DNA of 64,000 nucleotides, from positions 2,762 to 66,761 of the forward strand of contig JAXGYI010000002.1 of assembly GCA_040772365.1 (NCBI GenBank). The letters run 5' to 3'. A program made the position numbers and the translations under genes. Under the pieces are notes generated by a model. It was given only the letters and a program-made list of their open reading frames with translations, was not told the origin of the DNA and did not search any database. Source of the DNA: Candidatus Moraniibacteriota bacterium (lineage in GTDB: Bacteria > Patescibacteriota > Minisyncoccia > Moranbacterales > GCA-2747515). This document shows positions 1-64,000 of this stretch, one piece after another. Within the stretch, counting starts at the first letter, position 1. Each line of letters begins with the position of its first letter.

Positions 1-155
1 ATGATAAAGAGTGGTGCAATGATGAGAAAAATATCCAGCATGGGAAATATAATCACAGTAATCACTGATGTATTATACCACAAAACGTATCTTGACAGTC
101 ATGTGAGGCATGCTACGATGAACTACTACGTTATTACTCACTTAATTATTGCGCT

Positions 156-638
156 ATGCATAAAAATCCCATTGCCATCCTCCTGACGATTTTGGCACTT
201 ATCATCGTGATTGTTTTTCTCTACGCTATCTACAAAGTGTACACACAAAACGCTACGACACAAGATGCCATTGTGGGTGATTATGTGATCACGGACGATG
301 GTGCGGAAAACGTTGCACTACAAAGCGACGGCGGTGCATCACAACAAACGTCGCTACCGGCGCAAAAATCACTCACTGCACAGCAGGTGGTATCCGACGT
401 GATTGCTGCAGCGCAGCAGAATACTGCACAAGACGCGCCGCACACCACCTTTACACAAGAAGAGCCCACAGCATCACCCACGCCGTCTGCAACAACCGTC
501 ACGGTGCCGCAAGTGGTGACGCCTGCCACATCTCCCGCCACGGGTCCCGGCGCATGGGCTACCATTATTGCCGCGGCGGGCGCACTTGCGGCGTCAATGA
601 TCGGCTATAAAGTAGTGCATGCCGCACGTGTACGGTAA
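156..638 (+). CDS. hypothetical membrane-anchored protein, low-complexity Ala/Thr/Gln-rich
   Basis: ORF with N-terminal and C-terminal hydrophobic segments; no recognisable catalytic motif. Confidence 0.35.
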   Translation: MHKNPIAILLTILALIIVIVFLYAIYKVYTQNATTQDAIVGDYVITDDGAENVALQSDGGASQQTSLPAQKSLTAQQVVSDVIAAAQQNTAQDAPHTTFTQEEPTASPTPSATTVTVPQVVTPATSPATGPGAWATIIAAAGALAASMIGYKVVHAARVR

Positions 639-684
639 GCATGGACATGTCGCCACGGCATTTGTGGAAATAGCATCATCTTTT

Positions 685-1338
685 TTATCTCTTTCCATCC
701 CATTCTTGTAAAAATTCTTCCAAAAAGTTCTCCATAAAGCGATGACGGTGGTGCGCGATTTTTCGTGCGGTCTTGGTATTCATGCGATCTTGCAGAAGGA
801 GGAGTTTTTCATAGAAATGGTTGATGGTTGGGCCGGCATTGTTTTTGTATTGTCCGGAAGAGGTATGGTGTTGTGGTGGTATGGTCGGGTCGTGCATCAG
901 TCGGTTTTTTGTGCCGCCATAGGCAAAGGCACGCGCAATGCCGATGGCGCCAATGGCGTCCAATCGGTCGGCGTCTTGGACGATCATACCTTCCAGGGTG
1001 TCCATCGGCGTGGCAACGCCGGCACCTTTGAAAGAGAGGTTTCTGATGATGTCACAGATATGTGCGATTGTTTTGGGTTCTACGGACAATTCTTCCAACC
1101 ACTGTGCTGCCATGTTCGGTCCAATATCTTCGTTGCCATCGTGAAATTTCCAGTCCGCGATGTCATGCAGGAGTGCTGCCAATTCAACTACAAACAGATC
1201 GGCATGCTCTTGCGCGCCAATATGGAGAGCATTTTGCCACACGCGATACACATGCCACCAATCATGACCGGATGCCTCACCGTCGAGATGTGTTTTCATG
1301 CGTTCAGCGGTTTGTGTGATGATGCTTTTCTTATTCAT
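685..1338 (-). CDS. HD-domain metal-dependent phosphohydrolase
   Basis: H..HD motif (LLHDIADW) and a second downstream D (QDADRLDAIG), typical of HD superfamily/YedJ-like hydrolases. Confidence 0.6.
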   Translation of the reverse strand: MNKKSIITQTAERMKTHLDGEASGHDWWHVYRVWQNALHIGAQEHADLFVVELAALLHDIADWKFHDGNEDIGPNMAAQWLEELSVEPKTIAHICDIIRNLSFKGAGVATPMDTLEGMIVQDADRLDAIGAIGIARAFAYGGTKNRLMHDPTIPPQHHTSSGQYKNNAGPTINHFYEKLLLLQDRMNTKTARKIAHHRHRFMENFLEEFLQEWDGKR

Positions 1339-1644
1339 AGTTTATGAGGGATAACAATGTCTACTGAGAAATTACCACAGCCAATAATTGAGGTAATTGA
1401 GTATACCAAATAACGTACGGATAAAGCCAAGACGGTTGGGTGATCAAGTTTAAAATAAGACCGAATCGAGAACGCCAATGTTCCTATAAAATTACAGCTC
1501 TCCTTTTCATAATATAGCACTTAGTCTTCATAATTGTATAGTGGAGAGATAGTTTTACATCGGATTTTAGATCTATGTAGTTTTCTCTTTCCAAAACACT
1601 GCGCATGATTGCTTTCATGGGAATCCTGGGGTATACTTGGCTTT

Positions 1645-3450
1645 ATGAAAAACATCCGAAATTTTTGCATTATCGCGCATATTGACCATGGGAAATCCAC
1701 CTTGTCGGATCGGCTTTTGGAGGTGACGGGGACAGTGGAAAGGCGCAAGATGAAAGAGCAGCTGTTGGATACAATGGACTTGGAACAGGAGCGTGGGATT
1801 ACCATCAAATTGACGCCCGTGCAGATGCACTACCGCTACAAAGATACGGACTATACACTCAATCTGATTGACACGCCGGGGCACGTGGACTTTGCTTATG
1901 AAGTGTCGCGTAGCTTGGCGGCGGTGGAAGGAGCAATTCTCTTGGTTGATGCGTCACAGGGTGTGCAGGCGCAGACGTTGACAAACTTGTACGTGGCACT
2001 AGAGCATGATTTGGAGATCATTCCCGTGCTCAACAAGATTGACCTGCCTAGTGCCGATGTCCCCAAAGTGACAAAAGAGGTCATGCATATTTTGGGATGC
2101 GCGGAAGAAGACATCTTGGCAGTGAGCGGTAAGACGGGGGAGGGCGTGGAAGCGTTGCTACAGCGTGTAATTGACAAAGTGCCGGCGCCACAGGGTGATC
2201 CCGACAGTGCACTGCGTGCGCTCATTTTTGACAGTGTCTACGACGCCTATAAGGGTGTACTTGCCTATGTGCGGATTATAGACGGGCGCATTGGTAAGCA
2301 CGATGACATTCATATGATGGCAACCATGAAGGATAGCGGTGTAGTGGAGCTAGGACACTTTCGTCCACAGTATGTATCGTGCGACAGTTTAACAACTGGT
2401 GATATCGGCTACATTGCCACGGGATTCAAAACGGTAGTGGAGTGTAAGGTGGGTGATACGGTTACTATTAAGAAAAGCGGCAAAGAAAAAACGTATGATG
2501 ACGTGGCGCAGTTGCCCGGCTATCGTGTGGTTAAGCCGATGGTTTATGCGAGTTTTTACCCTACGGATGGCGGAGAATATAATGTAATGCGCGACGCCAT
2601 GGATAAACTCACGTTGAATGATGGCGCATTTCGTTTTGAACCGGAAAACAACAAAGCGCTAGGGCGCGGGTTTCGATGCGGATTTTTAGGACTGCTTCAC
2701 TTGGAAATTATTCAAGCGCGCTTAGAGCGAGAATTTGGGTTATCGCCGACGATTACTACGCCAAGTGTGGTATACAAGGTGCGCAAGAAAAACAGTGACA
2801 CCTTGGTGGAAATCTACTCTGCCACAGAACTTCCCGATCCGTCAACGATTGATGAAGTGCGCGAGCCATATGCACGGCTGGAAATTATCACACCGTCGCA
2901 GTATTTGGGCAATGTGATGGAGCTTATGGGCACGACGCGCGCTGAATATCTCTCTACGGACTACATTGACGCCGACCGCGTGCAACTTTCTTTTGATGCA
3001 CCACTGATGGATGTGATAGTGGACTTTCACGATCAACTCAAGAGCGTGACGAGCGGTTATGCATCCATGAACTATGAGCCGACGGGCTATCGTGCAAGCG
3101 AGTTGGTGAAGCTGGACATTATGGTGGCGGGCGAAGTGATTGATGCGTTTGCGCGCATTGTACCAAAAAACGACGCCTACCACATCGGCAAGGCGACGGT
3201 AGATGCTCTCAAAGATGTCCTACCACGCCAAAACTTTGCCGTGGCGATTCAAGCCGCCATTGGCGCAAAGGTAATTGCCCGCGCCACATTGAGCGCATTT
3301 CGCAAGGACGTGACAGCAGGGCTCTATGGCGGTGATGTTACGCGCAAGCGCAAACTTTTGGAAAAGCAGAAAAAAGGCAAGAAGCGTGCTCAGCAATCCG
3401 GAAGCGTGGAGATTCCACCGGAAGCCTTTCTGAAGGTGTTGCGGAAGTAG
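1645..3450 (+). CDS. lepA: elongation factor 4 (LepA)
   Basis: IAHIDHGKST G1 motif, [13 protein letters not shown], full-length LepA-like C-terminus; start moved to MKNIRNF. Confidence 0.92.
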   Translation: MKNIRNFCIIAHIDHGKSTLSDRLLEVTGTVERRKMKEQLLDTMDLEQERGITIKLTPVQMHYRYKDTDYTLNLIDTPGHVDFAYEVSRSLAAVEGAILLVDASQGVQAQTLTNLYVALEHDLEIIPVLNKIDLPSADVPKVTKEVMHILGCAEEDILAVSGKTGEGVEALLQRVIDKVPAPQGDPDSALRALIFDSVYDAYKGVLAYVRIIDGRIGKHDDIHMMATMKDSGVVELGHFRPQYVSCDSLTTGDIGYIATGFKTVVECKVGDTVTIKKSGKEKTYDDVAQLPGYRVVKPMVYASFYPTDGGEYNVMRDAMDKLTLNDGAFRFEPENNKALGRGFRCGFLGLLHLEIIQARLEREFGLSPTITTPSVVYKVRKKNSDTLVEIYSATELPDPSTIDEVREPYARLEIITPSQYLGNVMELMGTTRAEYLSTDYIDADRVQLSFDAPLMDVIVDFHDQLKSVTSGYASMNYEPTGYRASELVKLDIMVAGEVIDAFARIVPKNDAYHIGKATVDALKDVLPRQNFAVAIQAAIGAKVIARATLSAFRKDVTAGLYGGDVTRKRKLLEKQKKGKKRAQQSGSVEIPPEAFLKVLRK

Positions 3451-3762
3451 TCCATACACTTAACAGGTGTCTGGTTCTAATATACATCAGAAAAGATTAT
3501 TGGTATTTTTATTTTTCATTTATACAAATGTCTACTGTGAAATGCATTTGTATCACAATCTTGATCTGTAGTATAGCGATGAATCTATAGATGCATCATA
3601 AAGTAAAACATATAGATGAAAATCCCTGTAGGCGAAGGAGTTGTTGTATTAAAATATTTTTTGCTACTTGATTTTTTTTGAATAGATGTTAAGATGCGTA
3701 GTTGTTTTTTAACAGTATGTTTGGCACACTCACCACGATATTCGACTACACAGGAGGAAGGC

Positions 3763-4761
3763 ATGGGATGGCGCATTGGGCTACTGAAAGCCTCGTACAG
3801 AAATCACTTGTTTTACTCAACTATCAACAAAAAAATGATGAAAGAAGTGCATCATATCACATCAGATGCAGCAGGTAGTCTGAGCAGCATCAATGTGGAC
3901 GGTATTTTGCGAAAAAACAACCTAGAAGTTGTGGAAAAAGAGTTTTTTCGCAACAAGAAAAATGTGCTCCGCGTGAAGGACGACTGCGGGAATCCGCTCA
4001 TCCTCAAGATCGGGGTGAGTGAAGTGCAAATGCGCTTGATGCGCAATCTACAGTGCATGGGGGGCTATTTGTGCTTCCGTGTCCCGCCCATTGTTGCTGC
4101 GGGCGAAGATTGGATGCTTATGGAGGAGGTGCAAGGACAGTTCTTGCACGAGCTCTATGAGGATAGTCCTGGTTTTTGTATAGAGATCAGTCGTCGTATT
4201 GCCAACGACTATCAGCATATCGCGATATCCATCGACAACAGAAATTTGTCTGGAGATTTGCTGCAGGTGGGGCAAATGCGACTGTACTCCCGGCTCAACA
4301 TCTGGAGTAAGCCGCTTGTTGATGCGGGGTTGATTGATTTTACTCTTGTGCAGCAGATTGCACAAGAATTCCAAAAAATTGTTGCCCGCAAAGGTGAGGA
4401 CTTCTTTGCGTGGGTTCATGGTAATATTATTGGCGACCACGTTATCATGAAGGATGATCTCCCGTATCTTCTTGACCTAGAGAGCGTGCCATGGGTCGGG
4501 CGGGGATACTACGATCTCCTGCGAGCATTGGACTTCATGTTCCTCATGTCGCAGGATGCGGAACGGATGCGTGTCGCCATCCCTCAATGGATCAACATGT
4601 ATACCCATCACCATAATCAAGAAGAAGTGCGACTTGTATTTGCGCTGCGCAACATCGGGATTTTGGGATGGGATATTCTCCACAACTCCGTGCCGTATGT
4701 GGTGGGGGATATTGAAAAGAAGAAGGAGATTGCACTGCAGTTCATCAAGAGAGAGTATTAA
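3763..4761 (+). CDS. kinase-like phosphotransferase (APH/ChoK/CotS-like fold)
   Basis: AGGAGG SD 6 nt upstream of ATG at 3763; Brenner-like HGNIIGDHVI and DLE motif (LLDLESV) resembling HGDxxxxN ... DxE of aminoglycoside/choline kinase family. Confidence 0.5.
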   Translation: MGWRIGLLKASYRNHLFYSTINKKMMKEVHHITSDAAGSLSSINVDGILRKNNLEVVEKEFFRNKKNVLRVKDDCGNPLILKIGVSEVQMRLMRNLQCMGGYLCFRVPPIVAAGEDWMLMEEVQGQFLHELYEDSPGFCIEISRRIANDYQHIAISIDNRNLSGDLLQVGQMRLYSRLNIWSKPLVDAGLIDFTLVQQIAQEFQKIVARKGEDFFAWVHGNIIGDHVIMKDDLPYLLDLESVPWVGRGYYDLLRALDFMFLMSQDAERMRVAIPQWINMYTHHHNQEEVRLVFALRNIGILGWDILHNSVPYVVGDIEKKKEIALQFIKREY

Positions 4762-4774
4762 CTTGGTGAACGGC

Positions 4775-4826
4775 GACGAGGCGGTGTTGGGAATATTTTC
4801 CCGACGCCGCTTTTTACACTTTTCGC
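4775..4826 (+). terminator. compound hairpin + T-run after kinase-like gene
   Basis: cggcg...GGGAAtattTTCCC...cgccg followed by cttttt. Confidence 0.35.
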
Positions 4827-4911
4827 CGTATGCTGCACAAGTTTCTCTGGTCAATGAGCGTGTGGTAAAGGCGCGATGCAGTAACATGATTCGTAAGCAC
4901 TTATGTGCCTC

Positions 4912-4939
4912 TTGACAAGATTTTTTGTCTATGTATAAT
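4912..4939 (+). promoter_or_regulatory. sigma70-type promoter (TTGACA-16-TATAAT, TG adjacent) upstream of 16S
   Basis: cTTGACAagattttttgtctatgTATAATg, about 480 nt upstream of the 16S 5' end. Confidence 0.6.
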
Positions 4940-5409
4940 GGGGAGTAGCAATTAAGAATACAACAGCAAAAGCGTATCGTTGACTCCATTCCGACGGGTG
5001 AAAGAATGATACATCTCCGGACGTGCGCCTGTGGGCGTGTTAGCATGAGTGGAGATGTGTTTTTCTTTCCGTCACAGGGGCGGACGAAAAACGAGACCTT
5101 TAACAACTAAAGACGATCGTCACATGCCACCGAGTACACAACATGGTATGTGGCGACACTAGCAAAACTAAACTGCAAGAAATGTACCATTTTGGTGACT
5201 GTTTTTTGTGGTTAGTCCTAAACAACACCGTCGCAGAAATGCGACAGTGACGATCTATCTTTTGAGTCAGATATGACACTTGTCATATCTGTTCGGCACA
5301 CGCCGGACAAACAAACTTACACATAGGCATCTGCGCAAGCAGGGAACCTATGACGTCCCACCAACTGTTGATACGAGCAGGGGACGGTCAATCATCTGAT
5401 TGATATCGT

Positions 5410-6948
<1,539 letters not shown>

Positions 6949-6950
6949 CT

Positions 6951-7076
6951 AGGGAGATAAGGTGACGAGAGTTGATGGTCAACATCAGGTTCTCAAAACC
7001 CATAAGGTCGTTTGCACATCTTTTAGTGTGCAATCGCGACTCAAGATAGACGTATAGGACTAACCGCAAAAGACAG
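6951..7076 (+). repeat. direct repeat copy 1 (about 126 bp) immediately 3' of 16S
   Basis: AGGGAGATAAGGTGACGAGAGTTGATGGTCAACATCAGG...AAAAGACAG; near-identical copy at 15604-15729 (2 mismatches). Confidence 0.9.
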
Positions 7077-7101
7077 AATATATCTTGTTAGAAACAAGAA
7101 A

Positions 7102-7125
7102 ATCGTTATTTGTAACGATTTTTTT
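7102..7125 (+). terminator. intrinsic terminator 1 downstream of 16S
   Basis: atcgtta-tttg-taacgat stem followed by TTTTTT. Confidence 0.6.
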
Positions 7126-7173
7126 GTTTTTGTGTGCTTCCATATTGTATTGGCTGGTACACATCATTTTGTC

Positions 7174-7197
7174 AACCGGCCATAAGCCGGTTTTTTT
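7174..7197 (+). terminator. intrinsic terminator 2 downstream of 16S
   Basis: aaccggc-cataa-gccggtt stem followed by TTTTTTT. Confidence 0.6.
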
Positions 7198-7419
7198 GAC
7201 TTGCGCACGTAGTGCTTGTGGTCTGTGTACAGCAATACACAATCACAAGCGCTGCGTGGGCTGGTTATATGTCCGGCTAATATATCACCGTCCAAGGCAT
7301 ATTGGGTGGACAAATAACCAGCTAAAAACGATAAATTGCTCATATTTGTAAGATTTGATATATTTATTATAAGAAACCTAAAATACTCTGCTATATAATA
7401 ATAACAAAAACTTTCAACT

Positions 7420-7635
7420 ATGAATGAAGGCAGATTTGAACAATTTGTTAGCCAGCCGGAATTGGAAGAAAAACTTAAAAAAGCTCCAAGGAAACAAAGA
7501 ATATTTTTGATGAGCTTGAGAGTGAAAAAAGAAATGAATCATTTATTAATGAAGATAAATCTAAAAATGAAAAAAGTGCAAACAAGAGAGACCTTAGAAA
7601 GAAAACTGCAGGTTTTATTGAAAAAGATGGTGTAA
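7420..7635 (+). CDS. small Lys/Glu-rich ORF, possibly the 5' part of a frameshifted gene
   Basis: ORF overlapped by a frame-3 ORF open from 7479; several A6 runs at the overlap. Confidence 0.25.
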   Translation: MNEGRFEQFVSQPELEEKLKKAPRKQRIFLMSLRVKKEMNHLLMKINLKMKKVQTRETLERKLQVLLKKMV

Positions 7636-8087
7636 TAATAAAAAAAGAAAAGAGGCATACAGGCAAAGGAATTGATTCAGTTCGCCATCCTAAAGGTGAA
7701 ATCTCGACAGCCAGTAAATATGAGCAATTGCAAAAAGAATTAGAAGATCATGGCATGAGTCATCCGGGTGAGTGGCGTAAAACCTATGATGAAGATTTTG
7801 AAAGTGCTATCCATAAAAATTTTGACGCATTATACACTTATCTTGAGGGTGAAAAAAGGGTCTCTGACAAAGAAAAAATAAAAGCATTTAGCGAGACTGA
7901 AGACAGCATAGAACGGCTGGAGCTTTTGAGGTCTATGTCGCTTACTGATGCGGTTAAATGCTTGCGAGATTATGCTGACAACCCGGGACAATTCCGCTAC
8001 CTGGCCAATCGTTTGGATTTTTATCAAAAGTTATTTCAAGGCAAAGCAACACGTTTTATTCTCAATTATCACGACAGAAGCAAATAG
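7479..8087 (+). pseudogene. hypothetical ORF with no canonical start (TTG at 7728 or frameshifted continuation of 7420 ORF)
   Basis: open frame from the stop at 7476-7478 to 8087 with no ATG before 7755; overlaps the SRAP-like remnant in another frame. Confidence 0.3.
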
Positions 8088-8289
8088 TCTTGTTGGAAAA
8101 ATTCATGATAGCATACCAGTTATTCTGAGAAAAGATGAGGAAAAACAATGGCTTGATACGCATATGAAAGATGATGAAATCATGCAATACTTGAACAAAT
8201 ATACAAGTGAAAATATGAACGTGTACGATATATCCACATTAGTAAACAGCCCACATAATGATATGTCCGATGTTTTGCTTCCTGCATAA
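8005..8289 (+). pseudogene. C-terminal remnant of an SRAP (YedK/HMCES-like SOS-response-associated peptidase) domain
   Basis: FSIITTEAN..GKIHDSIPVIL..WLD....STLVNSPHND matches the SRAP C-terminal consensus (tftIlTt.an..iHdRmPvil..WL..pVs..VNsp.nd); the N-terminal part with the Cys2 nucleophile is missing. Confidence 0.4.
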
Positions 8290-8394
8290 ATATAATTCTA
8301 CATGTACCATTTTTGTATGAGTCAGTTCTAATGGTTGACTAGAAATGAAATAATGTATACACTATAGTGATATTTTTATTGTTGTAATTTATAT

Positions 8395-9502
8395 ATGGTT
8401 CCAGATTATATTCTGCAAATAATAAAAAAAGATATAAAGAGCATGAAGGGTCGCAATGGTAATTTTGTTGTCCCAAATTATAAGCCAGAAACTCATTATT
8501 TGGACCTGACTAGCAGTAACTACTATTTTGCTCTTCTGTGTATCAGAAACCATATTAAGCTAATTTCAGACCACTATTTCAATACTATTATCGGCGCGAA
8601 GAATATTGACCTTTTTATGCTTACGCCAAGCATATCATCTCCAATGGGGCCTGGCTCAGATTCGGAAGCAATTCCAATAACATTTGGCAAACTCAGTTCA
8701 TATCTTGTTGACTCATCACAATTTGGTTTTGAGCCTTTGATTTTAAATGGGTTAGACAAAGTATATTGCTATCTTCCATCAATGAGGGGGGAGGATTATG
8801 ATAATCGTCATCTAAATCAATTCTATCACTGTGAAATGGAGATGGCGGGTACACGTGAAGAGATGAAGAAGATCATCGAAGGTTATATTAAAATTCTTTC
8901 TGAAACATTATTGGAGGCGAAGGAAATAGTTGCTCTGATATCAGTTAATCCTAAAGTATCAATTGCAGTTTTAGAAGAGTTGGTCAAACAAGGTAAATTT
9001 GCGGAATTCACTTTTGATGAAGCTGTTGAACTTTTAGAAAAGAATGGTAAAAAACATCTTGTAAATTATACGAATACAGGTAGGGATATTAGTTCGGATG
9101 GTGAAATTGAATTGATGAAGATTATAAATCATAGATTACCTATTTGGTTGAATGACTTTGATAGAGATAGGGTGCCATTTTATCAAAAACCACAAGCAGA
9201 CAAAGTTATTGCGTCCGATTTGTTATTTACCCCCATTGCAAGAAGGTGCTTTTGGTGGTGAGATAGTTGGCTGTGGTCAGCGGCAAGATACAGCTGATGA
9301 AATTTACGAATCTTTAAAAAGACAGGGCCTTAATGCTGAACCTTATGAATGGTATATTAATTTGCGAAGACAAGAAAACTATGACACATCATCAGGGTTT
9401 GGATTCGGCGTAGAGCGTTTTATTACATGGGCATTGGGCATGAATGATATTAAGAATGCCATTATTTATCCTAGATTAAAAAATATTGATACTAAGCCTT
9501 AA
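8395..9502 (+). pseudogene. class-II aaRS-like amino-acid ligase (AsnRS/AspRS-type catalytic core, no anticodon-binding domain), frameshifted
   Basis: motif-2-like RGEDYDNRHLNQFYHCEME, then DLLFTP | LQEGAFGGEIVGCGQR and motif 3 GFGFGVERFITWALG; the two halves are in frames 1 and 2 and are joined by removing one C from the C5 run at 9230-9234. Confidence 0.65.
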
Positions 9503-9507
9503 TTAAT

Positions 9508-10347
9508 ATGTTTATGAATTCGTTCAATATTGATGAATTGGATTATTCCAAATTAGTGTCCATAGTTAAAGAGCGTAATCGTCCGTCCGGTGGTATTAAA
9601 ACAGTACATGAGGTTGCAGTAAATGCATTTGTGGATTCTTCAAAAAAAATGCTTGAAATTGGAAGTAATACAGGCTTTACAAGTGTTAATATGAGTCTTT
9701 TGACGGGATGTGATGTTACGGGTATTGATATTAATCAAGGGTCTGTAGATGAATCCATCGCATATGCTAAACGCAATGGTGTGGAGAAAAATACAAAATT
9801 TCAAGTTGCATCTGCAACAGAAATACCATTTGATGACAAATATTTTGATATAGTGTGGAGCAGCAATGTTACCTCATTCATAGATGATAAAAGTGCGGCA
9901 ATCAGAGAGTATTTACGAGTTCTTAAAGTGGGAGGTATTTTAGTTGTGGTGCCAATATATTATCATAGTGAACCTCCTGCGGATGTGATACGCAGTGTAT
10001 CAAAAGCAATTGGTGCTGAAGTAAAAGTTTGGGATGAGAAATTTTGGATTGACCAAGTACAAAAAAGTGCACCACAAGATGAGAATTTTGTTCAACTCAT
10101 ATATAAGTCATCGTATCGATACGACGATAAAAGTGATAGTGTGAGCAGCTATGTGGATGAAATATTTAACAAAGAACATTTAATTGCATATTCTGATGAA
10201 GCAAAAATGATGCTAAAGAATCGATATGCAAAATATATGGACATTTTTAATACCAACTTGCAGTACGCACAGTATTCGGTGCTATTATTCCAAAAACGAA
10301 ATGAGGCAGAAGAAGTGGAGCTTTTTACAACAAAGAAAAATAATTAG
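9508..10347 (+). CDS. class I SAM-dependent methyltransferase
   Basis: motif I LEIGSNTGF, motif II FDIVWSSNV, motif III LKVGGILVV. Confidence 0.7.
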   Translation: MFMNSFNIDELDYSKLVSIVKERNRPSGGIKTVHEVAVNAFVDSSKKMLEIGSNTGFTSVNMSLLTGCDVTGIDINQGSVDESIAYAKRNGVEKNTKFQVASATEIPFDDKYFDIVWSSNVTSFIDDKSAAIREYLRVLKVGGILVVVPIYYHSEPPADVIRSVSKAIGAEVKVWDEKFWIDQVQKSAPQDENFVQLIYKSSYRYDDKSDSVSSYVDEIFNKEHLIAYSDEAKMMLKNRYAKYMDIFNTNLQYAQYSVLLFQKRNEAEEVELFTTKKNN

Positions 10348-10361
10348 TAAAAGCTCATGCT

Positions 10362-11378
10362 ATGAGTGAAATTTTAAAACCACCATGTTTAAAAAAAGGT
10401 GACACTATTGCAATTGTGAGCCCGTCTTCAACAATTCAGCCATTTCCTCGACGTACAAAGCGTTCTGTAGGTTATTTGGAGAGCAAAGGATATAAGGTTG
10501 TATTTATGCCAAATGCCAAAAAAAATGATGGTTATAGTGGTGGCACTGCTCAAGAGCGTGCAGATGATATTAATAAGGCATTCCTCGATAAAAAGATAGA
10601 TGCGATTCTGTGCTCAACCGGTGGTTTAACAGCCAATGCTATTCTTCCATATATAAATTATGATCTTATTCATAAAAATCCAAAGATTTTTTGTGGATAT
10701 TCTGACATCACAACTCTTCTTTTGATGATTACATCAAAAGCAAATATTGTTACATATCATGGACCAACGCTCTTGCCGAGTTTTGGAGAATATGAAGGGT
10801 CAATTGGATTTACTTTTGATAGCTTTGAAAAGATGCTTTCTTCTAAAAAGGCATGTGGCGTACTTCCAACTGCGCATGAAATCGTTGCAAATAATCAATA
10901 TTGGGACAAAGAAGATGTTGAGTCGCTTGAGATGAAAGAGGCTGAGGATATCAAGTCTTTTGGAAAATCACGAAAAATCAGTGGAAAAGTATTTGGTGGT
11001 AATTTACAAACATTTACAATGTTGATGCATGATAAGGGATTTTTTGACCTAGAGGACACCATACTTTTATTGGAAGAAGAAGGTCTATCAACTGATTGGT
11101 ACGAGCGATATATCACTGAGCTTGAAAGATTGGGTATCTTTGAAAAAATTAATGGTATTATTTTTGCAAAGCCAAGCAATAGCTACAAAGAACCAAATAA
11201 AAAAATAAGAAATCTCGACCATATTTTGCGTGAAATATCTGATAAATATGACTTGGGAATCTTGAGTAATGTTGATTGTGGCCACACAAAACCATTATTG
11301 ACGATTCCACTTGGCATTGACGCTGAAATTGATACAAAAGCAAGAACTTTATCAATAAAGGATGCAGCAGTCTGCTAA
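10362..11378 (+). CDS. S66 family LD-carboxypeptidase (LdcA/MccF-like)
   Basis: IAIVSPSS N-terminal strand, GYSDITTLL Ser-nucleophile motif, C-terminal CGHTKP His motif. Confidence 0.65.
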   Translation: MSEILKPPCLKKGDTIAIVSPSSTIQPFPRRTKRSVGYLESKGYKVVFMPNAKKNDGYSGGTAQERADDINKAFLDKKIDAILCSTGGLTANAILPYINYDLIHKNPKIFCGYSDITTLLLMITSKANIVTYHGPTLLPSFGEYEGSIGFTFDSFEKMLSSKKACGVLPTAHEIVANNQYWDKEDVESLEMKEAEDIKSFGKSRKISGKVFGGNLQTFTMLMHDKGFFDLEDTILLLEEEGLSTDWYERYITELERLGIFEKINGIIFAKPSNSYKEPNKKIRNLDHILREISDKYDLGILSNVDCGHTKPLLTIPLGIDAEIDTKARTLSIKDAAVC

Positions 11379-11395
11379 TTATTATCATTGATATT

Positions 11396-12643
11396 ATGCA
11401 AAAAACGGTCATAATAGTTGAACATGACACGCCAAAAGAATTTTTGTTAAAAAAAGCAAAGGAAAGAGGGTATCGTGTTGTGATGGTTGCAAATAGTCAG
11501 AATGAACTGTTTAATAAATATCTTCCCAATGAAGATGTTTTAATCACTGATGTTTTCAATTTGCACACAATTCTGGAAGATGTGCTATTTTTTGTGAAAA
11601 AAAATAACTTGCATATAGATGCGGTAGGAACATTTAGTGAAGAACTTGTTGTAGCAGCATCAGACATTGCGCAATCTTTGGGATGCAAAGGAATTGGACA
11701 ACTAGCAAGTAGAAGAACTTCAAGCAATAAACTGGCCATGAGAATGAGATTAGATGAAGTGGGAATTATGCAACCTGCATTCTCAGCGTTCAATATTTTT
11801 GAAGATAATGATGACATGCTGCGTAGTTTTCCAAAGCCCTGTGTTATAAAGCCGATTTTTGGCACTTCAAGTCATGGCGTTATTCTGATTGAAGAAAATG
11901 ATTTTGATTACAAAAAAATACAAGAAATAGTTAAAGCGACGGTGAATCGTAAATGTAGAGAAGCATTTCGAAGATTTCGCGGAAACATGCTTGTGGAAGA
12001 ATATATTCCTGGAGATATGATATCTGTTGATGGATTTGTTAATGATGGAAAGGTATCTATTATTGGCACCTTGGAATTTATAATGGGGAAAGAGCCATAT
12101 TTTACACAAACAGCGAGTTATATTCCGGCACGTTTATCAAAATCGCAAAATGGTAATATCCAAACATATGTTAATAATGTCATACATGCATTAGATTTTG
12201 ATTGCGCTCCATTTCATATGGAAATTCGAATAAAAAATGAAAAACCACATTTGGTGGAAATTGCCGGCAGAATGGCTGGAGCCACAATTCATGAAGCTTA
12301 TGATAAAGTTTATGGAATTGATATGATTGGCTTGATGTTTGACTGTTGGTTTGGAGAATTATCATTTCCAAAGTATCAACATAAGGGAATCAATTATCAT
12401 GAGTTATTTTATCCGAAAATTAATGATACTTGTATATTAAGCGAGGTAAAGGGCATCGACGATATAAGAAAAGAAAAAGATATATGGCATTTCAAAATGA
12501 TATCCGATAAAGGTGACACCTTAAAAACATATCCTAATTTGCCAACCCCACTATTTGAATATGCAATTTTTTCAAAGAATTTTGCTGAAATTGAAAGAAT
12601 TAAAGATATGATAAAAAAAATGATTACGTATGATATCCAATAA
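11396..12643 (+). CDS. ATP-grasp domain ligase
   Basis: CVIKPIFGTSSHGVILIEE and LVEEYIPGDMISVDGFV, typical ATP-grasp B/C-domain motifs. Confidence 0.6.
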   Translation: MQKTVIIVEHDTPKEFLLKKAKERGYRVVMVANSQNELFNKYLPNEDVLITDVFNLHTILEDVLFFVKKNNLHIDAVGTFSEELVVAASDIAQSLGCKGIGQLASRRTSSNKLAMRMRLDEVGIMQPAFSAFNIFEDNDDMLRSFPKPCVIKPIFGTSSHGVILIEENDFDYKKIQEIVKATVNRKCREAFRRFRGNMLVEEYIPGDMISVDGFVNDGKVSIIGTLEFIMGKEPYFTQTASYIPARLSKSQNGNIQTYVNNVIHALDFDCAPFHMEIRIKNEKPHLVEIAGRMAGATIHEAYDKVYGIDMIGLMFDCWFGELSFPKYQHKGINYHELFYPKINDTCILSEVKGIDDIRKEKDIWHFKMISDKGDTLKTYPNLPTPLFEYAIFSKNFAEIERIKDMIKKMITYDIQ

Positions 12644-12666
12644 GTTTTATAATTGAGAATACGGCA

Positions 12667-13135
12667 ATGAAAACTATTTATCTAGGATGTGATCACGCGG
12701 GATTTGATTTTAAAGAAAAGGTGAAGAACTATCTAATTAAGAAAAAATTTGATGTTGTAGATTTTGGCACATATACATACAATGAATATGACGATTACCC
12801 AGATTTTTTACATCCTGTAGCTCAGGCGCTTTCGCAAAATCCACAGGAGAGAGCAATAATTTTTGGAGGTTCTGGCATGGGGGAGTCGATATTGTTGAAC
12901 AAATATAACGGTATACGTTGTGGCGTATGGTATGGAGGTGATAAGTCAATAATTGCAAACTATAGAGGAACATGATGATATTAACGCTATAGCTATTGCA
13001 TCGCGCTATGTGAATGAGGATATATTGTATGATATTGTTGATGTTTTTTTAAGCACAGATTTTATTAAAGAGGAAAAATATATTCGTAGACTGAATAAGA
13101 TTGAAAATAAATTTAAAACCGAAAAGGGAGTGTGA
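12667..13135 (+). pseudogene. rpiB: ribose-5-phosphate isomerase B / sugar-phosphate isomerase (RpiB/LacAB family), frameshifted
   Basis: MKTIYLGCDHAGFDFKEKV...GGSGMGESILLNKYNGIR matches the RpiB N-terminus; the C-terminus NAIAIASRYVNEDILYDIVDVFLSTDFIKEEKYIRRLNKI matches in frame 2 after a single-base shift near 12950. Confidence 0.6.
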
Positions 13136-13152
13136 CCCTTTTCGGTTTTAAT

Positions 13153-14214
13153 CTAGATGGCATATAGTTTTGCGAACATCTCTGAGCCAAAACCGCTTGA
13201 ACAAAAAACCATCTTATGATTATTGAGTAGTCCTTTTATCCAATCCTTGGCGCCACCATCAATTAAAGAACATCTCTTACCATTCATATTTTCTGCGGAT
13301 ATTTTGAAACATAATCCGCTATGATAACCAAGACCAGCTGACCTTTCCAAATGATACTGGAAAAGAATATCTGGATAGCTATTGGCAAGTTCTTTAATCT
13401 TTGGGTCAAATAATTGGAATAGTCGAAGCTCGTCTGTGATGTCAATTACCTCGCTTGATGTTGAATCTATCTCATTCGGATTAATAGTTGCCGGAATATC
13501 AATGCCAAGACTTTTAAAAGTCGGTTTTTCATCCGTCCGAATTGACTTCGAAAATGCATTCCTATCGATGTTTAACCACTGGACAACCTTCTCCATGATG
13601 TGCGTATTGGATATTGAAACCTTGATGTTTTTCAGAAAATATTTTCCTGAAGAATTCAAAGCATTCAATATCATCAGCCATGAAAATATATGGCTTCCAA
13701 TCAAGTCTAAAATTATCTGGGAATCAGAGTTTTTTTGAGTACTTGATAGGGCAAATCCACGAAAGTGCTGTGTCAGGTTTGATTCAAGTGAAAATTTTTG
13801 CATCCTTACCATTCGACCACTTGTTGCAAAGCATAAGGGACTAACAGAATCAGTCCATTTTTTTGCAGATTCTAATGCGAGTAGTATTGTGATATCAGCA
13901 AGCACCTCAACATCTTTAATGGTTGATAGTACTGTTTTTTGGCTAATCTCACTGAGCGTGCTACTTGCACCAATTGGTGCAAGGGGTGAAAAATCAAGAA
14001 GCTCAAATTCATGAGGAAGAGCTTCTAGAATAACACTATCTACATTAAATAACGTACGTGCATTAGTTGAACATGGTCCCACAAAAGCATTTCTCTCGTA
14101 GTTTTGACGAATATCCGAATGTTTAAGGCTTTTGACCTTTTCAAAAACAATAGATAACAGGTAAGAATAAAACTTACTCCACCTCATTGTGATGATATCT
14201 TCTGATTTATTCAT
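13153..14214 (-). CDS. hypothetical protein; possible HisRS/HisZ-like class-II aaRS-fold paralog
   Basis: C-terminal LIDGGAKDWIKGL...CSSGFGSEMFAKL weakly resembles the HisRS motif-3 region (GGRYDgL...aVGFaiGlERL); otherwise no match. Confidence 0.3.
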   Translation of the reverse strand: MNKSEDIITMRWSKFYSYLLSIVFEKVKSLKHSDIRQNYERNAFVGPCSTNARTLFNVDSVILEALPHEFELLDFSPLAPIGASSTLSEISQKTVLSTIKDVEVLADITILLALESAKKWTDSVSPLCFATSGRMVRMQKFSLESNLTQHFRGFALSSTQKNSDSQIILDLIGSHIFSWLMILNALNSSGKYFLKNIKVSISNTHIMEKVVQWLNIDRNAFSKSIRTDEKPTFKSLGIDIPATINPNEIDSTSSEVIDITDELRLFQLFDPKIKELANSYPDILFQYHLERSAGLGYHSGLCFKISAENMNGKRCSLIDGGAKDWIKGLLNNHKMVFCSSGFGSEMFAKLYAI

Positions 14215-14382
14215 TTTTCACCTCCTCGGTTGTTAAGGTTCTTGACTGGTGATTCTATATCTTTACAGTACAATTGTCAATTTGATAATATTGACTGATG
14301 TGGTTATTTCTGCTAACCTGTTTTGAAGGCAAAAATAGTGATTTTGTACGTTAACATCATAAGATATTGGGAGGCTCATATT

Positions 14383-15234
14383 ATGAACGCCACAATTTTA
14401 TATGGACTTTTAGAGGCCGCATTTATTGCAAAAACAATGAGTGATAGTTGGGCTAAGTATATGAGCGAAGTTGGTGATTATTTGTGTGGAAATTTCATGC
14501 ATCGCTCAATGGGATTGGTTTGCGATAATGCTTCAGAAATCGAATATGTATACACAGCAGTATTTCCAGAAAAAAGTATTATGCAAGCGATATTAGATTC
14601 AGGACAAAAAAACGCATTGCTATTTGTGCATCACCCATCTGTTTGGAGTTATATAAACGCAAAGTTTACATATGTACAAATGGAAAGAAAGCTTTTGCAG
14701 GAATTCAAAAACAGGAATATATCAATATACTGTTTGCATGTTCCTCTGGATGCCTTCGGAAACTATTCTACGGGTGTAACGCTTGCAAATGCATTGGGTT
14801 TTGATATAGAAAGTTCGTTTGGTCAATATCGCGGGGCGGAGTGTGGAGTTATTGCAAAAACAAATCTCCATGATGTACATGACTTAACAAATGTTTTATC
14901 AAGAATTATTGGACATAGCGCAAAGCTGTATTCGTATGGCGGTTCTGACAATAAGAATGGTAGTGTTGCAATATTGCCGGGAGGTGGAAACGATATTGCC
15001 TTCATCAAAGAGGTTTACCAAATTGGTGTTAATACTGTCATTGTGGGAGTTTCTTCTTTGAACCAAGACACTTACACTGCGCATGAGTTCGAAAAAGATA
15101 AGGGGATTAATTTGATTGGGGGAACGCATTACTCAACGGAAAAATTTGCATGTGAAGCGATGTGTTCATTTTTTCACAATATTGGAATTCAATCAGTATT
15201 TATTCCTGGAAATCCGTTAATGTTAGACTTATAA
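14383..15234 (+). CDS. NIF3 (YbgI/YqfO) family dinuclear metal centre protein
   Basis: LLFVHHPSVW and IYCLHVPLDA motifs, GGTHYSTE near the C-terminus. Confidence 0.6.
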   Translation: MNATILYGLLEAAFIAKTMSDSWAKYMSEVGDYLCGNFMHRSMGLVCDNASEIEYVYTAVFPEKSIMQAILDSGQKNALLFVHHPSVWSYINAKFTYVQMERKLLQEFKNRNISIYCLHVPLDAFGNYSTGVTLANALGFDIESSFGQYRGAECGVIAKTNLHDVHDLTNVLSRIIGHSAKLYSYGGSDNKNGSVAILPGGGNDIAFIKEVYQIGVNTVIVGVSSLNQDTYTAHEFEKDKGINLIGGTHYSTEKFACEAMCSFFHNIGIQSVFIPGNPLMLDL

Positions 15235-15256
15235 GAAAGGAGGGTTAATACAAAAA

Positions 15257-15292
15257 GCCGCAATCAATTGATTTATGAATTGTGGCTTTTTT
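15257..15292 (+). terminator. intrinsic terminator after NIF3-like gene
   Basis: gccgcaat / attgtggc 8-bp stem (one G:U) followed by TTTTTT. Confidence 0.6.
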
Positions 15293-15353
15293 AATTAGAA
15301 TGTGATATTATATTGGTGGTCAAACATCAATTTACACGAAGGAGGATACAACG

Positions 15354-15506
15354 ATGACAATTGACATGTTAGACCGACAAGAGCTCGACGATGTAAAACT
15401 GGCTCGTATGCACCTTGAAGCGTATAATGCCATGATGGAAGCAAGACGAAATTATGAACCATTTGCAGGAATTTGGAACCGCATTCGCCGCATTTTTTGC
15501 AAATGA
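15354..15506 (+). CDS. small ORF (50 aa) with strong SD
   Basis: GAAGGAGG 7 nt upstream of ATG; MTIDMLDRQELDDVKLARMHLEAYNAMMEARRNYEPFAGIWNRIRRIFCK. Confidence 0.3.
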   Translation: MTIDMLDRQELDDVKLARMHLEAYNAMMEARRNYEPFAGIWNRIRRIFCK

Positions 15507-15603
15507 TGAATAAAATCGCCTATCTCACAAAAATACTCTTATACCGCGTATGGGAGTATAATCTTTAAAAAATTAATATTATCTCACGAATCACCTCATT
15601 TTT

Positions 15604-15729
15604 AGGGAGATTAGGTGACGAGAGTTGATGGTCAACATCAGGTTCTCAAAACCCATAAGGTCGTTTGCACATCTTTTAGTGTGCAATCGCGACTCAAGAT
15701 AGACGTATAGGACTAACCGTAAAAGACAG
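15604..15729 (+). repeat. direct repeat copy 2, preceded by a degenerate 16S 3'-end-like sequence (aatcacctcattttt)
   Basis: 124/126 identity with 6951-7076; upstream aatcacctcattttt resembles 16S terminal ggatcacctcctttct. Confidence 0.9.
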
Positions 15730-15825
15730 TGAACAAAAATACATAACAAAGAGCACGGGCTTTTTGTTGTTTATTTTTGTTCGTTAGAAAATTTAAAAAA
15801 ATATCCACATACGAAGGAGGGGTGG

Positions 15826-16200
15826 ATGGATATTTATGGAAAACTTGAGAATGTGCGAAACACCCAAGAGGTTTCGCATTGGCACTTGACGTTCACAAAG
15901 AAGGTGCCAAAGGGTGTTCTCACCATTGGCAACCGATGGGTGGTGACGCTTAACCACCATAGTGGAGAAGCGCTTTTTGATCGGAACGGTTTCCAAGTCC
16001 GATTTGGATCCAAACCAATCGGACAGCCAGCAGAAGAGGAAGCTGCACTACTAAAAGTGTTTTATCAGCTTCTACACCTATTTAGTATCGGGATTGATGC
16101 TGCTCCAGTTGAATTGGAGTATATGGTGGATGAGGATATTGGCAAATTTCTCCTCAACCGCTCGATCACGGCTTCTCTGGAGCCACTGAGGTTGTCATAA
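15826..16200 (+). CDS. hypothetical protein encoded inside the 16S-tRNA-Ile spacer
   Basis: AGGAGG 5 nt upstream of ATG; 124-aa ORF with host-like GC; no recognisable domain. Confidence 0.45.
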   Translation: MDIYGKLENVRNTQEVSHWHLTFTKKVPKGVLTIGNRWVVTLNHHSGEALFDRNGFQVRFGSKPIGQPAEEEAALLKVFYQLLHLFSIGIDAAPVELEYMVDEDIGKFLLNRSITASLEPLRLS

Positions 16201-16276
16201 TTTTTCCTCCCGAGGTATAGCTATTTTTTTTGGACAGTGGCTGCCCAGTACTTCAGGAGGAATTTTGTTGTAGAGA

Positions 16277-16352
16277 GTGCACGTAACTCAATTGGGAGAG
16301 TGCCTGTATGATAAGCAGGTGGTTGCGGGTTCGAATCCCGTCGTGCGCTCCA
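16277..16352 (+). tRNA. tRNA-Ile (anticodon GAT)
   Basis: 76 nt; acceptor gtgcacg/cgtgcgc, U8, D-stem actc/gagt, anticodon loop atGATaa, T-loop ttcgaat, CCA encoded. Confidence 0.85.
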
Positions 16353-16407
16353 ATATGCAGCGTAATACCATGTGTGCTGCATAAGCAATACTGCTTATAG
16401 ATTATAG

Positions 16408-16438
16408 AACCGGTTCGTTAATAACGTGCCGGTTTTTT
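16408..16438 (+). terminator. intrinsic terminator after tRNA-Ile
   Basis: aaccgg...ccggtt stem followed by TTTTTT. Confidence 0.55.
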
Positions 16439-16551
16439 CTATAGGTGAATGGTTGTATGATACTAGGAGAGATCTAATGTACGCGACATCATACTATATA
16501 AAAACATAGTAATGCTATGGAAGGTTTATCACGAGACTTTTGTAAACTCAG

Positions 16552-17629
16552 TGTGCAATAAAGTGATAGAGGGTGATTATTGTTAACATTGCAGCAAAAC
16601 AGGTAACACTTTTATTAATAAAGGTGTATGCTAAAACGTTATTTTTAGCATAAAACCTCATGAATACCTACGATCCGCGATATATGCAATTACAACAGGA
16701 AAAATTGGAAATGATCATAGTAAAGCGACAGAGCGTCAGATCTGTCGCCAAAGAGCTTTCCGTATCACGAAAAACCATTTACCAGTGGTTGGTACGATAC
16801 AAAACATATGGATTGGACGGATTAAGAAAACAAAAGAGAAAGAAGTATCCCATAGCCCATAACAGAACAAAACAGCATATTGAAAAGACCGTAATCTTTG
16901 TTGCAAGGCAATTCCACACCGAAGGTGTGGAATCTCTTTCAGATATCCTTTATGCGGAATATGGCATTACGCTGCACTCCACGACAATTTACAGGATTCT
17001 TAAAAGAAACAATATCAGATACGGACCATATCATGCCCATACACACAAAAGATGGAAAAAGAAGCTGTATGCACATAGAATACCGGGATCGGAGCTCCAA
17101 ATGGATACGATGTATCCATTTGGATACAAAGCAGGGAAGGTTGTTTACACGATTATTGATGATGCAAGTAGATGGTCATATGTCAAAACATATGATAGAG
17201 CAAATGGTACAAATACTGTCGATTTTTTAACCAACGTCATCAAAAGATCATATTGTGACATTTATAAAATTCGTACAGATCATGGAACAGAATTTATCAA
17301 TGCAAAAACACAAGATTTTCTTAAAAACAACAATATTGTCCATAGAAGAAATACTGTAGGATGTCCAGAGCAAAATGGGAAAATCGAACGATTCCATCAA
17401 ACGCTCAAGAGAGCTTTCAGGTACCATATTCCGTATGACAGTTCTATTGATTCCATGCAATACAAGCTTATCTTGTTCATGCAGTATTACAATTATACAA
17501 AAAGACATCGGGGACTTGGCATGCATGGGCTAACGCCCATGCAAAAGCTGAATGAATTAAGAAGTGTTACCTTGACGCTGCAATGTCACAATTATTGACA
17601 ATACCCATAATATGTGATATAATTGCACA
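16552..17629 (+). mobile_element. IS481-family insertion sequence (about 1.08 kb), apparently intact
   Basis: terminal inverted repeats TGTGCAAT... at 16552 and ...ATTGCACA at 17629; single HTH+rve transposase ORF. Confidence 0.6.
16660..17598 (+). CDS. IS481-family DDE transposase (HTH + rve integrase core)
   Basis: N-terminal HTH (SVRSVAKELSVSRKTIYQW); DDE core TIIDDASRW...RTDHGTEF...NGKIERFH. Confidence 0.8.
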   Translation: MNTYDPRYMQLQQEKLEMIIVKRQSVRSVAKELSVSRKTIYQWLVRYKTYGLDGLRKQKRKKYPIAHNRTKQHIEKTVIFVARQFHTEGVESLSDILYAEYGITLHSTTIYRILKRNNIRYGPYHAHTHKRWKKKLYAHRIPGSELQMDTMYPFGYKAGKVVYTIIDDASRWSYVKTYDRANGTNTVDFLTNVIKRSYCDIYKIRTDHGTEFINAKTQDFLKNNNIVHRRNTVGCPEQNGKIERFHQTLKRAFRYHIPYDSSIDSMQYKLILFMQYYNYTKRHRGLGMHGLTPMQKLNELRSVTLTLQCHNY

Positions 17630-17666
17630 TTAACGTAGTATCTCGTATGATTTTTAGCGATATTGT

Positions 17667-18686
17667 ATGAATAAGCGTATTATTGCTACAATTTTGATTT
17701 TTGTCCTGACGTTTGGTCTGATCTATGGCATGCTCTCCGGGGGCATGGCGGTGTTTTCACGTCGTTCGGTGGCATATGATACGGAATCGGAAAAGACAAC
17801 TAAGGATTTTGGTATTCCCAAGGCGTGGCAAGAGAGGTATGGTGTGAGTGTGTTGTCGGAGGTGGATCTCTTGCGCGATGACGACAATGACGGGTTGACG
17901 CTGAAAGAGGAATACATTCACAATACGGATCCCAATAATCCTGACACGGATGGTGACGGCTATAATGACGGGCGCGAAGTTGCTAATGGATACAATCCCG
18001 CAGGCGATGGCATTTTGGATGAGAATAAAAACGGCATTCCCGATAAATACGAAAAAGATGCCGCCGGCAATATCATTGCAGACACGGATGAGGATGTGGA
18101 TGGCGACGGTTTAAGCGCGCATGAGGAATACTTGTTTGGCACGGATCCCAATAATCCTGACACGGATGGTGACGGCTATAATGACGGGCGCGAAGTTGCT
18201 AATGGCTATGACCCTACGGTGCCGGGTGACGCGCGTATTGCCGTGACGATTGAGATTGCCAAAATTGATGTGAAGGTGCCAGTGGTGCTTGCCAAGAGCG
18301 ATGATGAGAAAACACTGGAAAGCGATCTGAATTTTGGCGTGATCCACTATCCTGGCACACCGCTGCCCGGACAGCGCGGCAACGCCTACATTGCTGGACA
18401 CAGCAGTAACTACTCGTGGTCCAAAGGTAAATACAACTATGTGTTTAAGCGATTGAATGAAGTGCAGGAGGGTGATGTGATCACCGTACGCTTCCTCCTT
18501 CACAATCGCAAAGAGATTATCTATAGCTATCTTGTGCAGACCAATGTGGAGACGGCACCGGATGATCCCCGCATCTTTGAGCAAGGGTATTCCAAGGAGT
18601 TAACGCTGACAACATGTTGGCCGCTCGGTTCCGATGCACGTCGCTTGATGGTGAAGGCAGTCTTGCAAAATGACGACACGAACTAA
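17667..18686 (+). CDS. sortase (transpeptidase) with N-terminal TM and thrombospondin-type-3-like Ca-binding repeats
   Basis: repeats [22 protein letters not shown] x2; catalytic YIAGHSS (His), LTLTTCWP (Cys), downstream ARRLMV (Arg). Confidence 0.7.
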
Positions 18687-18723
18687 TATGTGGAGTGTAT
18701 GTGACACGGAGCGCGTGACGGGT

Positions 18724-19671
18724 TGTACAGTTAACAGTCAATGGTAACACTCTCTAGATACTTCTCATGAGGAGTCTTTCCATGTAATGATAAATGAATC
18801 CTTTCAAAATTGTAGTATTCCAACCATTTGTACGGATCCTTCCAAATATTGCCCATATTCTGGTAGTACTCTTCATCCATAGTACGATGTACTCTTTCTA
18901 CTTTCCCATTCCACCATGGAGACTTTTTAGGAATAAAGTAGTGAGGAATATCAATTTTGGTAAGCCATCTGTGGAATTCTCCTCGAAATTCACTTCCATT
19001 ATCAGTCTGTACAGATAGGATTTTAAACTTAAAATATCTTTCAGCATGTCGAAAAGCTGTAATAGCATTCGTACTTTCTTTTGTAGAAAATACAGTAAAA
19101 TGATACTTTTCCGTATAGGGATCAAAGACACTAAACTGGTAGTCTTTTTCCTAATCCTCCATAGACATACTTTACATCCATTTGTACGCCTATCCTCGGC
19201 TTATCTATCACCAATCTTTCTTTGAGTGGTGCGTACCATGGTAGCTTTCTCTGTGGCTTCCTGATAAGCATTCTTCTCTTGTAGTAGCGATAGATAATGG
19301 TAGTGGAGATATCTATACCCAATTCTCTCAAAACAAGCATTTTCATCTTCAAAGGTCCATAGTTTGTTTTCTTTTTTCTTTCTCAATAAAATTTCGAACT
19401 TCCCATGTCAACTTTGTATTTCTCCGTATACAAGAGTAAGTAGTGTTACCAGTTAGACCAAAATCTCTTTTCCTCCAAAGATAATAGGTTTTTCTTGATA
19501 TATTAAATATCTGGCATGTCTCTTTCACTGACTTATGATACCTATCCACTGACTGATACCAGAGAATACGCTTTTCTTTTTGATAACTTGGCTTTGGTCC
19601 AGGCATAGTGTTTTAGTTAACAGTGTTACCTTTTAGCATACCAAGTGTTACCGGATAGTGTTAACTGTACA
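18724..19671 (-). mobile_element. IS3-family-like IS remnant with about 27-bp terminal inverted repeats
   Basis: TGTACAGTTAACAGTCAATGGTAACACT at the left end and its imperfect inverse at 19644-19671; A6G slippery heptamer (GAAAAAAG) between the OrfA-like and OrfB-like parts. Confidence 0.55.
18790..19606 (-). pseudogene. IS3-like transposase OrfAB, disrupted (multiple frames)
   Basis: OrfA HTH (19349-19606); rve core W..MDVKYVYG / VQTDNGSEF / WNGKVERVHR split over at least 3 frames by a stop (KRLPV*) inside the catalytic domain. Confidence 0.6.
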
Positions 19672-19713
19672 CGGGTTTTCTCGTTCGCGCTTTTTGTGGT
19701 ACACTTGGCGTAT

Positions 19714-21126
19714 ATGATGTTCCATAAGGTTGTATGTGGTGTGTGTGCTGTGGTACTGACAATGGGCTTGTTGAGTCCTGTTTTTGTGACTGCCAAGAAT
19801 ACATGCACCGTTGCAAAAGATGGCGATGCGGAGTATAAAAGTATCGCAAAAGCACTGGAAAAAGAGTGTACGGATATTCGTGTGCGTGAAGGGGTGTACC
19901 ATGACGCCATCACAATTGATAAAGATGTGACGGTGCGTGGGGATGACAAGAAGAAAGTGACGATTATTGGTGATGTTACAATGAAAAGCGGTGCACAGCT
20001 TCGCAACGTTACCGTCAAGGCTGCACGCGGTGTTACGGCGGTGGAGGGTGCTACTGTTACCATTACGGACACGGTGATTGTCGGTGCAAAAATTGGCATA
20101 CGTGCAGCGGGTGGTGGCAAAGTTACGCTTGACGATGTTACGGTGCGCGATGGCGGCAAGGGGATGTATATGCAATTCGGCACTAAAGTCGCCATTAAAA
20201 ACTGCAGGGTGGAAGATAACGCAGAGGAGGGTATTGATCTGCGTGCCAATACCGATGGCAGTATTACGGGTTGCACAATTGTCGGCAATGGTGAGAGTGG
20301 TATTGAAGTCATTCTGGGGCGATCCAACCTGACCATTAGTGGCAATACCATCAAAAAGAACAAATCAAGTGGTATTGCTACGCAATTCTATCCGGAGGCA
20401 AAAAAGGAAGGTGATGTACGTATCACCAAAAACACCATTACCGGCAACAGTCACTATGCCATCAACTGCAAAAAACCAAGCGGTGGCAAGTCGCATGCGG
20501 GCTACTGGGATAATTCGCTGACGATGACTGGTAATACAATGTCCGGTAATAAGCACGGTGATTTTTCGGATGCGTGCAAGCTTGCTGATCAGACAATGGA
20601 GCATGCCACAATGACAAGGGCGGAAATCGCTGAGGCACAAGCGCGCCTGGAGGAAGAGCAGCGCAAGAAGGAGGAGGCGATTGCGGCGGCAAAGACGGAG
20701 CGACAGAAGGCGGCGGAGCAAAAAGCACAAGAGGAGCAGGCGCGCCAAGAAGAAGAGCGGCGTCGCAAGGAACAGGAAGAGCATGATGCGCGCACAGTGG
20801 TGGATGCAGAGGCGCGCTTGGGGGAAATTGTCGCGTTACAAGAGATGGCGCGCACTTTGCAAGAGCGCATGACCTCACGCCCGGCATGGAAAGTCTTTTT
20901 TGTGGGTGTGGATAAAGTAGCCTCTGGACAAATTGCAGAAAGTGTGCTACAACAAAGACAGAACGTTCAAGAAGTGCATGCGCTTATCGCTACGATCGGC
21001 GACATAGCACAACACGATGATCTTGCAGCCCGTGCAGATGACGTTGCACATGTTGCAGACGAACTTGAAGATTTTCTCGTCCAACAGCAAGAACGCTTTA
21101 GTCTCTTTGGGTGGATGAGGAAGTAA
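19714..21126 (+). CDS. secreted right-handed beta-helix repeat protein with C-terminal charged coiled-coil
   Basis: signal peptide MMFHKVVCGVCAVVLTMGLLSPVFVTA; repeated G/N/T-rich beta-helix turns (CTIVGNGESGIEV, NTITGNSHYAINC); E/K/R/Q/A-rich segment about 320-400. Confidence 0.5.
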   Translation: MMFHKVVCGVCAVVLTMGLLSPVFVTAKNTCTVAKDGDAEYKSIAKALEKECTDIRVREGVYHDAITIDKDVTVRGDDKKKVTIIGDVTMKSGAQLRNVTVKAARGVTAVEGATVTITDTVIVGAKIGIRAAGGGKVTLDDVTVRDGGKGMYMQFGTKVAIKNCRVEDNAEEGIDLRANTDGSITGCTIVGNGESGIEVILGRSNLTISGNTIKKNKSSGIATQFYPEAKKEGDVRITKNTITGNSHYAINCKKPSGGKSHAGYWDNSLTMTGNTMSGNKHGDFSDACKLADQTMEHATMTRAEIAEAQARLEEEQRKKEEAIAAAKTERQKAAEQKAQEEQARQEEERRRKEQEEHDARTVVDAEARLGEIVALQEMARTLQERMTSRPAWKVFFVGVDKVASGQIAESVLQQRQNVQEVHALIATIGDIAQHDDLAARADDVAHVADELEDFLVQQQERFSLFGWMRK

Positions 21127-21221
21127 AAAGATACTACCATATACAACAAGGGGGTTTGTTCCTTTAAAAACTCTCTAAATACATAAAAACAGGGATCCGA
21201 CAGGGATCCGAGGAGGGTGAC

Positions 21222-21515
21222 ATGGTCTATATAGCTGCAATTTATATTGCCGTACTCACTCTTCTGGGACTAGCATTGGGGGCCAGTCACTATGATTGGT
21301 TTCCAGTATTTTCCCAGCGGGGCATGACGGATGCAGAAATCGTTTCCGTCATGGGAGTTCTCACTGTGGCACTTTTTTGGATGATCTGGCGCGTGTGGTT
21401 TAAGTCAGATCTTCCTAAAGAGGCTCGCCACAAGAAAAGAAGAATGGCGCGACACGTGGTTGCGCCACAGCAGAGGCAATTTCTTCAATGGTTAAAGGAG
21501 GTTACCATATTATGA
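21222..21515 (+). CDS. small two-TM membrane protein
   Basis: GAGGAGGG SD; two hydrophobic helices. Confidence 0.35.
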   Translation: MVYIAAIYIAVLTLLGLALGASHYDWFPVFSQRGMTDAEIVSVMGVLTVALFWMIWRVWFKSDLPKEARHKKRRMARHVVAPQQRQFLQWLKEVTIL

Positions 21516-21535
21516 AAAATCTCCCACTCTTTCCT

Positions 21536-21601
21536 CCCACTTATATTTTAATGATGTACATCCGTACAGAAAAAATATAAGTGGGTTTTTTCTTTTGGCC
21601 T
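21536..21601 (+). terminator. strong intrinsic terminator (14-bp stem) upstream of leuS
   Basis: cccacttatatttt ... aaaatataagtggg followed by TTTTTT. Confidence 0.7.
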
Positions 21602-21661
21602 GTTGTTTTTTCTCCCTATCTGCGCTACGATACGGATAGGTTTTACGTATAGATATTTTTT

Positions 21662-24142
21662 ATGGAACGCTACGATCATCAAAGCATTGAAGAAAAGTGG
21701 CGAAAAAAGTGGACTGTCGCTAACGCATATAAAACAACGGAGGATCCAGACAAGAAGAAATTTTATATTTTGGACATGTTTCCATATCCGTCGGGGGTGG
21801 GATTACATGTGGGACATCCCAAAGGCTACATTGCTACAGATGTTATGTCGCGGATGAAAAAAATGCAAGGCTATAATGTGTTGCATCCGATGGGATGGGA
21901 TGCGTTTGGACTTCCAGCGGAGCAGTATGCACTCAAAAATCATGTGCATCCGCGTGTCGCAGTAGAAAATAACATTGCCACATTCAAAAAGCAATTAGAA
22001 AAAATTTCTCTCAACTACGATTGGGAGCGCGAGTTTTCCACAACGGATCCGGCATACTATAAGTGGACGCAGTGGGCTTTTGTACAGATGTTTAAAAAGG
22101 GCTTAGTGTTTCGCTCCGATGAGCCAATCAATTGGTGTCCGTCGTGCAAAACGGGGCTTGCCAATGAGGATTTGGAAGATGGCGCGTGCGAGCGCTGTAA
22201 TACGCCGATTGAGAAGAAGAAATTACCGCAGTGGGTGATTAAGATTACCGACTATGCGGATCGTTTGCTTGCGGATTTGGATAAGCTAGAGTGGCAGGAG
22301 AGCATCAAGCAGTCGCAACGCAATTGGATCGGACGCAGCGAGGGTGCGGAAATTACATTTCGCGTGGTATGTGATTCCGAACTCGTGTCGGAATCTCACG
22401 CGAACAATAAAGAGGTTTTGAAACAAGCTCGGGGTGAAGAAAGTGAAGAATTGCATGACGCAACGATTACCGTATTCACCACGCGTCCTGACACGCTTTT
22501 TGGCGCGACATATATGGTTCTTGCACCGGAACACCCGCTTGTTGAGAAAATCAAAAACGCCATTGCAAATATTGCGGACGTGGAGCGGTATCAAAAAGAA
22601 GCGCAGAAAAAGACGGAGATTGAGCGCACAGCGGAAGGGAGGGAAAAAACAGGCGTACAATTAAAGGGTGTCAGGGCAGTTAATCCGGCAAGTGGCGCAG
22701 AAATTCCCATCTACATCGCCGACTATGTGCTTGCTGACTATGGTACGGGCGCCATCATGGCGGTGCCGGCGCACGATGAGCGCGACTTTACGTTTGCAAA
22801 AAAATACAACATTGACCTTGTGGAAGTTATCGCTAGTCGTACGAATCACGTCATCCCATATGTTGGTTCCGGCACACTGATTAACTCTGGCGCATTTGAC
22901 GGCATGGACAATGAGAAGGCAAAAAGGGCGATCACAGAAAGCGTTGGCGGCACAATGACAGTGAGCTATAAACTGCGCGACTGGGTATTTAGCCGACAGC
23001 GCTATTGGGGTGAGCCGATTCCCCTTATTGAATGTGTAACGTGCGGATGGGTGCCCGTACCGGAGGAGGAATTACCATTGACGCTACCCGACGTAGAAAG
23101 TTATGAACCTACGGGAACGGGCGAGTCGCCTCTGGCGGCGATTGAAGATTGGGTGAATACGGCGTGCCCGATATGCTGTGGTGAGGCGCGGCGTGAAACC
23201 AACACGATGCCACAGTGGGCAGGATCAAGCTGGTATCACCTGCGATATATTGACCCAAAAAATGACACAGAAATTGTGGACAAGAAAAAAGAGAAGTACT
23301 GGTCACCGGTAGATTTCTATGTCGGTGGTGCAGAGCATGCGACACGACACCTGATCTACGCACGCTTTTGGCACAAGTTTTTATATGACATTGGTGCAGT
23401 TTCCTCTGACGAGCCATATAAAAAATTACAAACGGTGGGTCTCATTATGGCGGAGGATGGACGCAAGATGTCCAAGCGATGGGGTAATGTGATCAATCCT
23501 GATACAGTGATTGCGCGCTTTGGATCAGACACATTTCGGTTGTATGAGATGTTTATGGGACCTTTTGACGCGACGGTGGCGTGGAGTACGGAGAGTATGA
23601 CGGGGCCACGCAAGTTTATTGAGCGGCTATGGAAATTTGGACAAAACAGGATTGCAGAGGGGTTTGCTCAGGAGAGTAGCGTGCATATCGCCAGAGAATT
23701 GCACAGGACGATTAAGAAGGTCGGTGAGGATATCGATGCCATGAAATACAATACGGCGATTGCGCAGATGATGACGCTCATGAATGTTATGGAGAAAAAC
23801 AAAACAATGTCCGAGCAGGATTTTGGTGATCTGTTGAAAATTCTTTCGCCGTTTTGCCCGCATGTGACGCAAGAATTGTGGGCACAGATGGGCAATGCGA
23901 CATTGCTTGTGCACACGTCGTGGCCGACATATGATCCAGCTCTGCTTATTGACGACAGCATTACCATTGCCGTCCAAGTCAATGGCAAAGTACGCGATCA
24001 AATTACCATTCCTGCCGATAGCACAGACGCCGATGTAGAGGTCGTCGCACTTGCAAGTGAAAAAGTGCAAAAATACGTGGAATGCAAGACGCCAAAGAAG
24101 GTGATTTATGTGAAAGGAAAATTGGTGAGCGTGGTAGTGTAA
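21662..24142 (+). CDS. leuS: leucyl-tRNA synthetase
   Basis: HVGHPKGY (HIGH), KMSKRWGN (KMSKS), editing domain, 826 aa. Confidence 0.95.
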   Translation: MERYDHQSIEEKWRKKWTVANAYKTTEDPDKKKFYILDMFPYPSGVGLHVGHPKGYIATDVMSRMKKMQGYNVLHPMGWDAFGLPAEQYALKNHVHPRVAVENNIATFKKQLEKISLNYDWEREFSTTDPAYYKWTQWAFVQMFKKGLVFRSDEPINWCPSCKTGLANEDLEDGACERCNTPIEKKKLPQWVIKITDYADRLLADLDKLEWQESIKQSQRNWIGRSEGAEITFRVVCDSELVSESHANNKEVLKQARGEESEELHDATITVFTTRPDTLFGATYMVLAPEHPLVEKIKNAIANIADVERYQKEAQKKTEIERTAEGREKTGVQLKGVRAVNPASGAEIPIYIADYVLADYGTGAIMAVPAHDERDFTFAKKYNIDLVEVIASRTNHVIPYVGSGTLINSGAFDGMDNEKAKRAITESVGGTMTVSYKLRDWVFSRQRYWGEPIPLIECVTCGWVPVPEEELPLTLPDVESYEPTGTGESPLAAIEDWVNTACPICCGEARRETNTMPQWAGSSWYHLRYIDPKNDTEIVDKKKEKYWSPVDFYVGGAEHATRHLIYARFWHKFLYDIGAVSSDEPYKKLQTVGLIMAEDGRKMSKRWGNVINPDTVIARFGSDTFRLYEMFMGPFDATVAWSTESMTGPRKFIERLWKFGQNRIAEGFAQESSVHIARELHRTIKKVGEDIDAMKYNTAIAQMMTLMNVMEKNKTMSEQDFGDLLKILSPFCPHVTQELWAQMGNATLLVHTSWPTYDPALLIDDSITIAVQVNGKVRDQITIPADSTDADVEVVALASEKVQKYVECKTPKKVIYVKGKLVSVVV

Positions 24143-24666
24143 ATGTATAGGCCTACTTTTACAAGAAGAGAAGCCTCTACTAAATATCTTTTCATACTAT
24201 TATGGATCGTGTCATGAAATTCCTCAAATTGATTCTCATGGTCTTATCGATTGTTTTATTGCTGCAACTAATAACAGGCCATACTGTCAATACAAGATTC
24301 TTTACCTTTAGTAAAGAAAAGTGTATTGCCAAAAGGGATCGAGGTGAAATAATAGGGAGAATAGCTAGTCAGTGCAATAGACCAAAACTTTTTATTAGAA
24401 AATCTTGGTAAAGAAAAAGGTGCCTCACTCATGCAGTGCGGCACCATTGCTCTTTTTTACGATCTGCTTATCTATCGCCATAGACGATAGGTAGGCGTAT
24501 CCTCAAAACCTGTCTTATTGTGCCTGTAAGATGCGGAAATGACATCTCATATTTCTGGTATAGCCACAAAAATAAACAGACTGAGGATGATGCAGATCGG
24601 AAGAGCTATAAAAAATCAAACTACTTCCATATACTCCTCATCTCGTAACACTTTGGGGTGTGGATA

Positions 24667-25236
24667 TTATTTTAATTTCTTGATTTCCGTGGCAATGCCT
24701 ATTGCCAAGGCTTCTTCCGCAGAAAGAAATACCGTTTGATCCATCAATTGTTCTATCTCCTCCGGCGTCTTTTTCCCATTTGTGCAATGGGAGATAATGG
24801 TGGCGTAGCCTTGGGTCATAGCGGTATTAATTTTCTTCAGCGTATTTGGTGAGACGCGATTAACTTCAGTTGTGATAGGATGGAGAAAAATATGCGCATT
24901 TTCTGTTAGTGCGCGTTCGTTCCCCGCACAAAATACCACAACGGCGGCAGAGCCAACAATACTTGTGCCAATCGTATTTATTGCGGGAGGATTTTTCATG
25001 GTTTTTGAAAGCATGTAAAATCCTACAGCATCGTCCACAATTCCACCACCGCTATTGATGACGATGGTTGAATCAATGCGTTGGAGTAGGTTGTTGATGT
25101 GGTGAGTCATGCTCTGCGCATCTAGAGTGCCCGATAGCACAGTGATGGTAGTGCTTTTTTGTTTTTCTTGGGCATGAGCCTGTACAACGCTGGTACTGCA
25201 CAACAAAATAACAAGAATGGCGTGATACCACTTCAT
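24667..25236 (-). CDS. secreted ClpP-family (S14/NfeD-like) serine protease homolog
   Basis: signal peptide MKWYHAILVILLCSTSVVQAHA; INSGGG, GTSIVGSAAVVVFCAGNERAL...IFLHP, SAEEALAIGIATEI, parallel to the ClpP INSPGG/GxAAS.G/HQP motifs. Confidence 0.5.
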   Translation of the reverse strand: MKWYHAILVILLCSTSVVQAHAQEKQKSTTITVLSGTLDAQSMTHHINNLLQRIDSTIVINSGGGIVDDAVGFYMLSKTMKNPPAINTIGTSIVGSAAVVVFCAGNERALTENAHIFLHPITTEVNRVSPNTLKKINTAMTQGYATIISHCTNGKKTPEEIEQLMDQTVFLSAEEALAIGIATEIKKLK

Positions 25237-25385
25237 AAGGTCCTCCAAGTTGAAAGGTACAGTGTAAACACCCCAAAGTGTCAGTGACACCCTAGCATAG
25301 AATACCCATTTTGCAAGCGTTAATTGGTTTTCTATGGTCTTGATGAGGAAAATGGTGTACAGTACAGAGGAGGTATAATGCGCTA

Positions 25386-26141
25386 ATGATATACACGACA
25401 ATGGCGGAGTATAAGAGTAATCTTTTATTCTTGGATACGGAGGCGACGGGATTGGAGGAGGATGATCGGCTAGTGCAGGTGGCGTATAGTTTCAATGGGC
25501 ATGAGCGTGAGCAGATGTTCAATCCTGGGCGCGCAATGACGGTGCGATCCATGGAAGTGACACACATCACAGATCGCATGCTTGCGGACAAGGAGGCATT
25601 TCGCGATTCGGCGTTTTATACAGAGTTGCAGGAAATTTTATCTCGCAATGATGTGATTTTTGTAGCGCACAATGCACCATTTGATATTGGTATGCTGACA
25701 CGTGAGGGTCTTTCAGTGGGGCGCTTTATTGACACGATCAAAATTGCGCAGGAGTTGGACGTGAGGGGTGTGATTCCAGCGTATCGGTTACAATTCTTGC
25801 GCTATTACTTGAAGATGGAGGTGGACAATGCCGCAGCGCATGATGCGTTGGGTGATGTGCGTGTTCTCATTGCGCTTTTTGAACGGCAGTATACTAAAAT
25901 GCGTAACACGTTGTCGCATGAGGAGGTACTGACAAAGATGATGGATATCTCTGAGAAGCCAGTGATGGTGAAGCGGTTCAGTTTTGGCAAATATAACGGT
26001 GAGATGGTAGCGGATGTGGCGCGGACGGATTGCGGATATCTGGAATGGCTTTTGGGACAAAAAGAACAAACACTACGCGAGGGGGGTGGTGATGATAACG
26101 ATGCAAATTGGATTTATACGTTGAAAAAATATATTGCATAA
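25386..26141 (+). CDS. DnaQ-like DEDDh 3'-5' exonuclease
   Basis: FLDTEATG (Exo I), FVAHNAPFDIGML (Exo II), AHDALGDVRVLIALF (Exo III, H-x4-D). Confidence 0.65.
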   Translation: MIYTTMAEYKSNLLFLDTEATGLEEDDRLVQVAYSFNGHEREQMFNPGRAMTVRSMEVTHITDRMLADKEAFRDSAFYTELQEILSRNDVIFVAHNAPFDIGMLTREGLSVGRFIDTIKIAQELDVRGVIPAYRLQFLRYYLKMEVDNAAAHDALGDVRVLIALFERQYTKMRNTLSHEEVLTKMMDISEKPVMVKRFSFGKYNGEMVADVARTDCGYLEWLLGQKEQTLREGGGDDNDANWIYTLKKYIA

Positions 26142-26263
26142 GAGTGTGTGGACAGTATTTGTATTGCGGTGTAGTGTTGTTTTGAGATCTCGAAGCCTGC
26201 AGATTTGGCAGATGTGCACATGCGTGGTGACGGGGTATCGTGTAGATATTTTATTGTAGTACT

Positions 26264-27424
26264 ATGGCGAAAAAAATTGCACTCATGGGAAGTACAGGGT
26301 CAGTGGGGACACAGACGCTGGATGTGGTGCGAAAGTATCCGCGGAAGCTGCGTGTCTTTGCGCTGTCGGCAAACAGCAACATCGACCTTTTGGAAAAACA
26401 GATCAAGGAGTTTCGTCCAAAGGTTGTGGGAGTAGCGGATTCTGCTAAGGCGGAGGAACTTGCACAGCGCGTTGCAAAAACCGGGACAAAAATCCTCACC
26501 GGTCCGAAGATGCTCCAAGATATTGCCGTCATGAAGGGGTATGATACGTTTCTTTCAGCGACAGTGGGACTGACGATTATCCGTGCAACGATTGATGCCA
26601 TTCGCACGGGCAAAAACATTGCACTGGCCAATAAGGAAACACTGGTGGCGGCAGGGGAGATTGTGATGCGTGAGGCGCGCAAACATGGCGTGCAGATCAT
26701 GCCGATTGACTCGGAGCACAGTGCGCTCTTACAGTGCTTGAATGGTGAGAATCCCAAAACTATACAATCGCTCATCATCACATGTTCTGGTGGGGCATTG
26801 CGTGACAGAACAAAGGAGGAATTGAAGTATGTGACGGTTGCTGATGCGCTGGGGCATAAGACGTGGAATATGGGGCAGAAAATCACTATTGACAGCGCCA
26901 CGCTCATGAATAAGGGTTTTGAGGTAATCGAGGCGAAGTGGCTCTATGACATTGCGCCAGATCATCTTCGTGTCGTGATTCATCCAGAAAGCCTCATCCA
27001 CTCCATGATTGAATATACTGATGGGAGTATTATAGCGCAAATTTCCGAGCCCGATATGCGCCTACCGATTCAATATGCACTAAGTTATCCCGAGCGGTGG
27101 GAGCGCGCTGTGAAGCCACACCTCTTTGACCGTCCCTACACATTTGCCACACCGGATCTGAAGCGGTTCCCATGCCTCGGCTATGCCTTTGACGCTATGA
27201 AGCATGGAGGAACGATGCCAGCAGTGATGAATGCGGCAAATGACTACATGGTGGCGCAGTTTCTTGCTGGTGCCTGTGCGTATCTGGATATTCCTAAAAC
27301 GATTCGACGTGTCATGCAGGCGCATACAGTGGTACACAAGCCGACACTGGAGGATATTGAGCAGGCAATTGCATGGGCAACACATGCGGCACAGTCTATT
27401 GTGCAAAAGAAACGTGTGGTATAA
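26264..27424 (+). CDS. dxr: 1-deoxy-D-xylulose 5-phosphate reductoisomerase
   Basis: LMGSTGSVGTQTLDV, LANKETLV, full length. Confidence 0.9.
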   Translation: MAKKIALMGSTGSVGTQTLDVVRKYPRKLRVFALSANSNIDLLEKQIKEFRPKVVGVADSAKAEELAQRVAKTGTKILTGPKMLQDIAVMKGYDTFLSATVGLTIIRATIDAIRTGKNIALANKETLVAAGEIVMREARKHGVQIMPIDSEHSALLQCLNGENPKTIQSLIITCSGGALRDRTKEELKYVTVADALGHKTWNMGQKITIDSATLMNKGFEVIEAKWLYDIAPDHLRVVIHPESLIHSMIEYTDGSIIAQISEPDMRLPIQYALSYPERWERAVKPHLFDRPYTFATPDLKRFPCLGYAFDAMKHGGTMPAVMNAANDYMVAQFLAGACAYLDIPKTIRRVMQAHTVVHKPTLEDIEQAIAWATHAAQSIVQKKRVV

Positions 27425-27463
27425 TGTCTAGGAAAACCTCTAATACGTTAATGTAGAAAATGT

Positions 27464-28234
27464 ATGATAGTATTTCTTGGGAAAGCTGTTGCGGTACTTG
27501 CTGTACTTTTTGTGCGTATTAAGCAAATTGATCAGTATGAGCGCGGTGTGTTATTTACAATGGGCAAGTTTACAGATGTCAAGGAGCCTGGGTGGAAGTT
27601 CTATGTTGCTATTTTTCAAAAAATTAGAACTGTGGATATTCGTACTCGTGCGGTAGATGTGCCATATCAAGAGGCGATTACGCGTGATAATATCCCCGTT
27701 CGTGTGAATGCTGTGGTCTACTTTAACGTGAACGATGTCACAAAAGCTGTACTTGAGGTAATGGATTTTGCTGATGCCATGTCACAATTGGCACAAACGA
27801 CGATGCGCAATTCTTTAGGCGATCGATCGCTTGATGAGCTCTTGCAGAATCGTGCACAGATTGCTGATGCGATCAAGGAAGAGCTTGATGCAAAAACCGA
27901 TGCGTGGGGTATTAATGTGAGTGCTTTGGAACTGAAGGACATTGTCATTCCAGAAGACCTGAAGCGTACGATTTCCAAGGAAGCTGAGGCGGAGCGCGAA
28001 AGACGTGCTGTCATCATCAAAGCGGAAGGTGATCGGATGGCGGCAGAGAATCTTGCGGCTGCAGCAGAAACACTTGCACGTACGCCGGGCGCATTGCACT
28101 TGCGTACACTACAAACCATCAATGACCTCTCTTCTGATCAGTCCAATACGACAATCTGGATGGTGCCTGTAGAAGTATTGGAGGCCGTTAAGGGATTTGC
28201 GGAAATGGCACAGCAGCGTGAAAACAAAAAATAG
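27464..28234 (+). CDS. SPFH/band-7 (stomatin/prohibitin-like) membrane protein
   Basis: N-terminal TM; band-7 core with C-terminal coiled coil EAEAERERRAVIIKAEGD. Confidence 0.75.
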   Translation: MIVFLGKAVAVLAVLFVRIKQIDQYERGVLFTMGKFTDVKEPGWKFYVAIFQKIRTVDIRTRAVDVPYQEAITRDNIPVRVNAVVYFNVNDVTKAVLEVMDFADAMSQLAQTTMRNSLGDRSLDELLQNRAQIADAIKEELDAKTDAWGINVSALELKDIVIPEDLKRTISKEAEAERERRAVIIKAEGDRMAAENLAAAAETLARTPGALHLRTLQTINDLSSDQSNTTIWMVPVEVLEAVKGFAEMAQQRENKK

Positions 28235-28263
28235 ACCTATCAGTAACGTAATATCTCGTTAGT

Positions 28264-28297
28264 ACAAAAATCCCGTCACAGCGTTTGCGGTGACGGG
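28264..28297 (-). terminator. intrinsic terminator for the minus-strand gene 28320-28769
   Basis: cccgtcac / gtgacggg 8-bp stem; U-run on the minus strand (AAAAAT on plus). Confidence 0.55.
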
Positions 28298-28319
28298 AAG
28301 TACATCCGTTATCCCTCCT

Positions 28320-28769
28320 TTATTCTTTGGGTAGGAGTAATGGCAGCGTGAATTCCAAGTTCTCTTTTAAGATATATGCAGAGTACATCTCCTTCTGATT
28401 TCGTATGAATATGCATGCTTTGTTGCCATAGCAGGGACATGTACGGAATTCAATGTATGTCCCTGATGCCCGATCAGGAAGACGGGGCGCCTCACTCCAA
28501 CCTTGCTCTTTGAGAAACCTTTCGGTTTTCCAGAGGAGCCGGATGATCGCATCGCGTTGTTCTTTTGGCTGTCCGGCCGTGTCGTATTTCAATACGATAG
28601 GACCTAAAACCTTTTTGCTTTTGGTAATTTTGTGATATGATCGTGTAATTGTACTTGGTGCATGTGTGGGAGAGTGGTGTTCCCGCACTGCCGTAATAAT
28701 GACCCATACGACAGCACAGAGTATGATTATACCCCATATACCCCACATACGCTTCTCTTCTGCACTCAT
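28320..28769 (-). CDS. hypothetical membrane-anchored protein
   Basis: N-terminal TM; no recognisable domain. Confidence 0.35.
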   Translation of the reverse strand: MSAEEKRMWGIWGIIILCAVVWVIITAVREHHSPTHAPSTITRSYHKITKSKKVLGPIVLKYDTAGQPKEQRDAIIRLLWKTERFLKEQGWSEAPRLPDRASGTYIEFRTCPCYGNKACIFIRNQKEMYSAYILKENLEFTLPLLLPKE

Positions 28770-28970
28770 CTTCCACCTCCTCTTCTTTGTTAAGGTACTA
28801 CGGTATTAAATGCTGGTTTCCCAATGAAACTGTTGACATTTCCAACACTCTCTTATATCATATACATAGCTATCTTGCAATAGCGTTTTTTGTCTATGAT
28901 GCATGGGTTTACATAATAGGCAAAAGAGTTGCATGAGGAACTTTATCTAATCCATTTAACACTTTTCAGT

Positions 28971-29381
28971 GTGCCTACAATCAATCAACTGAAGCGTCGT
29001 GCGCGGAAAAAGCAAATACGCAAGAATACAGCACCGGCAATGACGACAGTCTTTAATACACTCAAGAACAAACCTGTTAAATCGCAGGGTCCGTTTAAAC
29101 GTGGTGTGTGTCTGAAGGTGTCCACGACAACACCAAAAAAACCAAATTCCGCATTGCGTAAAATTGCACGTGTGCGCCTCACAAACGGCATGGAAGTCAC
29201 AGCGTATATCCCGGGTATCGGGCACAATCTGCAAGAGCACTCCATTGTGATGATTCGCGGTGGGCGTGTGAAGGATTTGCCAGGTGTACGGTATCACGTG
29301 GTGCGCGGCGTTCTTGACAGTGCCGGCGTAGCCGATCGCAGGCGCGGACGATCAAAATACGGCGCAAAGCGACCGAAGTAA
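28971..29381 (+). CDS. rpsL: 30S ribosomal protein S12 (probable GTG start)
   Basis: VPTINQL...KKPNSALRK...[13 protein letters not shown]. Confidence 0.9.
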
Positions 29382-29424
29382 TGTAGTATATTTTTGTAAT
29401 TTCTTTTTCTATTTTTCACAGACT

Positions 29425-29892
29425 ATGCCAAGACGTAAACGTGTATATAAGAAATCATGGCGACCAGATCCGGTGTACGACAATATTCTTGTCGGACGCT
29501 TTGTTGGTCAATTAACAGTGGATGGCAAGCGATCTACTGCGCAACGCATTGTGTATGATGCGTTTGATATCATCCATCAAAAAACCAATAAAGGCGGATT
29601 GAACGTCTTTGAACAGGCGATTAAAAATGTCTCTCCGCTTGTAGCGCTCAAATCACGCCGCGTGGGCGGTGCAAATTATCAAGTACCGGTGCCGATCATG
29701 GGTGACCGTCGCCAGGCATTGGCGATGCGATGGATTGCAGAAGCTTGTCGTAAAGCGAAAGGGAAAAGTGCGGCAGAAAAATTAGCGGCAGAGTTGATGG
29801 CTGCTGCAGAGAAGGAAGGTGCGGCAATGAAAAAGCGTGAAGAAACACATCGTATGGCAGAGGCAAATAAGGCATTTGCGCACTTTGCGTAA
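29425..29892 (+). CDS. rpsG: 30S ribosomal protein S7
   Basis: MPRRKRVYKK...DPVY...VDGKRSTAQRIVY. Confidence 0.9.
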   Translation: MPRRKRVYKKSWRPDPVYDNILVGRFVGQLTVDGKRSTAQRIVYDAFDIIHQKTNKGGLNVFEQAIKNVSPLVALKSRRVGGANYQVPVPIMGDRRQALAMRWIAEACRKAKGKSAAEKLAAELMAAAEKEGAAMKKREETHRMAEANKAFAHFA

Positions 29893-29927
29893 AGACATAT
29901 CATGGCTCACCTGTTTTATGGAGAGAT

Positions 29928-30848
29928 GTGGTAAAAAATGACAAAATAACACAACATATGAACAACGTATGGCGCCGATGTACTGAAGTGTGGAAGGTTG
30001 ATTTCCTAGCACGCTTTCTCGCTGATCTTCATAAGGATCTTCGTACAACGATTATTTTTTGGATTAGCATCAACCTTATTTTTGCAGGGGCGCTTTCTGT
30101 GAGCATGCTCGTGGCAATACTTGGCATTAAAGGTGAACTTCGCAATATTACACAGTCTGTCATACCAGATCACGCACGTATTGCTGTGGAAGACGGTGCG
30201 TTACGCATACAGAACATCCCCGATCCATCACTGCAGGATTTTCATGAAGACGATACGGGTGATTCTGCAGTGATCATTGTAGATACGCATGGTGATACCT
30301 ACGACATTACAACATTGGACACCTATACAGAAGGTGTAGCATTTTTTTCTGATAAGATGTATGTGAAGATGGATGACAAGATTGAGAGTATTGCATATCA
30401 GGGACTACCAAACTTCGGTATTTCCAAAGAGAAGCTCCTTGAAGGTATTGATCGCTACTTTGTTGCTACGGTAGTAGCCATTTCGGTTGTTGCTATGATT
30501 ATTCTGTGGCCGGCACTGATGATTGGGCGATCAATCATGGCATTGTGGTGGGCGGCAATTCTTCTTATTGTAGCACGAATTATGCATGTTGAGATTCCGT
30601 ATCGCACAGCATATCTCAGTGTGCTGAACTTTTACTTCGTACCAACACTTGTCATGATTGTGCTCATACCATTTGCCTTTGATGTGCCGTACCTCACGTC
30701 TGCTATTTTCCTTGCCGTGTTCATTGCAAATATCATATGGATGAATCGTAACACGCAAGCGGAAACAGCATCTCCTACACGTACGACAGACTCAAAAACA
30801 GCCGCGCAGCCAGATGCACGACATATCACACCATCAGATCGCGACTAG
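29928..30848 (+). CDS. hypothetical multi-pass membrane protein inserted between rpsG and fusA
   Basis: several TM helices; no known domain. Confidence 0.4.
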   Translation: MVKNDKITQHMNNVWRRCTEVWKVDFLARFLADLHKDLRTTIIFWISINLIFAGALSVSMLVAILGIKGELRNITQSVIPDHARIAVEDGALRIQNIPDPSLQDFHEDDTGDSAVIIVDTHGDTYDITTLDTYTEGVAFFSDKMYVKMDDKIESIAYQGLPNFGISKEKLLEGIDRYFVATVVAISVVAMIILWPALMIGRSIMALWWAAILLIVARIMHVEIPYRTAYLSVLNFYFVPTLVMIVLIPFAFDVPYLTSAIFLAVFIANIIWMNRNTQAETASPTRTTDSKTAAQPDARHITPSDRD

Positions 30849-30910
30849 CGGTACAATGCAAAGTATAAACTATTATTTGTTCACATAAACTAATCAACAA
30901 GTACACTCTT

Positions 30911-33010
30911 ATGAGCAGAAAAACCCCACTCCACCATTTGCGCAACATTGGTATTATCGCGCATATTGATGCAGGAAAAACAACGACAACCGAACGTATT
31001 CTCTTTTACACAGGCATTTCACATAAAATGGGCGAGACGCATGAGGGTGCCGCTGTGATGGATTGGATGGAGCAGGAACGTGAGCGTGGCATTACAATTA
31101 CATCAGCAGCAACAACGACGTTTTGGAGAGAGTATCAGGTCAATATCATTGATACACCAGGTCACGTGGACTTTACGGTAGAGGTGGAACGATCTATGCG
31201 CGTACTGGATGGTGGCGTGGTGGTGTTTGACGGGAAAGAGGGTGTGGAGCCACAATCGGAAACTGTCTGGCGCCAGGCAGATAAGTATAAAGTGCCACGC
31301 GTATGCTTTATTAATAAGATTGATAAAGAGGGGGCGGATTTTGAACGTGCACTTGCATCGATCCATGAACGCTTGACGCCGCACGCCGTTGCAGCGCAAA
31401 TGCCAGTTGGTGAATGCAGTGCATTTGAAGGTGTTATCGATCTTGTAACGATGAAGAAGGTCACTTTTGCGGGACAGATGGGTGAGCAGGTCGTCACGGA
31501 GGAGTGTCCAGAGGAATTGAAGGAAAAAGCACTTGCGTTACGGGAAAAACTTGTAGAAAAAGCTGCAGAGCAAGATGATGTTGTAATGGAAAAATATCTT
31601 GGCGGTGAGGACGTGACAGAGGAGGAACTAAAAGCGGCGATTCGTAAGGGTGTCATTAACACCACATTGATTCCTGTTTTTACTGGTACAGCACTACAAA
31701 ATAAGGGTGTGCAACTCGTTCTCGATGCTGTTGTGGATTACTTACCTGCACCAGATGAAATTCCAGCAATTATTGGAACAGACCCTAAGGATCCTGACAA
31801 GCAATTGGAACGCACTGTGTCCGATGAGGAGCCTTTTGCTGCCCTTGCGTTTAAGGTGGCGACAGATCCTTTTGTGGGGCAGCTAGTGTTTTTCCGTATC
31901 TATTCTGGTTCGCTGAAATCAGGGTCTTACGTGTACAATCCAACAAGTGAGAAAAAAGAGCGCATCGGGCGAATTTTACGCATGCACTCGAATAATCGTG
32001 AAGAGGTGGAGGAGTTACATGCAGGGGAGATTGGTGCCATTGTTGGTCTGAAGAACACCAAAACAGGTGATACACTCTGCGATCCTGCTAATCAAATTGT
32101 ATTGGAGTCCATTGAGTTTCCAGAACCCGTAATCAAAATTGCCGTTGAACCGAAAACCAAGGCAGATCAAGAAAGAATGGCAATTGCACTTGGAAAGCTA
32201 TCCGAAGAAGATCCGACATTTCGCGTCAATACCGATGAAGAAACCGGGCAAACCATTATTGCTGGTATGGGAGAGCTACATTTGGATATTATCGTTGATC
32301 GGATGCGTCGCGAGTTTAAGGTAGAGGCAAATATCGGGCAACCGCAGGTGTCCTATCGCGAGACGATTACACAGGAGGCGACGGGTGAAGGGAAGTTTAT
32401 CAAGCAATCTGGTGGACGTGGTCAGTACGGGCACTGCTGGGTGCGTGTTACGCCCCAAGAGGCCGGCACGGGGTTTGCATTTGTGGATGAGATTAAGGGG
32501 GGTGTGATTCCACAGGAATATATCAAGCCAATTCAGCAGGGCATCAAAGAGGCAATGGACAATGGCGTGATTGCGGGGTATCCGATGGTAGATGTTACTG
32601 TTACTGTGTATGACGGCAGTTATCATGATGTTGACTCTTCGGAGGCGGCGTTTAAAATTGCTGGATCGATGGCATTTAAAGCTGCTGTACGCAATGCACA
32701 GCCGATTCTCTTGGAGCCGATTATGGCAGTGCAGATCTTGACGCCGGAAAACTTCATGGGCGATGTTGTTGGAGATGTGAATGCTAAGCGTGGAGTCATT
32801 AAAGAAATGAACGATCGTGGTGAAGGTATGAGCGCGTTGAAGGAAATTAGCGCAGAGGTACCACTGGCATCCATGTTTGGCTATGCAACACAACTGCGAT
32901 CTATGTCACAGGGACGCGCAAACTATTCCATGGAATTTAGTCATTATGCACAAGTCCCCAATAATATTGCGCAGGAGATTATGGGTGACACGGAAAAGAA
33001 AGAGCGCTAA
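30911..33010 (+). CDS. fusA: elongation factor G
   Basis: [27 protein letters not shown], 699 aa. Confidence 0.95.
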
Positions 33011-33043
33011 TACCACATCTCTCACCTTGCACTATAGCAACAC

Positions 33044-33072
33044 AAAAAACAACCCATCACGGGTTGTTTTTG
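33044..33072. terminator. bidirectional intrinsic terminator between convergent fusA and cspA
   Basis: AAAAAA-caaccc-atcac-gggttg-TTTTT, a palindromic hairpin with A-run and T-run. Confidence 0.7.
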
Positions 33073-33116
33073 CTGTACGGGGCAAACAAAGCGTTTGCAG
33101 TGTACACGTTGCGTCA

Positions 33117-33317
33117 TTACGCGCGCGCAACATCTGTAGCGCTCAGGCCTTTTGGACCTTCCGTTACCTCATATGTCACGTCGTCGCCTTCTTGAAGATC
33201 ATTGAAATCAACACCTTGCAATGCAGAAGCGTGGAAGAAAATATCCTTCTCACCTTCGCCCTGCGAGATGAAGCCAAAGCCTCGATCATTGAGACGAACG
33301 ATTTTGCCTTTGTTCAT
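33117..33317 (-). CDS. cold-shock protein (CspA family)
   Basis: MNKGKIVRLNDRGFGFI...DIFFHASAL with RNP1/RNP2 motifs. Confidence 0.85.
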   Translation of the reverse strand: MNKGKIVRLNDRGFGFISQGEGEKDIFFHASALQGVDFNDLQEGDDVTYEVTEGPKGLSATDVARA

Positions 33318-33597
33318 CGTTGTGGCAAAATTAGTTTTTTAACATTTCAAATCCAAGAATCTGCGTGAAAACTTCGACGAATGGTCTCGTAACAGCTCTG
33401 GTTTGACTTCCCGCAGTATAGCATACTAAACATTTTTTGTCCACTATTGACAAAATAGATATTCTTTGATGCTGTGAAAAACCGTTTTTTAACAAAGATA
33501 TGAGACTTATGACTCGCACAAGTCTATGCTCATCTTCCAAAAAATGGTGAGTGATGCAAAGAAACAAGGGTGAATTGTGAATCTATGAACCTCTACG

Positions 33598-33630
33598 ACG
33601 GACGTGTTATTATGCAGGTCCGTTTTTTTT
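33598..33630 (+). terminator. terminator-like hairpin + T8 immediately upstream of lysS (possible leader attenuator)
   Basis: acggac-N14-gtccgt followed by TTTTTTTT, about 45 nt before the lysS ATG. Confidence 0.4.
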
Positions 33631-33673
33631 ATTGCCATTTTCTCTTTTTTGCGGTACAGTGAGGAGAGTGACA

Positions 33674-35167
33674 ATGATTTCATCATCTTTTATGACACAT
33701 GAAACTGTGCAGCCGCTGTCGGAATATGCGGAGCGACGGGAGAAGTTGCAGGCATTGCGGGCGCATGATATTGCCCCGTATCCGTCGGCAAGTGAGAAGG
33801 GGATGGCGATTGCCGCGGCGCTTGCGGATTTTGACGCTTTGGAAAAAGACGCAGTACCAGTGACACTGTGCGGGCGCATCCGTTCCAAGCGTACACATGG
33901 GAATTTGTCGTTTGCCGACGTAGAAGATGCTAGTGGGCGCATCCAGGTTGCGCTGTCAAAAAAGGATATACCCGACACGTATAAGACGTTTGTAAAATTG
34001 ATTGACGTTGGAGATTTTGTACAGATCAGCGGTGTGCTGTTTGTGACTAAGGCGGGGCAGCAAACTATCATGACGCATGAGTGGAAACTGCTTGCTAAGG
34101 CGCTACGTGCAATGCCTACAGAGCATTTCGGATTGAAAGACGAGGAGGCACGCTACCGTTTGCGGTATGTAGATATGGCACTCAATCCCGCAGTGCGTGC
34201 ACTTTTTGTACGACGGGCGAAGTTTTGGCAGGTGGTACGCACGTTTATGACGGCGCGCGGGTTTTTGGAGGTAGAGACGCCGACGTTAGAAGTTACGACC
34301 GGTGGTGCGGAGGCGCGTCCATTTGCTACGCATCACAATGATTTTGATCTAGATGTATATTTGCGTATCAGTATTGGCGAATTATGGCAGAAGCGACTCA
34401 TGGTGGCGGGGTTTGAAAAGGTATTTGAGATCGGTCGCGCATTTCGCAATGAGGGATCAAGCCCTAATCACCTGCAGGAGTTTACTAATATGGAATTCTA
34501 TTGGGCGTATGCGGACTATCGCGACGGCATGCGGTTGGCGCAGGAGCTGTATCGTCAGATCGCACAGGAAGTTTATAATACCACACGCTTTACGGCGCGC
34601 GGGCTAACTTTTGACCTTGCCGATGAGTGGCGTGAAATTGACTATGTGACGGAGATTGAAGATCAGACTGGTGTGAATGTGGTGACGGCGCCGGAGAAAG
34701 TGCTGCGCGCGGCATTGGATGAACGACATGTGGCGTTTGACGGTGACAGTCGCGAGCGCATGACAGATGCGTTATGGAAGTATTGTCGTAAAAATATCGC
34801 TGGCCCGGCATTTTTAGTGGGGCATCCAGTGCTGATGGCACCGCTTGCCAAGCGGATGGCGGACAATCCCGAAAAAGCGGAAAAATTTCAGATCATTTTA
34901 GGTGGGGCGGAAGTAGGGAACGGTTACAGCGAGCTCAATGATCCACTTGATCAACGTGCGCGGTTTGAGCAGCAGCAGGCGCTACTTGAAGCGGGTGATG
35001 AGGAGGCGATGATGGCAGATTGGGATTTCGTGGAAGCACTGGAGTACGGCATGCCACCAACATGCGGGTTCGGTGTGGGGGAGCGACTCTTTGCCTTTTT
35101 GGAAGACAAGCCGTTGCGCGAGGTGACCCTCTTTCCACTGATGAAGCCACGACAGGAGGATGTGTAA
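33674..35167 (+). CDS. lysS: lysyl-tRNA synthetase (class II)
   Basis: FEIGRAFRNEG (motif 2), EFTNMEFYWAY, GFGVGERL (motif 3). Confidence 0.9.
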   Translation: MISSSFMTHETVQPLSEYAERREKLQALRAHDIAPYPSASEKGMAIAAALADFDALEKDAVPVTLCGRIRSKRTHGNLSFADVEDASGRIQVALSKKDIPDTYKTFVKLIDVGDFVQISGVLFVTKAGQQTIMTHEWKLLAKALRAMPTEHFGLKDEEARYRLRYVDMALNPAVRALFVRRAKFWQVVRTFMTARGFLEVETPTLEVTTGGAEARPFATHHNDFDLDVYLRISIGELWQKRLMVAGFEKVFEIGRAFRNEGSSPNHLQEFTNMEFYWAYADYRDGMRLAQELYRQIAQEVYNTTRFTARGLTFDLADEWREIDYVTEIEDQTGVNVVTAPEKVLRAALDERHVAFDGDSRERMTDALWKYCRKNIAGPAFLVGHPVLMAPLAKRMADNPEKAEKFQIILGGAEVGNGYSELNDPLDQRARFEQQQALLEAGDEEAMMADWDFVEALEYGMPPTCGFGVGERLFAFLEDKPLREVTLFPLMKPRQEDV

Positions 35168-35185
35168 GTGTAGAAATGCAGATCT

Positions 35186-35590
35186 ATGAAAAAAGTGATG
35201 GTATTTGGAACATTTGATGGGCTACATGCAGGACACTGTCATTTTTTTGAGCAGGCGCGTGAGCATGGAGACTGGCTGATTGCCGTCGTTGCACGCGATG
35301 AGACCGTTGCGCGTGTCAAGGGGCGATTGCCGCGACGCGATATTGCCGATCGGATCAGAGATGTTCTTGCATGTGGATTAGCCCATGATGTTGTAATGGG
35401 CAATCTCGATCAAGATAAAACGGCAATTATTTGCACATATACGCCAGATATTATTTTTTTGGGATATGATCAAATGGCATTTGTAGATGATGTATATGCA
35501 TTGCAAAAATCATCAGCGTGCAACTTTATGATTGTGTGGGGACAACCTTATAAACCGGATGTCTATAAGTCATCATTACTGAATGCATGA
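35186..35590 (+). CDS. cytidylyltransferase-like nucleotidyltransferase (HxGH; FAD synthetase/TagD-like)
   Basis: VFGTFDGLHAGH motif. Confidence 0.55.
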   Translation: MKKVMVFGTFDGLHAGHCHFFEQAREHGDWLIAVVARDETVARVKGRLPRRDIADRIRDVLACGLAHDVVMGNLDQDKTAIICTYTPDIIFLGYDQMAFVDDVYALQKSSACNFMIVWGQPYKPDVYKSSLLNA

Positions 35591-35642
35591 GGCTGCACAG
35601 AAACACCACATTATAATCTAACTGAATTACGTAGTATACGTT

Positions 35643-36611
35643 ATGATACTCGATGATGTTACAATTGATGCACGGGCAGGAAAGGGCGGCGATGGTGTTG
35701 TGCGCTTTGCCAAGGCGAAGTTTGATCAAGGTCCAACGGGCGGTAACGGCGGGCGTGGCGGCAATGTCATTTTACGTGGCGTGTCTGATCTTGGTGCCCT
35801 GCGACCTTTTCGGCAAAAAAAGAGTGTTGCGGCACACGATGGCGGGGATGGAGAGCAGAATACCAGAAGTGGCAAAGATGGTGCGGATGTTGTAGTGCCT
35901 GTGCCTGTGGGTACAGTTGCCACAGATCTGACGAATGACAAGGTTTATGATATTGTCTCTGTGGGGCAGGAGGTTGTTGTGGCGCGTGGAGGTAACGGTG
36001 GCTTTGGTAATCATCATTTTCGCTCCAGTCGTAATACGTCGCCAAAAATCGCCAAACCCGGGCAACCTGGTGAAGTAATTCGCCTGCGATTGGAACTGAA
36101 GATGATTGCCGATGTTGGTCTTGTGGGATACCCTAATGTGGGAAAATCCAATTTCCTTAATGCCGTCACCAATGCGCAGTCCAAGGTGGGGGACTATCAC
36201 TTCACGACACTGGAGCCACACCTCGGTGTATATTATGGTTTGATCTTAGCGGATATTCCAGGACTCATTGAAGGTGCGGCAGATGGTAAGGGATTGGGGC
36301 ATAAATTTTTGCGTCACATTGAGCGTACGCGTGTACTATTTCACTTTGTAGACGCATCCAGTACACGTCCCGTTACAGATTATCGTGCGATTCGTAAAGA
36401 GTTGCACAAATTTAACCCGAAGCTTACGGAAAAACCTGAGTGGATTATTGTGAGCCGTGCTGATAATGTCTCACAAAAAAGCGTGAATGCAACAGTGCGG
36501 AAATTACAAAAAATCAACCCGCAAACAATGGCACTTTCTGTGCTTGACGATACACTCCTGCACCAAATAAAAAAACTTCTTAATACAATCAATCATGAAC
36601 GATATCTCTAG
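35643..36611 (+). CDS. obg: GTPase Obg (short form without TGS domain)
   Basis: Gly-rich Obg fold GGDGVVRF...GGNGGRGGNV; G-domain GYPNVGKSN, DIPGLIEGA. Confidence 0.9.
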   Translation: MILDDVTIDARAGKGGDGVVRFAKAKFDQGPTGGNGGRGGNVILRGVSDLGALRPFRQKKSVAAHDGGDGEQNTRSGKDGADVVVPVPVGTVATDLTNDKVYDIVSVGQEVVVARGGNGGFGNHHFRSSRNTSPKIAKPGQPGEVIRLRLELKMIADVGLVGYPNVGKSNFLNAVTNAQSKVGDYHFTTLEPHLGVYYGLILADIPGLIEGAADGKGLGHKFLRHIERTRVLFHFVDASSTRPVTDYRAIRKELHKFNPKLTEKPEWIIVSRADNVSQKSVNATVRKLQKINPQTMALSVLDDTLLHQIKKLLNTINHERYL

Positions 36612-37725
36612 AACATTCTCATCACGCACAACGCTGCAACGCATAAAGAGCGTGACAATTGCAAGTGCCATAATTATTCTTTTTTGCGGAATGTGCGCAC
36701 ATGGTTTTTACGCCGTACAAACATGGCGAGCAGTGCGTGCACAAAAACAATCCGAGCGCGCTACTGCGGAAATTCTTGCCACGCTTCCTGCATGGCACAA
36801 GAAGGTGAGAACTGATCAAGTAACGCGCTTTGGGATTATTACAGATACCCATATTCATGCAATGCGTGTACAGCGTTCGGACCAGAGAAATGATGCTCCG
36901 CGCAAACTCAAGAGTGTTGACGCAGATGTTTTGCGGCGCTTTACAGCGCATGCACAAAAAGAGCAATTTTCTTTCCTAATGCACATGGGTGATGTGATTG
37001 AGGGCACGGGTGAGGAAAATGTCGCTGCGATGACAATGGTGGCGTTAGTTAAAGCGGCACTGGATAAGGCGCAGCTCCCCATTTATTGGTCCATCGGTAA
37101 TCATGACTTGCGTGCTGTGACAAAGGAGCAGTTTCGCGATATTGTTGATCAGCCGGCACTGAACTACGCATGGGATGACGGTGATTATCGTTTTATTGTA
37201 CTGGATCTCAATGAGGATAAAACTGTGGAGGAAATTTCGGAGGATGTCAATCATGGTTACCCTGTAGATGAGACATCGGAAGATGATCCTGCAGCGGATG
37301 ATGATCCAAATGAAGATGGCGATCTCCCACCTGGCACAATACGATGGTTACGGGAGCAGCTCTCAACAGAGAAGCGCGTTTTTATTTTCTGTCACTATCC
37401 CTTTGATACAAAAACGATTACGAGTGCGGATGGTGCTGCGAAAAGAAAAATGCCCTTTGCCGCACAGATGCGCGATCTCTTTCGGGAGTATCGTGTGGAT
37501 GGAGCATTTAGTGGGCACGTTGAGGCAAAGTCATATTTTCAAGATGCGCAAACGCGATACTATCTCTTTACAGGAACAAAGAAAAGTAAAACATATCCAC
37601 AAGGCTACTATGATGTGACGATTTCTGCTGGTGTGCCAGATGTGACAATGTACTACACAGATCCGGTCACAGGTGAATTACGCGTTGATGACTTTGGAGA
37701 TGGGGAGCATGATGTTCTCCAATAG
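36595..37725 (+). CDS. calcineurin-like metallophosphoesterase
   Basis: GIITDTHIH, GDVIEG, GNHD motifs; N-terminal TM. Confidence 0.65.
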   Translation: MNDISRTFSSRTTLQRIKSVTIASAIIILFCGMCAHGFYAVQTWRAVRAQKQSERATAEILATLPAWHKKVRTDQVTRFGIITDTHIHAMRVQRSDQRNDAPRKLKSVDADVLRRFTAHAQKEQFSFLMHMGDVIEGTGEENVAAMTMVALVKAALDKAQLPIYWSIGNHDLRAVTKEQFRDIVDQPALNYAWDDGDYRFIVLDLNEDKTVEEISEDVNHGYPVDETSEDDPAADDDPNEDGDLPPGTIRWLREQLSTEKRVFIFCHYPFDTKTITSADGAAKRKMPFAAQMRDLFREYRVDGAFSGHVEAKSYFQDAQTRYYLFTGTKKSKTYPQGYYDVTISAGVPDVTMYYTDPVTGELRVDDFGDGEHDVLQ

Positions 37726-37818
37726 CTGCGTAGGGTGTGAATCTTTGTGAAAATGCAGTACACTGAGTGCATAGCTAAACGTAATGTTTGACATATTATT
37801 TACTAGCGACGAAACCAT

Positions 37819-39150
37819 ATGCTTGATATCACATATATTCGCAATCATGCCGATGCTGTACAAAAAGCCGCAGAAGAGAAAAATATAAAACTTTCTGTTG
37901 CGGAACTTCTAGTGCGTGATGAAGCGCGTCTCGCACTTTTACGTGAAGTAGAGCAGCTGCACGCGCAGAAAAATGCCTTAAATGATCGCATTGCGCGTGC
38001 GTCCACGGAAGAGCGTGCAACTCTCATTGCTGAGGGCAAAACAATTAAGGAACGCATCGATCTTCTGCAGCCACAATTGCGTGCTGCAGATGCAGCATTT
38101 CACGCATTGATGGTGCTGGTGCCAACAGTGCCAGCAGATGATGTGCCGCGCGGCAAAGATGATCGTGACAATATTGTAGTTGATCAAAATGGTGAGAAGC
38201 CACAATTTGATTTCACGCCAAAAGATCACATTGCGATCGGTAAGGCACTGGATATTGTTGACTTTGATCGCGGAGTAAAGGTAGCTGGCTATCGTGGATA
38301 TTATGTGAAAGGTGATGGCGCTGCGTTGATGATGGCGTTGATGCTCTATGCGTTTCATAAAATTATCGCCAAGGGCTTTACGCCGATGATTCCGCCGACA
38401 CTAGTGAAGGAGTTTGCACTTTTTGGCAGTGGGTACTTCAAGGGCGCGTCGTATGACCCACAGGTAGACGAGATTTACCAAGTAGCGAATCGCGGTAAGG
38501 AGGTTGATGGTGCGGACACAAAGGAGCGGAAATTTTTGGTAGGTACAGCGGAACCGTCGCTGTTGGCATACCATGCCAATGAAATTATGGACGTAGATCA
38601 GTTGCCGCTAAAATTGTGTGGATTTAGTCAATGTTATCGTAGTGAAATCGGTAGCTATGGTAAGGACACGAAAGGAATGTACCGCGTGCATGAGTTTATG
38701 AAGATTGAACAAGTGGTGCTTGCACCGGCAGATGTGGATGCAAGTGAGATGCTGCAACAAGAAATGGTGGCGATTTCGGAGGGTATTCATGCAGAGCTGG
38801 GCTTGCCGTATCGCAAGCTGGCGATTTGCACAGGCGATATGGGAACGGGGAAGTATCGACAGTTTGATTTGGAGGCGTGGATGCCGGGACTCAATCGTTG
38901 GGGCGAGACGGGCAGTGCGTCAAACTTCTTGGATTGGCAATCGCGCCGTCTCAATGTGCGTTATAAGGATAAAGACGGCAAGAAGAAGTATGTTTATATG
39001 CTCAATAATACCGTTTTACCATCGCCGCGTCCCTTTATTGCGATTCTGGAAAACTTTCAGCAGTCTGACGGCAGTGTCATTATTCCGGAGGTCTTGCGCC
39101 CTTATATGCCCGGTGGGAAGAGTGTGCTTATTCCACCACAGCGTGCGTAG
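37819..39150 (+). CDS. serS: seryl-tRNA synthetase
   Basis: N-terminal coiled coil; class II motifs ...YRSEIGS..., GETGSASN. Confidence 0.9.
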   Translation: MLDITYIRNHADAVQKAAEEKNIKLSVAELLVRDEARLALLREVEQLHAQKNALNDRIARASTEERATLIAEGKTIKERIDLLQPQLRAADAAFHALMVLVPTVPADDVPRGKDDRDNIVVDQNGEKPQFDFTPKDHIAIGKALDIVDFDRGVKVAGYRGYYVKGDGAALMMALMLYAFHKIIAKGFTPMIPPTLVKEFALFGSGYFKGASYDPQVDEIYQVANRGKEVDGADTKERKFLVGTAEPSLLAYHANEIMDVDQLPLKLCGFSQCYRSEIGSYGKDTKGMYRVHEFMKIEQVVLAPADVDASEMLQQEMVAISEGIHAELGLPYRKLAICTGDMGTGKYRQFDLEAWMPGLNRWGETGSASNFLDWQSRRLNVRYKDKDGKKKYVYMLNNTVLPSPRPFIAILENFQQSDGSVIIPEVLRPYMPGGKSVLIPPQRA

Positions 39151-39311
39151 GGATAGAGTGCCGTAGCATCATCTTGGAGTACATTTTTTTGACAAAACTG
39201 CAAAAATAGTTTACACTGCCAGGCTATTCACATCATGTGAGATAGTGTTGTTTTTTGACAAGTAAAGAGGATATATTTCAATACATTGCAAAGGGCAAGG
39301 GGAGGTTGACG

Positions 39312-41915
39312 ATGTTCACAAAGCAAAAAGAAGCTCTAGAACGACACACTGTCGTCACACTTTTCTGCGTTGCGATTGTTGCGGCAGTTGCGACGTGGAG
39401 CAATATCTCCGTGACGGAGATTCGATCCATCCTGTTTCAACCATACCTGGACAAAAACCATCCAACGGTCCAGGCGATTCAAAAATCAACATCGCACGAT
39501 GTCATTAACTCCAATGATGTCTTTTATCGCATCACATTACATGAGTTGTCGGTGGAGGCGCTGACGGATGCGATGGAGTGTATTCATCGTGTGGAAATGG
39601 CATTTTCTGAGGCGAGAATTGCATTCAATAATGCATCTCTCACTACGATGACTGATTATTCTGCGGATCCGGTAGATTACTATCTCACACCGGAGGCTGT
39701 GGTGGAACAAGGTCCCGAAGCATGGGTGCAGTATGTGCAAAGTAAGACATTTCTGAACAATGTCTTTATTGCGCAGCTGCCTGACGGGCGTTACACACTC
39801 TTTGGCTCTATTATGCCAAAAGATCCCAACATCAAAGAGTTGCTACTCTATCAAACTGTTTGGGAGTTTGAACATGGACAGCCGTTCACATGGCATCAGA
39901 TGTATTTCGGTGATCTTGTGCAGTGGGTCAATCGGATTCCGCACGTAGAGCATTGGATCTTTGGTACCGGATGGACGGAGAGAGTGCTGCGCGCACTACA
40001 CGTACCACTATCACCAAACAAAGTAGAGATGAGTGCGTATGTGGAGATTGAATTCTTCGGCTGGTCATTGTGGCGCACGCTGATCAATATTTTGACGTTC
40101 TCATTTATCTTCAGCGTATTGATTTGCGGCTCTGTTTTGCCGGCACTTGTGATTCTCTCCTTTCTGGGGTCATGGCGACAAATGGCAGTTGCTGTGATCA
40201 ATAATGTCATTGTCCTATGGGTAATGCGTAGCCTCATCGGCTTTGCCGATGTTGCGTTGCAGTATTTTGGCATGTCAACAATTGGGAAGGTGGTAAGCGA
40301 TACTACAGGTATCCTCCTACCCTTTTCCATGCATGAGGAAACGTATACTGTTTTAGCATATGTTCCTATCATCATGCTCAATTACTCCTTCGCAATGCGC
40401 TCTCTACGACGATGGAACGTGCTGCACTACGCGCATCCAGATTTATCGCGTAGTGCACTATGGAGGATGGTACTACGCGATGCAACGTTGAAGTTGTCAA
40501 TTCGCTACGTGTGCATTGTTGCTTCCATGGACTTTTTCCTGTTCATGTTTTTGCAGCACATTGTGCACGCACGGTCTATGGCAACAGTGGCAATCCTTGT
40601 GATTGTCACAATGGTTGGTGTGGTGATGCCGTTTACTGTTCGTATGATTGCCGCATGGCATATGGTGATTGGCGGCATCGGTGTTCAGCCAAAAACATTG
40701 GAAACCGCATGGTGGGAGAGGGTCGTTGTGCGTTATGCGACGTGGCGTTTTGCGCCGCATTGTAGCGGAATGACGATCGTCACAATTGTCACCGTAGTAG
40801 TGACATTGTATCTCAACGGGTTTCTGAATGTTGATAGCAACCCAGGAGCATTTCTGCGCCGCGTGTCAATGGGAAAAACACTCATGACACTGGAGCAGCC
40901 CGGACAACCGGGGGGTGCAATCTATAAGGACTTCATAGGATTCCGTGGTGATGATTTGTCCGATCCATCGTTTGTGGCAGACATTGCCGCACATGTACGG
41001 CAATTGCGTCACGACCCCGCGGTGCGGGGTGTACTATCACCAACGGATTTTCTGGAAGAAGTTCTTGTCAAGGACTTCAGCGGAATCTGCGATTCGCTGG
41101 AAACATGTCTGCTGCCGCATAATCAAAAAAGGATTGCGGAAGTGACAGGCATCCCGTTTCGTGCAGTGCTTGCAGAGGAATGGGAACTGATTGCACACGA
41201 CCCACAAATGGCGCACACCATTGCGCTGAGTGACAACTCCATGATCATTAGTGTTACGGGAAAAACGTCACGCGCAAGTGATATGCGTGCAGTGTATGAT
41301 GCTATCATGCAATCTGGACAAGAATTACTTGCTGCAATGGTGGATCCACTTGCACTCTATATCATCGTTGATAATTCCATTATCAACGGTTATATCGCCA
41401 ATTATGTCGGGGCGCCGATAGGTGTTGCGCTGCTTGTTGGCGGCATGCTGCTGTGGCAAGCACGGCGTACACGTATGCGCGCTGATGTGCACATTGGTAT
41501 TGCAGGTTTTTTTGTGGCTATGCCATTCGTCGTTTCTACATCGATGACGATGTTCGTTATGATGATGGCAGATATCCCTATGGATATCTCAACAGCAGCA
41601 ATTGGGAATATTACAATTTCTGCTGCTGCAGATCTCCCGACGTTCGTCCTTTTGAAGTTTCGCGAACTTCTTGCGCACCATGAGCGCTTTGCACAGTGCA
41701 TGCGATCTGGTGAGATGGTGGACGAACTTGTTCAGGCACGTATTGACATTACTGTCAATGGCGCAACCTATGTACCACTGGCAATTCCGCAACTTGTAGT
41801 GTTTGATCCAATTCTTAAATTGGGTATTATGCTACTTGTTGCACTTGGTGCTTGTTATATTGGTACGGTGCTTTGCTTGCCGTTTTTACGGTGGGGTATC
41901 GTACGACGCAAATAA
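39312..41915 (+). CDS. RND-superfamily (MMPL-like) membrane transporter
   Basis: 1 + 5 + 6 TM topology with two large extracytoplasmic loops; SD GGGGAGG upstream of ATG at 39312. Confidence 0.45.
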   Translation: MFTKQKEALERHTVVTLFCVAIVAAVATWSNISVTEIRSILFQPYLDKNHPTVQAIQKSTSHDVINSNDVFYRITLHELSVEALTDAMECIHRVEMAFSEARIAFNNASLTTMTDYSADPVDYYLTPEAVVEQGPEAWVQYVQSKTFLNNVFIAQLPDGRYTLFGSIMPKDPNIKELLLYQTVWEFEHGQPFTWHQMYFGDLVQWVNRIPHVEHWIFGTGWTERVLRALHVPLSPNKVEMSAYVEIEFFGWSLWRTLINILTFSFIFSVLICGSVLPALVILSFLGSWRQMAVAVINNVIVLWVMRSLIGFADVALQYFGMSTIGKVVSDTTGILLPFSMHEETYTVLAYVPIIMLNYSFAMRSLRRWNVLHYAHPDLSRSALWRMVLRDATLKLSIRYVCIVASMDFFLFMFLQHIVHARSMATVAILVIVTMVGVVMPFTVRMIAAWHMVIGGIGVQPKTLETAWWERVVVRYATWRFAPHCSGMTIVTIVTVVVTLYLNGFLNVDSNPGAFLRRVSMGKTLMTLEQPGQPGGAIYKDFIGFRGDDLSDPSFVADIAAHVRQLRHDPAVRGVLSPTDFLEEVLVKDFSGICDSLETCLLPHNQKRIAEVTGIPFRAVLAEEWELIAHDPQMAHTIALSDNSMIISVTGKTSRASDMRAVYDAIMQSGQELLAAMVDPLALYIIVDNSIINGYIANYVGAPIGVALLVGGMLLWQARRTRMRADVHIGIAGFFVAMPFVVSTSMTMFVMMMADIPMDISTAAIGNITISAAADLPTFVLLKFRELLAHHERFAQCMRSGEMVDELVQARIDITVNGATYVPLAIPQLVVFDPILKLGIMLLVALGACYIGTVLCLPFLRWGIVRRK

Positions 41916-41975
41916 ATTATCAGCACGTCACACAAGGGGTGTGACGTGCTACCACTTATACACAAGGAGGGAAAA

Positions 41976-42818
41976 ATGAAAAAGATGATGGCATTGATTG
42001 TAAGTTGTGTGGTTTTCACTGTAGTTCTATCAGCATTTGCGGTACATGCCGCAGATCCCGAAGATCTTGTGAAATCGGCATGGCAGGCACGTCGCTCTGG
42101 GACAGTAGAAAACACTATGTGGAAGATGGAGGACTATGCACGCACATCTGCATCATGTGTGAATTTAACGGAAGAATCATGCTATGCCCCAACAGGAATT
42201 ACCAACACGTTTGCACAGTCCATTATGTTTGACAGTGCGGGCAATGACGGTGTGTGGACCCATTTCATTGATGGGAACACCGCCAAGGGCAAAGGGTTTG
42301 TGATGCGTCTTTACGGCAAGGATCTTGCCAGATCGGATCGCAACTTTTGCCGCGCAGTGAGTATGGTGGATCGGGTGCGGGCAATACGTCTCGCTCCGAC
42401 AAATCACACTGCCATGGATCCAGCAATCAACGTATCATGGGCGATTGTCATGATACAGACAGGTGCATCAATCTTCGTACCGCAAACAGCATACGATGTC
42501 GTGCAGGATCCGCCACATCATGTGCCACGTACAATTGCTGTACGCGTAACACTGCCCAAGATGCCCGCATACATTGCATATGTGGACGCAGAGGTACGCA
42601 TCATCCGGCAAATTGATCTTCTGGATGCACAGGGCGGTGTGGCATGGGTTGTGCAAAACCGTGCAGCGAAGATTATCGGCACGTCATGGGCGCCCTCCGA
42701 GATGTTCATTGTGAATGTCATGGAACAAAAGGCGGTGATGATGCAGGAGGTCTTTAGGGACTTCGATCACTTTCCCAAAAACTACACGTCATCCGATTTG
42801 CCGTGTGGGCAAAGATAA
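41976..42818 (+). CDS. secreted hypothetical protein
   Basis: AGGAGGG SD; signal peptide MKKMMALIVSCVVFTVVLSAFAVHA. Confidence 0.45.
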   Translation: MKKMMALIVSCVVFTVVLSAFAVHAADPEDLVKSAWQARRSGTVENTMWKMEDYARTSASCVNLTEESCYAPTGITNTFAQSIMFDSAGNDGVWTHFIDGNTAKGKGFVMRLYGKDLARSDRNFCRAVSMVDRVRAIRLAPTNHTAMDPAINVSWAIVMIQTGASIFVPQTAYDVVQDPPHHVPRTIAVRVTLPKMPAYIAYVDAEVRIIRQIDLLDAQGGVAWVVQNRAAKIIGTSWAPSEMFIVNVMEQKAVMMQEVFRDFDHFPKNYTSSDLPCGQR

Positions 42819-42834
42819 AAGGGAGGACAGCAGC

Positions 42835-44130
42835 ATGAAGAAGATTTTTTTTATGATGTTGTGTGCGGCGATGTTGTGTAGTTGCACAACGGTGACACAG
42901 AACACGACATCGGTGCACGGGGAGGTGCGGACACGCATGTCCGCCTACTACCACAGTGAACGTGGCAAGGATGACGTTGTCGGTGATGTGCGTACGGATG
43001 TTTCCGTTATGCGCAAAACTGAAACCGTCACTGCTGCAGCGTCGGTGCGCGCAATGGCTGATACGGCCGGTGTCGCGCGCAATACGCAGATTGATAACAA
43101 CCACGAGGGGAAACGCACAATTCTCAGTATGCGGGAAGCGTACATTGAATTTGATGCCTCTCAAGTGCTACTTGACGATCTCAACGTTGCCATTGGCAAG
43201 AAAATTGTTGAAAGTGTCGTCAAGTTTGACGCGGTAGACTTCAATCCGCTTGCGCGCCGTGATCAATCGGAGCCCTTCAGTTCCATGGACAATGATGTGC
43301 AGGACGGAGTACTCATGGCATCGGTGACGTTGCCGCTCACGGAGAGTAAAAATCTCTATGGGCAATGCATTGTTGCCGGGCGTAATAATCCTATAGTGGC
43401 AACAGATCCAAAGGATCGTTGGACGCGGGACTTGCCGCAGGGAGTATCCTATGGCGATCCGCACATGGGTACAGATGTCAATTATCTGTGCCGCATGTTC
43501 TACCAACGGAATAACGGTACAATTGTAGAGGCGGCAATCTTTCATGGGTCGGCCGCCGGTGTAGATCGCGTTGTGAGTAAAGGTGTCTCGGTACATCCTG
43601 TTTTTCCGGAAGAAACGGGGGGCTATCTCGCGGCGCAAATGCCGGTGGGCGAGTGGGTTGCGCGCCTCGGATGTAGTATGCATGCACAGGCGGGAGCAGA
43701 TGACTTTGGTGTCTGTTCCGCAGAGGTGGATCGCATCTGGCAGTTCAGTGGCGGTGCATCGCTTTTTGTGGAAGTGGGGTATATCAATGCCTTCACAACG
43801 CAAAAATTGAACAGCATGCCGACGTTGGACGTGCGGCGTGCGCTGGACAACCATTTCTCCACATCCATAGAGTATTCGCCACGAGGAGGGCACTTCTATC
43901 GTCTGCGTGGCGCTTATGGATTACAGAGAGGGGACTACGCTTTCCGTATAGAGGCGGAGTACATCCTCAATCAAATATTGCCCACTCCTCTCAAATTCAA
44001 AAAAGTATTTGAGGGGATGTCTCTCATGATTCGTGCAGAACATATTGGCGGATCTGGCGGAGCGGGTAATAACTTTGATGAACATGATGAGGATGATCGC
44101 ATCATACTCATCATGCGAAAGTTATTTTGA
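42835..44130 (+). CDS. putative lipoprotein
   Basis: GGGAGG SD; MKKIFFMMLCAAMLCSC lipobox-like signal; overlaps the upstream gene. Confidence 0.45.
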   Translation: MKKIFFMMLCAAMLCSCTTVTQNTTSVHGEVRTRMSAYYHSERGKDDVVGDVRTDVSVMRKTETVTAAASVRAMADTAGVARNTQIDNNHEGKRTILSMREAYIEFDASQVLLDDLNVAIGKKIVESVVKFDAVDFNPLARRDQSEPFSSMDNDVQDGVLMASVTLPLTESKNLYGQCIVAGRNNPIVATDPKDRWTRDLPQGVSYGDPHMGTDVNYLCRMFYQRNNGTIVEAAIFHGSAAGVDRVVSKGVSVHPVFPEETGGYLAAQMPVGEWVARLGCSMHAQAGADDFGVCSAEVDRIWQFSGGASLFVEVGYINAFTTQKLNSMPTLDVRRALDNHFSTSIEYSPRGGHFYRLRGAYGLQRGDYAFRIEAEYILNQILPTPLKFKKVFEGMSLMIRAEHIGGSGGAGNNFDEHDEDDRIILIMRKLF

Positions 44131-44187
44131 AAAAAAGAGCGGTGGACTCGCGTGTCCCCGCTCTTTTTCTTATGGTCTGGAAGGTTC

Positions 44188-45009
44188 TTATTTCTTGATT
44201 TTTAGACGATAAGTTGCACCAGGTTGTACTGCGGGGATAGTAACCCACCCATGAGCATCCGTTGTCATTTCTGCGACCTGCGTTTTCACTTTATTGGGAT
44301 AGGCATAAATGATGACCGTTGTAGGCTTTTTGATTTTCTTCCCCTTGTCCGTAAGGAGCTGTGCGTTCAGTGCAAAGGGTTTTGTTGTGTCATAGACATC
44401 ACTGCTCTTGACTTTAAATTTGTATTTGCCAGGCAGGACATTTTTGACTTCTAAAACACCATTTGTCTTTCGTGTAACATCTGCTGTGAGGCGATCATAT
44501 GATGAGTCAAACCATGCACTGCCAGAAATTTTCGCCTTCGTTTTGATGCGTGCTAGTGCACCACTTTTTTTGAGAGTGCCCTGACCCTTAACGACAAGTT
44601 CGTACGTCGTGCCAGGTTTTACGCCACTGAGAGTAATCCATCCACGACGGTCTGTACGGAAAGTTCCACCAAAAATACGATGATCTGCAACGTGCATAAA
44701 AACACCTACATCAGTTTTGTCACGCAGTGGTTTTCCTGCAGTGTCTTTGAGGCGTATGGTAACAGCTAAAAACTGATCAGGTTTTTGGTCCTTACTATCC
44801 ATACGAAATTGATATTTTCCAGGGAGAACATCTTTGATTTTTACTGTGCTCTTACTATCAGTTTTTACACGTCGCGCCATAAACCACTGGTTGCCTTGGT
44901 TGGTATAGACATCAATAGAGGTGTTGGCAGCATTATGCCCGCTTGCACTCCAGCTAAAAAGCGGCACAAACAGAATGCTGCACATGCTTATGATAAGAGC
45001 TTTCTTCAT
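44188..45009 (-). CDS. secreted protein with tandem CarboxypepD_reg-like (transthyretin-fold) domains
   Basis: signal peptide; repeated ...TD.hGW.T...V.PG..Y.L..KG/KK and V.NVLPGKYKFK / KDVLPGKYQFR. Confidence 0.5.
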   Translation of the reverse strand: MKKALIISMCSILFVPLFSWSASGHNAANTSIDVYTNQGNQWFMARRVKTDSKSTVKIKDVLPGKYQFRMDSKDQKPDQFLAVTIRLKDTAGKPLRDKTDVGVFMHVADHRIFGGTFRTDRRGWITLSGVKPGTTYELVVKGQGTLKKSGALARIKTKAKISGSAWFDSSYDRLTADVTRKTNGVLEVKNVLPGKYKFKVKSSDVYDTTKPFALNAQLLTDKGKKIKKPTTVIIYAYPNKVKTQVAEMTTDAHGWVTIPAVQPGATYRLKIKK

Positions 45010-45063
45010 AGGGTAGGTCATTATGTATTTTACTGCTACAAGTATACTATGAAAAATTATGCG

Positions 45064-45831
45064 CTACAAATTGTGCCACAGCTTCTGCAGTAACGCTGAG
45101 AAGGCATTGGTAATTTGTTGATTGTGAATTGTTGTACTATTTTCGGCATCTATGAGAAAAACGCAGTCTGTAACGAGAATTGTGATCGCCGATTTTTGAT
45201 GCGGGTCTACGTGGTAGCGAGAGTGTACATTGGGTAACGTAGTACGTGTGTAGTGTGCAAAATCTTGCGGCACAATTTCTCGCACAATGCTCCGTGGAGA
45301 TTGTTTATGAATTTTTTGATACGTCATGCGTATTTCTGTAAAAATATTTTGCGGCAGATCATGGTGAAAGAATACAAAGAGACCCTTATGTGCCGTTGCG
45401 ATGACATCTTCGTGCAGCAGCTTGATATTTCCACGATGGTTGTATGATGACACCGTTCCGCTACCACTAGAAGAGAGATAGGTGTTTTGTAAAATGGAAA
45501 TAATACGCAAGAACTCACGCTCCTGTTCTTCCACTTCGCGTTGCTTGATTTTGAGGAGGGAGAGTAGTGCATGTGGCGGTGTTGCAACAAAAAAGGTTTT
45601 GCGATGTTGCTTGATTTTGTTGACGAGGTTTTTTTGCGTGAGGTGGTCCAAGATACGATATGTTGTCGGGCGACTAATGCGCGCATGATGCGCTAGGGAA
45701 GACGCAGTAATCTTATGCATTGCCATGACAATGAGATAAATCGTCGCCTCATTACTAGTAAGTCCGAGCTTTTTCAATTCCATCAGGAGGACAGGATCTG
45801 GGATTTGTGGCGAATATGCAATGTTGTCCAT
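45064..45831 (-). CDS. TrmB-like HTH transcriptional regulator
   Basis: N-terminal winged helix LGLTSNEATIYLIVM...ASSLAHHARISRPTTYRILDHL. Confidence 0.5.
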   Translation of the reverse strand: MDNIAYSPQIPDPVLLMELKKLGLTSNEATIYLIVMAMHKITASSLAHHARISRPTTYRILDHLTQKNLVNKIKQHRKTFFVATPPHALLSLLKIKQREVEEQEREFLRIISILQNTYLSSSGSGTVSSYNHRGNIKLLHEDVIATAHKGLFVFFHHDLPQNIFTEIRMTYQKIHKQSPRSIVREIVPQDFAHYTRTTLPNVHSRYHVDPHQKSAITILVTDCVFLIDAENSTTIHNQQITNAFSALLQKLWHNL

Positions 45832-45983
45832 ATTATTTTTACAAAAAAATACTATTAAATAGTATAATTTATAGATAAAAAGTCAAGTTGTCCAATAATT
45901 ATTTACAAATACGTATATACGTGTTATCATATGCACAATCATTGTTCTTAAAAAATTACATAATACTTTCTCAGGGGGAAAAT

Positions 45984-46598
45984 ATGTTCTACTTTATTGC
46001 ATGGTTGTTTTTTTGGCCCGTACGACTCTTGTGTCGCGCGGAAGGCCTGGAGCATTTCTATGGAATTGCCGGTCGTCCGTGTATCATCATCGCAAACCAC
46101 AAAGACATCTGTGATCCGTGGAAGATTGGGATACAGATGCCATGGCGCTACCCTGTGCGATGGGTGGCAAAAGAGGAATTATTCTCCTTTCGAGCCAACT
46201 ATCGGGAATGTACTGAGGACTATGGGCACGCACCGTTGATTGCGGCACTACGTGCAATCATGACAGTGGTGATTGTGCGGTTTTCTCTCACGATTCCTAC
46301 GGCGCGAGAGGTTAAGCCTGGCTCTGGGGCTGCGCCTGAAAAGCGCAAGTTGTACCGACTGCTCAAGCAAAAAAAAATCATTGGTATTTTTCCAGAGGGT
46401 GGAATCGGTGTGAGCTCCGATATTAAAAGCGGTTTTTTCAAAATCGCCAAAACAACAGGCGCCGTGATTATGCCTGTAAAAATTCACGATGGTTGGCATG
46501 TGCAGTTTATGCCACCCATAGTACCGGAGCAGTGTTCACGTAGGGAAATCGCACAGTGTGCCGATAACATCGTTGCATCGACGATTTTGAGGAGCTAA
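45984..46598 (+). CDS. lysophospholipid acyltransferase (PlsC/LPLAT family)
   Basis: motif I ANHKDICD (NHx4D), motif III IFPEGG. Confidence 0.65.
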   Translation: MFYFIAWLFFWPVRLLCRAEGLEHFYGIAGRPCIIIANHKDICDPWKIGIQMPWRYPVRWVAKEELFSFRANYRECTEDYGHAPLIAALRAIMTVVIVRFSLTIPTAREVKPGSGAAPEKRKLYRLLKQKKIIGIFPEGGIGVSSDIKSGFFKIAKTTGAVIMPVKIHDGWHVQFMPPIVPEQCSRREIAQCADNIVASTILRS

Positions 46599-46629
46599 CT
46601 ACCTCATTACATTAGCATGGAGGGATGCT

Positions 46630-47838
46630 ATGAAAAAAATTATGCTTTTTACCGGTGCAACGGGTTTCATTGGGTCGTGCATCGCGACAAGACTGATGTT
46701 AGATGGACACGTACTACAATGCGTGGTACGTCCGAAAAAAGATCATGTGTCAGAAGAGCGCGTTTTGCGTAAGCTTCTATTAGCCGACACACTGATGGAT
46801 TATGAGGAGGGTCCGTCATTTTATACCAGCAAGTATTCCGTTGTGGAATCGGATCTCTCTCGTATACCAAAGTTAGGCGTAAAGCCTGACGCAATCTTCC
46901 ATGCTGCTGGAGATCCGCGCTTTGCAGAGGCACATCGCGCAGAAATCATGGAAGCAAACCTTGCCTCAACACTGGCGTTGTTGGACTACGCAACGAAAAA
47001 CGGTATCAAGGAATTTCACTACATCGGATCGGCAATGATTCATAATTTCCGATATGTGAGAAACGTTTTTGAAAAAACGGCCTGCGATCGGTATGGATAT
47101 GTGAACCCCTATACGGAGTCAAAGTGCTTAGCAGAGAAGGCACTCCTTGCGTGGGGGCGCATTCCTGGGAATAGGGCATTCATCTATTCCCCCAGCATTG
47201 TAATTGGACACAGGGAAACTGGTATGACGACATCCTTTACAGGATGGTATCAGTTTATGGAACCGCTGAATCGCCTGACGGCGCTCCCGGCAGTCAGGAA
47301 GGTGTTTGGCAACTATTTGCATAACCTTCCATTCAATGTCCTTGGTGACCCCAATGCGACAATCAACTTAGTCACCATTGACTATGTTGTGGATGTGGTC
47401 GCCAAGTTATTCGCAGCAGGGCGCCCCGGGTTATATCACCTCACTAACGCCAACCCACCCGTTGTAGAAGATTTGCTACAGTGGGGATTGGAGGTGATCG
47501 GTATTTCTGGCCTGCACATTGGGCAACCGAAAACCGGTTTGTCCAAAGTGGAGGAAATTATCCAAAGGGGCATTATGCGTGCCGTGAAGCCCTATGAGCT
47601 ATTTACGTCATCTGCGCCGCGTTTCTCGCAGCGTAATGTGCACAAAGTGCTCTGCGATGAGTTTTATGTCCAACCGGAAATTACTCCGGACATCGCGCAA
47701 AAGCTGCTGCGCTTCGCTATGCGGAACAATTTTGATCCGCAGCGCGTGGAAGACACAATGCACTTGCATGCGCGGCGCACAACAGATATCGCCAAGACGC
47801 TCTTTGGTAATAAAACCGTTGTGCCCGCACCGTCATAA
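46630..47838 (+). CDS. NAD(P)-dependent reductase/epimerase (extended SDR; thioester/fatty-acyl reductase-like)
   Basis: FTGATGFIGSCIATRL Rossmann motif; 402 aa. Confidence 0.55.
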   Translation: MKKIMLFTGATGFIGSCIATRLMLDGHVLQCVVRPKKDHVSEERVLRKLLLADTLMDYEEGPSFYTSKYSVVESDLSRIPKLGVKPDAIFHAAGDPRFAEAHRAEIMEANLASTLALLDYATKNGIKEFHYIGSAMIHNFRYVRNVFEKTACDRYGYVNPYTESKCLAEKALLAWGRIPGNRAFIYSPSIVIGHRETGMTTSFTGWYQFMEPLNRLTALPAVRKVFGNYLHNLPFNVLGDPNATINLVTIDYVVDVVAKLFAAGRPGLYHLTNANPPVVEDLLQWGLEVIGISGLHIGQPKTGLSKVEEIIQRGIMRAVKPYELFTSSAPRFSQRNVHKVLCDEFYVQPEITPDIAQKLLRFAMRNNFDPQRVEDTMHLHARRTTDIAKTLFGNKTVVPAPS

Positions 47839-47847
47839 AAATCAACC

Positions 47848-47903
47848 CGCCATGGTACACCATACTTTTTATGTGTACGCACCATGGCGGCTTTTATTTT
47901 TTT
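47848..47903 (+). terminator. compound intrinsic terminator
   Basis: cgccatggt...(gtacac...gtgtac)...accatggcg followed by TTTTATTTTTTT. Confidence 0.7.
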
Positions 47904-47954
47904 AAAAATGACAAGATATGATATAATAGATGCGCAATATAAAAATACTACGTT

Positions 47955-49538
47955 ATGACAATCATTCATATTTTGCCCCTTATTAGCATGTTCTTTGTGC
48001 TTTTTTTTGGGCTTTTTGTTTTTTTTCGTAATTGGCGATCGTATTTGAATTTCATTTTCATGGCATTTACCATTGTCAATGCCATATGGTTCTTTGGTAC
48101 ATTTATGATATTTCGGGGAACAGATGTGCTTTTTTGGGATAAGTTTGTGTACTGTGGTGTAGTTTTTATCCCATCCATTGTCTATCATTTCGGTGTTATT
48201 CTTACTAAGCAGGCTAAGAAGTATCAATTATATATCATTCTGGGCTATGTCATTTCCACTATATTTCTCATTCTCAATGTTTTTACAACACACTTTGTGG
48301 ATGATGTGTGGCATTATACGTGGGGCTCACACTCACAGGCGCGATTTTTCCACCACGTGTTTCTTGTCTTCTTTGCAACGTATCTTGCTCTTTTTTATTC
48401 TCTGGTCATTGCATACTATCGCAGTACGGATAGCGCGGAAGACCGAAGTCGTACGCGGTATGTACTACTCTCGTTTTTTTTCCTTACTCTTGGTGCAGTA
48501 GGGTTTTTTCCTGCATATGGCGTGAGTATCTATCCAATAGCGTATTTTTCAGGGCTACTCTTCTCTGTCACAGCGGGGTACGCAATTATGCGTTATGATT
48601 TTTTAGGTGTACGGGATTTTACATATCAAATTCTAATTATCTTTATTAACATTATCGCTGTTGCACAAATTATTACGTCACGGACACAAACGGAGTACCT
48701 CGGACAAGGCATCTTTGCACTTCTCATCATGCTGCTGAGCTATGTGCTTTTAAAAAATATGTCACATGAATACCAACAAAAGAAGCAGCTGATCAAGGTA
48801 CGTAATGAGCTTGCGCGGGCGAATATGGAACTTAAAAAACTGGATGCCAGCAAGTCAGAATTCATCTCCATTGCATCACATCAATTACGTACGCCACTAA
48901 CTGCGATCAAAGGCTACATCTCTCTGATCCTGGAGGGTGCCTATGGGCAAAATGCTGATCGCACGCAAGATGCTCTCAACAAAATCTTCATGGCAAACGA
49001 ACGCCTCATTCAACTAGTGGAGGATATGCTCAATCTCACACGCATTGAATCCGGACGCTTGGAGTATAAGATGGAAGACGGCGTGCGCATCGAAGATATC
49101 ATTAATGAGATCAAGGATGTGTTTACACTACGCGCGCAAGAGAAGCAGCTAGAATTTATCATTGCTCTTCCAGAAAAACCGCTACCAGCAATTACAGCAG
49201 ATAAGATGAAATTGCGCGAAGTGGTGTCAAATGTTATTGATAATGCCATGAAATACACAGCAGAGGGCTTTGTGCGTGTTTCCGCAGAAGATCGAGATGG
49301 TATTGTACGTATCGTTGTGGAGGATTCCGGCATGGGTATTTCGCCGGAGTCACTCAAGACATTGTTTACGAAGTTTTCGCGCGGCACGGACTCTACGAAA
49401 ACTTATACCGATGGAACGGGTCTAGGTCTCTATGTTGGTAAAAACCTCATTGAATCGCAAGGCGGGCGTATCTATGCCGAATCAGATGGTGTGGGCAAGG
49501 GGACGCGCTTTATTATTGAGATGCCAGTTACACGCTGA
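47955..49538 (+). CDS. membrane sensor histidine kinase
   Basis: about 7 TM N-terminus; H-box SHQLRTPLTAIKGY; HATPase G-boxes DSGMGI, GTGLGLYVGKNL. Confidence 0.8.
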   Translation: MTIIHILPLISMFFVLFFGLFVFFRNWRSYLNFIFMAFTIVNAIWFFGTFMIFRGTDVLFWDKFVYCGVVFIPSIVYHFGVILTKQAKKYQLYIILGYVISTIFLILNVFTTHFVDDVWHYTWGSHSQARFFHHVFLVFFATYLALFYSLVIAYYRSTDSAEDRSRTRYVLLSFFFLTLGAVGFFPAYGVSIYPIAYFSGLLFSVTAGYAIMRYDFLGVRDFTYQILIIFINIIAVAQIITSRTQTEYLGQGIFALLIMLLSYVLLKNMSHEYQQKKQLIKVRNELARANMELKKLDASKSEFISIASHQLRTPLTAIKGYISLILEGAYGQNADRTQDALNKIFMANERLIQLVEDMLNLTRIESGRLEYKMEDGVRIEDIINEIKDVFTLRAQEKQLEFIIALPEKPLPAITADKMKLREVVSNVIDNAMKYTAEGFVRVSAEDRDGIVRIVVEDSGMGISPESLKTLFTKFSRGTDSTKTYTDGTGLGLYVGKNLIESQGGRIYAESDGVGKGTRFIIEMPVTR

Positions 49539-49621
49539 TTGGCGATGGGGATAGATGTGTACGTAGTGATGTAGCGAACGATTTTGTGGTATCCTATGAC
49601 TAGGAAGTAACATACTATTTT

Positions 49622-51463
49622 ATGGCGATCATACAGATACTTTCACCAAAGCACCTGATTCCACTCATTCATGCAACGATCTGGCGTTTTCCCACTGGGG
49701 TTGCTGCGGCGCTTGTAGCAACAGTCTGTGGTGTAATGGCGGTAGATCATAAAGCAGATGCGGCAGAATTTTTTGGTGTTATAGGCATTGTGGCGGTTGG
49801 CGTGATGGTATGGAGTGTTGCGGTAACACTGAGCACGGAACGGCGTGGTATATGGTGGGTATGGGGCGCCTCTATTTTTGTTGTTGCGCTCGGAGCACTA
49901 TACTATAGCAATGTGCCGCATACAATAGGTGATTTTCTCATGCTGCATACTATGCGGACGGGTTTTGTGATTTTTTCTGGTGTTCTCTTTCTATGTGTTG
50001 CGCCATTTGTGGTGAGACGCGATGACCGTAGTTTTTGGTTTTTTGTGATGAGGATATGTGCGCGTTTCACGTTTGCTGTTGTGGTTGCGGCGACGTTCTA
50101 TGCGGGCATTGCGGCAGCACTGGCAAGTGTGCACTATCTCTTTGGTGTCTCGGTTGAGTGGGAGTGGTATGTGCGTGTGTGGATCGTGATGGCGGGATTT
50201 GTGGCGCCACTGATTTTTATGGCGGGTATTCCGCGTGCGGATGCACTGTACGATGTACAGATGCATACAGCGCCGCCGCGTGTCGTGCGAATTTTTGCGC
50301 AATACGTTCTTGTGCCGCTGTTGGCGCTCTACGCTGTTATTCTCTATGCCTATGGTACAAAAATTCTCTTGACACGCGTGTGGCCGCAGGGCGGTGTAGG
50401 ATACATGGTACTCATTTTTGCGAGCATGGGTCTTGTGACAACGCTGATGCTTGCTGTGGACCGTCATAATCGTCGCTGGATCCCCATCGTATCACGTGCA
50501 TTTTTTATTATTCTCCTACCAACACTAGTTCTTTTGGGTGGGGCGATTTATGTGCGTATTGCGGATTACGGGTGGACACCAAGTCGCTACATTGTTGTAC
50601 TGCTTGGTATATGGTTCTGCGGACTTTCTCTTTTTGCTATGATCCGCAAAAATACTGATTTGCGTATTCCATTCCTCACACTTATAGTCCTTGTCTTTGT
50701 GAGTCTCTACGGACCGTGGAGCATGTTTGCCGTATCGGTGCAATCACAAGTGGGGCGCCTGGCGGCACTCTTGGATCAAGAGGGTATTCGTATGCATGGC
50801 ACGATTGCAAAGTCAGAGGATGCACGAGAGCTATCCTATGGACAGTTCACTGCTATTCAGTCGCGTGTGCGACTACTTGCAGATCTAGACGCGCTTGATC
50901 GGATCACGCCGTGGTTTGCAGTGGATAATCAGCCGAAAGACCTATCAGAGCACGCGCGCAATAAACACACCACCTATGATCGTACGTCGCGTGTTCTTGA
51001 TGCTATGGGTGTTACGAGCACCTACTACAGCACGTCGAGATCATCAACGATCTATTATCATACAGAGAAACCGCCCCACAGTATTACAGTAACGGGATAT
51101 GACTACTACATTCCCCACATCTCTGTGCGCATAGGTGACAAGGATGACTATCTTGATGCCACTGATGAGCAGATGTATGCGTTTTCTGCTACAGAGGATG
51201 CCGTGCTTACTGTAGCAGGCACTGCGCACTCAGATTCTGCGCTAGCGACAACGCATACAGAATTACAGACAATCATTGCCGATGTTGCGCGTGCCTATGG
51301 AGAGGGCAGTGGCATACCGTCAGAGATTGATACTGTGCGCATTCATGGTGCTGAAGAAATTTTTGACTGCACAATTCAATCTATGGAAATCACGGATGTA
51401 GATACAACACCGCATCTTGCCGAACTATCTCTCAGTTGTCTCGTTGCGCGCTCTACACCATAA
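49622..51463 (+). CDS. hypothetical polytopic membrane protein with C-terminal soluble domain
   Basis: about 10 TM segments then about 230-aa hydrophilic tail. Confidence 0.4.
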   Translation: MAIIQILSPKHLIPLIHATIWRFPTGVAAALVATVCGVMAVDHKADAAEFFGVIGIVAVGVMVWSVAVTLSTERRGIWWVWGASIFVVALGALYYSNVPHTIGDFLMLHTMRTGFVIFSGVLFLCVAPFVVRRDDRSFWFFVMRICARFTFAVVVAATFYAGIAAALASVHYLFGVSVEWEWYVRVWIVMAGFVAPLIFMAGIPRADALYDVQMHTAPPRVVRIFAQYVLVPLLALYAVILYAYGTKILLTRVWPQGGVGYMVLIFASMGLVTTLMLAVDRHNRRWIPIVSRAFFIILLPTLVLLGGAIYVRIADYGWTPSRYIVVLLGIWFCGLSLFAMIRKNTDLRIPFLTLIVLVFVSLYGPWSMFAVSVQSQVGRLAALLDQEGIRMHGTIAKSEDARELSYGQFTAIQSRVRLLADLDALDRITPWFAVDNQPKDLSEHARNKHTTYDRTSRVLDAMGVTSTYYSTSRSSTIYYHTEKPPHSITVTGYDYYIPHISVRIGDKDDYLDATDEQMYAFSATEDAVLTVAGTAHSDSALATTHTELQTIIADVARAYGEGSGIPSEIDTVRIHGAEEIFDCTIQSMEITDVDTTPHLAELSLSCLVARSTP

Positions 51464-51560
51464 CGTATATCGTTTTGCAGAGACGATCCGATGTGATCGT
51501 AGGACAGTATAAAAGTTCTTTACTTTTTATAGTGCACTTGTTATGATGGCGACGTATCTG

Positions 51561-51631
51561 CGGGATGTCGTATACCGGTAGTACGCATGATTCGGGTTCA
51601 TGTAGACCGAGTTCGATTCTCGGCGTCCCGA
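51561..51631 (+). tRNA. tRNA-Pro (anticodon CGG), CCA not encoded
   Basis: acceptor cgggatg/cgtcccg, U8, anticodon arm catga-ttCGGgt-tcatg, T-arm ccgag-ttcgatt-ctcgg. Confidence 0.8.
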
Positions 51632-51652
51632 CAGGCAGTGCTATGTATTTTT

Positions 51653-51723
51653 CGGGGTGTCGTATAGTGGTAGTACGCAAGCATGGGGTGCTTGTAGCCG
51701 CGGTTCGATTCCGCGCACTCCGA
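51653..51723 (+). tRNA. tRNA-Pro (anticodon GGG), CCA not encoded
   Basis: acceptor cggggtg/cactccg, anticodon arm caagc-atGGGgt-gcttg, T-arm cgcgg-ttcgatt-ccgcg. Confidence 0.8.
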
Positions 51724-51742
51724 CATGAGAGTCACAGACTTT

Positions 51743-53710
51743 TTAAATTGTCTGCACGGGATCAATGTCAATGGTCCACGGCATATTTTTTGTGGCAAGA
51801 TATGCGCGTAGTGCGGCGGAATGTGTGTGAGCAGTATTTTTGATAATGATCTGCATGCGGTGCTTACCACGCTGCTGCGCAATCAGTGGTACGTGCGGTT
51901 CGGAAATTCGTAGCGATGGTTCCGTGGCGGCAATAGCAATGAGATCAGCATAGGTAGCGGCAGTTGTTGCGCGCACATTACCGGGATCAGCATGGCGGTA
52001 GAGCATGCGAATCAATGATGCTGCTGGGGGAAATGCCAGTACCGTACGGACATCAGTTTCTGCTGCAATAAATCCATCAACATCAAAGGCGCAGGCCTGT
52101 GTAAGAACCCGGTTTTCCGGTTGAAATGTTTGGATGAGGAGTGTGCCACTGTGTGCACGTAGCGCCATTTGTAGTATAAATGCAAATGCTTTCTCATTGA
52201 CGTCGTAGGAAGGGAAACTCAAGAGATTATCCATATCGATGATGACACTTAATCCGATGGATGCGGTGCTCCATCCCTTTGTAATCATCTGCGTACCGAT
52301 GAGGATGTCAATTTCTCCGTCTGTAAAATCGCGGTAGAGTTTTTCATAAGCACCACTTTTTTTCATTGTGGTGGCATCGGCAACGGCATAACGTGCTGTG
52401 GGAAAAATTTTTGCCAATGCGCGACGAATGCGTGCTGTGCCAATACCGACATGTGTCCATGGCTTATGACAGTGATGGCATGTATGTGCAACACTTTGCA
52501 CACGACACTGTGGACAAAAAAATAATGTGGGTGTCAGTGTCATCAGTGTGCGCGCACATGTTGGGCAATGTGCCACACGTCGACATGCACTGCACACAGC
52601 AAATGCACTCTCACCTTGCCGATTGACAAAAATCAGGACTTTTTTCTTAGCAGTCAGCATGGTTCCAATCTGTGTCACGAGTGTGCGCGAGAGGGGAGAG
52701 GTATTTTTATCCCATCGCTCTTTTTTCATATCGACAACAATGATCCGCGGTGGTGAGGGCTGTGGGAGTGTAAGAGTGTGGACAGTGGTATCGGCGTGGT
52801 CGATGATACGTGGTGTAGCGGATGTAAAAATCAGCGTGGCTCCACAGTGTAGTGCAAGGTGACGCACAACGGTACGCGCATCAAAAAGTGGATAGTGTTC
52901 CCACTGCTTGTGAGAGTTGTCGTGCGCTTCATCAACAATGATCATTGCAAGCGTGTGAAATGGCAGGAAGATTGCACGGCGTGTGCCAATGACAATGCGA
53001 ATGGTATGATCACGAACGCCTTCCCAGATACGATCAGAGGCGCCTTTACTAAGCTTGCCATGCACCACGGCAATGGCCGTTTGTGGAAAAAAACGAGAGA
53101 AGAACGCTTCAATTGCCGGTACATGCATCAGTTCTGGAACAAGATAGAGTGCTTGACCATGTGACTGTGTGAAGAGGCGCTGTAGTACGTGGATGAGGAT
53201 AGACATTTTATCTGTTTGCGCATAGGCGTGGAGGAAGAAGTGCCGTGCTGTTGGCGTGGCGGATGTGATTGTTGCAGCACACGCTTTTTGCGCGGGCGTG
53301 AGACGTACAGAACCTGGACGATGTGCTGTGTCTGGTGATGGTGGTACTGTTCGCCACCGCACGCGATGAGGGATGTAGTGCGGTAGAACGATGCCAAGGG
53401 GGCAGAGGTAGTATGTGGAGATGAACTGTGCCATGGTAATCTGTGCGGCAGTCAGGCACGGCTCTTTCAGAACGCGTCGTATCGGTTTCACAGTGAATTT
53501 TTTCGTAGATGCTGTGGATACGTGCGTGGCGTCAGTGCAAGAAAGGACGATGCCGTGTACGATGCGCTTCCCAACAGGAATACTCACAAGTGCTCCAGTA
53601 GCAATGGCACGCCGTGCCGTATAAGAAAATGCCTGATCGCGCGTCAGGGCAATGCGGATAAGTGGTGCAACAGTAAGGATGTACGAGTGCGGTGTCAATG
53701 GCGTGCGCAT
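51743..53710 (-). CDS. priA: primosomal protein N' (replication restart helicase PriA)
   Basis: Cys4-Cys4 zinc cluster CSACRRVAHCPTC...CPQC...CHHCH; DEAD-box IIVDEAHD; PriA C-terminal domain. Confidence 0.85.
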   Translation of the reverse strand: MRTPLTPHSYILTVAPLIRIALTRDQAFSYTARRAIATGALVSIPVGKRIVHGIVLSCTDATHVSTASTKKFTVKPIRRVLKEPCLTAAQITMAQFISTYYLCPLGIVLPHYIPHRVRWRTVPPSPDTAHRPGSVRLTPAQKACAATITSATPTARHFFLHAYAQTDKMSILIHVLQRLFTQSHGQALYLVPELMHVPAIEAFFSRFFPQTAIAVVHGKLSKGASDRIWEGVRDHTIRIVIGTRRAIFLPFHTLAMIIVDEAHDNSHKQWEHYPLFDARTVVRHLALHCGATLIFTSATPRIIDHADTTVHTLTLPQPSPPRIIVVDMKKERWDKNTSPLSRTLVTQIGTMLTAKKKVLIFVNRQGESAFAVCSACRRVAHCPTCARTLMTLTPTLFFCPQCRVQSVAHTCHHCHKPWTHVGIGTARIRRALAKIFPTARYAVADATTMKKSGAYEKLYRDFTDGEIDILIGTQMITKGWSTASIGLSVIIDMDNLLSFPSYDVNEKAFAFILQMALRAHSGTLLIQTFQPENRVLTQACAFDVDGFIAAETDVRTVLAFPPAASLIRMLYRHADPGNVRATTAATYADLIAIAATEPSLRISEPHVPLIAQQRGKHRMQIIIKNTAHTHSAALRAYLATKNMPWTIDIDPVQTI

Positions 53711-53798
53711 AGTGTTTTCTTGAAAAAATACCTTGTGACTGTTATGATGCACAGAGAGAATGTCTCCCATCTCTATCTATCATACTACGATATCTCTT

Positions 53799-54362
53799 AT
53801 GGAACGCAAGAACATCACCATTGGCATTGACGTGGAGCCCCATATCAAGAAAAAAATTGCATCTGTCACAGCGCAGTGGAAAGACGCGCCGATTAAGTGG
53901 CATCCCGTGGATGGGCTGCATGTGGTGCTGGCGCACATCGGATGGGTAAATGAGGATGATCTATCCACAATCCTTGCCGCCGTGACTGATGTGGCGCAGC
54001 AAACAGTAATGTTTGATGTACGCTTCACACGTATTGCTGCTACACATAAAAATCCGCATATCACAGATCCTGCACAGTACAACATCGTGCGTTTAGAAGG
54101 TGACGTGAGTGAGTCTTTACGCATTCTCCATGCGCGACTGCACGATGCACTGCACATTACCATAAAACCAAAAAAACATTTTCGTCCCTATGTGACAATT
54201 GGACAGATGCGTGTGACGCAATGGCAGTTGGCAGAGCAACGTCCCATCATTGATCTGCCAGTGGATCTTGTGATGGATGTGGTACAGATAAGTGTTTTGG
54301 ACCACGTGGAGCATAATGGTGTGTGGACGTTTGCGCCATATGACTGTGTGTCGCTGATCTAA
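53799..54362 (+). CDS. 2H-phosphoesterase-like protein (LigT/ThpR-like), tentative
   Basis: two H-x-[TV]-x-like segments (LHVVLAH; PYVTIGQ) and matching size; weak. Confidence 0.3.
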   Translation: MERKNITIGIDVEPHIKKKIASVTAQWKDAPIKWHPVDGLHVVLAHIGWVNEDDLSTILAAVTDVAQQTVMFDVRFTRIAATHKNPHITDPAQYNIVRLEGDVSESLRILHARLHDALHITIKPKKHFRPYVTIGQMRVTQWQLAEQRPIIDLPVDLVMDVVQISVLDHVEHNGVWTFAPYDCVSLI

Positions 54363-54370
54363 TTTGTAGT

Positions 54371-55186
54371 GTGCAGGACGACATGATAGATCGTGGAGAG
54401 CATGGAAAGACGTACTCACTCTGTGGCATCGCCGTGGCGCCGCTGGCAACACGTCATGACGCTATGGAACGTGTACGACAGCATCTCCGTAGCGGTTACG
54501 GTGTACTGCACATTGTGACGGTAAATCCGGAGATTCTTTTACGTACACATCGCGATGCACATTATCGCGCAACAGTTGCTGCGGCACAGATGCGCACGAT
54601 TGATGGTTTTGGCGTTATTATGGCACTGTGGTGGCGTTATCGCATACGGGCACAACGTGTTACTGGTGTAGATCTTCTGTCCTCTATATGCAGCATGGCC
54701 GCGCAGAACAATTTTCGGGTACACTGTGCCGTGCGATCAGATGGGCTGTCACCTGCTACGCTAGTTGAAGAGGTACTCCGTACACGCTATCCCGGTCTTG
54801 TCATTACAGCACATGCATATACTGTTGCAGAAAAGCATGGTGGTATAGTGTGTGACCTTGCGCCTGATGTCTCTAGTGCAGATATCGTGCTCTGTGGATT
54901 TGGGGCGCCTGCACAAGAATACTTTCTTCAATCTCTCAGTCGTGCAGGTCGGAGACATGTAGCAATTGGTGTTGGCGGCGCATTTGATTTTTTGACGGGC
55001 ACGGTGTGTCGTGCTCCGCATGTGATGCGTCGCTACGGCATTGAATGGCTGTGGCGGGTGGCGGTGCAACCTCTCCGGATAGTGCGGATTGTGCGTGCTA
55101 CCATCATCTTTCCGTGCGTTATTCTTTTTCGTAGGGATGCGAGAGATGTTGTAGTGATTGGGCAAAAGAGGAAACCTAGTGTATGA
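54371..55186 (+). CDS. WecB/TagA/CpsF family glycosyltransferase (GT26)
   Basis: LCGFGAPAQE...GVGGAFDFLTG...RAP..MRRYGIEWLWRV signature. Confidence 0.7.
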   Translation: MQDDMIDRGEHGKTYSLCGIAVAPLATRHDAMERVRQHLRSGYGVLHIVTVNPEILLRTHRDAHYRATVAAAQMRTIDGFGVIMALWWRYRIRAQRVTGVDLLSSICSMAAQNNFRVHCAVRSDGLSPATLVEEVLRTRYPGLVITAHAYTVAEKHGGIVCDLAPDVSSADIVLCGFGAPAQEYFLQSLSRAGRRHVAIGVGGAFDFLTGTVCRAPHVMRRYGIEWLWRVAVQPLRIVRIVRATIIFPCVILFRRDARDVVVIGQKRKPSV

Positions 55187-55764
55187 TAAATCCGTTGTTT
55201 AAGAATAGCTCTATGACGACAGCAAGAGGTTTTTCTAAAATCATCATTCTCCTCCTCCTTTTTTTTATTAGTGCCTATATCGCTATGGCGTATTTTCAGG
55301 TGACACCACACAGTGTACGTGATGCCATACGTACGACAGGTCGTTCGCTCATTGGTGATGCACGGGATGCTGCTGTAGATCGGGCGGTAGAGGAGGGGCG
55401 CCAGGCTGTGGGAGAGAAACTGAAAAGCACAGGAGAGAAAATTCTTGGCACAGATGCACCGCCGGGGCAGTTTACCTCATATACTACAGATCTCGTAGGT
55501 GTGCAGCCATACACGATCATCTTTTTTACGGGTACATCGTGCACAGTGTGTGCTGCGGTGCACGCGCATATCAACAGTCATCGCGATGCCATTCCTCACG
55601 ATGTGATGATTTTGGAAGCCTCCTACGATGATGATGCGCTCCGTCAAGAATTTGCCGTACATGAGCCAGCAACATTTATCCTTGTGGATCACGCTGGATC
55701 GGAAATGAAGCGCTGGACCAATACACACACACTAGACGCCGTGCTCTCCGAAGTGCCGCGCTAG
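55183..55764 (+). CDS. membrane-anchored thioredoxin-like protein (CxxC)
   Basis: N-terminal TM; FFTGTSCTVCAAV CxxC motif. Confidence 0.35.
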   Translation: MINPLFKNSSMTTARGFSKIIILLLLFFISAYIAMAYFQVTPHSVRDAIRTTGRSLIGDARDAAVDRAVEEGRQAVGEKLKSTGEKILGTDAPPGQFTSYTTDLVGVQPYTIIFFTGTSCTVCAAVHAHINSHRDAIPHDVMILEASYDDDALRQEFAVHEPATFILVDHAGSEMKRWTNTHTLDAVLSEVPR

Positions 55765-55802
55765 GTGATTGACGTGTTTATTTCTAAGTACTCATTCTAC
55801 GT

Positions 55803-56954
55803 ATGAAGAATCTTTATGCCGATTCCATTGCACTCCATGCCGCACATCACGGTAAGATTGCCACAGCAACAACCGTGCCATTAGAAAAAAAAGATGATCT
55901 CGCCATAGCATATTCACCTGGCGTCGCTGCAGTATGTCAGGCAATTGCCGCACGACCAGCTGATGCGCGCACACTGACAATTAAACACAACACGATTGCC
56001 ATTATTTCTGATGGGAGCGCAATTCTAGGTCTGGGGAATCTTGGCGCCGCACCAGCTATCCCTGTGATGGAGGGTAAGGCAGCGCTTTTTAAGCGCTTTG
56101 GCGACGTAGATGCTTTTCCGATTTGCTTAGATACACAGGACCCAGAAGAAATTATTGAAACAGTCCATCGTATTGCACCAGTTTTTGGAGGTATTAATTT
56201 AGAAGATATTAGTGCACCGCGTTGCTTTGGTATTGAGCAGCGCCTACGTGCAGAGCTTGATATTCCTGTCATGCATGATGATCAGCACGGTACGGCAACG
56301 GTTGTACTTGCTGGATTGATGAATGCGCTAAAAATTCGCGGAGGTACACCGGACACACTACGCATTGTGATCAGCGGCGTTGGTGCTGCAGGCATTGCCA
56401 TTGCGAACATCATGGAAGCATGGGGCGTGCGTGACATTGTGCTATGTGATAGCAAGGGTGTGATCTCACAGCAGCGTACAGATTTAACAGACATCAAGAA
56501 GATGATGTGCGCCAAGACTAATCCACGTGGCATTGTCGGCACATGTGCCGACGCCCTTGTTGGTGCAGATGTTTTTATCGGCGTTTCCGTTGCGGGTGCA
56601 CTAACACCTGCACACATTGCAACCATGGCAAAGGATCCGATTATTTTTGCCCTGGCTAATCCTGAACCAGAAATTATGCCAGATGCAGCTCGGAAAGCAG
56701 GTGCGCGAATCATTGCAACAGGACGTAGCGATTTTCCGAACCAGGTGAATAACGTCCTTGCGTTCCCTGGACTTTTTCGAGGTGCACTAGATCACAACAT
56801 CGGACAATTTACACCGGAGATTTTTATGTGTGCGGCACAGGCGATTGCAGGGCACGTTGCAGAACCAACGGCTGAGGAAATCATTCCAGACCCGTTTACA
56901 CCGCATATGGCACATACCATTGCTGATGCTATCGGCAATTACGTACGGAAGTAA
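55803..56954 (+). CDS. NAD(P)-dependent malic enzyme
   Basis: AYSPGVA, GLGNLG dinucleotide motif, malic enzyme N-terminal and NAD domains, 383 aa. Confidence 0.8.
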   Translation: MKNLYADSIALHAAHHGKIATATTVPLEKKDDLAIAYSPGVAAVCQAIAARPADARTLTIKHNTIAIISDGSAILGLGNLGAAPAIPVMEGKAALFKRFGDVDAFPICLDTQDPEEIIETVHRIAPVFGGINLEDISAPRCFGIEQRLRAELDIPVMHDDQHGTATVVLAGLMNALKIRGGTPDTLRIVISGVGAAGIAIANIMEAWGVRDIVLCDSKGVISQQRTDLTDIKKMMCAKTNPRGIVGTCADALVGADVFIGVSVAGALTPAHIATMAKDPIIFALANPEPEIMPDAARKAGARIIATGRSDFPNQVNNVLAFPGLFRGALDHNIGQFTPEIFMCAAQAIAGHVAEPTAEEIIPDPFTPHMAHTIADAIGNYVRK

Positions 56955-57053
56955 CATGTTTTCAAAGCCTGTAGTGGACAGGTGGCACGTGTTGTGCTAT
57001 AGTAGTGGTTGGCGCAGTTATGTGTGCTGTCGTTTTATTGTAGAGATATTCTT

Positions 57054-58061
57054 ATGAAGAAAAAAATTATCAAGTGGCTGATATGGGGGATTCTTGCAGC
57101 GCTGATTGTGTTTTTTGTATGGCAGCGCTTTGCAGGACGGAGCGACAAAAACGCCCCCGAAGCATACCATGTGGGAAGAGGATCTGTCATAGAAACCGTG
57201 AGTGAGAGCGGCATACTGCAACCAGTGGAATATGTGAATCTCTCTTTTGAAATGCCCACCGTTTTGGAGTGGGTGGGTGTTGATGTTGGCGATCATGTCA
57301 CACAAGGACAGATCCTTGCTCGTGTAGATCGCGATCAGCTTGCTGCGCAAATTGCAAGTGCGCGTATCGGTGTGGAACAGGCCATTGAGGCGGAAAAACT
57401 TGCACGACGCAAGTGGGATCTTATGAAACCGGAGCAGCGTGAAAATGTGAAAAAGGATACTGCACAGGCCCGTACGCAGCTTGCCATTGCTCAGGCTGGG
57501 TGGCGTAAAACACAGCTGATTGCACCGATCAGTGGTGTTGTAACAGCGCAGAACGCTCGTGTGGGTGAGATTATGACGGGCACAGCACTACGCATCATTA
57601 ATCCTGACACAATGCGTGTAGAAGTGCTGATATCGGAGACGGATGTACCAAAATTATCTGTGGGACAGCAGGCAGAGCTAACATTTGATGCAATTGGAGA
57701 TACGACTTTTGACGCACATATCACACGTATTGACCCTGAAGCTACGATTGTGCAGGATGTTACCTACTACAAAGCGATTCTGCATCTTGCCCGCTACGAC
57801 GATCGGATGCGTCCAGGGATGAGTGTGGATGTGGATTTTATCGTATCGCAGCAACATGATGTTGTGACGGTGCCATTGCGTTTCGTGCGAGCAGATGATA
57901 CGGGAAATTTTGTATATGTACGCAATGCAGATGATGCAACATTTGACAAACGTTATATAGAACTGGGATCTGAGGGTGATAGCGGCAATGTGCATATTCG
58001 ATCCGGCCTGCAGGATGGTGAAGAAATTTTTGCAATCTATGACAAAGACACAACAAAGTAA
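57054..58061 (+). CDS. HlyD-family periplasmic adaptor (MacA-like)
   Basis: N-terminal TM, coiled-coil hairpin, lipoyl/beta-barrel domains. Confidence 0.7.
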   Translation: MKKKIIKWLIWGILAALIVFFVWQRFAGRSDKNAPEAYHVGRGSVIETVSESGILQPVEYVNLSFEMPTVLEWVGVDVGDHVTQGQILARVDRDQLAAQIASARIGVEQAIEAEKLARRKWDLMKPEQRENVKKDTAQARTQLAIAQAGWRKTQLIAPISGVVTAQNARVGEIMTGTALRIINPDTMRVEVLISETDVPKLSVGQQAELTFDAIGDTTFDAHITRIDPEATIVQDVTYYKAILHLARYDDRMRPGMSVDVDFIVSQQHDVVTVPLRFVRADDTGNFVYVRNADDATFDKRYIELGSEGDSGNVHIRSGLQDGEEIFAIYDKDTTK

Positions 58062-58842
58062 TAACGCAGATACCCTCGTTGTTTCCTGTAAGGACATTAC
58101 GAAGGAATATCTTATGGGCGAAACGATAACGACAGCACTTCGCGGTATCACGTGTGATATTGCGCGTGGGGAGTTCGTGTCCATTATGGGACCAAGTGGA
58201 TCAGGGAAGTCCACGCTCATGCACGTCTTGAGTCTCTTGGAGCCACCAACGAGTGGCACGTATTTTTTTTCTGGCGATGACGCGTTGGCTTTTGATGATG
58301 CTACCGTTGCGCGTCTCCGCAATCAAAAAATCGGATTCGTTTTTCAGTCCTTCAACCTCCTTGCTGGTGTTAGCGTCTATGAGAATGTTGAGCTACCGAT
58401 GTTGTATAACTTTTACTCTAAGACACACAGCGACCTACGTAGTATTATGCGAACACTGTTCCAGCGACGTCGTACGACAGAAAATGATCGCGTCATGCAG
58501 GTGTTGGATAGTGTAGGCATGCTGCACCGTGTCAATCACATGCCGCACCAATTATCTGGTGGTGAAAAGCAACGTGTCGCTATTGCACGTGCACTCATTA
58601 ACGATCCCGATGTGCTTTTTGCTGATGAGCCAACGGGGAATCTCGACTCCCGTGCGGGCACGCAGGTGTTAAAAATTCTTCAGGATTTAAATGCGACGGG
58701 ACATACGATCATTCTCGTCACACATGAACGTGCGACTGCTGAGCATGCAAAACGCGTCTTGACGATTATTGACGGTGTTGTGACCAGTGATGCGCACGTG
58801 ACGGAACGACGCTATGCAATGGCAGAAGAACTGACGAAGTAA
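58039..58842 (+). CDS. ABC transporter ATP-binding protein (MacB/LolD-like)
   Basis: Walker [10 protein letters not shown], signature [15 protein letters not shown], Walker [13 protein letters not shown]. Confidence 0.85.
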
Positions 58843-58873
58843 GATGCATTCACGATACTAACCGTACGATACT

Positions 58874-60121
58874 ATGATGCGACAACTACTCTTATCATTG
58901 CGTATCACGTGGCAAAATTTTCTTGTGGCGAAAATGCGCATGTCACTGACAGTGCTTGGCATTATTGTTGGCATTGCAGCTGTGATGATCGTGATGAGTG
59001 TCGGTGCAAGTGCGCAAAATGTGATCCTAGATCAAATTCGTTCTATTGGTGCAAATCTTATAGGTATTTTACCAGGGTATTCTGAAGATGATGGTCCACC
59101 CGCCAGCGCCTATGGCGCTGTCATCACGACACTCACCACTGATGACCTAGAAGCAATTCGTGAGAAGAATAATGTGCCGGGTATTACTGCAGCGGCGGGC
59201 TACGTAACAGGGAACGGTGTGGTAAAATACAAGTCCTATGCAAAGTCACACACCTATCAGGGTGTCTCTGCAGAAGTGCAGCAGGTGGAGAATATGTCGC
59301 TTGCGTCAGGTCGATTTTTTACCATACAGGAAAATGATGCACGCGCTCGCGTTGCTGTCATCGGTGCAACGGTGGCACGCAACATTTTTGATCGCAGTGA
59401 CCCGCTGGGGAAGACCATTGCGCTTGGTGATAAGAATTTTCGTGTAGTTGGCGTGTTAAAACCAAAGGGCGCATCCATGCTATCAAACTTTGATGATACG
59501 GTCTACGTGCCACTTACAACGGCACAGAAAGATCTCCTAGGTATCTCCTATGTCAATTTTATCCGCATGCGTGCTATTGATGAGCATCACATTACACAGG
59601 TGGAGCACGATGTGGATATTTTACTGCGGTCACGTCATCATATCAAAGATGGGGAAGATGGTGATTTTAGCATCCGTGCCGCTGCATCAGCACTGGATAT
59701 GGTTACCAACATCACCAACATTATGAAATACTTCCTCATTGCTGTTGCCGGCGTCTCACTCGTGGTTGGTGGTATCGGGGTGATGAATATCATGTTCATT
59801 GCACTGTCACAGCGCATGCGTGAAATTGGTCTCCGTAAGGCACTCGGTGCTCGGCGTAAAGACATCATTGTGCAATTTCTGTTTGAAGCAACAATTATTG
59901 CGATTGCCGGAGGCGTGCTCGGGTTTCTTTGTGGATTGGGCGTGATCTACGGTGTTGCTGCAATTGCCTATGCCAAGGCATTCACATGGCATGCGGTGGT
60001 AACAGGTCCAATGGTGCTGATTGCATTAGCTATTGCTGTGGTCTTGGGTCTCTTATTTGGTATTTATCCAGCGCTACGTGCAGCGCGAGTCAGTCCAATG
60101 GAGGCACTGCGTTACGAATAA
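58874..60121 (+). CDS. ABC transporter permease, FtsX/MacB-type (4 TM + periplasmic domain)
   Basis: MacB_PCD-like periplasmic domain plus C-terminal FtsX TM bundle. Confidence 0.75.
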   Translation: MMRQLLLSLRITWQNFLVAKMRMSLTVLGIIVGIAAVMIVMSVGASAQNVILDQIRSIGANLIGILPGYSEDDGPPASAYGAVITTLTTDDLEAIREKNNVPGITAAAGYVTGNGVVKYKSYAKSHTYQGVSAEVQQVENMSLASGRFFTIQENDARARVAVIGATVARNIFDRSDPLGKTIALGDKNFRVVGVLKPKGASMLSNFDDTVYVPLTTAQKDLLGISYVNFIRMRAIDEHHITQVEHDVDILLRSRHHIKDGEDGDFSIRAAASALDMVTNITNIMKYFLIAVAGVSLVVGGIGVMNIMFIALSQRMREIGLRKALGARRKDIIVQFLFEATIIAIAGGVLGFLCGLGVIYGVAAIAYAKAFTWHAVVTGPMVLIALAIAVVLGLLFGIYPALRAARVSPMEALRYE

Positions 60122-60129
60122 TCTACTCT

Positions 60130-61389
60130 ATGGTACACCTGTTTGGTCTCATGCGCATATCATTTAAAAGCCTGTTTTCCCATACGGGGCGAACAGTGTT
60201 AACGCTGTCTGGTATCATCGTGAGTGTCATAGCGATTATGAGCGTTGTGACGTTGGGTGAATCACTACGCAACTATGTCACTAAGGAGGTGGAGTCGTTT
60301 GGCACGGATACGATTCAGGTGGAAGTTTCTGTGCCGGAGACGGGGCGCGTGTCTGCGGAAAATGGAGCAGCACAGGCAATGGGCGTACAGATTACAACGC
60401 TGACAGATCGCGACGCAGAAGCTATTGCACTTTTGCCAGATGTGGCAGCATATAACATTGGCGTCATCGGACAGACGCGCACAACCTATGCCAATAAAAA
60501 ACGCTACACGATGATTTTGGGATCGTCGTCCACTGCGCCAATTGTGGATTCCAATATTGTACTAGATGCCGGACGATTTTTCTCTGCAGAAGAGGAGAAG
60601 TCTGCAATGAATGTGGTTGTACTTGGGTCAGATGTTGCTGAAGCTTTTGCCGGTGACCACACTGCAGATCTCGTAGGGCAGCGTATTACCGTCAACAGTA
60701 GTAAGTACCTTGTCGTGGGCATTGCCAAGAAGCGCGGTGCAACATTTGGCGTATCTTTTGACGATATGATTTACATGCCGTATACGACACTCCAGAAAAA
60801 AATTCTTGGCATTAAGCATATCAGTTATATTACAGTTAAAGCTACCGATCCTGCACATGTGGATCGCGCAGCACAAACAATCCGCACACTTCTCCGTCTC
60901 CGTCACGGCATTAAGACAGAGGCAGCGGAAGATTTTTCCGTGACAACGATTACAGAAGCACAGGAGATTCTTGGTACAATTTTAGGTAGCATGAATATTC
61001 TCTTATTGGCACTGGCGTCGGTATCTCTCGTAGTTGGGGGTATTGGCATTATGAATATTATGTTGGTATCCATTGAAGAGCGGCGACGTGAGATTGGACT
61101 ACGTAAAGCTCTCGGTGCGCGCAAGAATGATATGATTGTGCAATTTCTTATTGAGTCAGTGATGATTGCCTGTGCTGGAGCGCTCATCGGTGTGGTTATT
61201 ACTGTAATCCTTTTATCAGCAGCGTTTAGTGGTATTCAGTATGCAGGATTTGACTCTATTCATTTCTACATCCCCACAAAAGCCATTCTCATTGCACTGC
61301 TCTTTTCTATTTCAACAGGGATAGTTTTTGGCGTCTATCCAGCACGTCGTGCAACACAGATTTCTCCCATGGAAGCCCTAGCATCATAG
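60130..61389 (+). CDS. second FtsX/MacB-type ABC permease
   Basis: paralog of the upstream permease with the same architecture. Confidence 0.75.
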   Translation: MVHLFGLMRISFKSLFSHTGRTVLTLSGIIVSVIAIMSVVTLGESLRNYVTKEVESFGTDTIQVEVSVPETGRVSAENGAAQAMGVQITTLTDRDAEAIALLPDVAAYNIGVIGQTRTTYANKKRYTMILGSSSTAPIVDSNIVLDAGRFFSAEEEKSAMNVVVLGSDVAEAFAGDHTADLVGQRITVNSSKYLVVGIAKKRGATFGVSFDDMIYMPYTTLQKKILGIKHISYITVKATDPAHVDRAAQTIRTLLRLRHGIKTEAAEDFSVTTITEAQEILGTILGSMNILLLALASVSLVVGGIGIMNIMLVSIEERRREIGLRKALGARKNDMIVQFLIESVMIACAGALIGVVITVILLSAAFSGIQYAGFDSIHFYIPTKAILIALLFSISTGIVFGVYPARRATQISPMEALAS

Positions 61390-61398
61390 TTGACACAC

Positions 61399-61429
61399 AA
61401 AAAAAACCGCATCCCACTACAGGATGCGG
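61399..61429 (-). terminator. intrinsic terminator for the minus-strand gene 61445-61741
   Basis: ccgcatcc / ggatgcgg 8-bp stem; T-run on the minus strand (A8 on plus). Confidence 0.6.
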
Positions 61430-61444
61430 TATGATCTATATATG

Positions 61445-61741
61445 CTAGCGACGCTTTTTCTTTCCACTGCTTTTCACAACTGCTGTCACTGCAGCGCCGA
61501 TCGCCGCACCAATACCAGCAGCGATTGCTGCAGATTTCTCTGGATTCTTTTTAATATAGGTCACGACGCTTTTCTCTGCTTTGGCAATCTCCTTTTTTGC
61601 CTTGGCAAGATTGCGTTCCATCATTTTTTGTGCTTTTTCTATTTCTTTTTGTGCCTTTGCTTTTGCACGTTCCGCCTCTTTTCTTGCCGCATCCTTTACG
61701 TTTGCTGCAAGCTCTTTGGGGGGTTTTTGTACAGCCGCCAT
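61445..61741 (-). CDS. small coiled-coil protein with C-terminal Gly-zipper membrane anchor (ElaB/YqjD-like?)
   Basis: K/A/E-rich heptad region then AAIAAGIGAAIGAAVTAVV. Confidence 0.4.
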   Translation of the reverse strand: MAAVQKPPKELAANVKDAARKEAERAKAKAQKEIEKAQKMMERNLAKAKKEIAKAEKSVVTYIKKNPEKSAAIAAGIGAAIGAAVTAVVKSSGKKKRR

Positions 61742-61945
61742 AGCGATGTGTATTACATATTATTCTTTCCTATAGTGTAGCACACTTTTCAAGAGGACGC
61801 GAGGGTGTCACAGTGTAGAGGTGTCCGCTGGGCAAAGGCGAGTTCTTGACAAATCATCATATTTCTGCTATAATTTACTGTTCTGCGATTTTTAGTAATA
61901 ACTGCACAAATCGTGCTACGCAGATTATTTGATGGCATAAGAGAT

Positions 61946-62905
61946 ATGATGAAGACCTGGAGAAACTATTGTCATACGCACTGGCGTATCATCATTCTAG
62001 CAACACTTGTTGGTGCTGTTTTGGCATTTACAACTGTGGCGCTGATTCCTGCAAAATTTCAAACAGAAATGCAGATTCTTATTGTACAGAACCACCATGC
62101 GGATCGCGATGATACATCGGCTGCCTTGCGGCTGACAGCATACTTCACACATGTCATGAAGAACTCTATCCATACGACGTCTTTTTTTCACAAAGTACAG
62201 GAAGCGCCGTTTGCTGTGAGAAAAACATTTACAGATGACCCTGCTGTGCGACAGAAGCAATGGAAGTCTGCCGTGCGCGTTGTAGCACATGAGGAGTCTG
62301 GCATGATCCGTGTACGTGTCACAGACACTTCGCGAACAACGGCAGAAGAAACTGCCAAGGGCATTGCCTATGTTCTCACAACAAAAAACCACGACTATCG
62401 CGGCGCAAACGATGGGCTTGTGGTGCGTATGGTTGATGGACCGACAACGCCACTGACACCAACATTACCGCGTATTACACCGTGGACGATTTTTGGCGCC
62501 GTTGTTGGATGTAGCACTGCCTGGATATTCATCATCTTCTTCCCACACCTCTTGCCACACAAAGCAGTGGGTAGGCAAGAGCAGTCACTCCGCGGCGTAC
62601 GACATGATGATGAGATGCAAGCGGACTTAGCATTTGTCCAGAAGCGCGATGACGATCCTGTAAGTGAGAGTGCTATACGCACACATTTTCGTCCTGTTGC
62701 GCAACGTACCGAGCCGCGTAATCTTCCCATCGCTGATCAGACACTTCTCGCCGCAGACGTTGCAGCGCCTATGGCGGATGATGACGTCACAGCGCTCGTT
62801 ACTGACGATCGTGACGATGTTGCAGCACTACCGCGCGAAGCGGACGCCGAGGTGGAAGATCTCCATGCACAGATCACGGCATTTCACAAAAATAATCCAT
62901 CATAA
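61946..62905 (+). CDS. Wzz-like polysaccharide co-polymerase/chain-length determinant (tentative)
   Basis: TM - about 170-aa extracytoplasmic domain - TM topology, acidic cytoplasmic tail. Confidence 0.35.
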   Translation: MMKTWRNYCHTHWRIIILATLVGAVLAFTTVALIPAKFQTEMQILIVQNHHADRDDTSAALRLTAYFTHVMKNSIHTTSFFHKVQEAPFAVRKTFTDDPAVRQKQWKSAVRVVAHEESGMIRVRVTDTSRTTAEETAKGIAYVLTTKNHDYRGANDGLVVRMVDGPTTPLTPTLPRITPWTIFGAVVGCSTAWIFIIFFPHLLPHKAVGRQEQSLRGVRHDDEMQADLAFVQKRDDDPVSESAIRTHFRPVAQRTEPRNLPIADQTLLAADVAAPMADDDVTALVTDDRDDVAALPREADAEVEDLHAQITAFHKNNPS

Positions 62906-63047
62906 AAATTTTGGAGTCACAGAATTGCTCAAAATAAAGCAAGAGACCGCTTGAAGCGGTTTTTTGTTATTTGTAATGCATTTGGCAAAGAGGCTGTTTT
63001 CCTATACAATGCAAGTAAAAGAAATTTTAATGTATTACTAAACTTCT

Positions 63048-64000
63048 ATGAAAAAAGCTGTAGTTTTTCTGGCACTTATGCTGATGGGATTTTTTATGCA
63101 ATCTCACCATACGCACGCAGCTGGCGTGGAGACAATTAGAATTAATGAGACATATCATAATGTTGGTGAGGAAGGTCCTGGATGGAGTTTTCCTGAAGCG
63201 GGAAAGCTTGTTTTGACAGATGCTAATCTTGTCTCCATCAGTAATAATAAGGCTGATACTTCTGATACGCTGAACATTGTACTTGAAGGAACGAATACCT
63301 TGCAGCAAATACTCTACTCTCCCAGTGCAACTCTTACGATCTCTGGTAGCGGTCTTTTAAAAATGACAGAACCGGAAGCTGAGCTTAATACAATATCTTC
63401 GTTTATTAGGGTTAACCAGGGTCCTTTAAGGCTCAAGGATAGTGCCAAGATTGATATTGCATACGCTGGGAATACGAAAGATTCTTATAGAGCGATTTTC
63501 GTTAGACATTTGTATGTAGATGATAATGCCAGTCTTTCCGTCGTGCTTACTGATGTACATGCCAAAACCTTAGGCATTCACATTTTTAATTCCTTTCAAT
63601 TTAATACAACGGGCAAGGTATTGTCCAAAGTTACATTTTCCAGTGACGCATCAAAATATGTAAAAGAAGACACACGGGCATTGCTCACTAGTAATCTAAG
63701 TCCTTCTGAGGCGATTTTTGCCGGAAGCGGTTCCTATGAATTTCAAGTGGATGGTGGGGAGCGAGCAGTGAGGTTTGAGAAGAGTGGGACACAAACTTTT
63801 ACTTTCAATAACGATCAGGAGATTGTCACGCCTGTGGGCGGTGGGTTGATTGTGGATGGAGATGAGACGATGATTGTGGATGCTGACAACAGTCCGTTAG
63901 TGCCGCATGTCAAGATTGCACGAAAGTTCTCGTTGGATGCGGTGAATTTAGGACCAATGGGGGCAGGTACATTGGATGTGATGCCGGACGAAGAAATATT
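63048..64000 (+). CDS. secreted hypothetical protein, truncated by the window end
   Basis: ATG at 63048 with signal peptide MKKAVVFLALMLMGFFMQSHHTHA; frame open to the window end. Confidence 0.4.
   Translation, partial: MKKAVVFLALMLMGFFMQSHHTHAAGVETIRINETYHNVGEEGPGWSFPEAGKLVLTDANLVSISNNKADTSDTLNIVLEGTNTLQQILYSPSATLTISGSGLLKMTEPEAELNTISSFIRVNQGPLRLKDSAKIDIAYAGNTKDSYRAIFVRHLYVDDNASLSVVLTDVHAKTLGIHIFNSFQFNTTGKVLSKVTFSSDASKYVKEDTRALLTSNLSPSEAIFAGSGSYEFQVDGGERAVRFEKSGTQTFTFNNDQEIVTPVGGGLIVDGDETMIVDADNSPLVPHVKIARKFSLDAVNLGPMGAGTLDVMPDEEI

Follow-up and report, generated by a model that had tools for sequence, protein, structure and literature searches.

This locus raises the question of how a block of foreign genes came to stand between a 16S rRNA gene and the tRNA-Ile gene downstream of it. 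It lies on contig JAXGYI010000002.1 of Candidatus Moraniibacteriota bacterium, a member of the CPR, of which a 64-kb stretch (the window) was analysed in full. The 16S rRNA gene is full length (5411..6948, + strand; Rfam RF00177, 1404.6 bits, model positions 1-1533). It is preceded by the leader strand of a long 16S leader-trailer processing helix (5180..5275, + strand; seen as inverted repeats I1 and I4 and in duplex energies) and, about 470 nt upstream of the gene, by a sigma-70-type promoter match, TTGACA-16-TATAAT (4912..4939, + strand), which with 12 of 12 consensus bases is likely the rRNA promoter. The tRNA-Ile(GAT) gene is found by Rfam at 16277..16352 on the same strand, whereas the distance from 16S to tRNA-Ile in relatives is 330-860 nt. 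No 23S or 5S rRNA gene was found by Rfam search anywhere in the 64 kb, so that 23S is absent for 47 kb downstream of tRNA-Ile, or 57 kb from the 16S.

The window holds only one long repeat, recovered by repeat search and self-BLAST: a direct repeat of 140 nt between 6937-7076 and 15590-15729, 97% identical with four mismatches. It comprises the last 12 nt of the 16S and the complete 3' trailer, leader-pairing strand included; it starts 12 nt inside the Rfam-bounded gene and stops at the exact end of that strand. The left copy (6937..7076, + strand), which is attL-like, provides the functional last 12 nt of the 16S and a 128-nt trailer whose last part is the 3' strand of the helix, GGACTAACCGCAAAAGACAG. 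The right copy (15590..15729, + strand), which is attR-like, carries a decayed 16S tail, ATCACCTCATTTTT, and a trailer in its native context. The 16S leader forms a duplex of -50.3 kcal/mol with the left trailer copy and of -52.5 kcal/mol with the right one. Going from left to right copy, the mismatches are C/A at 6945 (inside CCTCC), C/T at 6949, A/T at 6959 and C/T at 7067; the tail of the right copy has two changes in 12 nt and another 1 nt beyond. Three of the four mismatches fall in the first 23 nt, for which the probability under uniform decay is about 0.02 by our own estimate rather than by any tool, and if the crossover took place inside the 16S tail, this cluster must be later decay. 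A sequence-only reading of the window had correctly reported a 126-nt stretch with two mismatches (6951-7076 / 15604-15729), which is nested in the longer repeat, and a degenerate 16S end, 'aatcacctcattttt', before the second copy, where CCTCC has become CCTCA. It had, however, placed the insertion in the spacer behind the 16S, whereas the block in fact entered the gene itself, 12 nt short of its end.

The right copy is the native 16S end, since the leader-trailer helix extends beyond the repeat at this copy only, the closest outgroup (L125) has a downstream flank in common with it (TGAAAACAA vs TGAACAAAA), and tRNA-Ile follows 674 nt past the displaced 16S tail, a spacing like that of relatives. 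The same outgroup carries the C allele at 7067. On this native side, a terminator-like hairpin (15743..15770, + strand) follows the right copy, and a 124-aa ORF of no known family (15826..16200, + strand) lies between the displaced 16S end and tRNA-Ile.

What the two copies enclose (7077..15589, 8513 bp) is compositionally foreign. The suspicion of an AT-rich island with its own codon usage was borne out: GC is 34.9% (0.349) in the island vs 0.469 in the rest of the window, GC3 is 0.26-0.32 in island genes vs 0.46-0.57 in native flanking genes (0.38 in an IS transposase), and the tetranucleotide profile of the island correlates with that of the rest at 0.62, against 0.90 or more for every 8.5-kb control window. 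Together with the displaced native end, this composition supports a horizontally acquired island that pushed tRNA-Ile downstream. With the low-GC relative L087, on the other hand, the island correlates at r 0.975, and it runs colinear with L087 from 8463 to 15238, the nucleotide identity being about 70%.

Just inside the left end there are a terminator-like hairpin with a T run (7174..7192, + strand) and, as read from the sequence, a second terminator-like hairpin at about 7101-7125 (aatcgtta...taacgattttttt). The left part also holds a remnant of a phage-type SRAP (YedK-like) gene (7948..8289, + strand; Pfam PF02586, E 1.2e-15; PHROG 1599, E 2e-15), of which only the C-terminal third is left (profile positions 144-214 of 214). 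Then follow, on the + strand, an AsnA-like class II aminoacyl-tRNA-synthetase core (asparagine synthetase A / AsnRS paralogue; 8395..9502), a SAM-dependent methyltransferase (9508..10347; Pfam Methyltransf_11, E 9e-20), an S66 LD-carboxypeptidase of the LdcA/MccF family (10362..11378; PF02016, E 4e-38; PF17676, E 1.5e-23), an ATP-grasp ligase (11396..12643) weakly similar to the L-amino-acid ligases BacD and DdaF, and RpiB (12667..13135). The family of the ATP-grasp ligase is small, with 27 proteins in a search of 5.8 billion sequences. Two of these genes are split by single extra bases, the AsnA-like gene by a C at 9230 (C5 vs C4) and RpiB by a G at 12967; both are intact in sample SRR11702768 (368 aa and 155 aa, respectively), and SRR13001968 has the same RpiB frameshift. 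On the - strand lies a 353-aa protein to which no family was assigned (13153..14214); it is kept in the cluster (356 aa in L087), and its faint HisRS-like hint is not significant (PF13393, E 0.32). A NIF3/DUF34 family protein (14323..15234, + strand; Pfam PF01784, E 9e-22) and a 50-aa ORF at the right end (15354..15506, + strand) complete the cargo. The cargo is not exotic: the AsnA-like, methyltransferase, S66 peptidase, ATP-grasp ligase, RpiB and NIF3 genes form a cluster that other CPR genomes conserve among their core genes, between ligA and gatC or after a SAM decarboxylase gene, not at the 16S.

The right end of the island links it to others. The 50-aa ORF has a homologue in the same place in the L106 island, just upstream of a 16S-tail copy (tblastx E 7e-12; tblastn 44% identity). 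The island-side arm that abuts the right repeat, ATCTCACGA (15581..15589, + strand), matches the ATCTCCCACGA that precedes the tail copy in L138, L152 and L160; L110 and L183 have it with one or two changes, so that an ATCTC(CC)ACGA arm at the right end is common to other islands.

Such islands recur across the clade. We surveyed 84 loci of the same CPR clade (Moranbacteria-like; L-numbers are locus labels) and found a second copy of the 16S tail, on the same strand, with the same start base and 1.4-13.5 kb downstream, in at least 10 other loci (L110, L115, L133, L138, L144, L152, L160, L168, L183 and L106); none of the 84 has a tail copy upstream of a full 16S. L160 and L138 have three tail copies each, in tandem. 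Where enough flank is available, seven of eight copies (L110 is the exception) line up in register with the 16S end and trailer of other genomes; for instance, the occupied L168 aligns with the empty L128 over 1122 nt, next gene included. The shared length is only 20-22 nt in L115, L168 and L183 and 27 nt in L133, while L106 and L109 have a tail-plus-trailer repeat of 228 nt that is 100% identical. Close relatives whose 16S and trailer are 95-100% identical lose all similarity directly past the trailer. Tail copies bound the islands of L115 and L133, and in both loci the first gene past the 16S is a tyrosine recombinase (PF00589, E 5e-42), and homologous tyrosine integrases lie 0.2-2.3 kb behind the 16S, co-oriented with it, in 16 loci.

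A homologous integrase (42% identity) is also encoded by a 49-kb IMG/VR phage contig that has a terminase and an HNH gene. This contig carries an exact 21-nt copy of the 16S tail 220 nt beyond the integrase, with no 16S gene within the 15 kb of it that were read. A 20-21-nt core is thus common to the phage and the integrase-bearing islands of the clade; by BLAST, the phage site has no similarity past the 21-24-nt core, and its tail copy and the second copy of L115 have extra TCA arm bases in common. Judging from its context and a single end motif, the phage site appears to be a putative attP, and its downstream arm a putative working trailer. The impression that islands at the 16S 3' end are rare does not survive these counts of tail duplications and 16S-adjacent integrases, nor the phage with its site.

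We consider that the block is probably an integrase-less (degenerate or non-autonomous) island in a lineage-wide attachment site overlapping with the final 12-14 nt of the 16S. Tyrosine integrases of the clade, on islands and at least one phage, would use the 16S 3' end as attB, and the incoming DNA would bring its own 16S tail and a complete trailer, including the leader-pairing strand. After insertion, the left copy (6937-7076) would complete the 16S, and the original tail and trailer would be displaced to the far end (15590-15729), with the 124-aa ORF and tRNA-Ile, their native neighbours, still beside them. No longer under selection, the tail at that end would have decayed from CCTCC to CCTCA. 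The cargo would be a metabolic gene cluster from a low-GC CPR relative, which may be gaining frameshifts in some strains. An integrase presumably made this particular insertion and was then lost, or acted in trans. As the earlier reading had stated, no integrase is present inside: neither a PF00589 or serine recombinase domain nor a tblastn remnant was detected in 7077-15589 or elsewhere in the 64 kb. This counts against the proposal, as does the lack of an empty site, for which the earlier reading had advised looking in a sub-population: none was found within the species, and all samples with the organism also have island genes. In L096, the left-copy allele adjoins the native flank, but only 48 nt of the repeat are covered.

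The same reading had left the choice between homologous recombination and a lost recombinase. Under the former, the cargo would have entered via RecA through the 140-nt tail-plus-trailer homology, with no site-specific recombinase for this island, either by Campbell-type insertion of a circle or by a cassette swap between repeat-sharing relatives, the two-repeat architecture being pre-existing or on circular DNA. Despite a foreign cargo, the two trailers agree at 124/126 positions, which would not be expected from a simple attP x attB event; this identity needs a very close donor relative, later gene conversion, or homologous recombination itself. The missing integrase and the like repeat of L106 and L109 also fit such an entry, and CPR bacteria probably take up DNA. 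Nevertheless, homologous recombination leaves unexplained the same 16S start base in many genomes with unrelated trailers, the conserved island-side arm across hosts, and the integrase and phage association; the 20-27 nt shared in L115, L168, L183 and L133 are too little for RecA; and a first event creating the duplication is still required. The recurrent tail duplications, the 16S-adjacent integrases and the phage site therefore lend better support to a recombinase that was lost or supplied in trans, and we regard plain homologous recombination as unlikely, if the most serious of the rivals.

Vertical origin is already disfavoured, and we hold it to be very improbable. The genes would be old spacer content of the lineage, and the second copy a relic of a tandem 16S 3' duplication or of a mostly deleted second 16S. 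The island is indeed in every sample of the species, its genes are a normal chromosomal cluster in other CPR genomes, and unlinked rRNA genes are common in Patescibacteria (bioRxiv 10.1101/705046). Against this stand the GC3 and tetranucleotide differences, the position of the cluster away from the 16S in relatives, and the need for a deletion stopping 12-14 nt before the 16S end to recur in about 10 genomes with different cargo. A transposon or insertion sequence was rejected as well: positions 7077 and 15589 lack terminal inverted repeats, the duplicated stretch measures 140 nt, and the sole transposase, of IS481 type (16660-17598), lies outside the island with its own inverted repeats and is missing in other strains.

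An assembly artefact, in which the contig of a low-GC organism was chimerically joined to the 16S region via a collapsed repeat, has next to no probability: rRNA regions are classic spots for chimeric metagenome joins and short-read contigs of several samples end within the repeat, but they break exactly where 31-mers lose uniqueness, as a true repeat predicts, and at least five samples, assembled independently, show the same structure. Three other samples, one of them a k=127 assembly, match the right junction at 100% identity, the left junction (repeat C allele joined to the island's left end) is present in SRR13001968, and an independent NCBI MAG contig is colinear over 20 kb through 16S, repeat, island, repeat and tRNA-Ile. 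The artefact that the earlier reading had named as its refutation is therefore contradicted by independent assemblies that keep both junctions.

For the clade at large, we lean slightly towards a family of CPR temperate phages and islands that uses the 16S 3' end as attachment site and carries a surrogate tail (including the anti-Shine-Dalgarno bases) and processing trailer. If so, the last nucleotides of the rRNA and its 3' maturation signals in a lysogen or carrier would be encoded by a mobile element, and the site would be a main hot spot at which the gene content of these reduced genomes varies, and one of the ways in which tRNA-Ile and 23S come to be separated from 16S.

Several known systems invite comparison. 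Patescibacteria are listed among the clades with unlinked 16S and 23S (Brewer et al., bioRxiv 10.1101/705046), in a text that, by a term search, does not use the word "mechanism" and uses "insertion" once, for insertions within rRNA genes. Here, too, 23S is absent near the 16S; the island explains the separation of 16S from tRNA-Ile, not the missing 23S. Insertions known from CPR 16S rRNA genes include introns, some of which carry homing endonuclease genes (Brown et al. 2015, as cited by Brewer et al.). These share with our island the organism group and the presence of foreign DNA in an rRNA gene, but they are spliced from the transcript and duplicate no target. The island, in contrast, sits at the extreme 3' end, duplicates tail and trailer, and holds several kb of ordinary genes with terminators.

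A closer likeness is found in CIMEs, the cis-mobilizable, att-flanked islands without recombination genes described beside ICESt1/ICESt3 in Streptococcus thermophilus. The island resembles them in its attL/attR-like flanking repeats, its lack of an integrase, and the related autonomous elements at the same site in related hosts, but this genome yielded no cognate autonomous element. With the att core of the right copy mutated in its 12-nt tail, mobilisation may have been lost.

Genomic islands and prophages use tyrosine integrases of the P4/lambda type to enter the 3' end of tRNA or tmRNA genes. As in those islands, a stable-RNA gene is targeted at its 3' end, a replacement 3' end keeps the gene intact, the displaced original end forms a direct repeat at the far side, and the cargo is foreign; tandem accretion (L160, L138) and integrase-less degenerate derivatives are also found in both. 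The target here is instead the 16S rRNA gene, usually single-copy in CPR genomes, for which we found no natural precedent as an integration target in the literature searched, and this island is without an integrase. Moreover, the element-side arm, here and in several relatives, consists of 12-14 nt plus the whole 110-230-nt trailer with the leader-pairing strand, a functional constraint with no counterpart in tRNA islands. On our preferred reading, the island would represent tRNA-type integration with a new target, and the related genomes and the phage indicate that the 16S end is a recurrent docking site for integrases.

The two copies of the direct repeat behind the 16S rRNA gene (5411-6948, the sole 16S in the window) lie at 6937-7076 and 15590-15729, and at 140 nt they form the only long repeat of the 64-kb window, with four mismatches between them (6945, 6949, 6959, and 7067). 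The repeat begins 12 nt within the 16S gene, at ATCACCTCCTTT, and in the second copy the anti-Shine-Dalgarno CCTCC has become CCTCA. The final 25 nt of either copy, GTATAGGACTAACCG[C/T]AAAAGACAG, are complementary to the 16S leader (5199-5223), and a second, inner segment of the repeat is likewise predicted to pair with the leader; leader and trailer are predicted to form a duplex of about 40 bp, with -50 and -52 kcal/mol for the two copies. Because the end of the repeat would pair with the leader in this way, the repeat appears to be one functional unit, i.e., the 16S tail (its last 12 nt) and the full 3' trailer to the end of the processing helix. For L183, one of the clade contigs to which we gave L-numbers, the duplex energies equaled those of shuffles, and the segment cut as leader was 16S sequence, the 16S there being longer. 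Neither a 23S nor a 5S gene was found in the 64-kb window, and since neither occurs up to 57 kb downstream of 16S, the rRNA genes are unlinked, a condition that a preprint already describes for Patescibacteria (bioRxiv 10.1101/705046).

An assembly artefact, which the sequence-only reading had named as one of the results that would overturn its inserted island, was not borne out, as the junctions recur in independent assemblies. Short contigs of the same organism were recovered by exact-protein look-up in anaerobic-digester and other metagenomes. Three contigs, one of them a k=127 assembly, cross the right junction at 100% identity, another begins in the left repeat with the diagnostic C allele and then enters the island, and one passes from the island into the decayed tail. 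The MAG contig JAXGLK010000002.1 (NCBI) is colinear over a 20-kb stretch from 16S through both repeats to beyond leuS. Short-read contigs end exactly where the 31-mers of both copies turn identical, which is what a real repeat would predict. The island structure is not an artefact. Neither an empty site nor an excision product was seen in the species, and because one JGI fragment carries part of the ATP-grasp gene of the island, the island cannot be argued to be absent from the JGI samples. A metagenome scan with the last 32 nt of the repeat gave no match, exact-protein look-ups with the split AsnA-like ORF of the island and with a 355-aa gene upstream of 16S returned no record, and the contig retrieved with a shorter start of the 355-aa protein reaches only the 5' end of 16S.

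Between the repeat copies, GC is 0.349 vs. 0.469 elsewhere in the window, and the GC3 of the genes is 0.26-0.32 vs. 0.46-0.57. In tetranucleotide content, the island correlates with the remainder of the window at 0.62; 8.5-kb control windows all gave at least 0.90. The description drawn from the sequence alone (repeat, decayed tail, AT-rich block, and differing codon usage) was right in every checkable detail, and the comparison of GC and tetranucleotide content that it proposed sets the island apart. Its claim that the island holds no integrase also stood, with no integrase domain or remnant detected in the island or in the rest of the window.

The island (7077-15589, 8513 bp) starts with two terminator-like hairpins and small ORFs, followed by a SRAP gene remnant (the C-terminal part, matching a phage family), an AsnA-like class II synthetase core, a SAM methyltransferase, an S66 LD-carboxypeptidase, an ATP-grasp ligase, RpiB, a 353-aa protein without known family on the opposite strand, NIF3, and lastly a 50-aa ORF. 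Searches of PHROG, Pfam, NCBIfam, and PDB with the small ORFs and the 353-aa protein gave no significant match. Other CPR genomes have the genes from the AsnA-like one to RpiB as a conserved cluster, which in L088-L091 is located between ligA and gatCA/secE-nusG-L11-L1. In a further CPR contig, L087, the entire block through NIF3 follows a SAM decarboxylase gene in the same order, at about 70% nucleotide identity to the island across 6.9 kb. As L087 has 34.5% GC throughout and a tetranucleotide r of 0.975 with the island, the cargo donor was probably a low-GC relative of the L087 kind. One-base insertions at 9230 (C5 vs. C4) and 12967 (GG vs. G) split the AsnA-like gene and rpiB, respectively; both genes are intact in SRR11702768, whereas the rpiB frameshift is also found in SRR13001968, so that the cargo is decaying in some strains. 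Contigs of SRR13001968 break at the 9230 site, perhaps owing to polymorphism there within that sample. For the role of the cluster, we would guess at amino-acid or peptide ligation together with murein-peptide recycling. It may be mobile between CPR genomes more generally. We would like to note that the cluster of L088-L091 (about 6977-12941 of L088) has 41% GC, below its flanks in a genome of 46-49% GC.

Several comparisons bear on which repeat copy is native. The leader-trailer helix extends into the flank at the right copy only. In L125, the closest outgroup found (89.6% identity across 16S and trailer), the sequence past the trailer resembles the right-copy flank (TGAAAACAA vs. TGAACAAAA), and a C occupies the position equivalent to 7067. 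In five relatives, tRNA-Ile(GAT) is found 330-860 nt past 16S and is followed by Met, Phe, and Pro tRNA genes, and by Gly where the contig reaches; the window tRNA-Ile(GAT) (16277-16352) lies 674 nt past the right copy. Taken together, the helix continuation, the L125 flank and C allele, and the tRNA-Ile spacing indicate that the right copy and its flank are the original 16S end. The left copy arrived with the insertion or was made by it. Downstream of the window tRNA-Ile there is a terminator-like hairpin, and tRNA-Ala is absent.

Just past tRNA-Ile lies an IS481-family element (16583-17590; transposase 16660-17598; terminal inverted repeats at about 16573-16595 and 17577-17599). Contigs from SRR13001968 (L004) and JGI 3300002898 (L096) lack it and show the empty site cleanly, and it is therefore a strain-level polymorphism. 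A sortase gene with bacterial TSP3 repeats lies at 17667-18686 and contains an internal repeat of 68 nt (17925-17992 and 18141-18208). Strains with >99% identity in the adjoining DNA are only 85-88% identical in this gene, which is a hypervariable one for a surface protein. Farther along are a tRNA-Pro pair (CGG and GGG, adjacent at 51561-51632 and 51653-51724) and a 160-nt repeat of 71% identity with copies 1.3 kb apart (59753-59912 and 61021-61180). On the other side of 16S, the 355-aa gene (3694-4761, without known family) lies 650 nt upstream of 16S in the window. Relatives (L098, L128, and L168) have its homologue about 530 nt past the 16S end, on the downstream side, and 16S has switched sides relative to this gene. 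The distant relative L098 has another gene order, with 16S upstream of a 332-aa gene. LepA of the relatives, which are Moranbacteria/Paceibacterota, is 63-68% identical, and 16S was not found behind lepA in any of them.

Scanning metagenomes for a 45-nt pattern of the 16S 3' region that is specific to the clade retrieved 84 loci, all on metagenome contigs, with 63 distinct trailers. Nine of the 84 (L110, L115, L133, L138, L144, L152, L160, L168, and L183) have a second tail copy, located on the same strand and 1.4-13.5 kb downstream. Most second copies read GAATCACCTCCTTTCTAGGGAG where the gene itself has GGATCACC..., and the homology starts at the identical base every time. Upstream of full 16S genes, about 119 kb contained no tail copy. 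The trailer is shared in its entirety in the window (98%), L160 (97%), L144 (93%), and L138 (84%), and at the other extreme not at all, with only 20-22 nt in common in L115, L168, and L183 and 27 nt in L133. Seven of the eight tail copies with sufficient flank (the exception is L110) align in register with a 16S end and trailer elsewhere; for L168 vs. L128, the alignment covers 1122 nt and includes the next gene at the same spacing. This alignment with the 16S ends of other genomes shows the in-register copies to be displaced native ends. The idea that the tail copies serve genes on the minus strand as ribosome-binding sites (reverse complement AAAGGAGGTGAT with GTG) was rejected, since no ORF starts there (GTG AGA TAA in the window) and the copies reach into the trailers.

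In L133 and L168, cargo GC is below that of the flank beyond it. Just past the trailer, sequences diverge completely among genomes with 95-100% identical 16S and trailer. The island-side arm is ATCTCACGA in the window vs. ATCTCCCACGA in L138, L152, and L160, with close variants in L110 and L183, and a right-end small ORF is common to the window island and L106. The arm's ATCTCCC is an inverted repeat of GGGAGAT 3' of the tail (window 15581-15613 and the copy-2 sites of L138, L152, L160, L183, and L110), an arrangement that would put the anti-SD-like tail in a hairpin loop or between inverted binding sites. L106 carries what looks like a relic in tandem: a 14-nt tail and trailer, 100% identical across 228 nt to the 16S end of L109, then 85 nt, then a 138-nt 16S 3' fragment (1168-1305, beginning at CCGCCCGTCACACC) with its own trailer; in certain insertions of this clade, the duplicated part of the gene seems to be 138 nt long, not 14. 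Trailers are also exchanged between otherwise identical 16S genes: L115 and L164 have 100% identical 16S over 900 nt and different trailer types, which part 11 nt past the common GGATCACCTCCTTTCT tail, L115 then entering an integrase gene.

In both L115 and L133, a tyrosine recombinase (PF00589, E 5e-42) is encoded by the first gene past the trailer of 16S, a paralogue lies further into the island, and the island terminates at the tail copy. Homologues of this integrase are found 0.2-2.3 kb behind 16S, co-oriented with it, in 16 of the 72 loci with enough flank (24-74% identity by tblastn, one being a 47-aa remnant). From their position alone, we infer that the clade integrases target the 16S tail. 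The viral-flagged contig L188 opens with a 16S end, then a trailer, then an integrase. A 49-kb IMG/VR contig (IMGVR_UViG_3300035208_000971) has genes for a large terminase and an HNH nuclease, and its integrase is a homologue with 42% identity to that of L133. A site 220 nt beyond this phage integrase is identical to the clade 16S tail over 21 nt and to L115 copy 2 across 24 nt. No rRNA gene was found within the 15 kb of the phage contig that was read, and only small ORFs without assignment follow the site. About 110 nt past the core, the phage reads CAGGACAACTACACAAACTTTG, which resembles, by eye only, the leader-pairing end motif of host trailers (GGACAACCGCAAAAGTTTGC); a BLAST search of the phage post-core arm against clade trailers matched in the 21-24-nt core only. 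Conceivably, the phage site is an attR whose host flank went unrecognised.

By analogy with islands in tRNA genes, the most economical account would be the same scheme moved to 16S. The attB would overlap the last 12-14 nt of the 16S gene, and the element's site would hold the same core and then a trailer; after recombination, 16S would read through a tail and trailer from the element (attL), and the native 16S end would be left stranded at attR. An island without an enzyme, such as that in the window, would be either what is left of a degraded element or a non-autonomous element whose recombinase is supplied in trans. In its boundaries, orientation, and island-side arm, the window island fits this scheme, and we regard an integrase route as moderately probable for it. 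This account leaves unexplained why two trailers that enclose foreign cargo are almost identical (124/126). The near-identical trailers could stem from a very close relative as donor, from gene conversion between the copies, or from entry by homologous recombination through the 140-nt repeat, a route we consider rather unlikely overall. The two routes are not fully exclusive, since the architecture could be integrase-made and the cargo swapped in later. The IS481 transposase was rejected as the insertion agent because of its position outside the repeats, its own set of inverted repeats, and its absence from L004 and L096. Returning to the integrase scheme, the window island is one member of the 16S-end elements, probably an immobilised one.

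The genomes of CPR bacteria are small and usually contain a single rRNA operon, and to our knowledge few of their mobile elements have been characterised. Were the last dozen bases of 16S a routine docking site for integrases, the stable-RNA 3'-end rule would extend from tRNA and tmRNA to rRNA, with the added constraint that the element must supply a trailer pairing with the host leader. Part of the unlinking of rRNA genes in Patescibacteria would then have a concrete mechanism that can be tested, and CPR metagenomes would have a predictable spot in which to seek accessory genes, prophages, and links between host and phage. The DNA just behind CPR 16S would often be mobile, which matters for binning and spacer-based typing, and the integrase with its 21-nt core would be a candidate genetic tool for organisms so far without one.

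In the full-text literature searched, no natural element integrating at the 16S 3' end was found, the matches being engineered integrations or unrelated work. For tRNA and tmRNA genes, it is textbook knowledge that elements integrate at the 3' end and restore the gene, and the window island would be such a scheme at 16S. Att-flanked islands without an integrase are likewise known (CIMEs), and the window island shares with them the lack of an integrase. Since 3'-end integration and integrase-less islands are both established, what would be new here is the variant that uses the 3' end of 16S.

Follow-up and report, generated by a model that had tools for sequence, protein, structure and literature searches.

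A cassette of three adjacent genes, encoding a class II aminoacyl-tRNA synthetase (aaRS)-like core, a SAM-dependent methyltransferase and an S66 peptidase, was found on a genomic island in the window (the whole 64,000-nucleotide stretch of DNA analysed here), and sequence comparison identifies the three products as homologues of AgnA, AgnB1 and AgnC5 from the agrocin 84 cluster. This trio is the conserved unit, not the four genes grouped in the original prediction; these are indeed found together elsewhere, but the fourth, an ATP-grasp ligase, is a rare accessory present in only 4 of 87 related loci. On balance we consider it probable that the trio specifies a minimal pathway, independent of tRNA, to a toxin of the aminoacyl-nucleotide (N-acyl-phosphoramidate) type, together with its own hydrolase.

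The island and its genes

The island (8.65 kb) lies between the 16S rRNA gene (5411-6948) and tRNA-Ile (16277-16352) and has a GC content of about 34% against about 47%, as expected of the foreign island that had been proposed in this rRNA locus. Its edges are two 140-nt direct repeats, the left one (6937-7076) running from the last 12 nt of the 16S rRNA into the spacer and the right one at 15590-15729, which are 97% identical and spaced 8653 nt apart. Its cargo includes the decayed remnant of a SOS-response-associated peptidase (SRAP) gene (7948-8289, + strand), in which no more than the C-terminal third of the domain survives (PF02586 positions 144-214 of 214), and a NIF3/DUF34-family gene (14323-15234, + strand; Pfam) which also adjoins the cassette in loci L001, L096 and L059. 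Pfam and homology searches found no exporter or resistant target synthetase encoded on the island.

All four predicted reading frames are present on the + strand between 8395 and 12643, separated by gaps of 5, 14 and 17 nt. The aaRS-like gene, here called A (8395-9502, + strand), is split into two frames (8395-9261 and 9152-9502), and the frameshift already suspected there is a single surplus C in the C5 run at 9231-9235, without which an intact protein of 368 amino acids is encoded. A gene for a RpiB/LacAB-family sugar-phosphate isomerase, identified by Pfam and alignment (12667-13135, + strand), likewise carries a 1-nt insertion, a surplus G at 12967-12968, and so the copy of the cassette in the window is probably inactive; in a contig 99.92% identical to this one both genes are intact and A is called at 368 amino acids.

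Pfam places tRNA-synt_2 on both halves of A (E 1e-14 and 1.5e-11) and detects no anticodon-binding domain, in agreement with the class II core that had been predicted, and the motif strings quoted for it are found in the sequence. A is 33% identical to AgnA over 335 amino acids (E 1e-50), and alignment shows that the arginines of class II motifs 2 and 3 are retained and that A and the AgnA group have in common the derived motifs SSPMGxGSDS, L-x-DS-x-QF-xx-E and FRGE, which do not occur in AsnRS, AspRS, EpmA or E. coli AsnA. In a neighbour-joining tree A and the AgnA group were separate from true AsnRS, with E. coli AsnA as the outgroup, and the family from the window formed its own clade, marked by a 7-residue insert of its own ahead of the GE(I/V)VG motif. 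Two AsnRS-type positions in the alignment suggest that the substrate of A is probably of the Asn type. Distant homologues of A are fused to GNAT, HIT, methyltransferase or Asparaginase_2 domains. A promoter-like site (TTGACT-17-TACACT; 8335-8363, + strand) lies upstream of A, although the evidence for it is weak, as the number of promoter-like sites in the region was not above that in shuffled sequences.

The second gene (9508-10347, + strand) encodes a class I SAM-dependent transferase, as had been proposed (Pfam Methyltransf_11, 9e-20), which is 36% identical to AgnB1 over its full length (E 6e-64) and more distantly related to MccD of microcin C (25% identity, E 1e-18). The third (10362-11378, + strand) is the expected S66 serine peptidase (Pfam Peptidase_S66, 4e-38, and S66C, 1.5e-23), with 34% identity to microcin C MccF (E 6e-54) and 30% to AgnC5 (E 9e-44). 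The original prediction had left both MccF and LdcA open as relatives, and sequence and alignment evidence indicates that it is MccF-like; an LdcA-like assignment was rejected, as PDB structures of MccF matched with E 8e-51 compared to 1e-16 to 1e-8 for LdcA, and the NCBIfam LdcA model gave 103 bits against a cut-off of 378. The catalytic Ser, Glu and His are retained in the window's protein (Ser and His in 73 of 88 family members), as is the Trp equivalent to MccF W186 (71 of 88), the residue which stacks on adenine (PMC8323819).

The predicted ATP-grasp ligase (11396-12643, + strand; Pfam ATP-grasp_4, 5e-24) is of the L-amino-acid-ligase type and is accompanied by RpiB in every locus of the ATP-grasp subtype, while sister loci carry a PLP decarboxylase at the position held here by these two genes. 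A hairpin with a 16-bp stem (13113-13151), likely a bidirectional terminator, separates RpiB from a convergent gene that the original prediction overlooked (13153-14214, - strand). Its product, U, is HisZ/HisRS-like, has the class II aaRS fold and lacks an anticodon-binding domain; in about a third of loci its gene is conserved together with the cassette. U is only 11-16% identical to HisZ and to the HisRS-like domain of GCN2, its motif 3 arginine has been lost through replacement, and it is linked not to hisG but to the AgnA-like cassette. Upstream of U lies the highest-ranking promoter-like site of the region (TTGACA-17-TAGAAT, 11/12; 14252-14280, - strand).

These assignments bear on ordinary amide-bond metabolism, which had been offered as an alternative, with A as an AsnA-like or beta-aspartyl amide synthetase, the S66 protein acting on cell-wall or small peptides, and the methyltransferase and ATP-grasp ligase modifying amino acids or muropeptides. 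The best NCBIfam match of A is indeed "asparagine synthetase A" (NF005055), RefSeq gives that name to members of the sister clade, some fusions of distant homologues involve Asparaginase_2, S66 is the family of LdcA, and the ATP-grasp protein resembles L-amino-acid ligases. However, A scores only 160 bits with NF005055 against a cut-off of 389, the AsnRS model does equally well (155 bits), and PDB archaeal AsnA aligns only with the C-terminal ~80 residues (E 1e-7), so with E. coli AsnA as the outgroup in the tree, membership of asparagine synthetase A was rejected. The closeness of the S66 protein to MccF, its retention of the Trp that stacks on adenine, and the cassette's occurrence as a rare island- or plasmid-borne trait, unlike housekeeping asparagine or cell-wall synthesis, also tell against this explanation, which we regard as quite unlikely, cell-wall modification and plain amino-acid ligation both being disfavoured.

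Conservation and gene neighbourhood

The cassette is widespread in candidate-phyla-radiation (CPR) bacteria; there were ~100 matches among 185,579 species genomes. In a well-flanked set of 41 related loci (at least 4 kb either side of the aaRS-like gene) all 41 had an S66 gene within 6 kb of that gene and 37 had a SAM methyltransferase there, a grouping far beyond chance and the co-conservation asked about in the original prediction. The linkage was still seen at 45% identity of A (L090) and was found on Bradyrhizobium symbiosis plasmids too, and a Bacillus pseudomycoides plasmid has the recurrent arrangement of methyltransferase, AgnA-like gene and ATP-grasp. When all agn and mcc proteins were run by tblastn against the 87 loci, AgnA matched in 87, AgnC5/MccF in 80 and AgnB1/MccD in 22, with nothing else matching; the remaining loci use other class I methyltransferases.

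Neighbouring genes included HIT (5 loci), S51 (4 loci) and NUDIX, which at only 3-5 loci each amounts to a modest enrichment, a PLP decarboxylase similar to the N-domain of MccE (3 loci; 27% identity, E 8e-17) and an AdoMet decarboxylase adjoining the cassette (3 loci). At least 5 distinct loci carry, directly 3' of the cassette, a full-length, divergent paralogue of LysRS that scores 230-286 bits where the cut-offs are 427 and 468; in one of these loci a canonical LysRS stands beside it. This resembles the situation of AgnB2, the resistant LeuRS of agrocin 84.

Several of these partners could instead belong to a system for resistance or detoxification only, in which the AsnRS-like core would be a high-affinity receptor for an incoming antibiotic of the aspartyl- or asparaginyl-adenylate type, inactivated once captured by the methyltransferase and MccF-like peptidase (elsewhere by HIT, GNAT or S51), and nothing toxic would be made. 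All of the associated hydrolase and transferase types are documented microcin C resistance enzymes, stand-alone MccF, MccG and MccH homologues giving resistance (PMC8323819, PMC9239234); the GNAT and HIT fusions can be read as binding plus inactivating modules, and an exporter is missing. We nevertheless think this unlikely, though it is the foremost of the alternatives, because the closest characterised cluster uses the homologue agnA in biosynthesis, neither the catalytic arginines of motifs 2 and 3 nor the acidic metal ligands vary, and the PLP decarboxylase, AdoMet decarboxylase and ATP-grasp ligase are tailoring types with no role in resistance.

Translation genes are frequent neighbours in CPR loci, and A matches EpmA in size and architecture. 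Some truncated synthetases, of class I as well as class II, are known to modify EF-P or tRNA, and A might similarly, in the style of EpmA/PoxA or GluQRS, aminoacylate a specific residue of a protein or tRNA, with the methyltransferase modifying the adduct and the S66 enzyme removing it. This is very unlikely, as A clusters with AgnA and not EpmA, its distribution is sporadic and mobile, the HIT, GNAT and Asparaginase_2 fusions point to small-molecule chemistry, and no conserved candidate target gene was linked across the related loci. Class II synthetases also make Ap4A, and the HIT and NUDIX neighbours and the mobility of the cassette would suit a signalling or defence nucleotide of ApnA or aminoacyl type, made by the synthetase core and degraded by S66, HIT and NUDIX; but no effector or sensor gene was seen, PADLOC gave no defence match beyond generic methyltransferase similarity, no homologue was found on viral contigs and a peptidase would be an odd degrader of ApnA, making this the most improbable of the explanations considered.

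A possible aminoacyl-nucleotide pathway

The homology to the agn trio, the MccF-like S66 peptidase, the co-conservation and the mcc-type neighbours together favour the synthesis of an aminoacyl-nucleotide, so that the small aminoacyl- or peptidyl-nucleotide natural-product cluster with an MccF-like hydrolase suggested by the original prediction is the explanation best supported by the sequences, and its interpretation as a whole is partly supported. From these relationships we infer that the AgnA-like core, derived from AsnRS and unable to bind tRNA, would use ATP together with a free substrate resembling an amino acid, probably one that bears an Asn-type carboxamide, and join the substrate to AMP. 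The result would be an acyl-adenylate mimic that is stable, most likely an N-acyl phosphoramidate. Such a step has been proposed for AgnA, and in microcin C its equivalent is carried out by MccB on the C-terminal Asn of the precursor. The AgnB1/MccD-like enzyme may then decorate substrate or product by methyl or 3-amino-3-carboxypropyl transfer, and the MccF/AgnC5-like peptidase could cut the acyl-N bond beside the nucleotide, either protecting the producer or processing the compound. Where ATP-grasp and RpiB replace the PLP decarboxylase they presumably append an amino-acid extension or alter the sugar, and the convergently transcribed HisZ-like pseudo-synthetase, a frequent partner, may serve as a decoy or scaffold or have a regulatory role. 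We would expect the product to inhibit an aminoacyl-tRNA synthetase or another adenylate-forming enzyme.

Comparison with known systems

The agn cluster (Kim et al. 2006) resembles the island in having AgnA, a truncated AsnRS homologue that lacks an anticodon domain, followed directly by the SAM enzyme AgnB1 (the same order as in the window), and an MccF-like S66 protein, AgnC5; it too is mobile, being plasmid-borne, with NUDIX and further SAM enzymes nearby. It is carried on pAgK84 of Rhizobium rhizogenes K84 (reviewed in PMC8323819 and PMC4392301), where AgnA has been proposed, but never shown, to make a non-hydrolysable mimic of an aminoacyl-adenylate by forming its acyl-N-P bond (PMC8323819). 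The agrocin 84 pathway is described as unknown (PMC8323819) and no enzyme of the family, AgnA included, has been biochemically characterised. The cassette, put forward earlier as a strong candidate for an undescribed system, is not entirely new, its trio having homologues in a published cluster. The agn cluster differs in its 17 genes, which include the resistant LeuRS AgnB2 and the exporter AgnG; for these, and for AgnC1-C4, C6, C7 and agnD/E, tblastn found no homologue in the island or the 87 related loci, and there was no counterpart here of the agn genes for the pentanamide, 3'-deoxy sugar and opine-like moieties. The family in the window has instead a three-gene core, occurs mostly in CPR bacteria and has the HisZ-like partner, which is absent from agn (AgnC1 showed no similarity to it).

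Compared with the AsnRS-derived asparagine synthetase A of archaea and bacteria (NCBIfam PRK06462; PDB 3P8T, 1NNH), A likewise has an anticodon-less, AsnRS-like class II core and is of similar size, but its gene context differs.

The likeness to microcin C lies in the MccF-type S66 peptidase and the MccD-related SAM transferase, in the MccE-N-like PLP decarboxylase of sister loci, and in the HIT, S51 and GNAT relatives which adjoin or are fused with relatives of the cassette; MccH (HIT), MccG (S51), MccE2 (GNAT) and MccD/MccE1 are tailoring or immunity enzymes of microcin C (PMC8323819, PMC9239234), whose chemistry depends on the asparagine carboxamide (PMC8323819). No MccA precursor peptide, ThiF-like MccB or MccC pump was detected by tblastn in the 87 loci. 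Nucleotide coupling would fall to a class II aaRS core here, in contrast to the E1-like adenylyltransferase MccB of microcin C, which suggests that the compound is made from a free amino acid and not from a ribosomal peptide.

The cassette and its island

Four co-directional genes had been predicted, with the domains of a class II aminoacyl-tRNA synthetase (aaRS) core, a SAM methyltransferase, an S66 peptidase and an ATP-grasp ligase, and this held: all four are on the forward strand, with intergenic gaps of 5, 14 and 17 nt, and each domain identity was confirmed by Pfam. The aaRS-like gene (8395-9502, read as two ORFs at 8395-9261 and 9152-9502) matched tRNA-synt_2 on both halves, and a Pfam search of either half found no anticodon-binding domain, as had been claimed. 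It is followed by the methyltransferase gene (9508-10347; Methyltransf_11/25/31), the S66 peptidase gene (10362-11378; Peptidase_S66 plus S66C) and the ATP-grasp gene (11396-12643; ATP-grasp_4/3).

The aaRS-like reading frame is interrupted by a +1 frameshift in a run of five Cs at 9231-9235, and removal of one C gives an intact protein of 368 amino acids, while an RpiB-family isomerase gene further along the island (12667-13135) is also frameshifted. The locus L097 (SRR11702768) is 99.92% identical to the window over 6.4 kb, the differences being 3 substitutions and just two gaps of 1 nt. The gaps leave its C-run as CCCC and remove one G at 12967-12968, restoring both the aaRS-like protein (368 amino acids) and RpiB (155 amino acids); both are also intact in L001, an 87% identical relative. 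The 1-nt insertion in rpiB at 12967-12968 recurs in L096 from another sample (SRR13001968), so alleles of both kinds, intact and broken, occur in nature. The methyltransferase, S66 and ATP-grasp genes and that of a HisZ-like protein stay open in the window, and its allele gives the impression of having lost its function very recently, or possibly of being in a switchable state. L095 (GCA_040769235.1, JAXGLK010000002.1), the public MAG with this island, has 154 gap positions in 9.5 kb relative to the window, and many of its ORFs are broken; it has the look of a long-read assembly left uncorrected, and hence its gene calls in this region are unreliable.

The cassette lies in a region of low GC content (about 34% across approximately 7000-16200, compared to about 47% in the rest of the window), with a 16S rRNA gene to its left (5411-6948) and tRNA-Ile to its right (16277-16352); no 23S rRNA gene was found anywhere in the 64-kb window, the 16S gene notwithstanding. 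An insert of about 8.65 kb is enclosed by direct repeats of 140 nt (6937-7076 and 15590-15729; 97% identity between them). The left repeat takes in the last 12 nt (3' end) of the 16S rRNA gene, so the insertion went into the spacer between 16S and tRNA-Ile and duplicated its target. No integrase was found within the island, and an rve-family IS transposase gene (16660-17598), followed by a sortase gene, comes after tRNA-Ile. The leftmost part of the island (7420-8289) holds small ORFs without family matches and a C-terminal SRAP fragment (7948-8289), which suggests the decay of earlier cargo. To the right of the cassette are rpiB, the convergent reverse-strand gene for the HisZ-like protein (13153-14214) and a NIF3-family gene (14323-15234). 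A hairpin with a 16-bp stem (13113-13151) separates the convergent units; it and two promoter-like sites were the only noteworthy results of a promoter and terminator scan of the region, in which site counts were no higher than in shuffles. A role in defence or signalling has no support, as PADLOC found no defence system among six island proteins (the sole match was a generic methyltransferase similarity to mad2) and a scan of viral contigs found no relatives of the aaRS-like family; a phage origin is not supported.

An AgnA-like protein and its conserved partners

The closest solved structures to the repaired aaRS-like protein were AsnRS enzymes (best 1X54, E 5.5e-27), with its residue 45 aligned to chain residue 128, beyond the OB domain, and PF01336 (the OB domain) had no match in its 368 amino acids. 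It belongs to a tight family of proteins of about 372 amino acids, approximately 60% identical across very different lineages and phyla, which keep the class II motif 2 R/E and the motif 3 GxGxGxER and are named at NCBI merely as “amino acid--tRNA ligase-related protein”. A tblastn search against plasmids, rather than the literature, gave the link to agrocin 84, as the protein matched agnA (“Agrocin84-synthetase”) of pAgK84, with 33% identity to AgnA over 335 amino acids (E 1e-50). The motifs SSPMGxGSDS, L-x-DS-x-QF-xx-E and FRGE were common to the family and the AgnA clade and were missing from AsnRS, AspRS, EpmA and E. coli AsnA in the alignment. A neighbour-joining tree, built without bootstrap, placed the family as sister to a clade of AgnA, “AsnA” proteins from Bacillus plasmids and multi-domain fusions.

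At the K-Q and D-x-E positions of AspRS the protein has F-E and E-M-E, as in AsnRS; these positions we take, from AsnRS and AspRS structures, to be specificity determinants. Against the NCBIfam models the protein scored 160 bits with archaeal-type AsnA, whose cut-off is 389, and 155 bits with AsnRS, whose cut-off is 343, so it is a member of neither family, and its placement inside asparagine synthetase A, which the original prediction had named as the outcome that would count against it, was not seen, E. coli AsnA being an outgroup. Nor was the protein EpmA/PoxA, as no EpmA model matched and EpmA grouped with AspRS, apart from it, in the neighbour-joining tree; neither this tree nor the fusions found among distant homologues lend support to a function as an EpmA-like modifier of macromolecules. 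These (30-35% identity) are fused to GNAT, HIT, methyltransferase or Asparaginase_2 domains, and one is from a chytrid fungus. In P0144, P0151, P0184 and P0162, carnitine acyltransferase, Asparaginase_2, HIT and the AgnA-like core are joined in one protein, at least one such fusion (P0184, KAJ3415921.1) being from the chytrid Chytridiales sp. JEL 0842.

A scan of 185,579 species genomes for relatives of the AgnA-like protein returned 100, of which 80 loci were kept. Going by record titles, 53 of the 80 belong to CPR/Patescibacteria lineages, and the others include Calothrix (one plasmid-borne), Micavibrio, Bdellovibrionales and unclassified MAGs. When ORFs of 87 loci were clustered for gene co-occurrence, all 87 held the AgnA-like gene, 81 an S66 gene, 74 a class I methyltransferase and about 29-33 the HisZ-like gene, with ATP-grasp and RpiB each in 4 (the window, L001, L013 and L035). 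In 41 loci the AgnA-like gene had 4 kb or more of sequence on both sides, and among these S66 was found within 6 kb in 41/41, the methyltransferase in 37/41 and the HisZ-like gene in 14/41. These counts indicate that the conserved unit is AgnA-like protein, methyltransferase and S66, with the HisZ-like protein as a frequent fourth member and ATP-grasp/RpiB as a rare sub-module. Thus the predicted four-gene unit stood for three of its genes, which are co-conserved elsewhere, but not for the ATP-grasp ligase.

The recurring gene orders were AgnA-like, methyltransferase, S66 and reverse-strand HisZ-like; methyltransferase, S66', S66 and AgnA-like, where S66' is an S66 paralogue; and AgnA-like, methyltransferase, second methyltransferase, S66 and reverse-strand HisZ-like. 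In the loci with two tandem S66 genes (L010 8867-9814, L022 and others) the upstream paralogue, S66', has lost both catalytic residues (Ser and His) as well as the Trp that stacks on adenine, and is thus a catalytically dead pseudo-peptidase. The family is also present on the symbiosis plasmids of the cultured and genetically tractable B. elkanii and B. barranii, and on Bradyrhizobium elkanii pS05J (L100, 111680-115465) S66, AgnA-like, HAD and methyltransferase genes lie beside nodU (52% identity). A 45%-identical relative (P0125, in L090/L091) lies in the order reverse-strand methyltransferase, AgnA-like, S66, ProRS-like, an unknown gene (366 amino acids) and P450, the methyltransferase there being of a different, CmoM-like subfamily.

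The S66 protein of the window was far closer to MccF (PDB MccF, E 8e-51; E. coli MccF, 34% identity, E 6e-54) than to the PDB LdcA entries (E 1e-16 to 1e-8), and scored 103 bits against the NCBIfam LdcA model (cut-off 378), so that the grouping with murein LdcA considered beforehand does not apply. It also matched AgnC5 (30% identity, E 9e-44). An identical S66 protein is present in NCBI GCA_040769235.1. In the family alignment the catalytic Ser and His were kept in 73 of 88 members, and the Trp equivalent to MccF Trp186, which stacks on the adenine of processed microcin C (PMC8323819), in 71 of 88, including the window protein. The methyltransferase was closer to AgnB1 (36% identity, full length, E 6e-64) than to the 3-amino-3-carboxypropyl transferase MccD (25% identity from the N-terminus, E 1e-18). 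The AsnA score below its cut-off, the MccF-like features of S66 and a distribution that is sporadic and mobile all contradict a role in plain asparagine or cell-wall metabolism.

Accessory genes and a possible pathway

The HisZ-like protein (353 amino acids) had no Pfam match, but its family alignment held the HisRS-like blocks R-x-x-R-x-Q, R-x-AG-x-GYY, DGG-x-x-DW and SG-x-G-x-E, and 17 of 24 members gave weak tRNA-synt_His matches. AlphaFold predicted a class IIa HisRS-type catalytic domain, with a pLDDT of 92.6 when given a 52-sequence alignment (43, which is unusable, with 5 sequences); hhalign of the family against the single E. coli HisS aligned the expected block with a probability of 2.6%, and it was fold comparison that settled the identity. 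With Leu/Met in place of the motif 3 Arg, and lacking an anticodon domain at its C-terminus, the protein is a pseudo-synthetase of the HisZ/GCN2 type. These losses argue against an active HisRS, and a functional HisZ was rejected as no hisG is present among the linked genes. Homology to AgnC1, the cryptic ProRS-like agn protein, was also rejected, as hhalign showed no similarity.

At least 5 distinct CPR loci have a divergent full-length LysRS paralogue directly behind the cassette (L004 11979-13286, L018 13093-14388, L026 12972-14294, L033 12898-14286 and L067 2622-3935). These paralogues score 230-286 bits against LysRS cut-offs of 427-468, and in L018 a canonical LysRS (518 bits) adjoins the divergent one. 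By analogy with AgnB2, the resistant LeuRS of the agrocin 84 cluster, they may be resistant copies of a target, and this parallel hints that the target is a synthetase. Among synthetase neighbours only this paralogue looks specific; ProRS, ThrRS, AlaRS, ValRS or a second class II protein are scattered and could occur by chance in tiny genomes.

The ATP-grasp ligase of the window matched PF13535 (E 5e-24) and, in the PDB, the L-amino-acid ligases BL00235 Lal (E 1.8e-18) and BacD (E 5e-15), with all NCBIfam matches below cut-off. A PLP decarboxylase (Orn_Arg_deC_N; 27% identity to the MccE N-domain, E 8e-17) lies between S66 and the HisZ-like gene in L007, L020 and L072, whose methyltransferases are nearest to that of the window, and three other loci (L027, L042 and L054) have a SpeH-type AdoMet decarboxylase; neither kind accompanies the cassette in the window. 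The aminopropyl group of microcin C is the joint work of MccD and MccE1 (PMC8323819), and by analogy the Orn/DAP-type PLP decarboxylase and the AdoMet decarboxylase are putative alternative routes to such a group. Recurrent neighbours were HIT (5 loci), Peptidase_S51 (4), HD (10), APH-type kinase (8), NUDIX (3), RlmN/Cfr-like radical SAM (6) and GARS-like ATP-grasp (4), an enrichment which is modest; HIT (MccH), S51 (MccG) and GNAT (MccE2) enzymes confer immunity to microcin C (PMC8323819, PMC9239234). On a Bacillus pseudomycoides plasmid, methyltransferase, AgnA-like and ATP-grasp genes are arranged with adenosylhomocysteinase.

Judging from sequence, the AgnA-like protein would bind ATP and a free amino-acid-like substrate and would join this substrate to AMP as a stable mimic of an acyl-adenylate. 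The SAM enzyme would decorate substrate or product, S66 would cut the acyl-N bond in self-protection or processing, and the ATP-grasp/RpiB pair, at the position of the decarboxylase, would add a further amino acid or alter the sugar. A module for resistance only, in which the AgnA-like protein acts as a binding module, is possible, but it does not account for the tailoring enzymes, for the invariance of the catalytic residues or for AgnA as a homologue in biosynthesis. Our tentative proposal, which we consider somewhat doubtful as a whole, is that CPR bacteria, along with a few lineages that are predatory or bear plasmids, have a previously unrecognised mobile three-gene pathway, in which an AsnRS-derived enzyme would turn ATP and a free amino acid into a non-hydrolysable aminoacyl-adenylate toxin with no need of tRNA, the ribosome or a ThiF enzyme, the SAM enzyme would tailor it and an MccF-type hydrolase would restrain it; subfamilies would hit different synthetases, LysRS being one suggested target, and the HisZ-like protein would be a regulator or decoy.

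AgnA-like enzymes, accompanied by a SAM enzyme and an MccF-like hydrolase, make up a large family with sharp conservation, concentrated in the ultra-small CPR bacteria, which are otherwise considered to be nearly devoid of secondary metabolism. If the proposal is true, episymbionts with minimal genomes own a chemical weapon against hosts or competitors. The chemistry, if correct, would be a tRNA- and ribosome-independent route to inhibitors of aminoacyl-tRNA synthetases, a compact three-gene test of a synthetase fold repurposed into a maker of synthetase inhibitors, and a source of new anti-infective scaffolds. With the intact, near-identical L097 allele and with Bradyrhizobium carriers in culture, the question is open to direct experiment.

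Comparison with agrocin 84 and microcin C

The system had been put forward as a strong candidate for an undescribed one, and this needs qualification, as aminoacyl-nucleotide antibiotic clusters with an AgnA-type synthetase are already known. Full-text literature searches on MccF, LD-carboxypeptidase, aaRS-like, AsnRS-like, phosmidosine and Patescibacteria themes found no description of the cassette; the minimal three-gene form, the spread through CPR and Bradyrhizobium symbiosis plasmids, the HisZ-like partner and the microcin C-like accessories were not found in the literature searched. AgnA itself has only been proposed to join a pentanamide precursor to AMP by a phosphoramide bond, in a pathway described as “unknown” (PMC8323819).

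In pAgK84, agnA is directly followed by the SAM methyltransferase gene agnB1 and then by agnB2, agnC5 is annotated as MccF-like, and two NUDIX genes and more SAM enzymes lie nearby. When agn proteins (agnE and agnG left out of the queries) and mcc proteins were searched by tblastn against the 87 loci, AgnA was matched in 87, AgnC5/MccF in 80 and AgnB1/MccD in 22, including the window; for AgnC1, AgnC3, AgnC4, AgnC6 and AgnC7 neither the 87 loci nor the island gave a homologue. Matches to AgnC2, AgnD1 and AgnD3 were weak and came from 1-2 other loci, none from the island. Unlike the agn cluster, the island showed no counterpart of the pentanamide, 3'-deoxy-arabinosyl and opine-mimic genes (agnC1-C4, C6, C7 and agnD/E), nor a second, resistant aaRS (AgnB2) or an exporter (AgnG). 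It is like agn in that an AgnB1-type SAM enzyme adjoins the synthetase and an MccF-like protein is in the cluster. In contrast to microcin C clusters, the 87 loci have no homologue of MccC or of the ThiF-like adenylyltransferase MccB, and the island has no ThiF domain; the cassette shares with microcin C an MccF-type S66 with the catalytic triad and the equivalent of Trp186.

Follow-up and report, generated by a model that had tools for sequence, protein, structure and literature searches.

The part of the window (the whole stretch of DNA analysed, 64,000 nt) described here contains tRNA-Ile, an insertion sequence (designated IS1), a gene for a 339-aa sortase, a second insertion sequence in the opposite orientation (designated IS2) and a gene for a beta-helix protein. 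The sortase has an N-terminal transmembrane segment, three bacterial TSP3 repeats (TSP3_bac) and a sortase domain with a TLTTC motif. Residues 195–333 match PF04203 with 80.8 bits, and the translation includes YIAGHS and LTLTTCWP, which carry the catalytic His and the TLxTC Cys motif, respectively; scores against the class D, E, C and F models were all far under the cut-offs. The 1721 homologues found are mostly from Moranbacteria/Patescibacteria, and an exact database look-up of this sortase protein returned no record. The beta-helix gene is the conserved downstream partner of the sortase gene, the same order being kept among distant relatives, on two Moranbacteria-type contigs of 1.18 Mb and 55 kb (L004 and L005). 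The GTG at 19645 given by the ORF tool as its start falls inside IS2, and the gene in fact starts with the ATG at 19714. Coordinates and supporting evidence are listed in Table 1.

Table 1. Features of the sortase region (positions in the window)
Feature	Position	Strand	Evidence and remarks
tRNA-Ile (GAU), resident upstream neighbour of sortase	16277..16352	+	ARAGORN, Rfam; also in L003
Host intergenic DNA, including left duplication ATTAT (16576-16580)	16552..16580	.	Aligns with L003 831-858, without an IS
IS1, IS481-family, intact, ~1010 bp	16581..17590	+	L003 empty site; subterminal inverted repeat I7; shared ends elsewhere
IS1 transposase ORF, 312 aa	16660..17598	+	HTH and rve domains (Pfam, NCBIfam); relatives also 312 aa
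Right copy of IS1 target-site duplication, ATTAT	17591..17595	.	ATTATTG is single-copy in L003 here
Sortase promoter, TTGACA-17 nt-TATAAT, TG before -10	17595..17623	+	Only 12/12 consensus match in the region; identical in L003
Sortase gene, 339 aa, resident	17667..18686	+	Pfam PF04203, PF18884
Sortase intrinsic terminator hairpin, left half, including left CGGGT of the IS2 duplication (18719-18723)	18708..18723	+	Fold; analogous terminator at the same place in L003
IS2, 948-bp IS481-family pseudogene	18724..19671	-	Inverted repeat I1; tblastn with IS1 transposase; three-frame translation
Right CGGGT of the IS2 duplication (19672-19676), then right half of split terminator and T-run	19672..19695	+	Direct reading, fold
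Beta-helix (NosD/Beta_helix) protein gene, resident	19714..21126	+	Pfam; start region aligned with L003

A metagenome contig (L003), whose sortase shares 94% amino acid identity with that of the window, was found to carry tRNA-Ile, sortase and beta-helix genes in the same order with neither IS present. The breakpoints of its alignment are the single-copy targets ATTAT(TG) and CGGGT, i.e. both empty sites. At the IS2 site the intergenic regions are only about 75–78% identical, so that this empty site is less sharp than that of IS1; its main supports are the perfect repeat of CGGGT and another copy of the element, in contig L007, which ends at the same termini. The first-pass annotation had placed the block in a disrupted rrn locus; the separation of 16S and 23S is older than both insertions, because in L003, too, tRNA-Ile is directly followed by sortase.

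The left inverted repeat of IS1 is TGTTAACATTGCAGC (16581-16595) and the right one GCTGCAATGTCACA (17577-17590), and comparison with the empty site of L003 gives a 5-bp duplication, ATTAT. The ends had earlier been placed at TGTGCAAT (16552) and ATTGCACA (17629), but both are host DNA, as positions 16552-16580 and 17591-17629 align to the IS-free contig; by the same alignment, the gap between IS1 and the sortase start is 76 nt instead of the 38 nt first given. The case illustrates that host features, here a promoter and an 8-bp inverted repeat, can pass for the ends of an IS. Since the target always continues with TG, the duplication could also be read as 7 bp, ATTATTG, which would put the start of IS1 at 16583 (TTAACA); we prefer the 5-bp reading, because inverted repeats with TGT...ACA ends match each other better and are in keeping with the family. 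Four further copies of the IS1 family (L008, L009, L010 and L038) have the ends TGTTAACATTGCAGC ... GCTGCAATGTNACA, and that of L038 is flanked by a perfect 5-bp target duplication, ACTTT. L009 and L010 have a common right flank and unlike left flanks, with a target duplication in neither; they were treated as assembly chimeras or recombinants and scored as one junction. The right junction directly precedes a TTGAC(A) -35 box in 11 of 11 independent copies of the family. A match in L014 (Pseudomonadota) was discarded as a chance 20-mer match and not an IS.

Both IS1 junctions are reproduced in two Logan contigs and one NCBI assembly. The Logan contigs (L001 and L002) contain the exact IS1 transposase protein with the same flanks as in the window. 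IS1 is probably single-copy in the genome, because these contigs cross from the flank through IS1 into sortase unbroken.

The intact 312-aa DDE transposase first ascribed to IS1 was borne out. It is encoded in a single ORF, has the Pfam domains HTH_28, HTH_32, rve and rve_3, and its DDE residues read from the sequence are D149, D207 and E243. The final 8 nt of the ORF, including the TGA stop codon, belong to the target duplicate and -35 box, beyond the end of IS1. The best NCBIfam match is the IS481 model NF033577 (203.4 bits, E = 5e-60, model positions 10–283 of 284; cut-off 224), the IS3 model scoring 91 bits.

For IS2, the span, the opposite orientation and the broken reading frame stand as first described; the terminal repeats, given before as 27-bp imperfect repeats, are 28 nt long with 82% identity, and the distance from the sortase gene is 37 nt, not 38 nt. 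An intact copy, 98.7% identical, is present at a different locus in L007 (2879-3829; 951 bp), with identical TGTACA termini, a GATCC duplication and a single ORF of 292 aa. Comparison with this copy identified two lesions in IS2: i) a 1-nt deletion (A7 to A6), seen as the T6 run at 19372-19377 of the plus strand, and ii) a deletion of 2 nt between 19140 and 19141, outside any homopolymer run. The DDE residues are still encoded in the pseudogene. The NCBI assembly (L006) also carries the IS2 junctions and matches the window at both indel sites. L006 is a noisy assembly, with 41 aligned positions unlike the window, of which about 30 are indels, mostly in homopolymer runs, and it may derive from the same sample as the window, so that its agreement at the indels is not fully independent. 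We judged sequencing error to be an unlikely source of the frameshifts, since nearby genes are intact, L006 agrees, and the 2-nt lesion is outside a homopolymer.

The best model for the IS2 transposase is likewise NF033577 (150 bits), ahead of the IS3 model NF033516 (97.4 bits; cut-off 160). Since both transposases score below the 224-bit cut-off, their IS481 membership rests on best-hit ranking together with architecture, termini and duplication length. In tblastn, the IS1 transposase shares 26% identity with that of IS2 over 149 aa (E = 4e-8), and the reconstructed IS2 protein has more than 100 single-ORF relatives (289–295 aa) covering 98–100% of it. On these comparisons IS2 is a second, distantly related IS481-family element.

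We consider it very probable that two different IS481-family elements inserted separately beside a vertically inherited sortase gene in a Moranbacteria-like (Patescibacteria) genome. Each element has its own perfect 5-bp pair, ATTAT for IS1 and CGGGT for IS2, as found on looking for target-site duplications at both ends, which had been proposed as a check. IS1 would have entered just ahead of the sortase -35 box, 5 bp into the junction, duplicating ATTAT; the sortase promoter survives directly downstream of the element, and the transposase ORF exits IS1 and stops at the TGA in TTGACA. IS2 would have struck the terminator hairpin of sortase at its apex, in the opposite orientation, duplicating CGGGT, and its function would have been lost later through the 1-nt and 2-nt deletions. 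The boundaries, duplications, empty sites, family assignment and decay of IS2 are established at the level of sequence comparison. Of the two possibilities raised by the first-pass annotation, invasion around a resident gene holds and mobilisation by a composite transposon does not: neither IS1 nor IS2 moves the sortase gene.

The insertions may affect expression of the sortase gene. Transcription from IS1 may continue into sortase, and, with its terminator split, sortase may be transcribed onward into IS2 in the antisense direction. One could go further and suppose that the insertions were retained for rewiring sortase expression, with the IS1 transposase transcript upstream of, and co-oriented with, an intact sortase promoter, and with IS2 splitting the terminator and so decoupling or extending the transcript. 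This is compatible with independent insertion, and we regard it as unlikely. IS1 abuts the -35 box and leaves the promoter undamaged, IS2 splits a strong hairpin (with IS2 and one CGGGT removed, the fold has -30.4 kcal/mol and z = -4.6 and precedes a U-run), and the arrangement recurs elsewhere, that of IS1 in two Logan samples and that of both elements in one NCBI assembly. However, adjacency to TTGAC appears intrinsic to the IS1 family, so that no selection at the sortase locus is needed, IS2 is decaying, and an IS-free relative exists.

That IS1 and IS2 are the arms of a composite transposon which mobilises, or once mobilised, the sortase gene is highly improbable. In its favour, IS1 and IS2 are of one broad family, they are inverted relative to each other at distances of 76 and 37 nt, respectively, from sortase, and both are AT-rich relative to the supposed cargo (GC content 36.6% in IS1, 35.7% in IS2 and 49.4% in the sortase gene). 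The sortase gene had been called GC-rich, but its 49% compares with a genome background of 47%, and it is the IS elements that are the compositional outliers. Against a composite element, each IS has its own 5-bp duplication and the block has unlike outer flanks (ATTAT on one side, CGGGT on the other); the transposases share only 26% identity, as above, and the inverted repeats, TGTTAACATTGCAGC and TGTACAGTTAACA, are alike only in TGT; the IS2 transposase is frameshifted; and the synteny of sortase and beta-helix genes is old. Two findings that the first-pass annotation itself had named as speaking against this reading were made, namely that the boundaries of IS1 lie elsewhere and that L003, without either IS, keeps the sortase gene at the same place beside tRNA-Ile.

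The first description of IS2 as IS3-like, with OrfA and OrfB and an A6G slippery site, has to be abandoned. An IS3-family element whose two ORFs would be linked through a programmed -1 frameshift at A6G has next to no chance of being correct, even though an 85-aa HTH ORF overlaps a downstream ORF in the -1 frame at the GAAAAAAG run and the IS3 model gives a secondary match of 97 bits: L007, in a copy with 98.7% identity, has A7 and one continuous 292-aa ORF, which identifies the A6 as a mutated A7 run and the layout as an artefact of decay; the more than 100 relatives are single ORFs; the incoming frame at the run is GAA AAA AGA and not in the A_AAA_AAG phase; reaching the catalytic C-terminus requires that a second, unrelated 2-nt deletion be undone; and IS2, with an IS481 model outscoring the IS3 model, is only 948 bp long, whereas IS3-family elements are typically 1.2–1.5 kb. 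Two indels can thus mimic the OrfA/OrfB layout of IS3.

The IS1 lineage is an IS481-family group common in Patescibacteria metagenomes. A TAnnnT -10 box is found 17 nt further on from the TTGAC in 9 of 10 close IS1 copies, compared with 8% of the TTGAC sites in the window (binomial, about 1e-9). We think it slightly more probable than its opposite that this lineage is sequence-targeted, inserting exactly at NNNNT|TGAC against the sigma-70 -35 hexamer TTGACA. If so, the element would park harmlessly just upstream of host promoters and leave the promoter intact, and the close 312-aa copies would borrow their stop codon from the TGA of TTGACA. Such targeting, if real, would be a neat way for a parasite to spare genes in the gene-dense genomes of CPR bacteria and would naturally mark the active promoters of uncultured organisms. 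A literature search found no -35/TTGACA targeting described for IS481 elements and nothing specific on IS elements of Patescibacteria. The contexts of a relative with 64% identity to IS1 (P0269) show the same left end with several left flanks; their right junction is uninformative, because all copies share one long right-hand sequence. For the IS2 family (P0143), nearly all contexts come from one locus upstream of uvrA and are silent on the target preference of IS2.

The pair of elements flanking the sortase gene is therefore an ordinary, textbook case of simple insertions in intergenic DNA, with little at stake beyond correction of the annotation, i.e. of the ends of IS1, the family of IS2 and the false slippery site. 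Wider interest is limited to the insertion of the IS1 lineage, seemingly specific to -35 boxes in small CPR genomes.

Composite transposons such as Tn5, Tn10 and Tn9 have their cargo bracketed by two copies of one IS. The likeness of the sortase region to them is that of a gene between two inverted IS elements; unlike in these transposons, the arms are different elements with different repeats and separate duplications, one of them with a dead transposase, and the "cargo" occupies this site even in a relative that lacks both elements.

IS1 and IS2 share with the IS481 family a single DDE transposase ORF (for IS2, in the intact copy) with an N-terminal HTH and an rve core, TGT...ACA termini, short imperfect inverted repeats and a length of about 1 kb. 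Their 5-bp duplications are inside the range of 2–15 bp given in the ISfinder definition of the family, most members of which have 6 bp (PMC10045372). They differ in their sub-cut-off scores and Patescibacteria hosts, and the IS1 lineage differs further in having no stop codon inside the element and TTGAC adjoining every copy examined. IS481 was first classed within IS3 (PMC10045372), and IS2 and the IS3 family have related rve catalytic cores and both end in TG...CA, the broken copy of IS2 superficially mimicking OrfA/OrfB at the A-run; in contrast to that family, intact copies of IS2 have one ORF free of any frameshift, the element is about 950 bp long, and its IS3 HMM score is below that of the IS481 HMM.

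With regard to the target, the IS1 lineage resembles elements that insert strictly beside a short motif, here NNNNT|TGAC. IS30 and IS911 insert beside sequences resembling their own inverted repeats, a trait suggested for the IS1 lineage as well by the resemblance of its motif to the right end of the element, TG-TGACA-TTGCAGC. Members of the IS1202 subgroup insert beside XerCD sites (bioRxiv 10.1101/2022.12.17.520857). What sets the IS1 lineage apart from all three, judging from the sequence of 11 junctions alone, is that its motif coincides with the sigma-70 -35 hexamer.

In the window, a sortase gene lies between two insertion sequences, IS1 upstream and IS2 downstream, the latter on the minus strand and with a broken transposase frame. 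No 23S, 5S or tRNA-Ala genes were found anywhere in the 64-kb window. The sortase gene, described as GC-rich in the first-pass annotation, has a GC content (49.4%) near the genome background (~47%), whereas those of IS1 (36.6%) and IS2 (35.7%) are far below it; the sortase gene thus matches its genome in composition, and it is the two elements that deviate.

Features of the region surrounding the sortase gene
Feature	Position in the window	Remarks
16S rRNA gene	5411-6948	
tRNA-Ile(GAU)	16277-16352	
312-aa ORF (IS1 transposase)	16660-17598	Pfam HTH + rve/rve_3
339-aa ORF (sortase)	17667-18686	Pfam Sortase + three bacterial TSP3 repeats
Fragmented ORFs (within IS2)	18731-19606	minus strand
Beta-helix protein gene	end at 21126	Pfam NosD/Beta_helix
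Leucyl-tRNA synthetase (LeuRS)	21662-24142	

The search for sortase homologues returned 1721 proteins (E ≤ 1e-10), and all the named ones are labelled Moranbacteria, Moraniibacteriota or Patescibacteria. The closest, P0001 (94% aa identity), is encoded on a 2172-bp JGI contig, L003, which carries a 124-aa ORF, tRNA-Ile, the sortase gene and the start of a beta-helix gene, so that the tRNA-Ile/sortase adjacency exists without any IS. BLASTN aligned L003 with the window in two collinear blocks (1–860 with 15682–16582 and 854–1922 with 17591–18659), and their interruption shows that the window holds a 1015-nt insertion relative to L003; the sequence ATTATTG (7 nt) is single in L003 but duplicated in the window (16576–16582 and 17591–17597). 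In two more distant relatives (sortases 59% and 58% identical in aa sequence, on contigs 1.18 Mb and 55 kb long), the sortase gene is also followed directly by a NosD/Beta_helix gene, with LeuRS two genes further on in one of them, as in the window. Upstream, both have a PLD-type gene and no tRNA-Ile, so the tRNA-Ile adjacency is specific to the close lineage of the window. Judged from gene order, the sortase gene is resident at this site, and the earlier suggestion that the IS elements invaded around a resident gene is borne out by the IS-free arrangement of L003 and by the beta-helix pairing in the distant relatives.

Identity between the window and L003 shifts abruptly ~30–45 nt into the sortase gene (15682–17700 vs 17700–18659). 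Upstream of the shift (124-aa ORF, tRNA-Ile and promoter) it is ~99–100%, one 33-nt indel aside, whereas past it the remaining sortase gene is ~85% and the beta-helix start ~78% identical, which points to a breakpoint left by recent recombination or transfer between two populations of Moranbacteria. The sortase gene also contains a 68-nt direct repeat (99%; 17925–17992 and 18141–18208) coding for two TSP3 calcium-binding-type repeats, at which two Logan contigs, L001 and L002, both end. Both copies are also present in L003, nearly identical to each other and unlike those of the window, a pattern that indicates concerted evolution or gene conversion.

We set IS1 at 16581–17590 (1010 bp), with ATTAT as the target-site duplication. 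In four other copies of its lineage (L008, L009, L010 and L038) the ends are TGTTAACATTGCAGC and GCTGCAATGT(N)ACA, similarity to the window ceases exactly at these ends, and the copy in L038 has a perfect 5-bp duplication (ACTTT). It is possible that the element starts at 16583 and duplicates 7 bp (ATTATTG), since the target always runs on with TG. The termini proposed in the first-pass annotation (TGTGCAAT at 16552 and ATTGCACA at 17629) are host DNA, found in the IS-free L003 as TGTGCACT ... ATTGCACA. This host stretch includes TTGACA-17 nt-TATAAT (17595–17623), the sole 12/12 consensus promoter in the region, with its end 43 nt before the ATG of the sortase gene. The transposase, reported earlier as intact and of the IS481 family, has the DDE residues D149, D207 and E243, and its best family model is IS481 (NF033577; 203 bits, below the curated cut-off of 224), with the IS3 model at 91 bits. 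The transposase ORF stays open to the end of IS1: its last 8 nt extend into the duplicated target, and TTGACA supplies the TGA that stops it. L001 and L002, from different runs, are 99.96–100% identical to the window from the left flank through IS1 to nt 288 of the sortase gene, independently confirming the junctions. Since these assemblies are unbroken at the IS ends, IS1 is suggested to be a single copy, and no second copy was found within the 64-kb window.

An inverted-repeat search located the arms of IS2 at 18724–18751 and 19644–19671 (28 nt, 82%), flanked on either side by CGGGT (18719–18723 and 19672–19676). With the IS1 transposase as query, tblastn hit IS2 on the minus strand (149 aa aligned at 26% identity, E = 4e-8), and three-frame translation gave three open segments that jointly form a 291-aa HTH+DDE protein. 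IS2 had been taken for an IS3-like element; however, this reconstructed transposase scored 150 bits with the IS481 model and 97 with the IS3 model, and of its 703 homologues those listed are single ORFs (289–295 aa, 98–100% coverage). One homologue, P0160, led to a 951-bp copy of IS2 at an unrelated locus (L007) that is 98.7% identical and has exactly the same TGTACA...TGTACA termini, a GATCC duplication and one unbroken 292-aa ORF. Compared with this copy, IS2 in the window has A6 for A7 (T6 on the plus strand, 19372–19377) and is missing 2 nt between positions 19140 and 19141. The supposed OrfA/OrfB arrangement with an A6G slippery site thus arose through two deletions in what was a single ORF of the IS481 type; in the incoming frame the A-run reads GAA AAA AGA, outside the slippery phase. 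IS2 is decayed, as had been stated, but only slightly. Both elements are also present in L006 (GCA_040769235.1, JAXGLK010000002.1; 99.3% identical), which equals the window at both IS2 indel sites. This public assembly, of essentially the same organism, shows 41 differing aligned positions over 6.3 kb, with ~30 indels, mostly in homopolymer runs, that break up its genes for LeuRS, the beta-helix protein, the sortase and the IS1 transposase; it was probably built from long reads and left unpolished.

When IS2 and one CGGGT copy are taken out, the pre-insertion sequence is GGAGCGCGUGACGGGUUUUCUCGUUCGCGCUUUUU, whose strong fold (-30.4 kcal/mol, z = -4.6) and subsequent U-run mark an intrinsic terminator of the sortase gene, with IS2 at the apex of the hairpin. 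L003 has a different but equivalent hairpin at the same place (-26.5 kcal/mol, z = -5.3). Beyond IS2, the extended -10 (TGGTACACT) and start codon (ATG 19714) of the beta-helix gene are intact; the start predicted by the ORF tool (GTG 19645) falls inside IS2 and was rejected. The ATG lies 8 nt past the extended -10 in the window (19696–19716) and 6 nt past TGGTATAAT in L003 (~1995–2015), suggesting that the beta-helix mRNA is leaderless.

The bracketing of the sortase gene had also been read as a composite transposon mobilizing it. This reading is wrong: IS1 and IS2 each have a separate perfect 5-bp duplication (chance of one match at fixed boundaries, ~1/1024), and the block is not bordered by matching sequences on its outer sides. 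The two arms are dissimilar elements whose inverted repeats differ and whose transposases share only 26% identity; one transposase is dead, and the sortase gene is in place in L003. The first-pass annotation had proposed looking for target-site duplications and comparing synteny in IS-free relatives: the duplications (ATTAT and CGGGT) are both perfect, and L003 keeps the order tRNA-Ile, sortase, beta-helix. Overall, its observation is partly confirmed and its interpretation partly supported, and the finding of two insertions is ordinary. The intact duplications argue that neither copy mediated a deletion or inversion, so these insertions did not cause the 16S/23S separation.

Between 16S and tRNA-Ile, a 140-bp direct repeat (97% identical; 6937–7076 and 15590–15729), made up of the final 12 nt of the 16S gene and the following spacer, flanks an 8.5-kb island (7077–15589, 35% GC); contig L003 has its start exactly within the repeat. 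The island encodes a methyltransferase, an LD-carboxypeptidase, an ATP-grasp enzyme, an unknown 353-aa protein and a NIF3 protein, as well as an SRAP peptidase and a class II aaRS-like protein, both split into overlapping ORFs (7728–8289 and 8395–9502); no integrase was found among its genes. The arrangement resembles a Campbell-type (single-crossover) integration in which foreign circular DNA brought along a spacer copy, and the two split genes have likely become pseudogenes as the acquired island decays.

Scanning public genomes and metagenomes for a conserved 20-mer at the right end of IS1, with additional look-ups, gave 11 independent right junctions (window, L008, L009/L010, L011, L012, L013, L015, L016, L017, L018 and L038). 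In all 11 the ...ACA terminus of the element is separated from TGAC by 5 variable nt, the last of them T (NNNNT|TGAC), so that a -35-like TTGAC(A/C/T/G) hexamer adjoins it; TTGAC has a frequency of 0.0011 at any fixed position in the window. At the window site, the empty site in L003 proves the hexamer to be host DNA, and in the 312-aa copies its TGA provides the transposase stop. TAnnnT lies exactly 17 nt after the hexamer in 9 of 10 close copies, compared with 8% of TTGAC sites in the window (binomial ~1e-9), and, where enough downstream sequence is available, most close copies are followed by a co-oriented ORF. Since L038 has a poor -10 and a downstream gene on the opposite strand, the DNA motif is the likelier determinant than promoter activity, with selection favoring those copies that survive in intergenic DNA close to promoters. 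The P0269 element (L019–L028), related to IS1 at 64% identity, has the left end TGTTAACATTGCAGC of IS1 next to several different left flanks; its right side is always the same sequence, carrying a 336-aa HTH_38 gene, and it may be a larger composite or fused element.

The target motif resembles the right end of IS1 itself (TG-TGACA-TTGCAGC), making target choice through the inverted-repeat-binding specificity of the transposase plausible. IS30 and IS911 choose targets in this way. The related IS1202 subgroup is described as targeting Xer sites (bioRxiv 10.1101/2022.12.17.520857). No description of -35-box/TTGAC targeting by IS481 elements was found in the literature searched, and the apparent targeting by the IS1 lineage, based on 11 junctions, is the sole novelty. 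IS481 elements, first grouped with IS3, have TG...CA ends and target duplications of 2–15 bp, mostly 6 bp, and IS3 subgroups have duplications of 3–5 bp (PMC10045372). IS1 and IS2 agree with the IS481 family in architecture, termini, size and duplication length; since both transposases fall below NCBI's curated HMM cut-off, we call them new, divergent members of this family.
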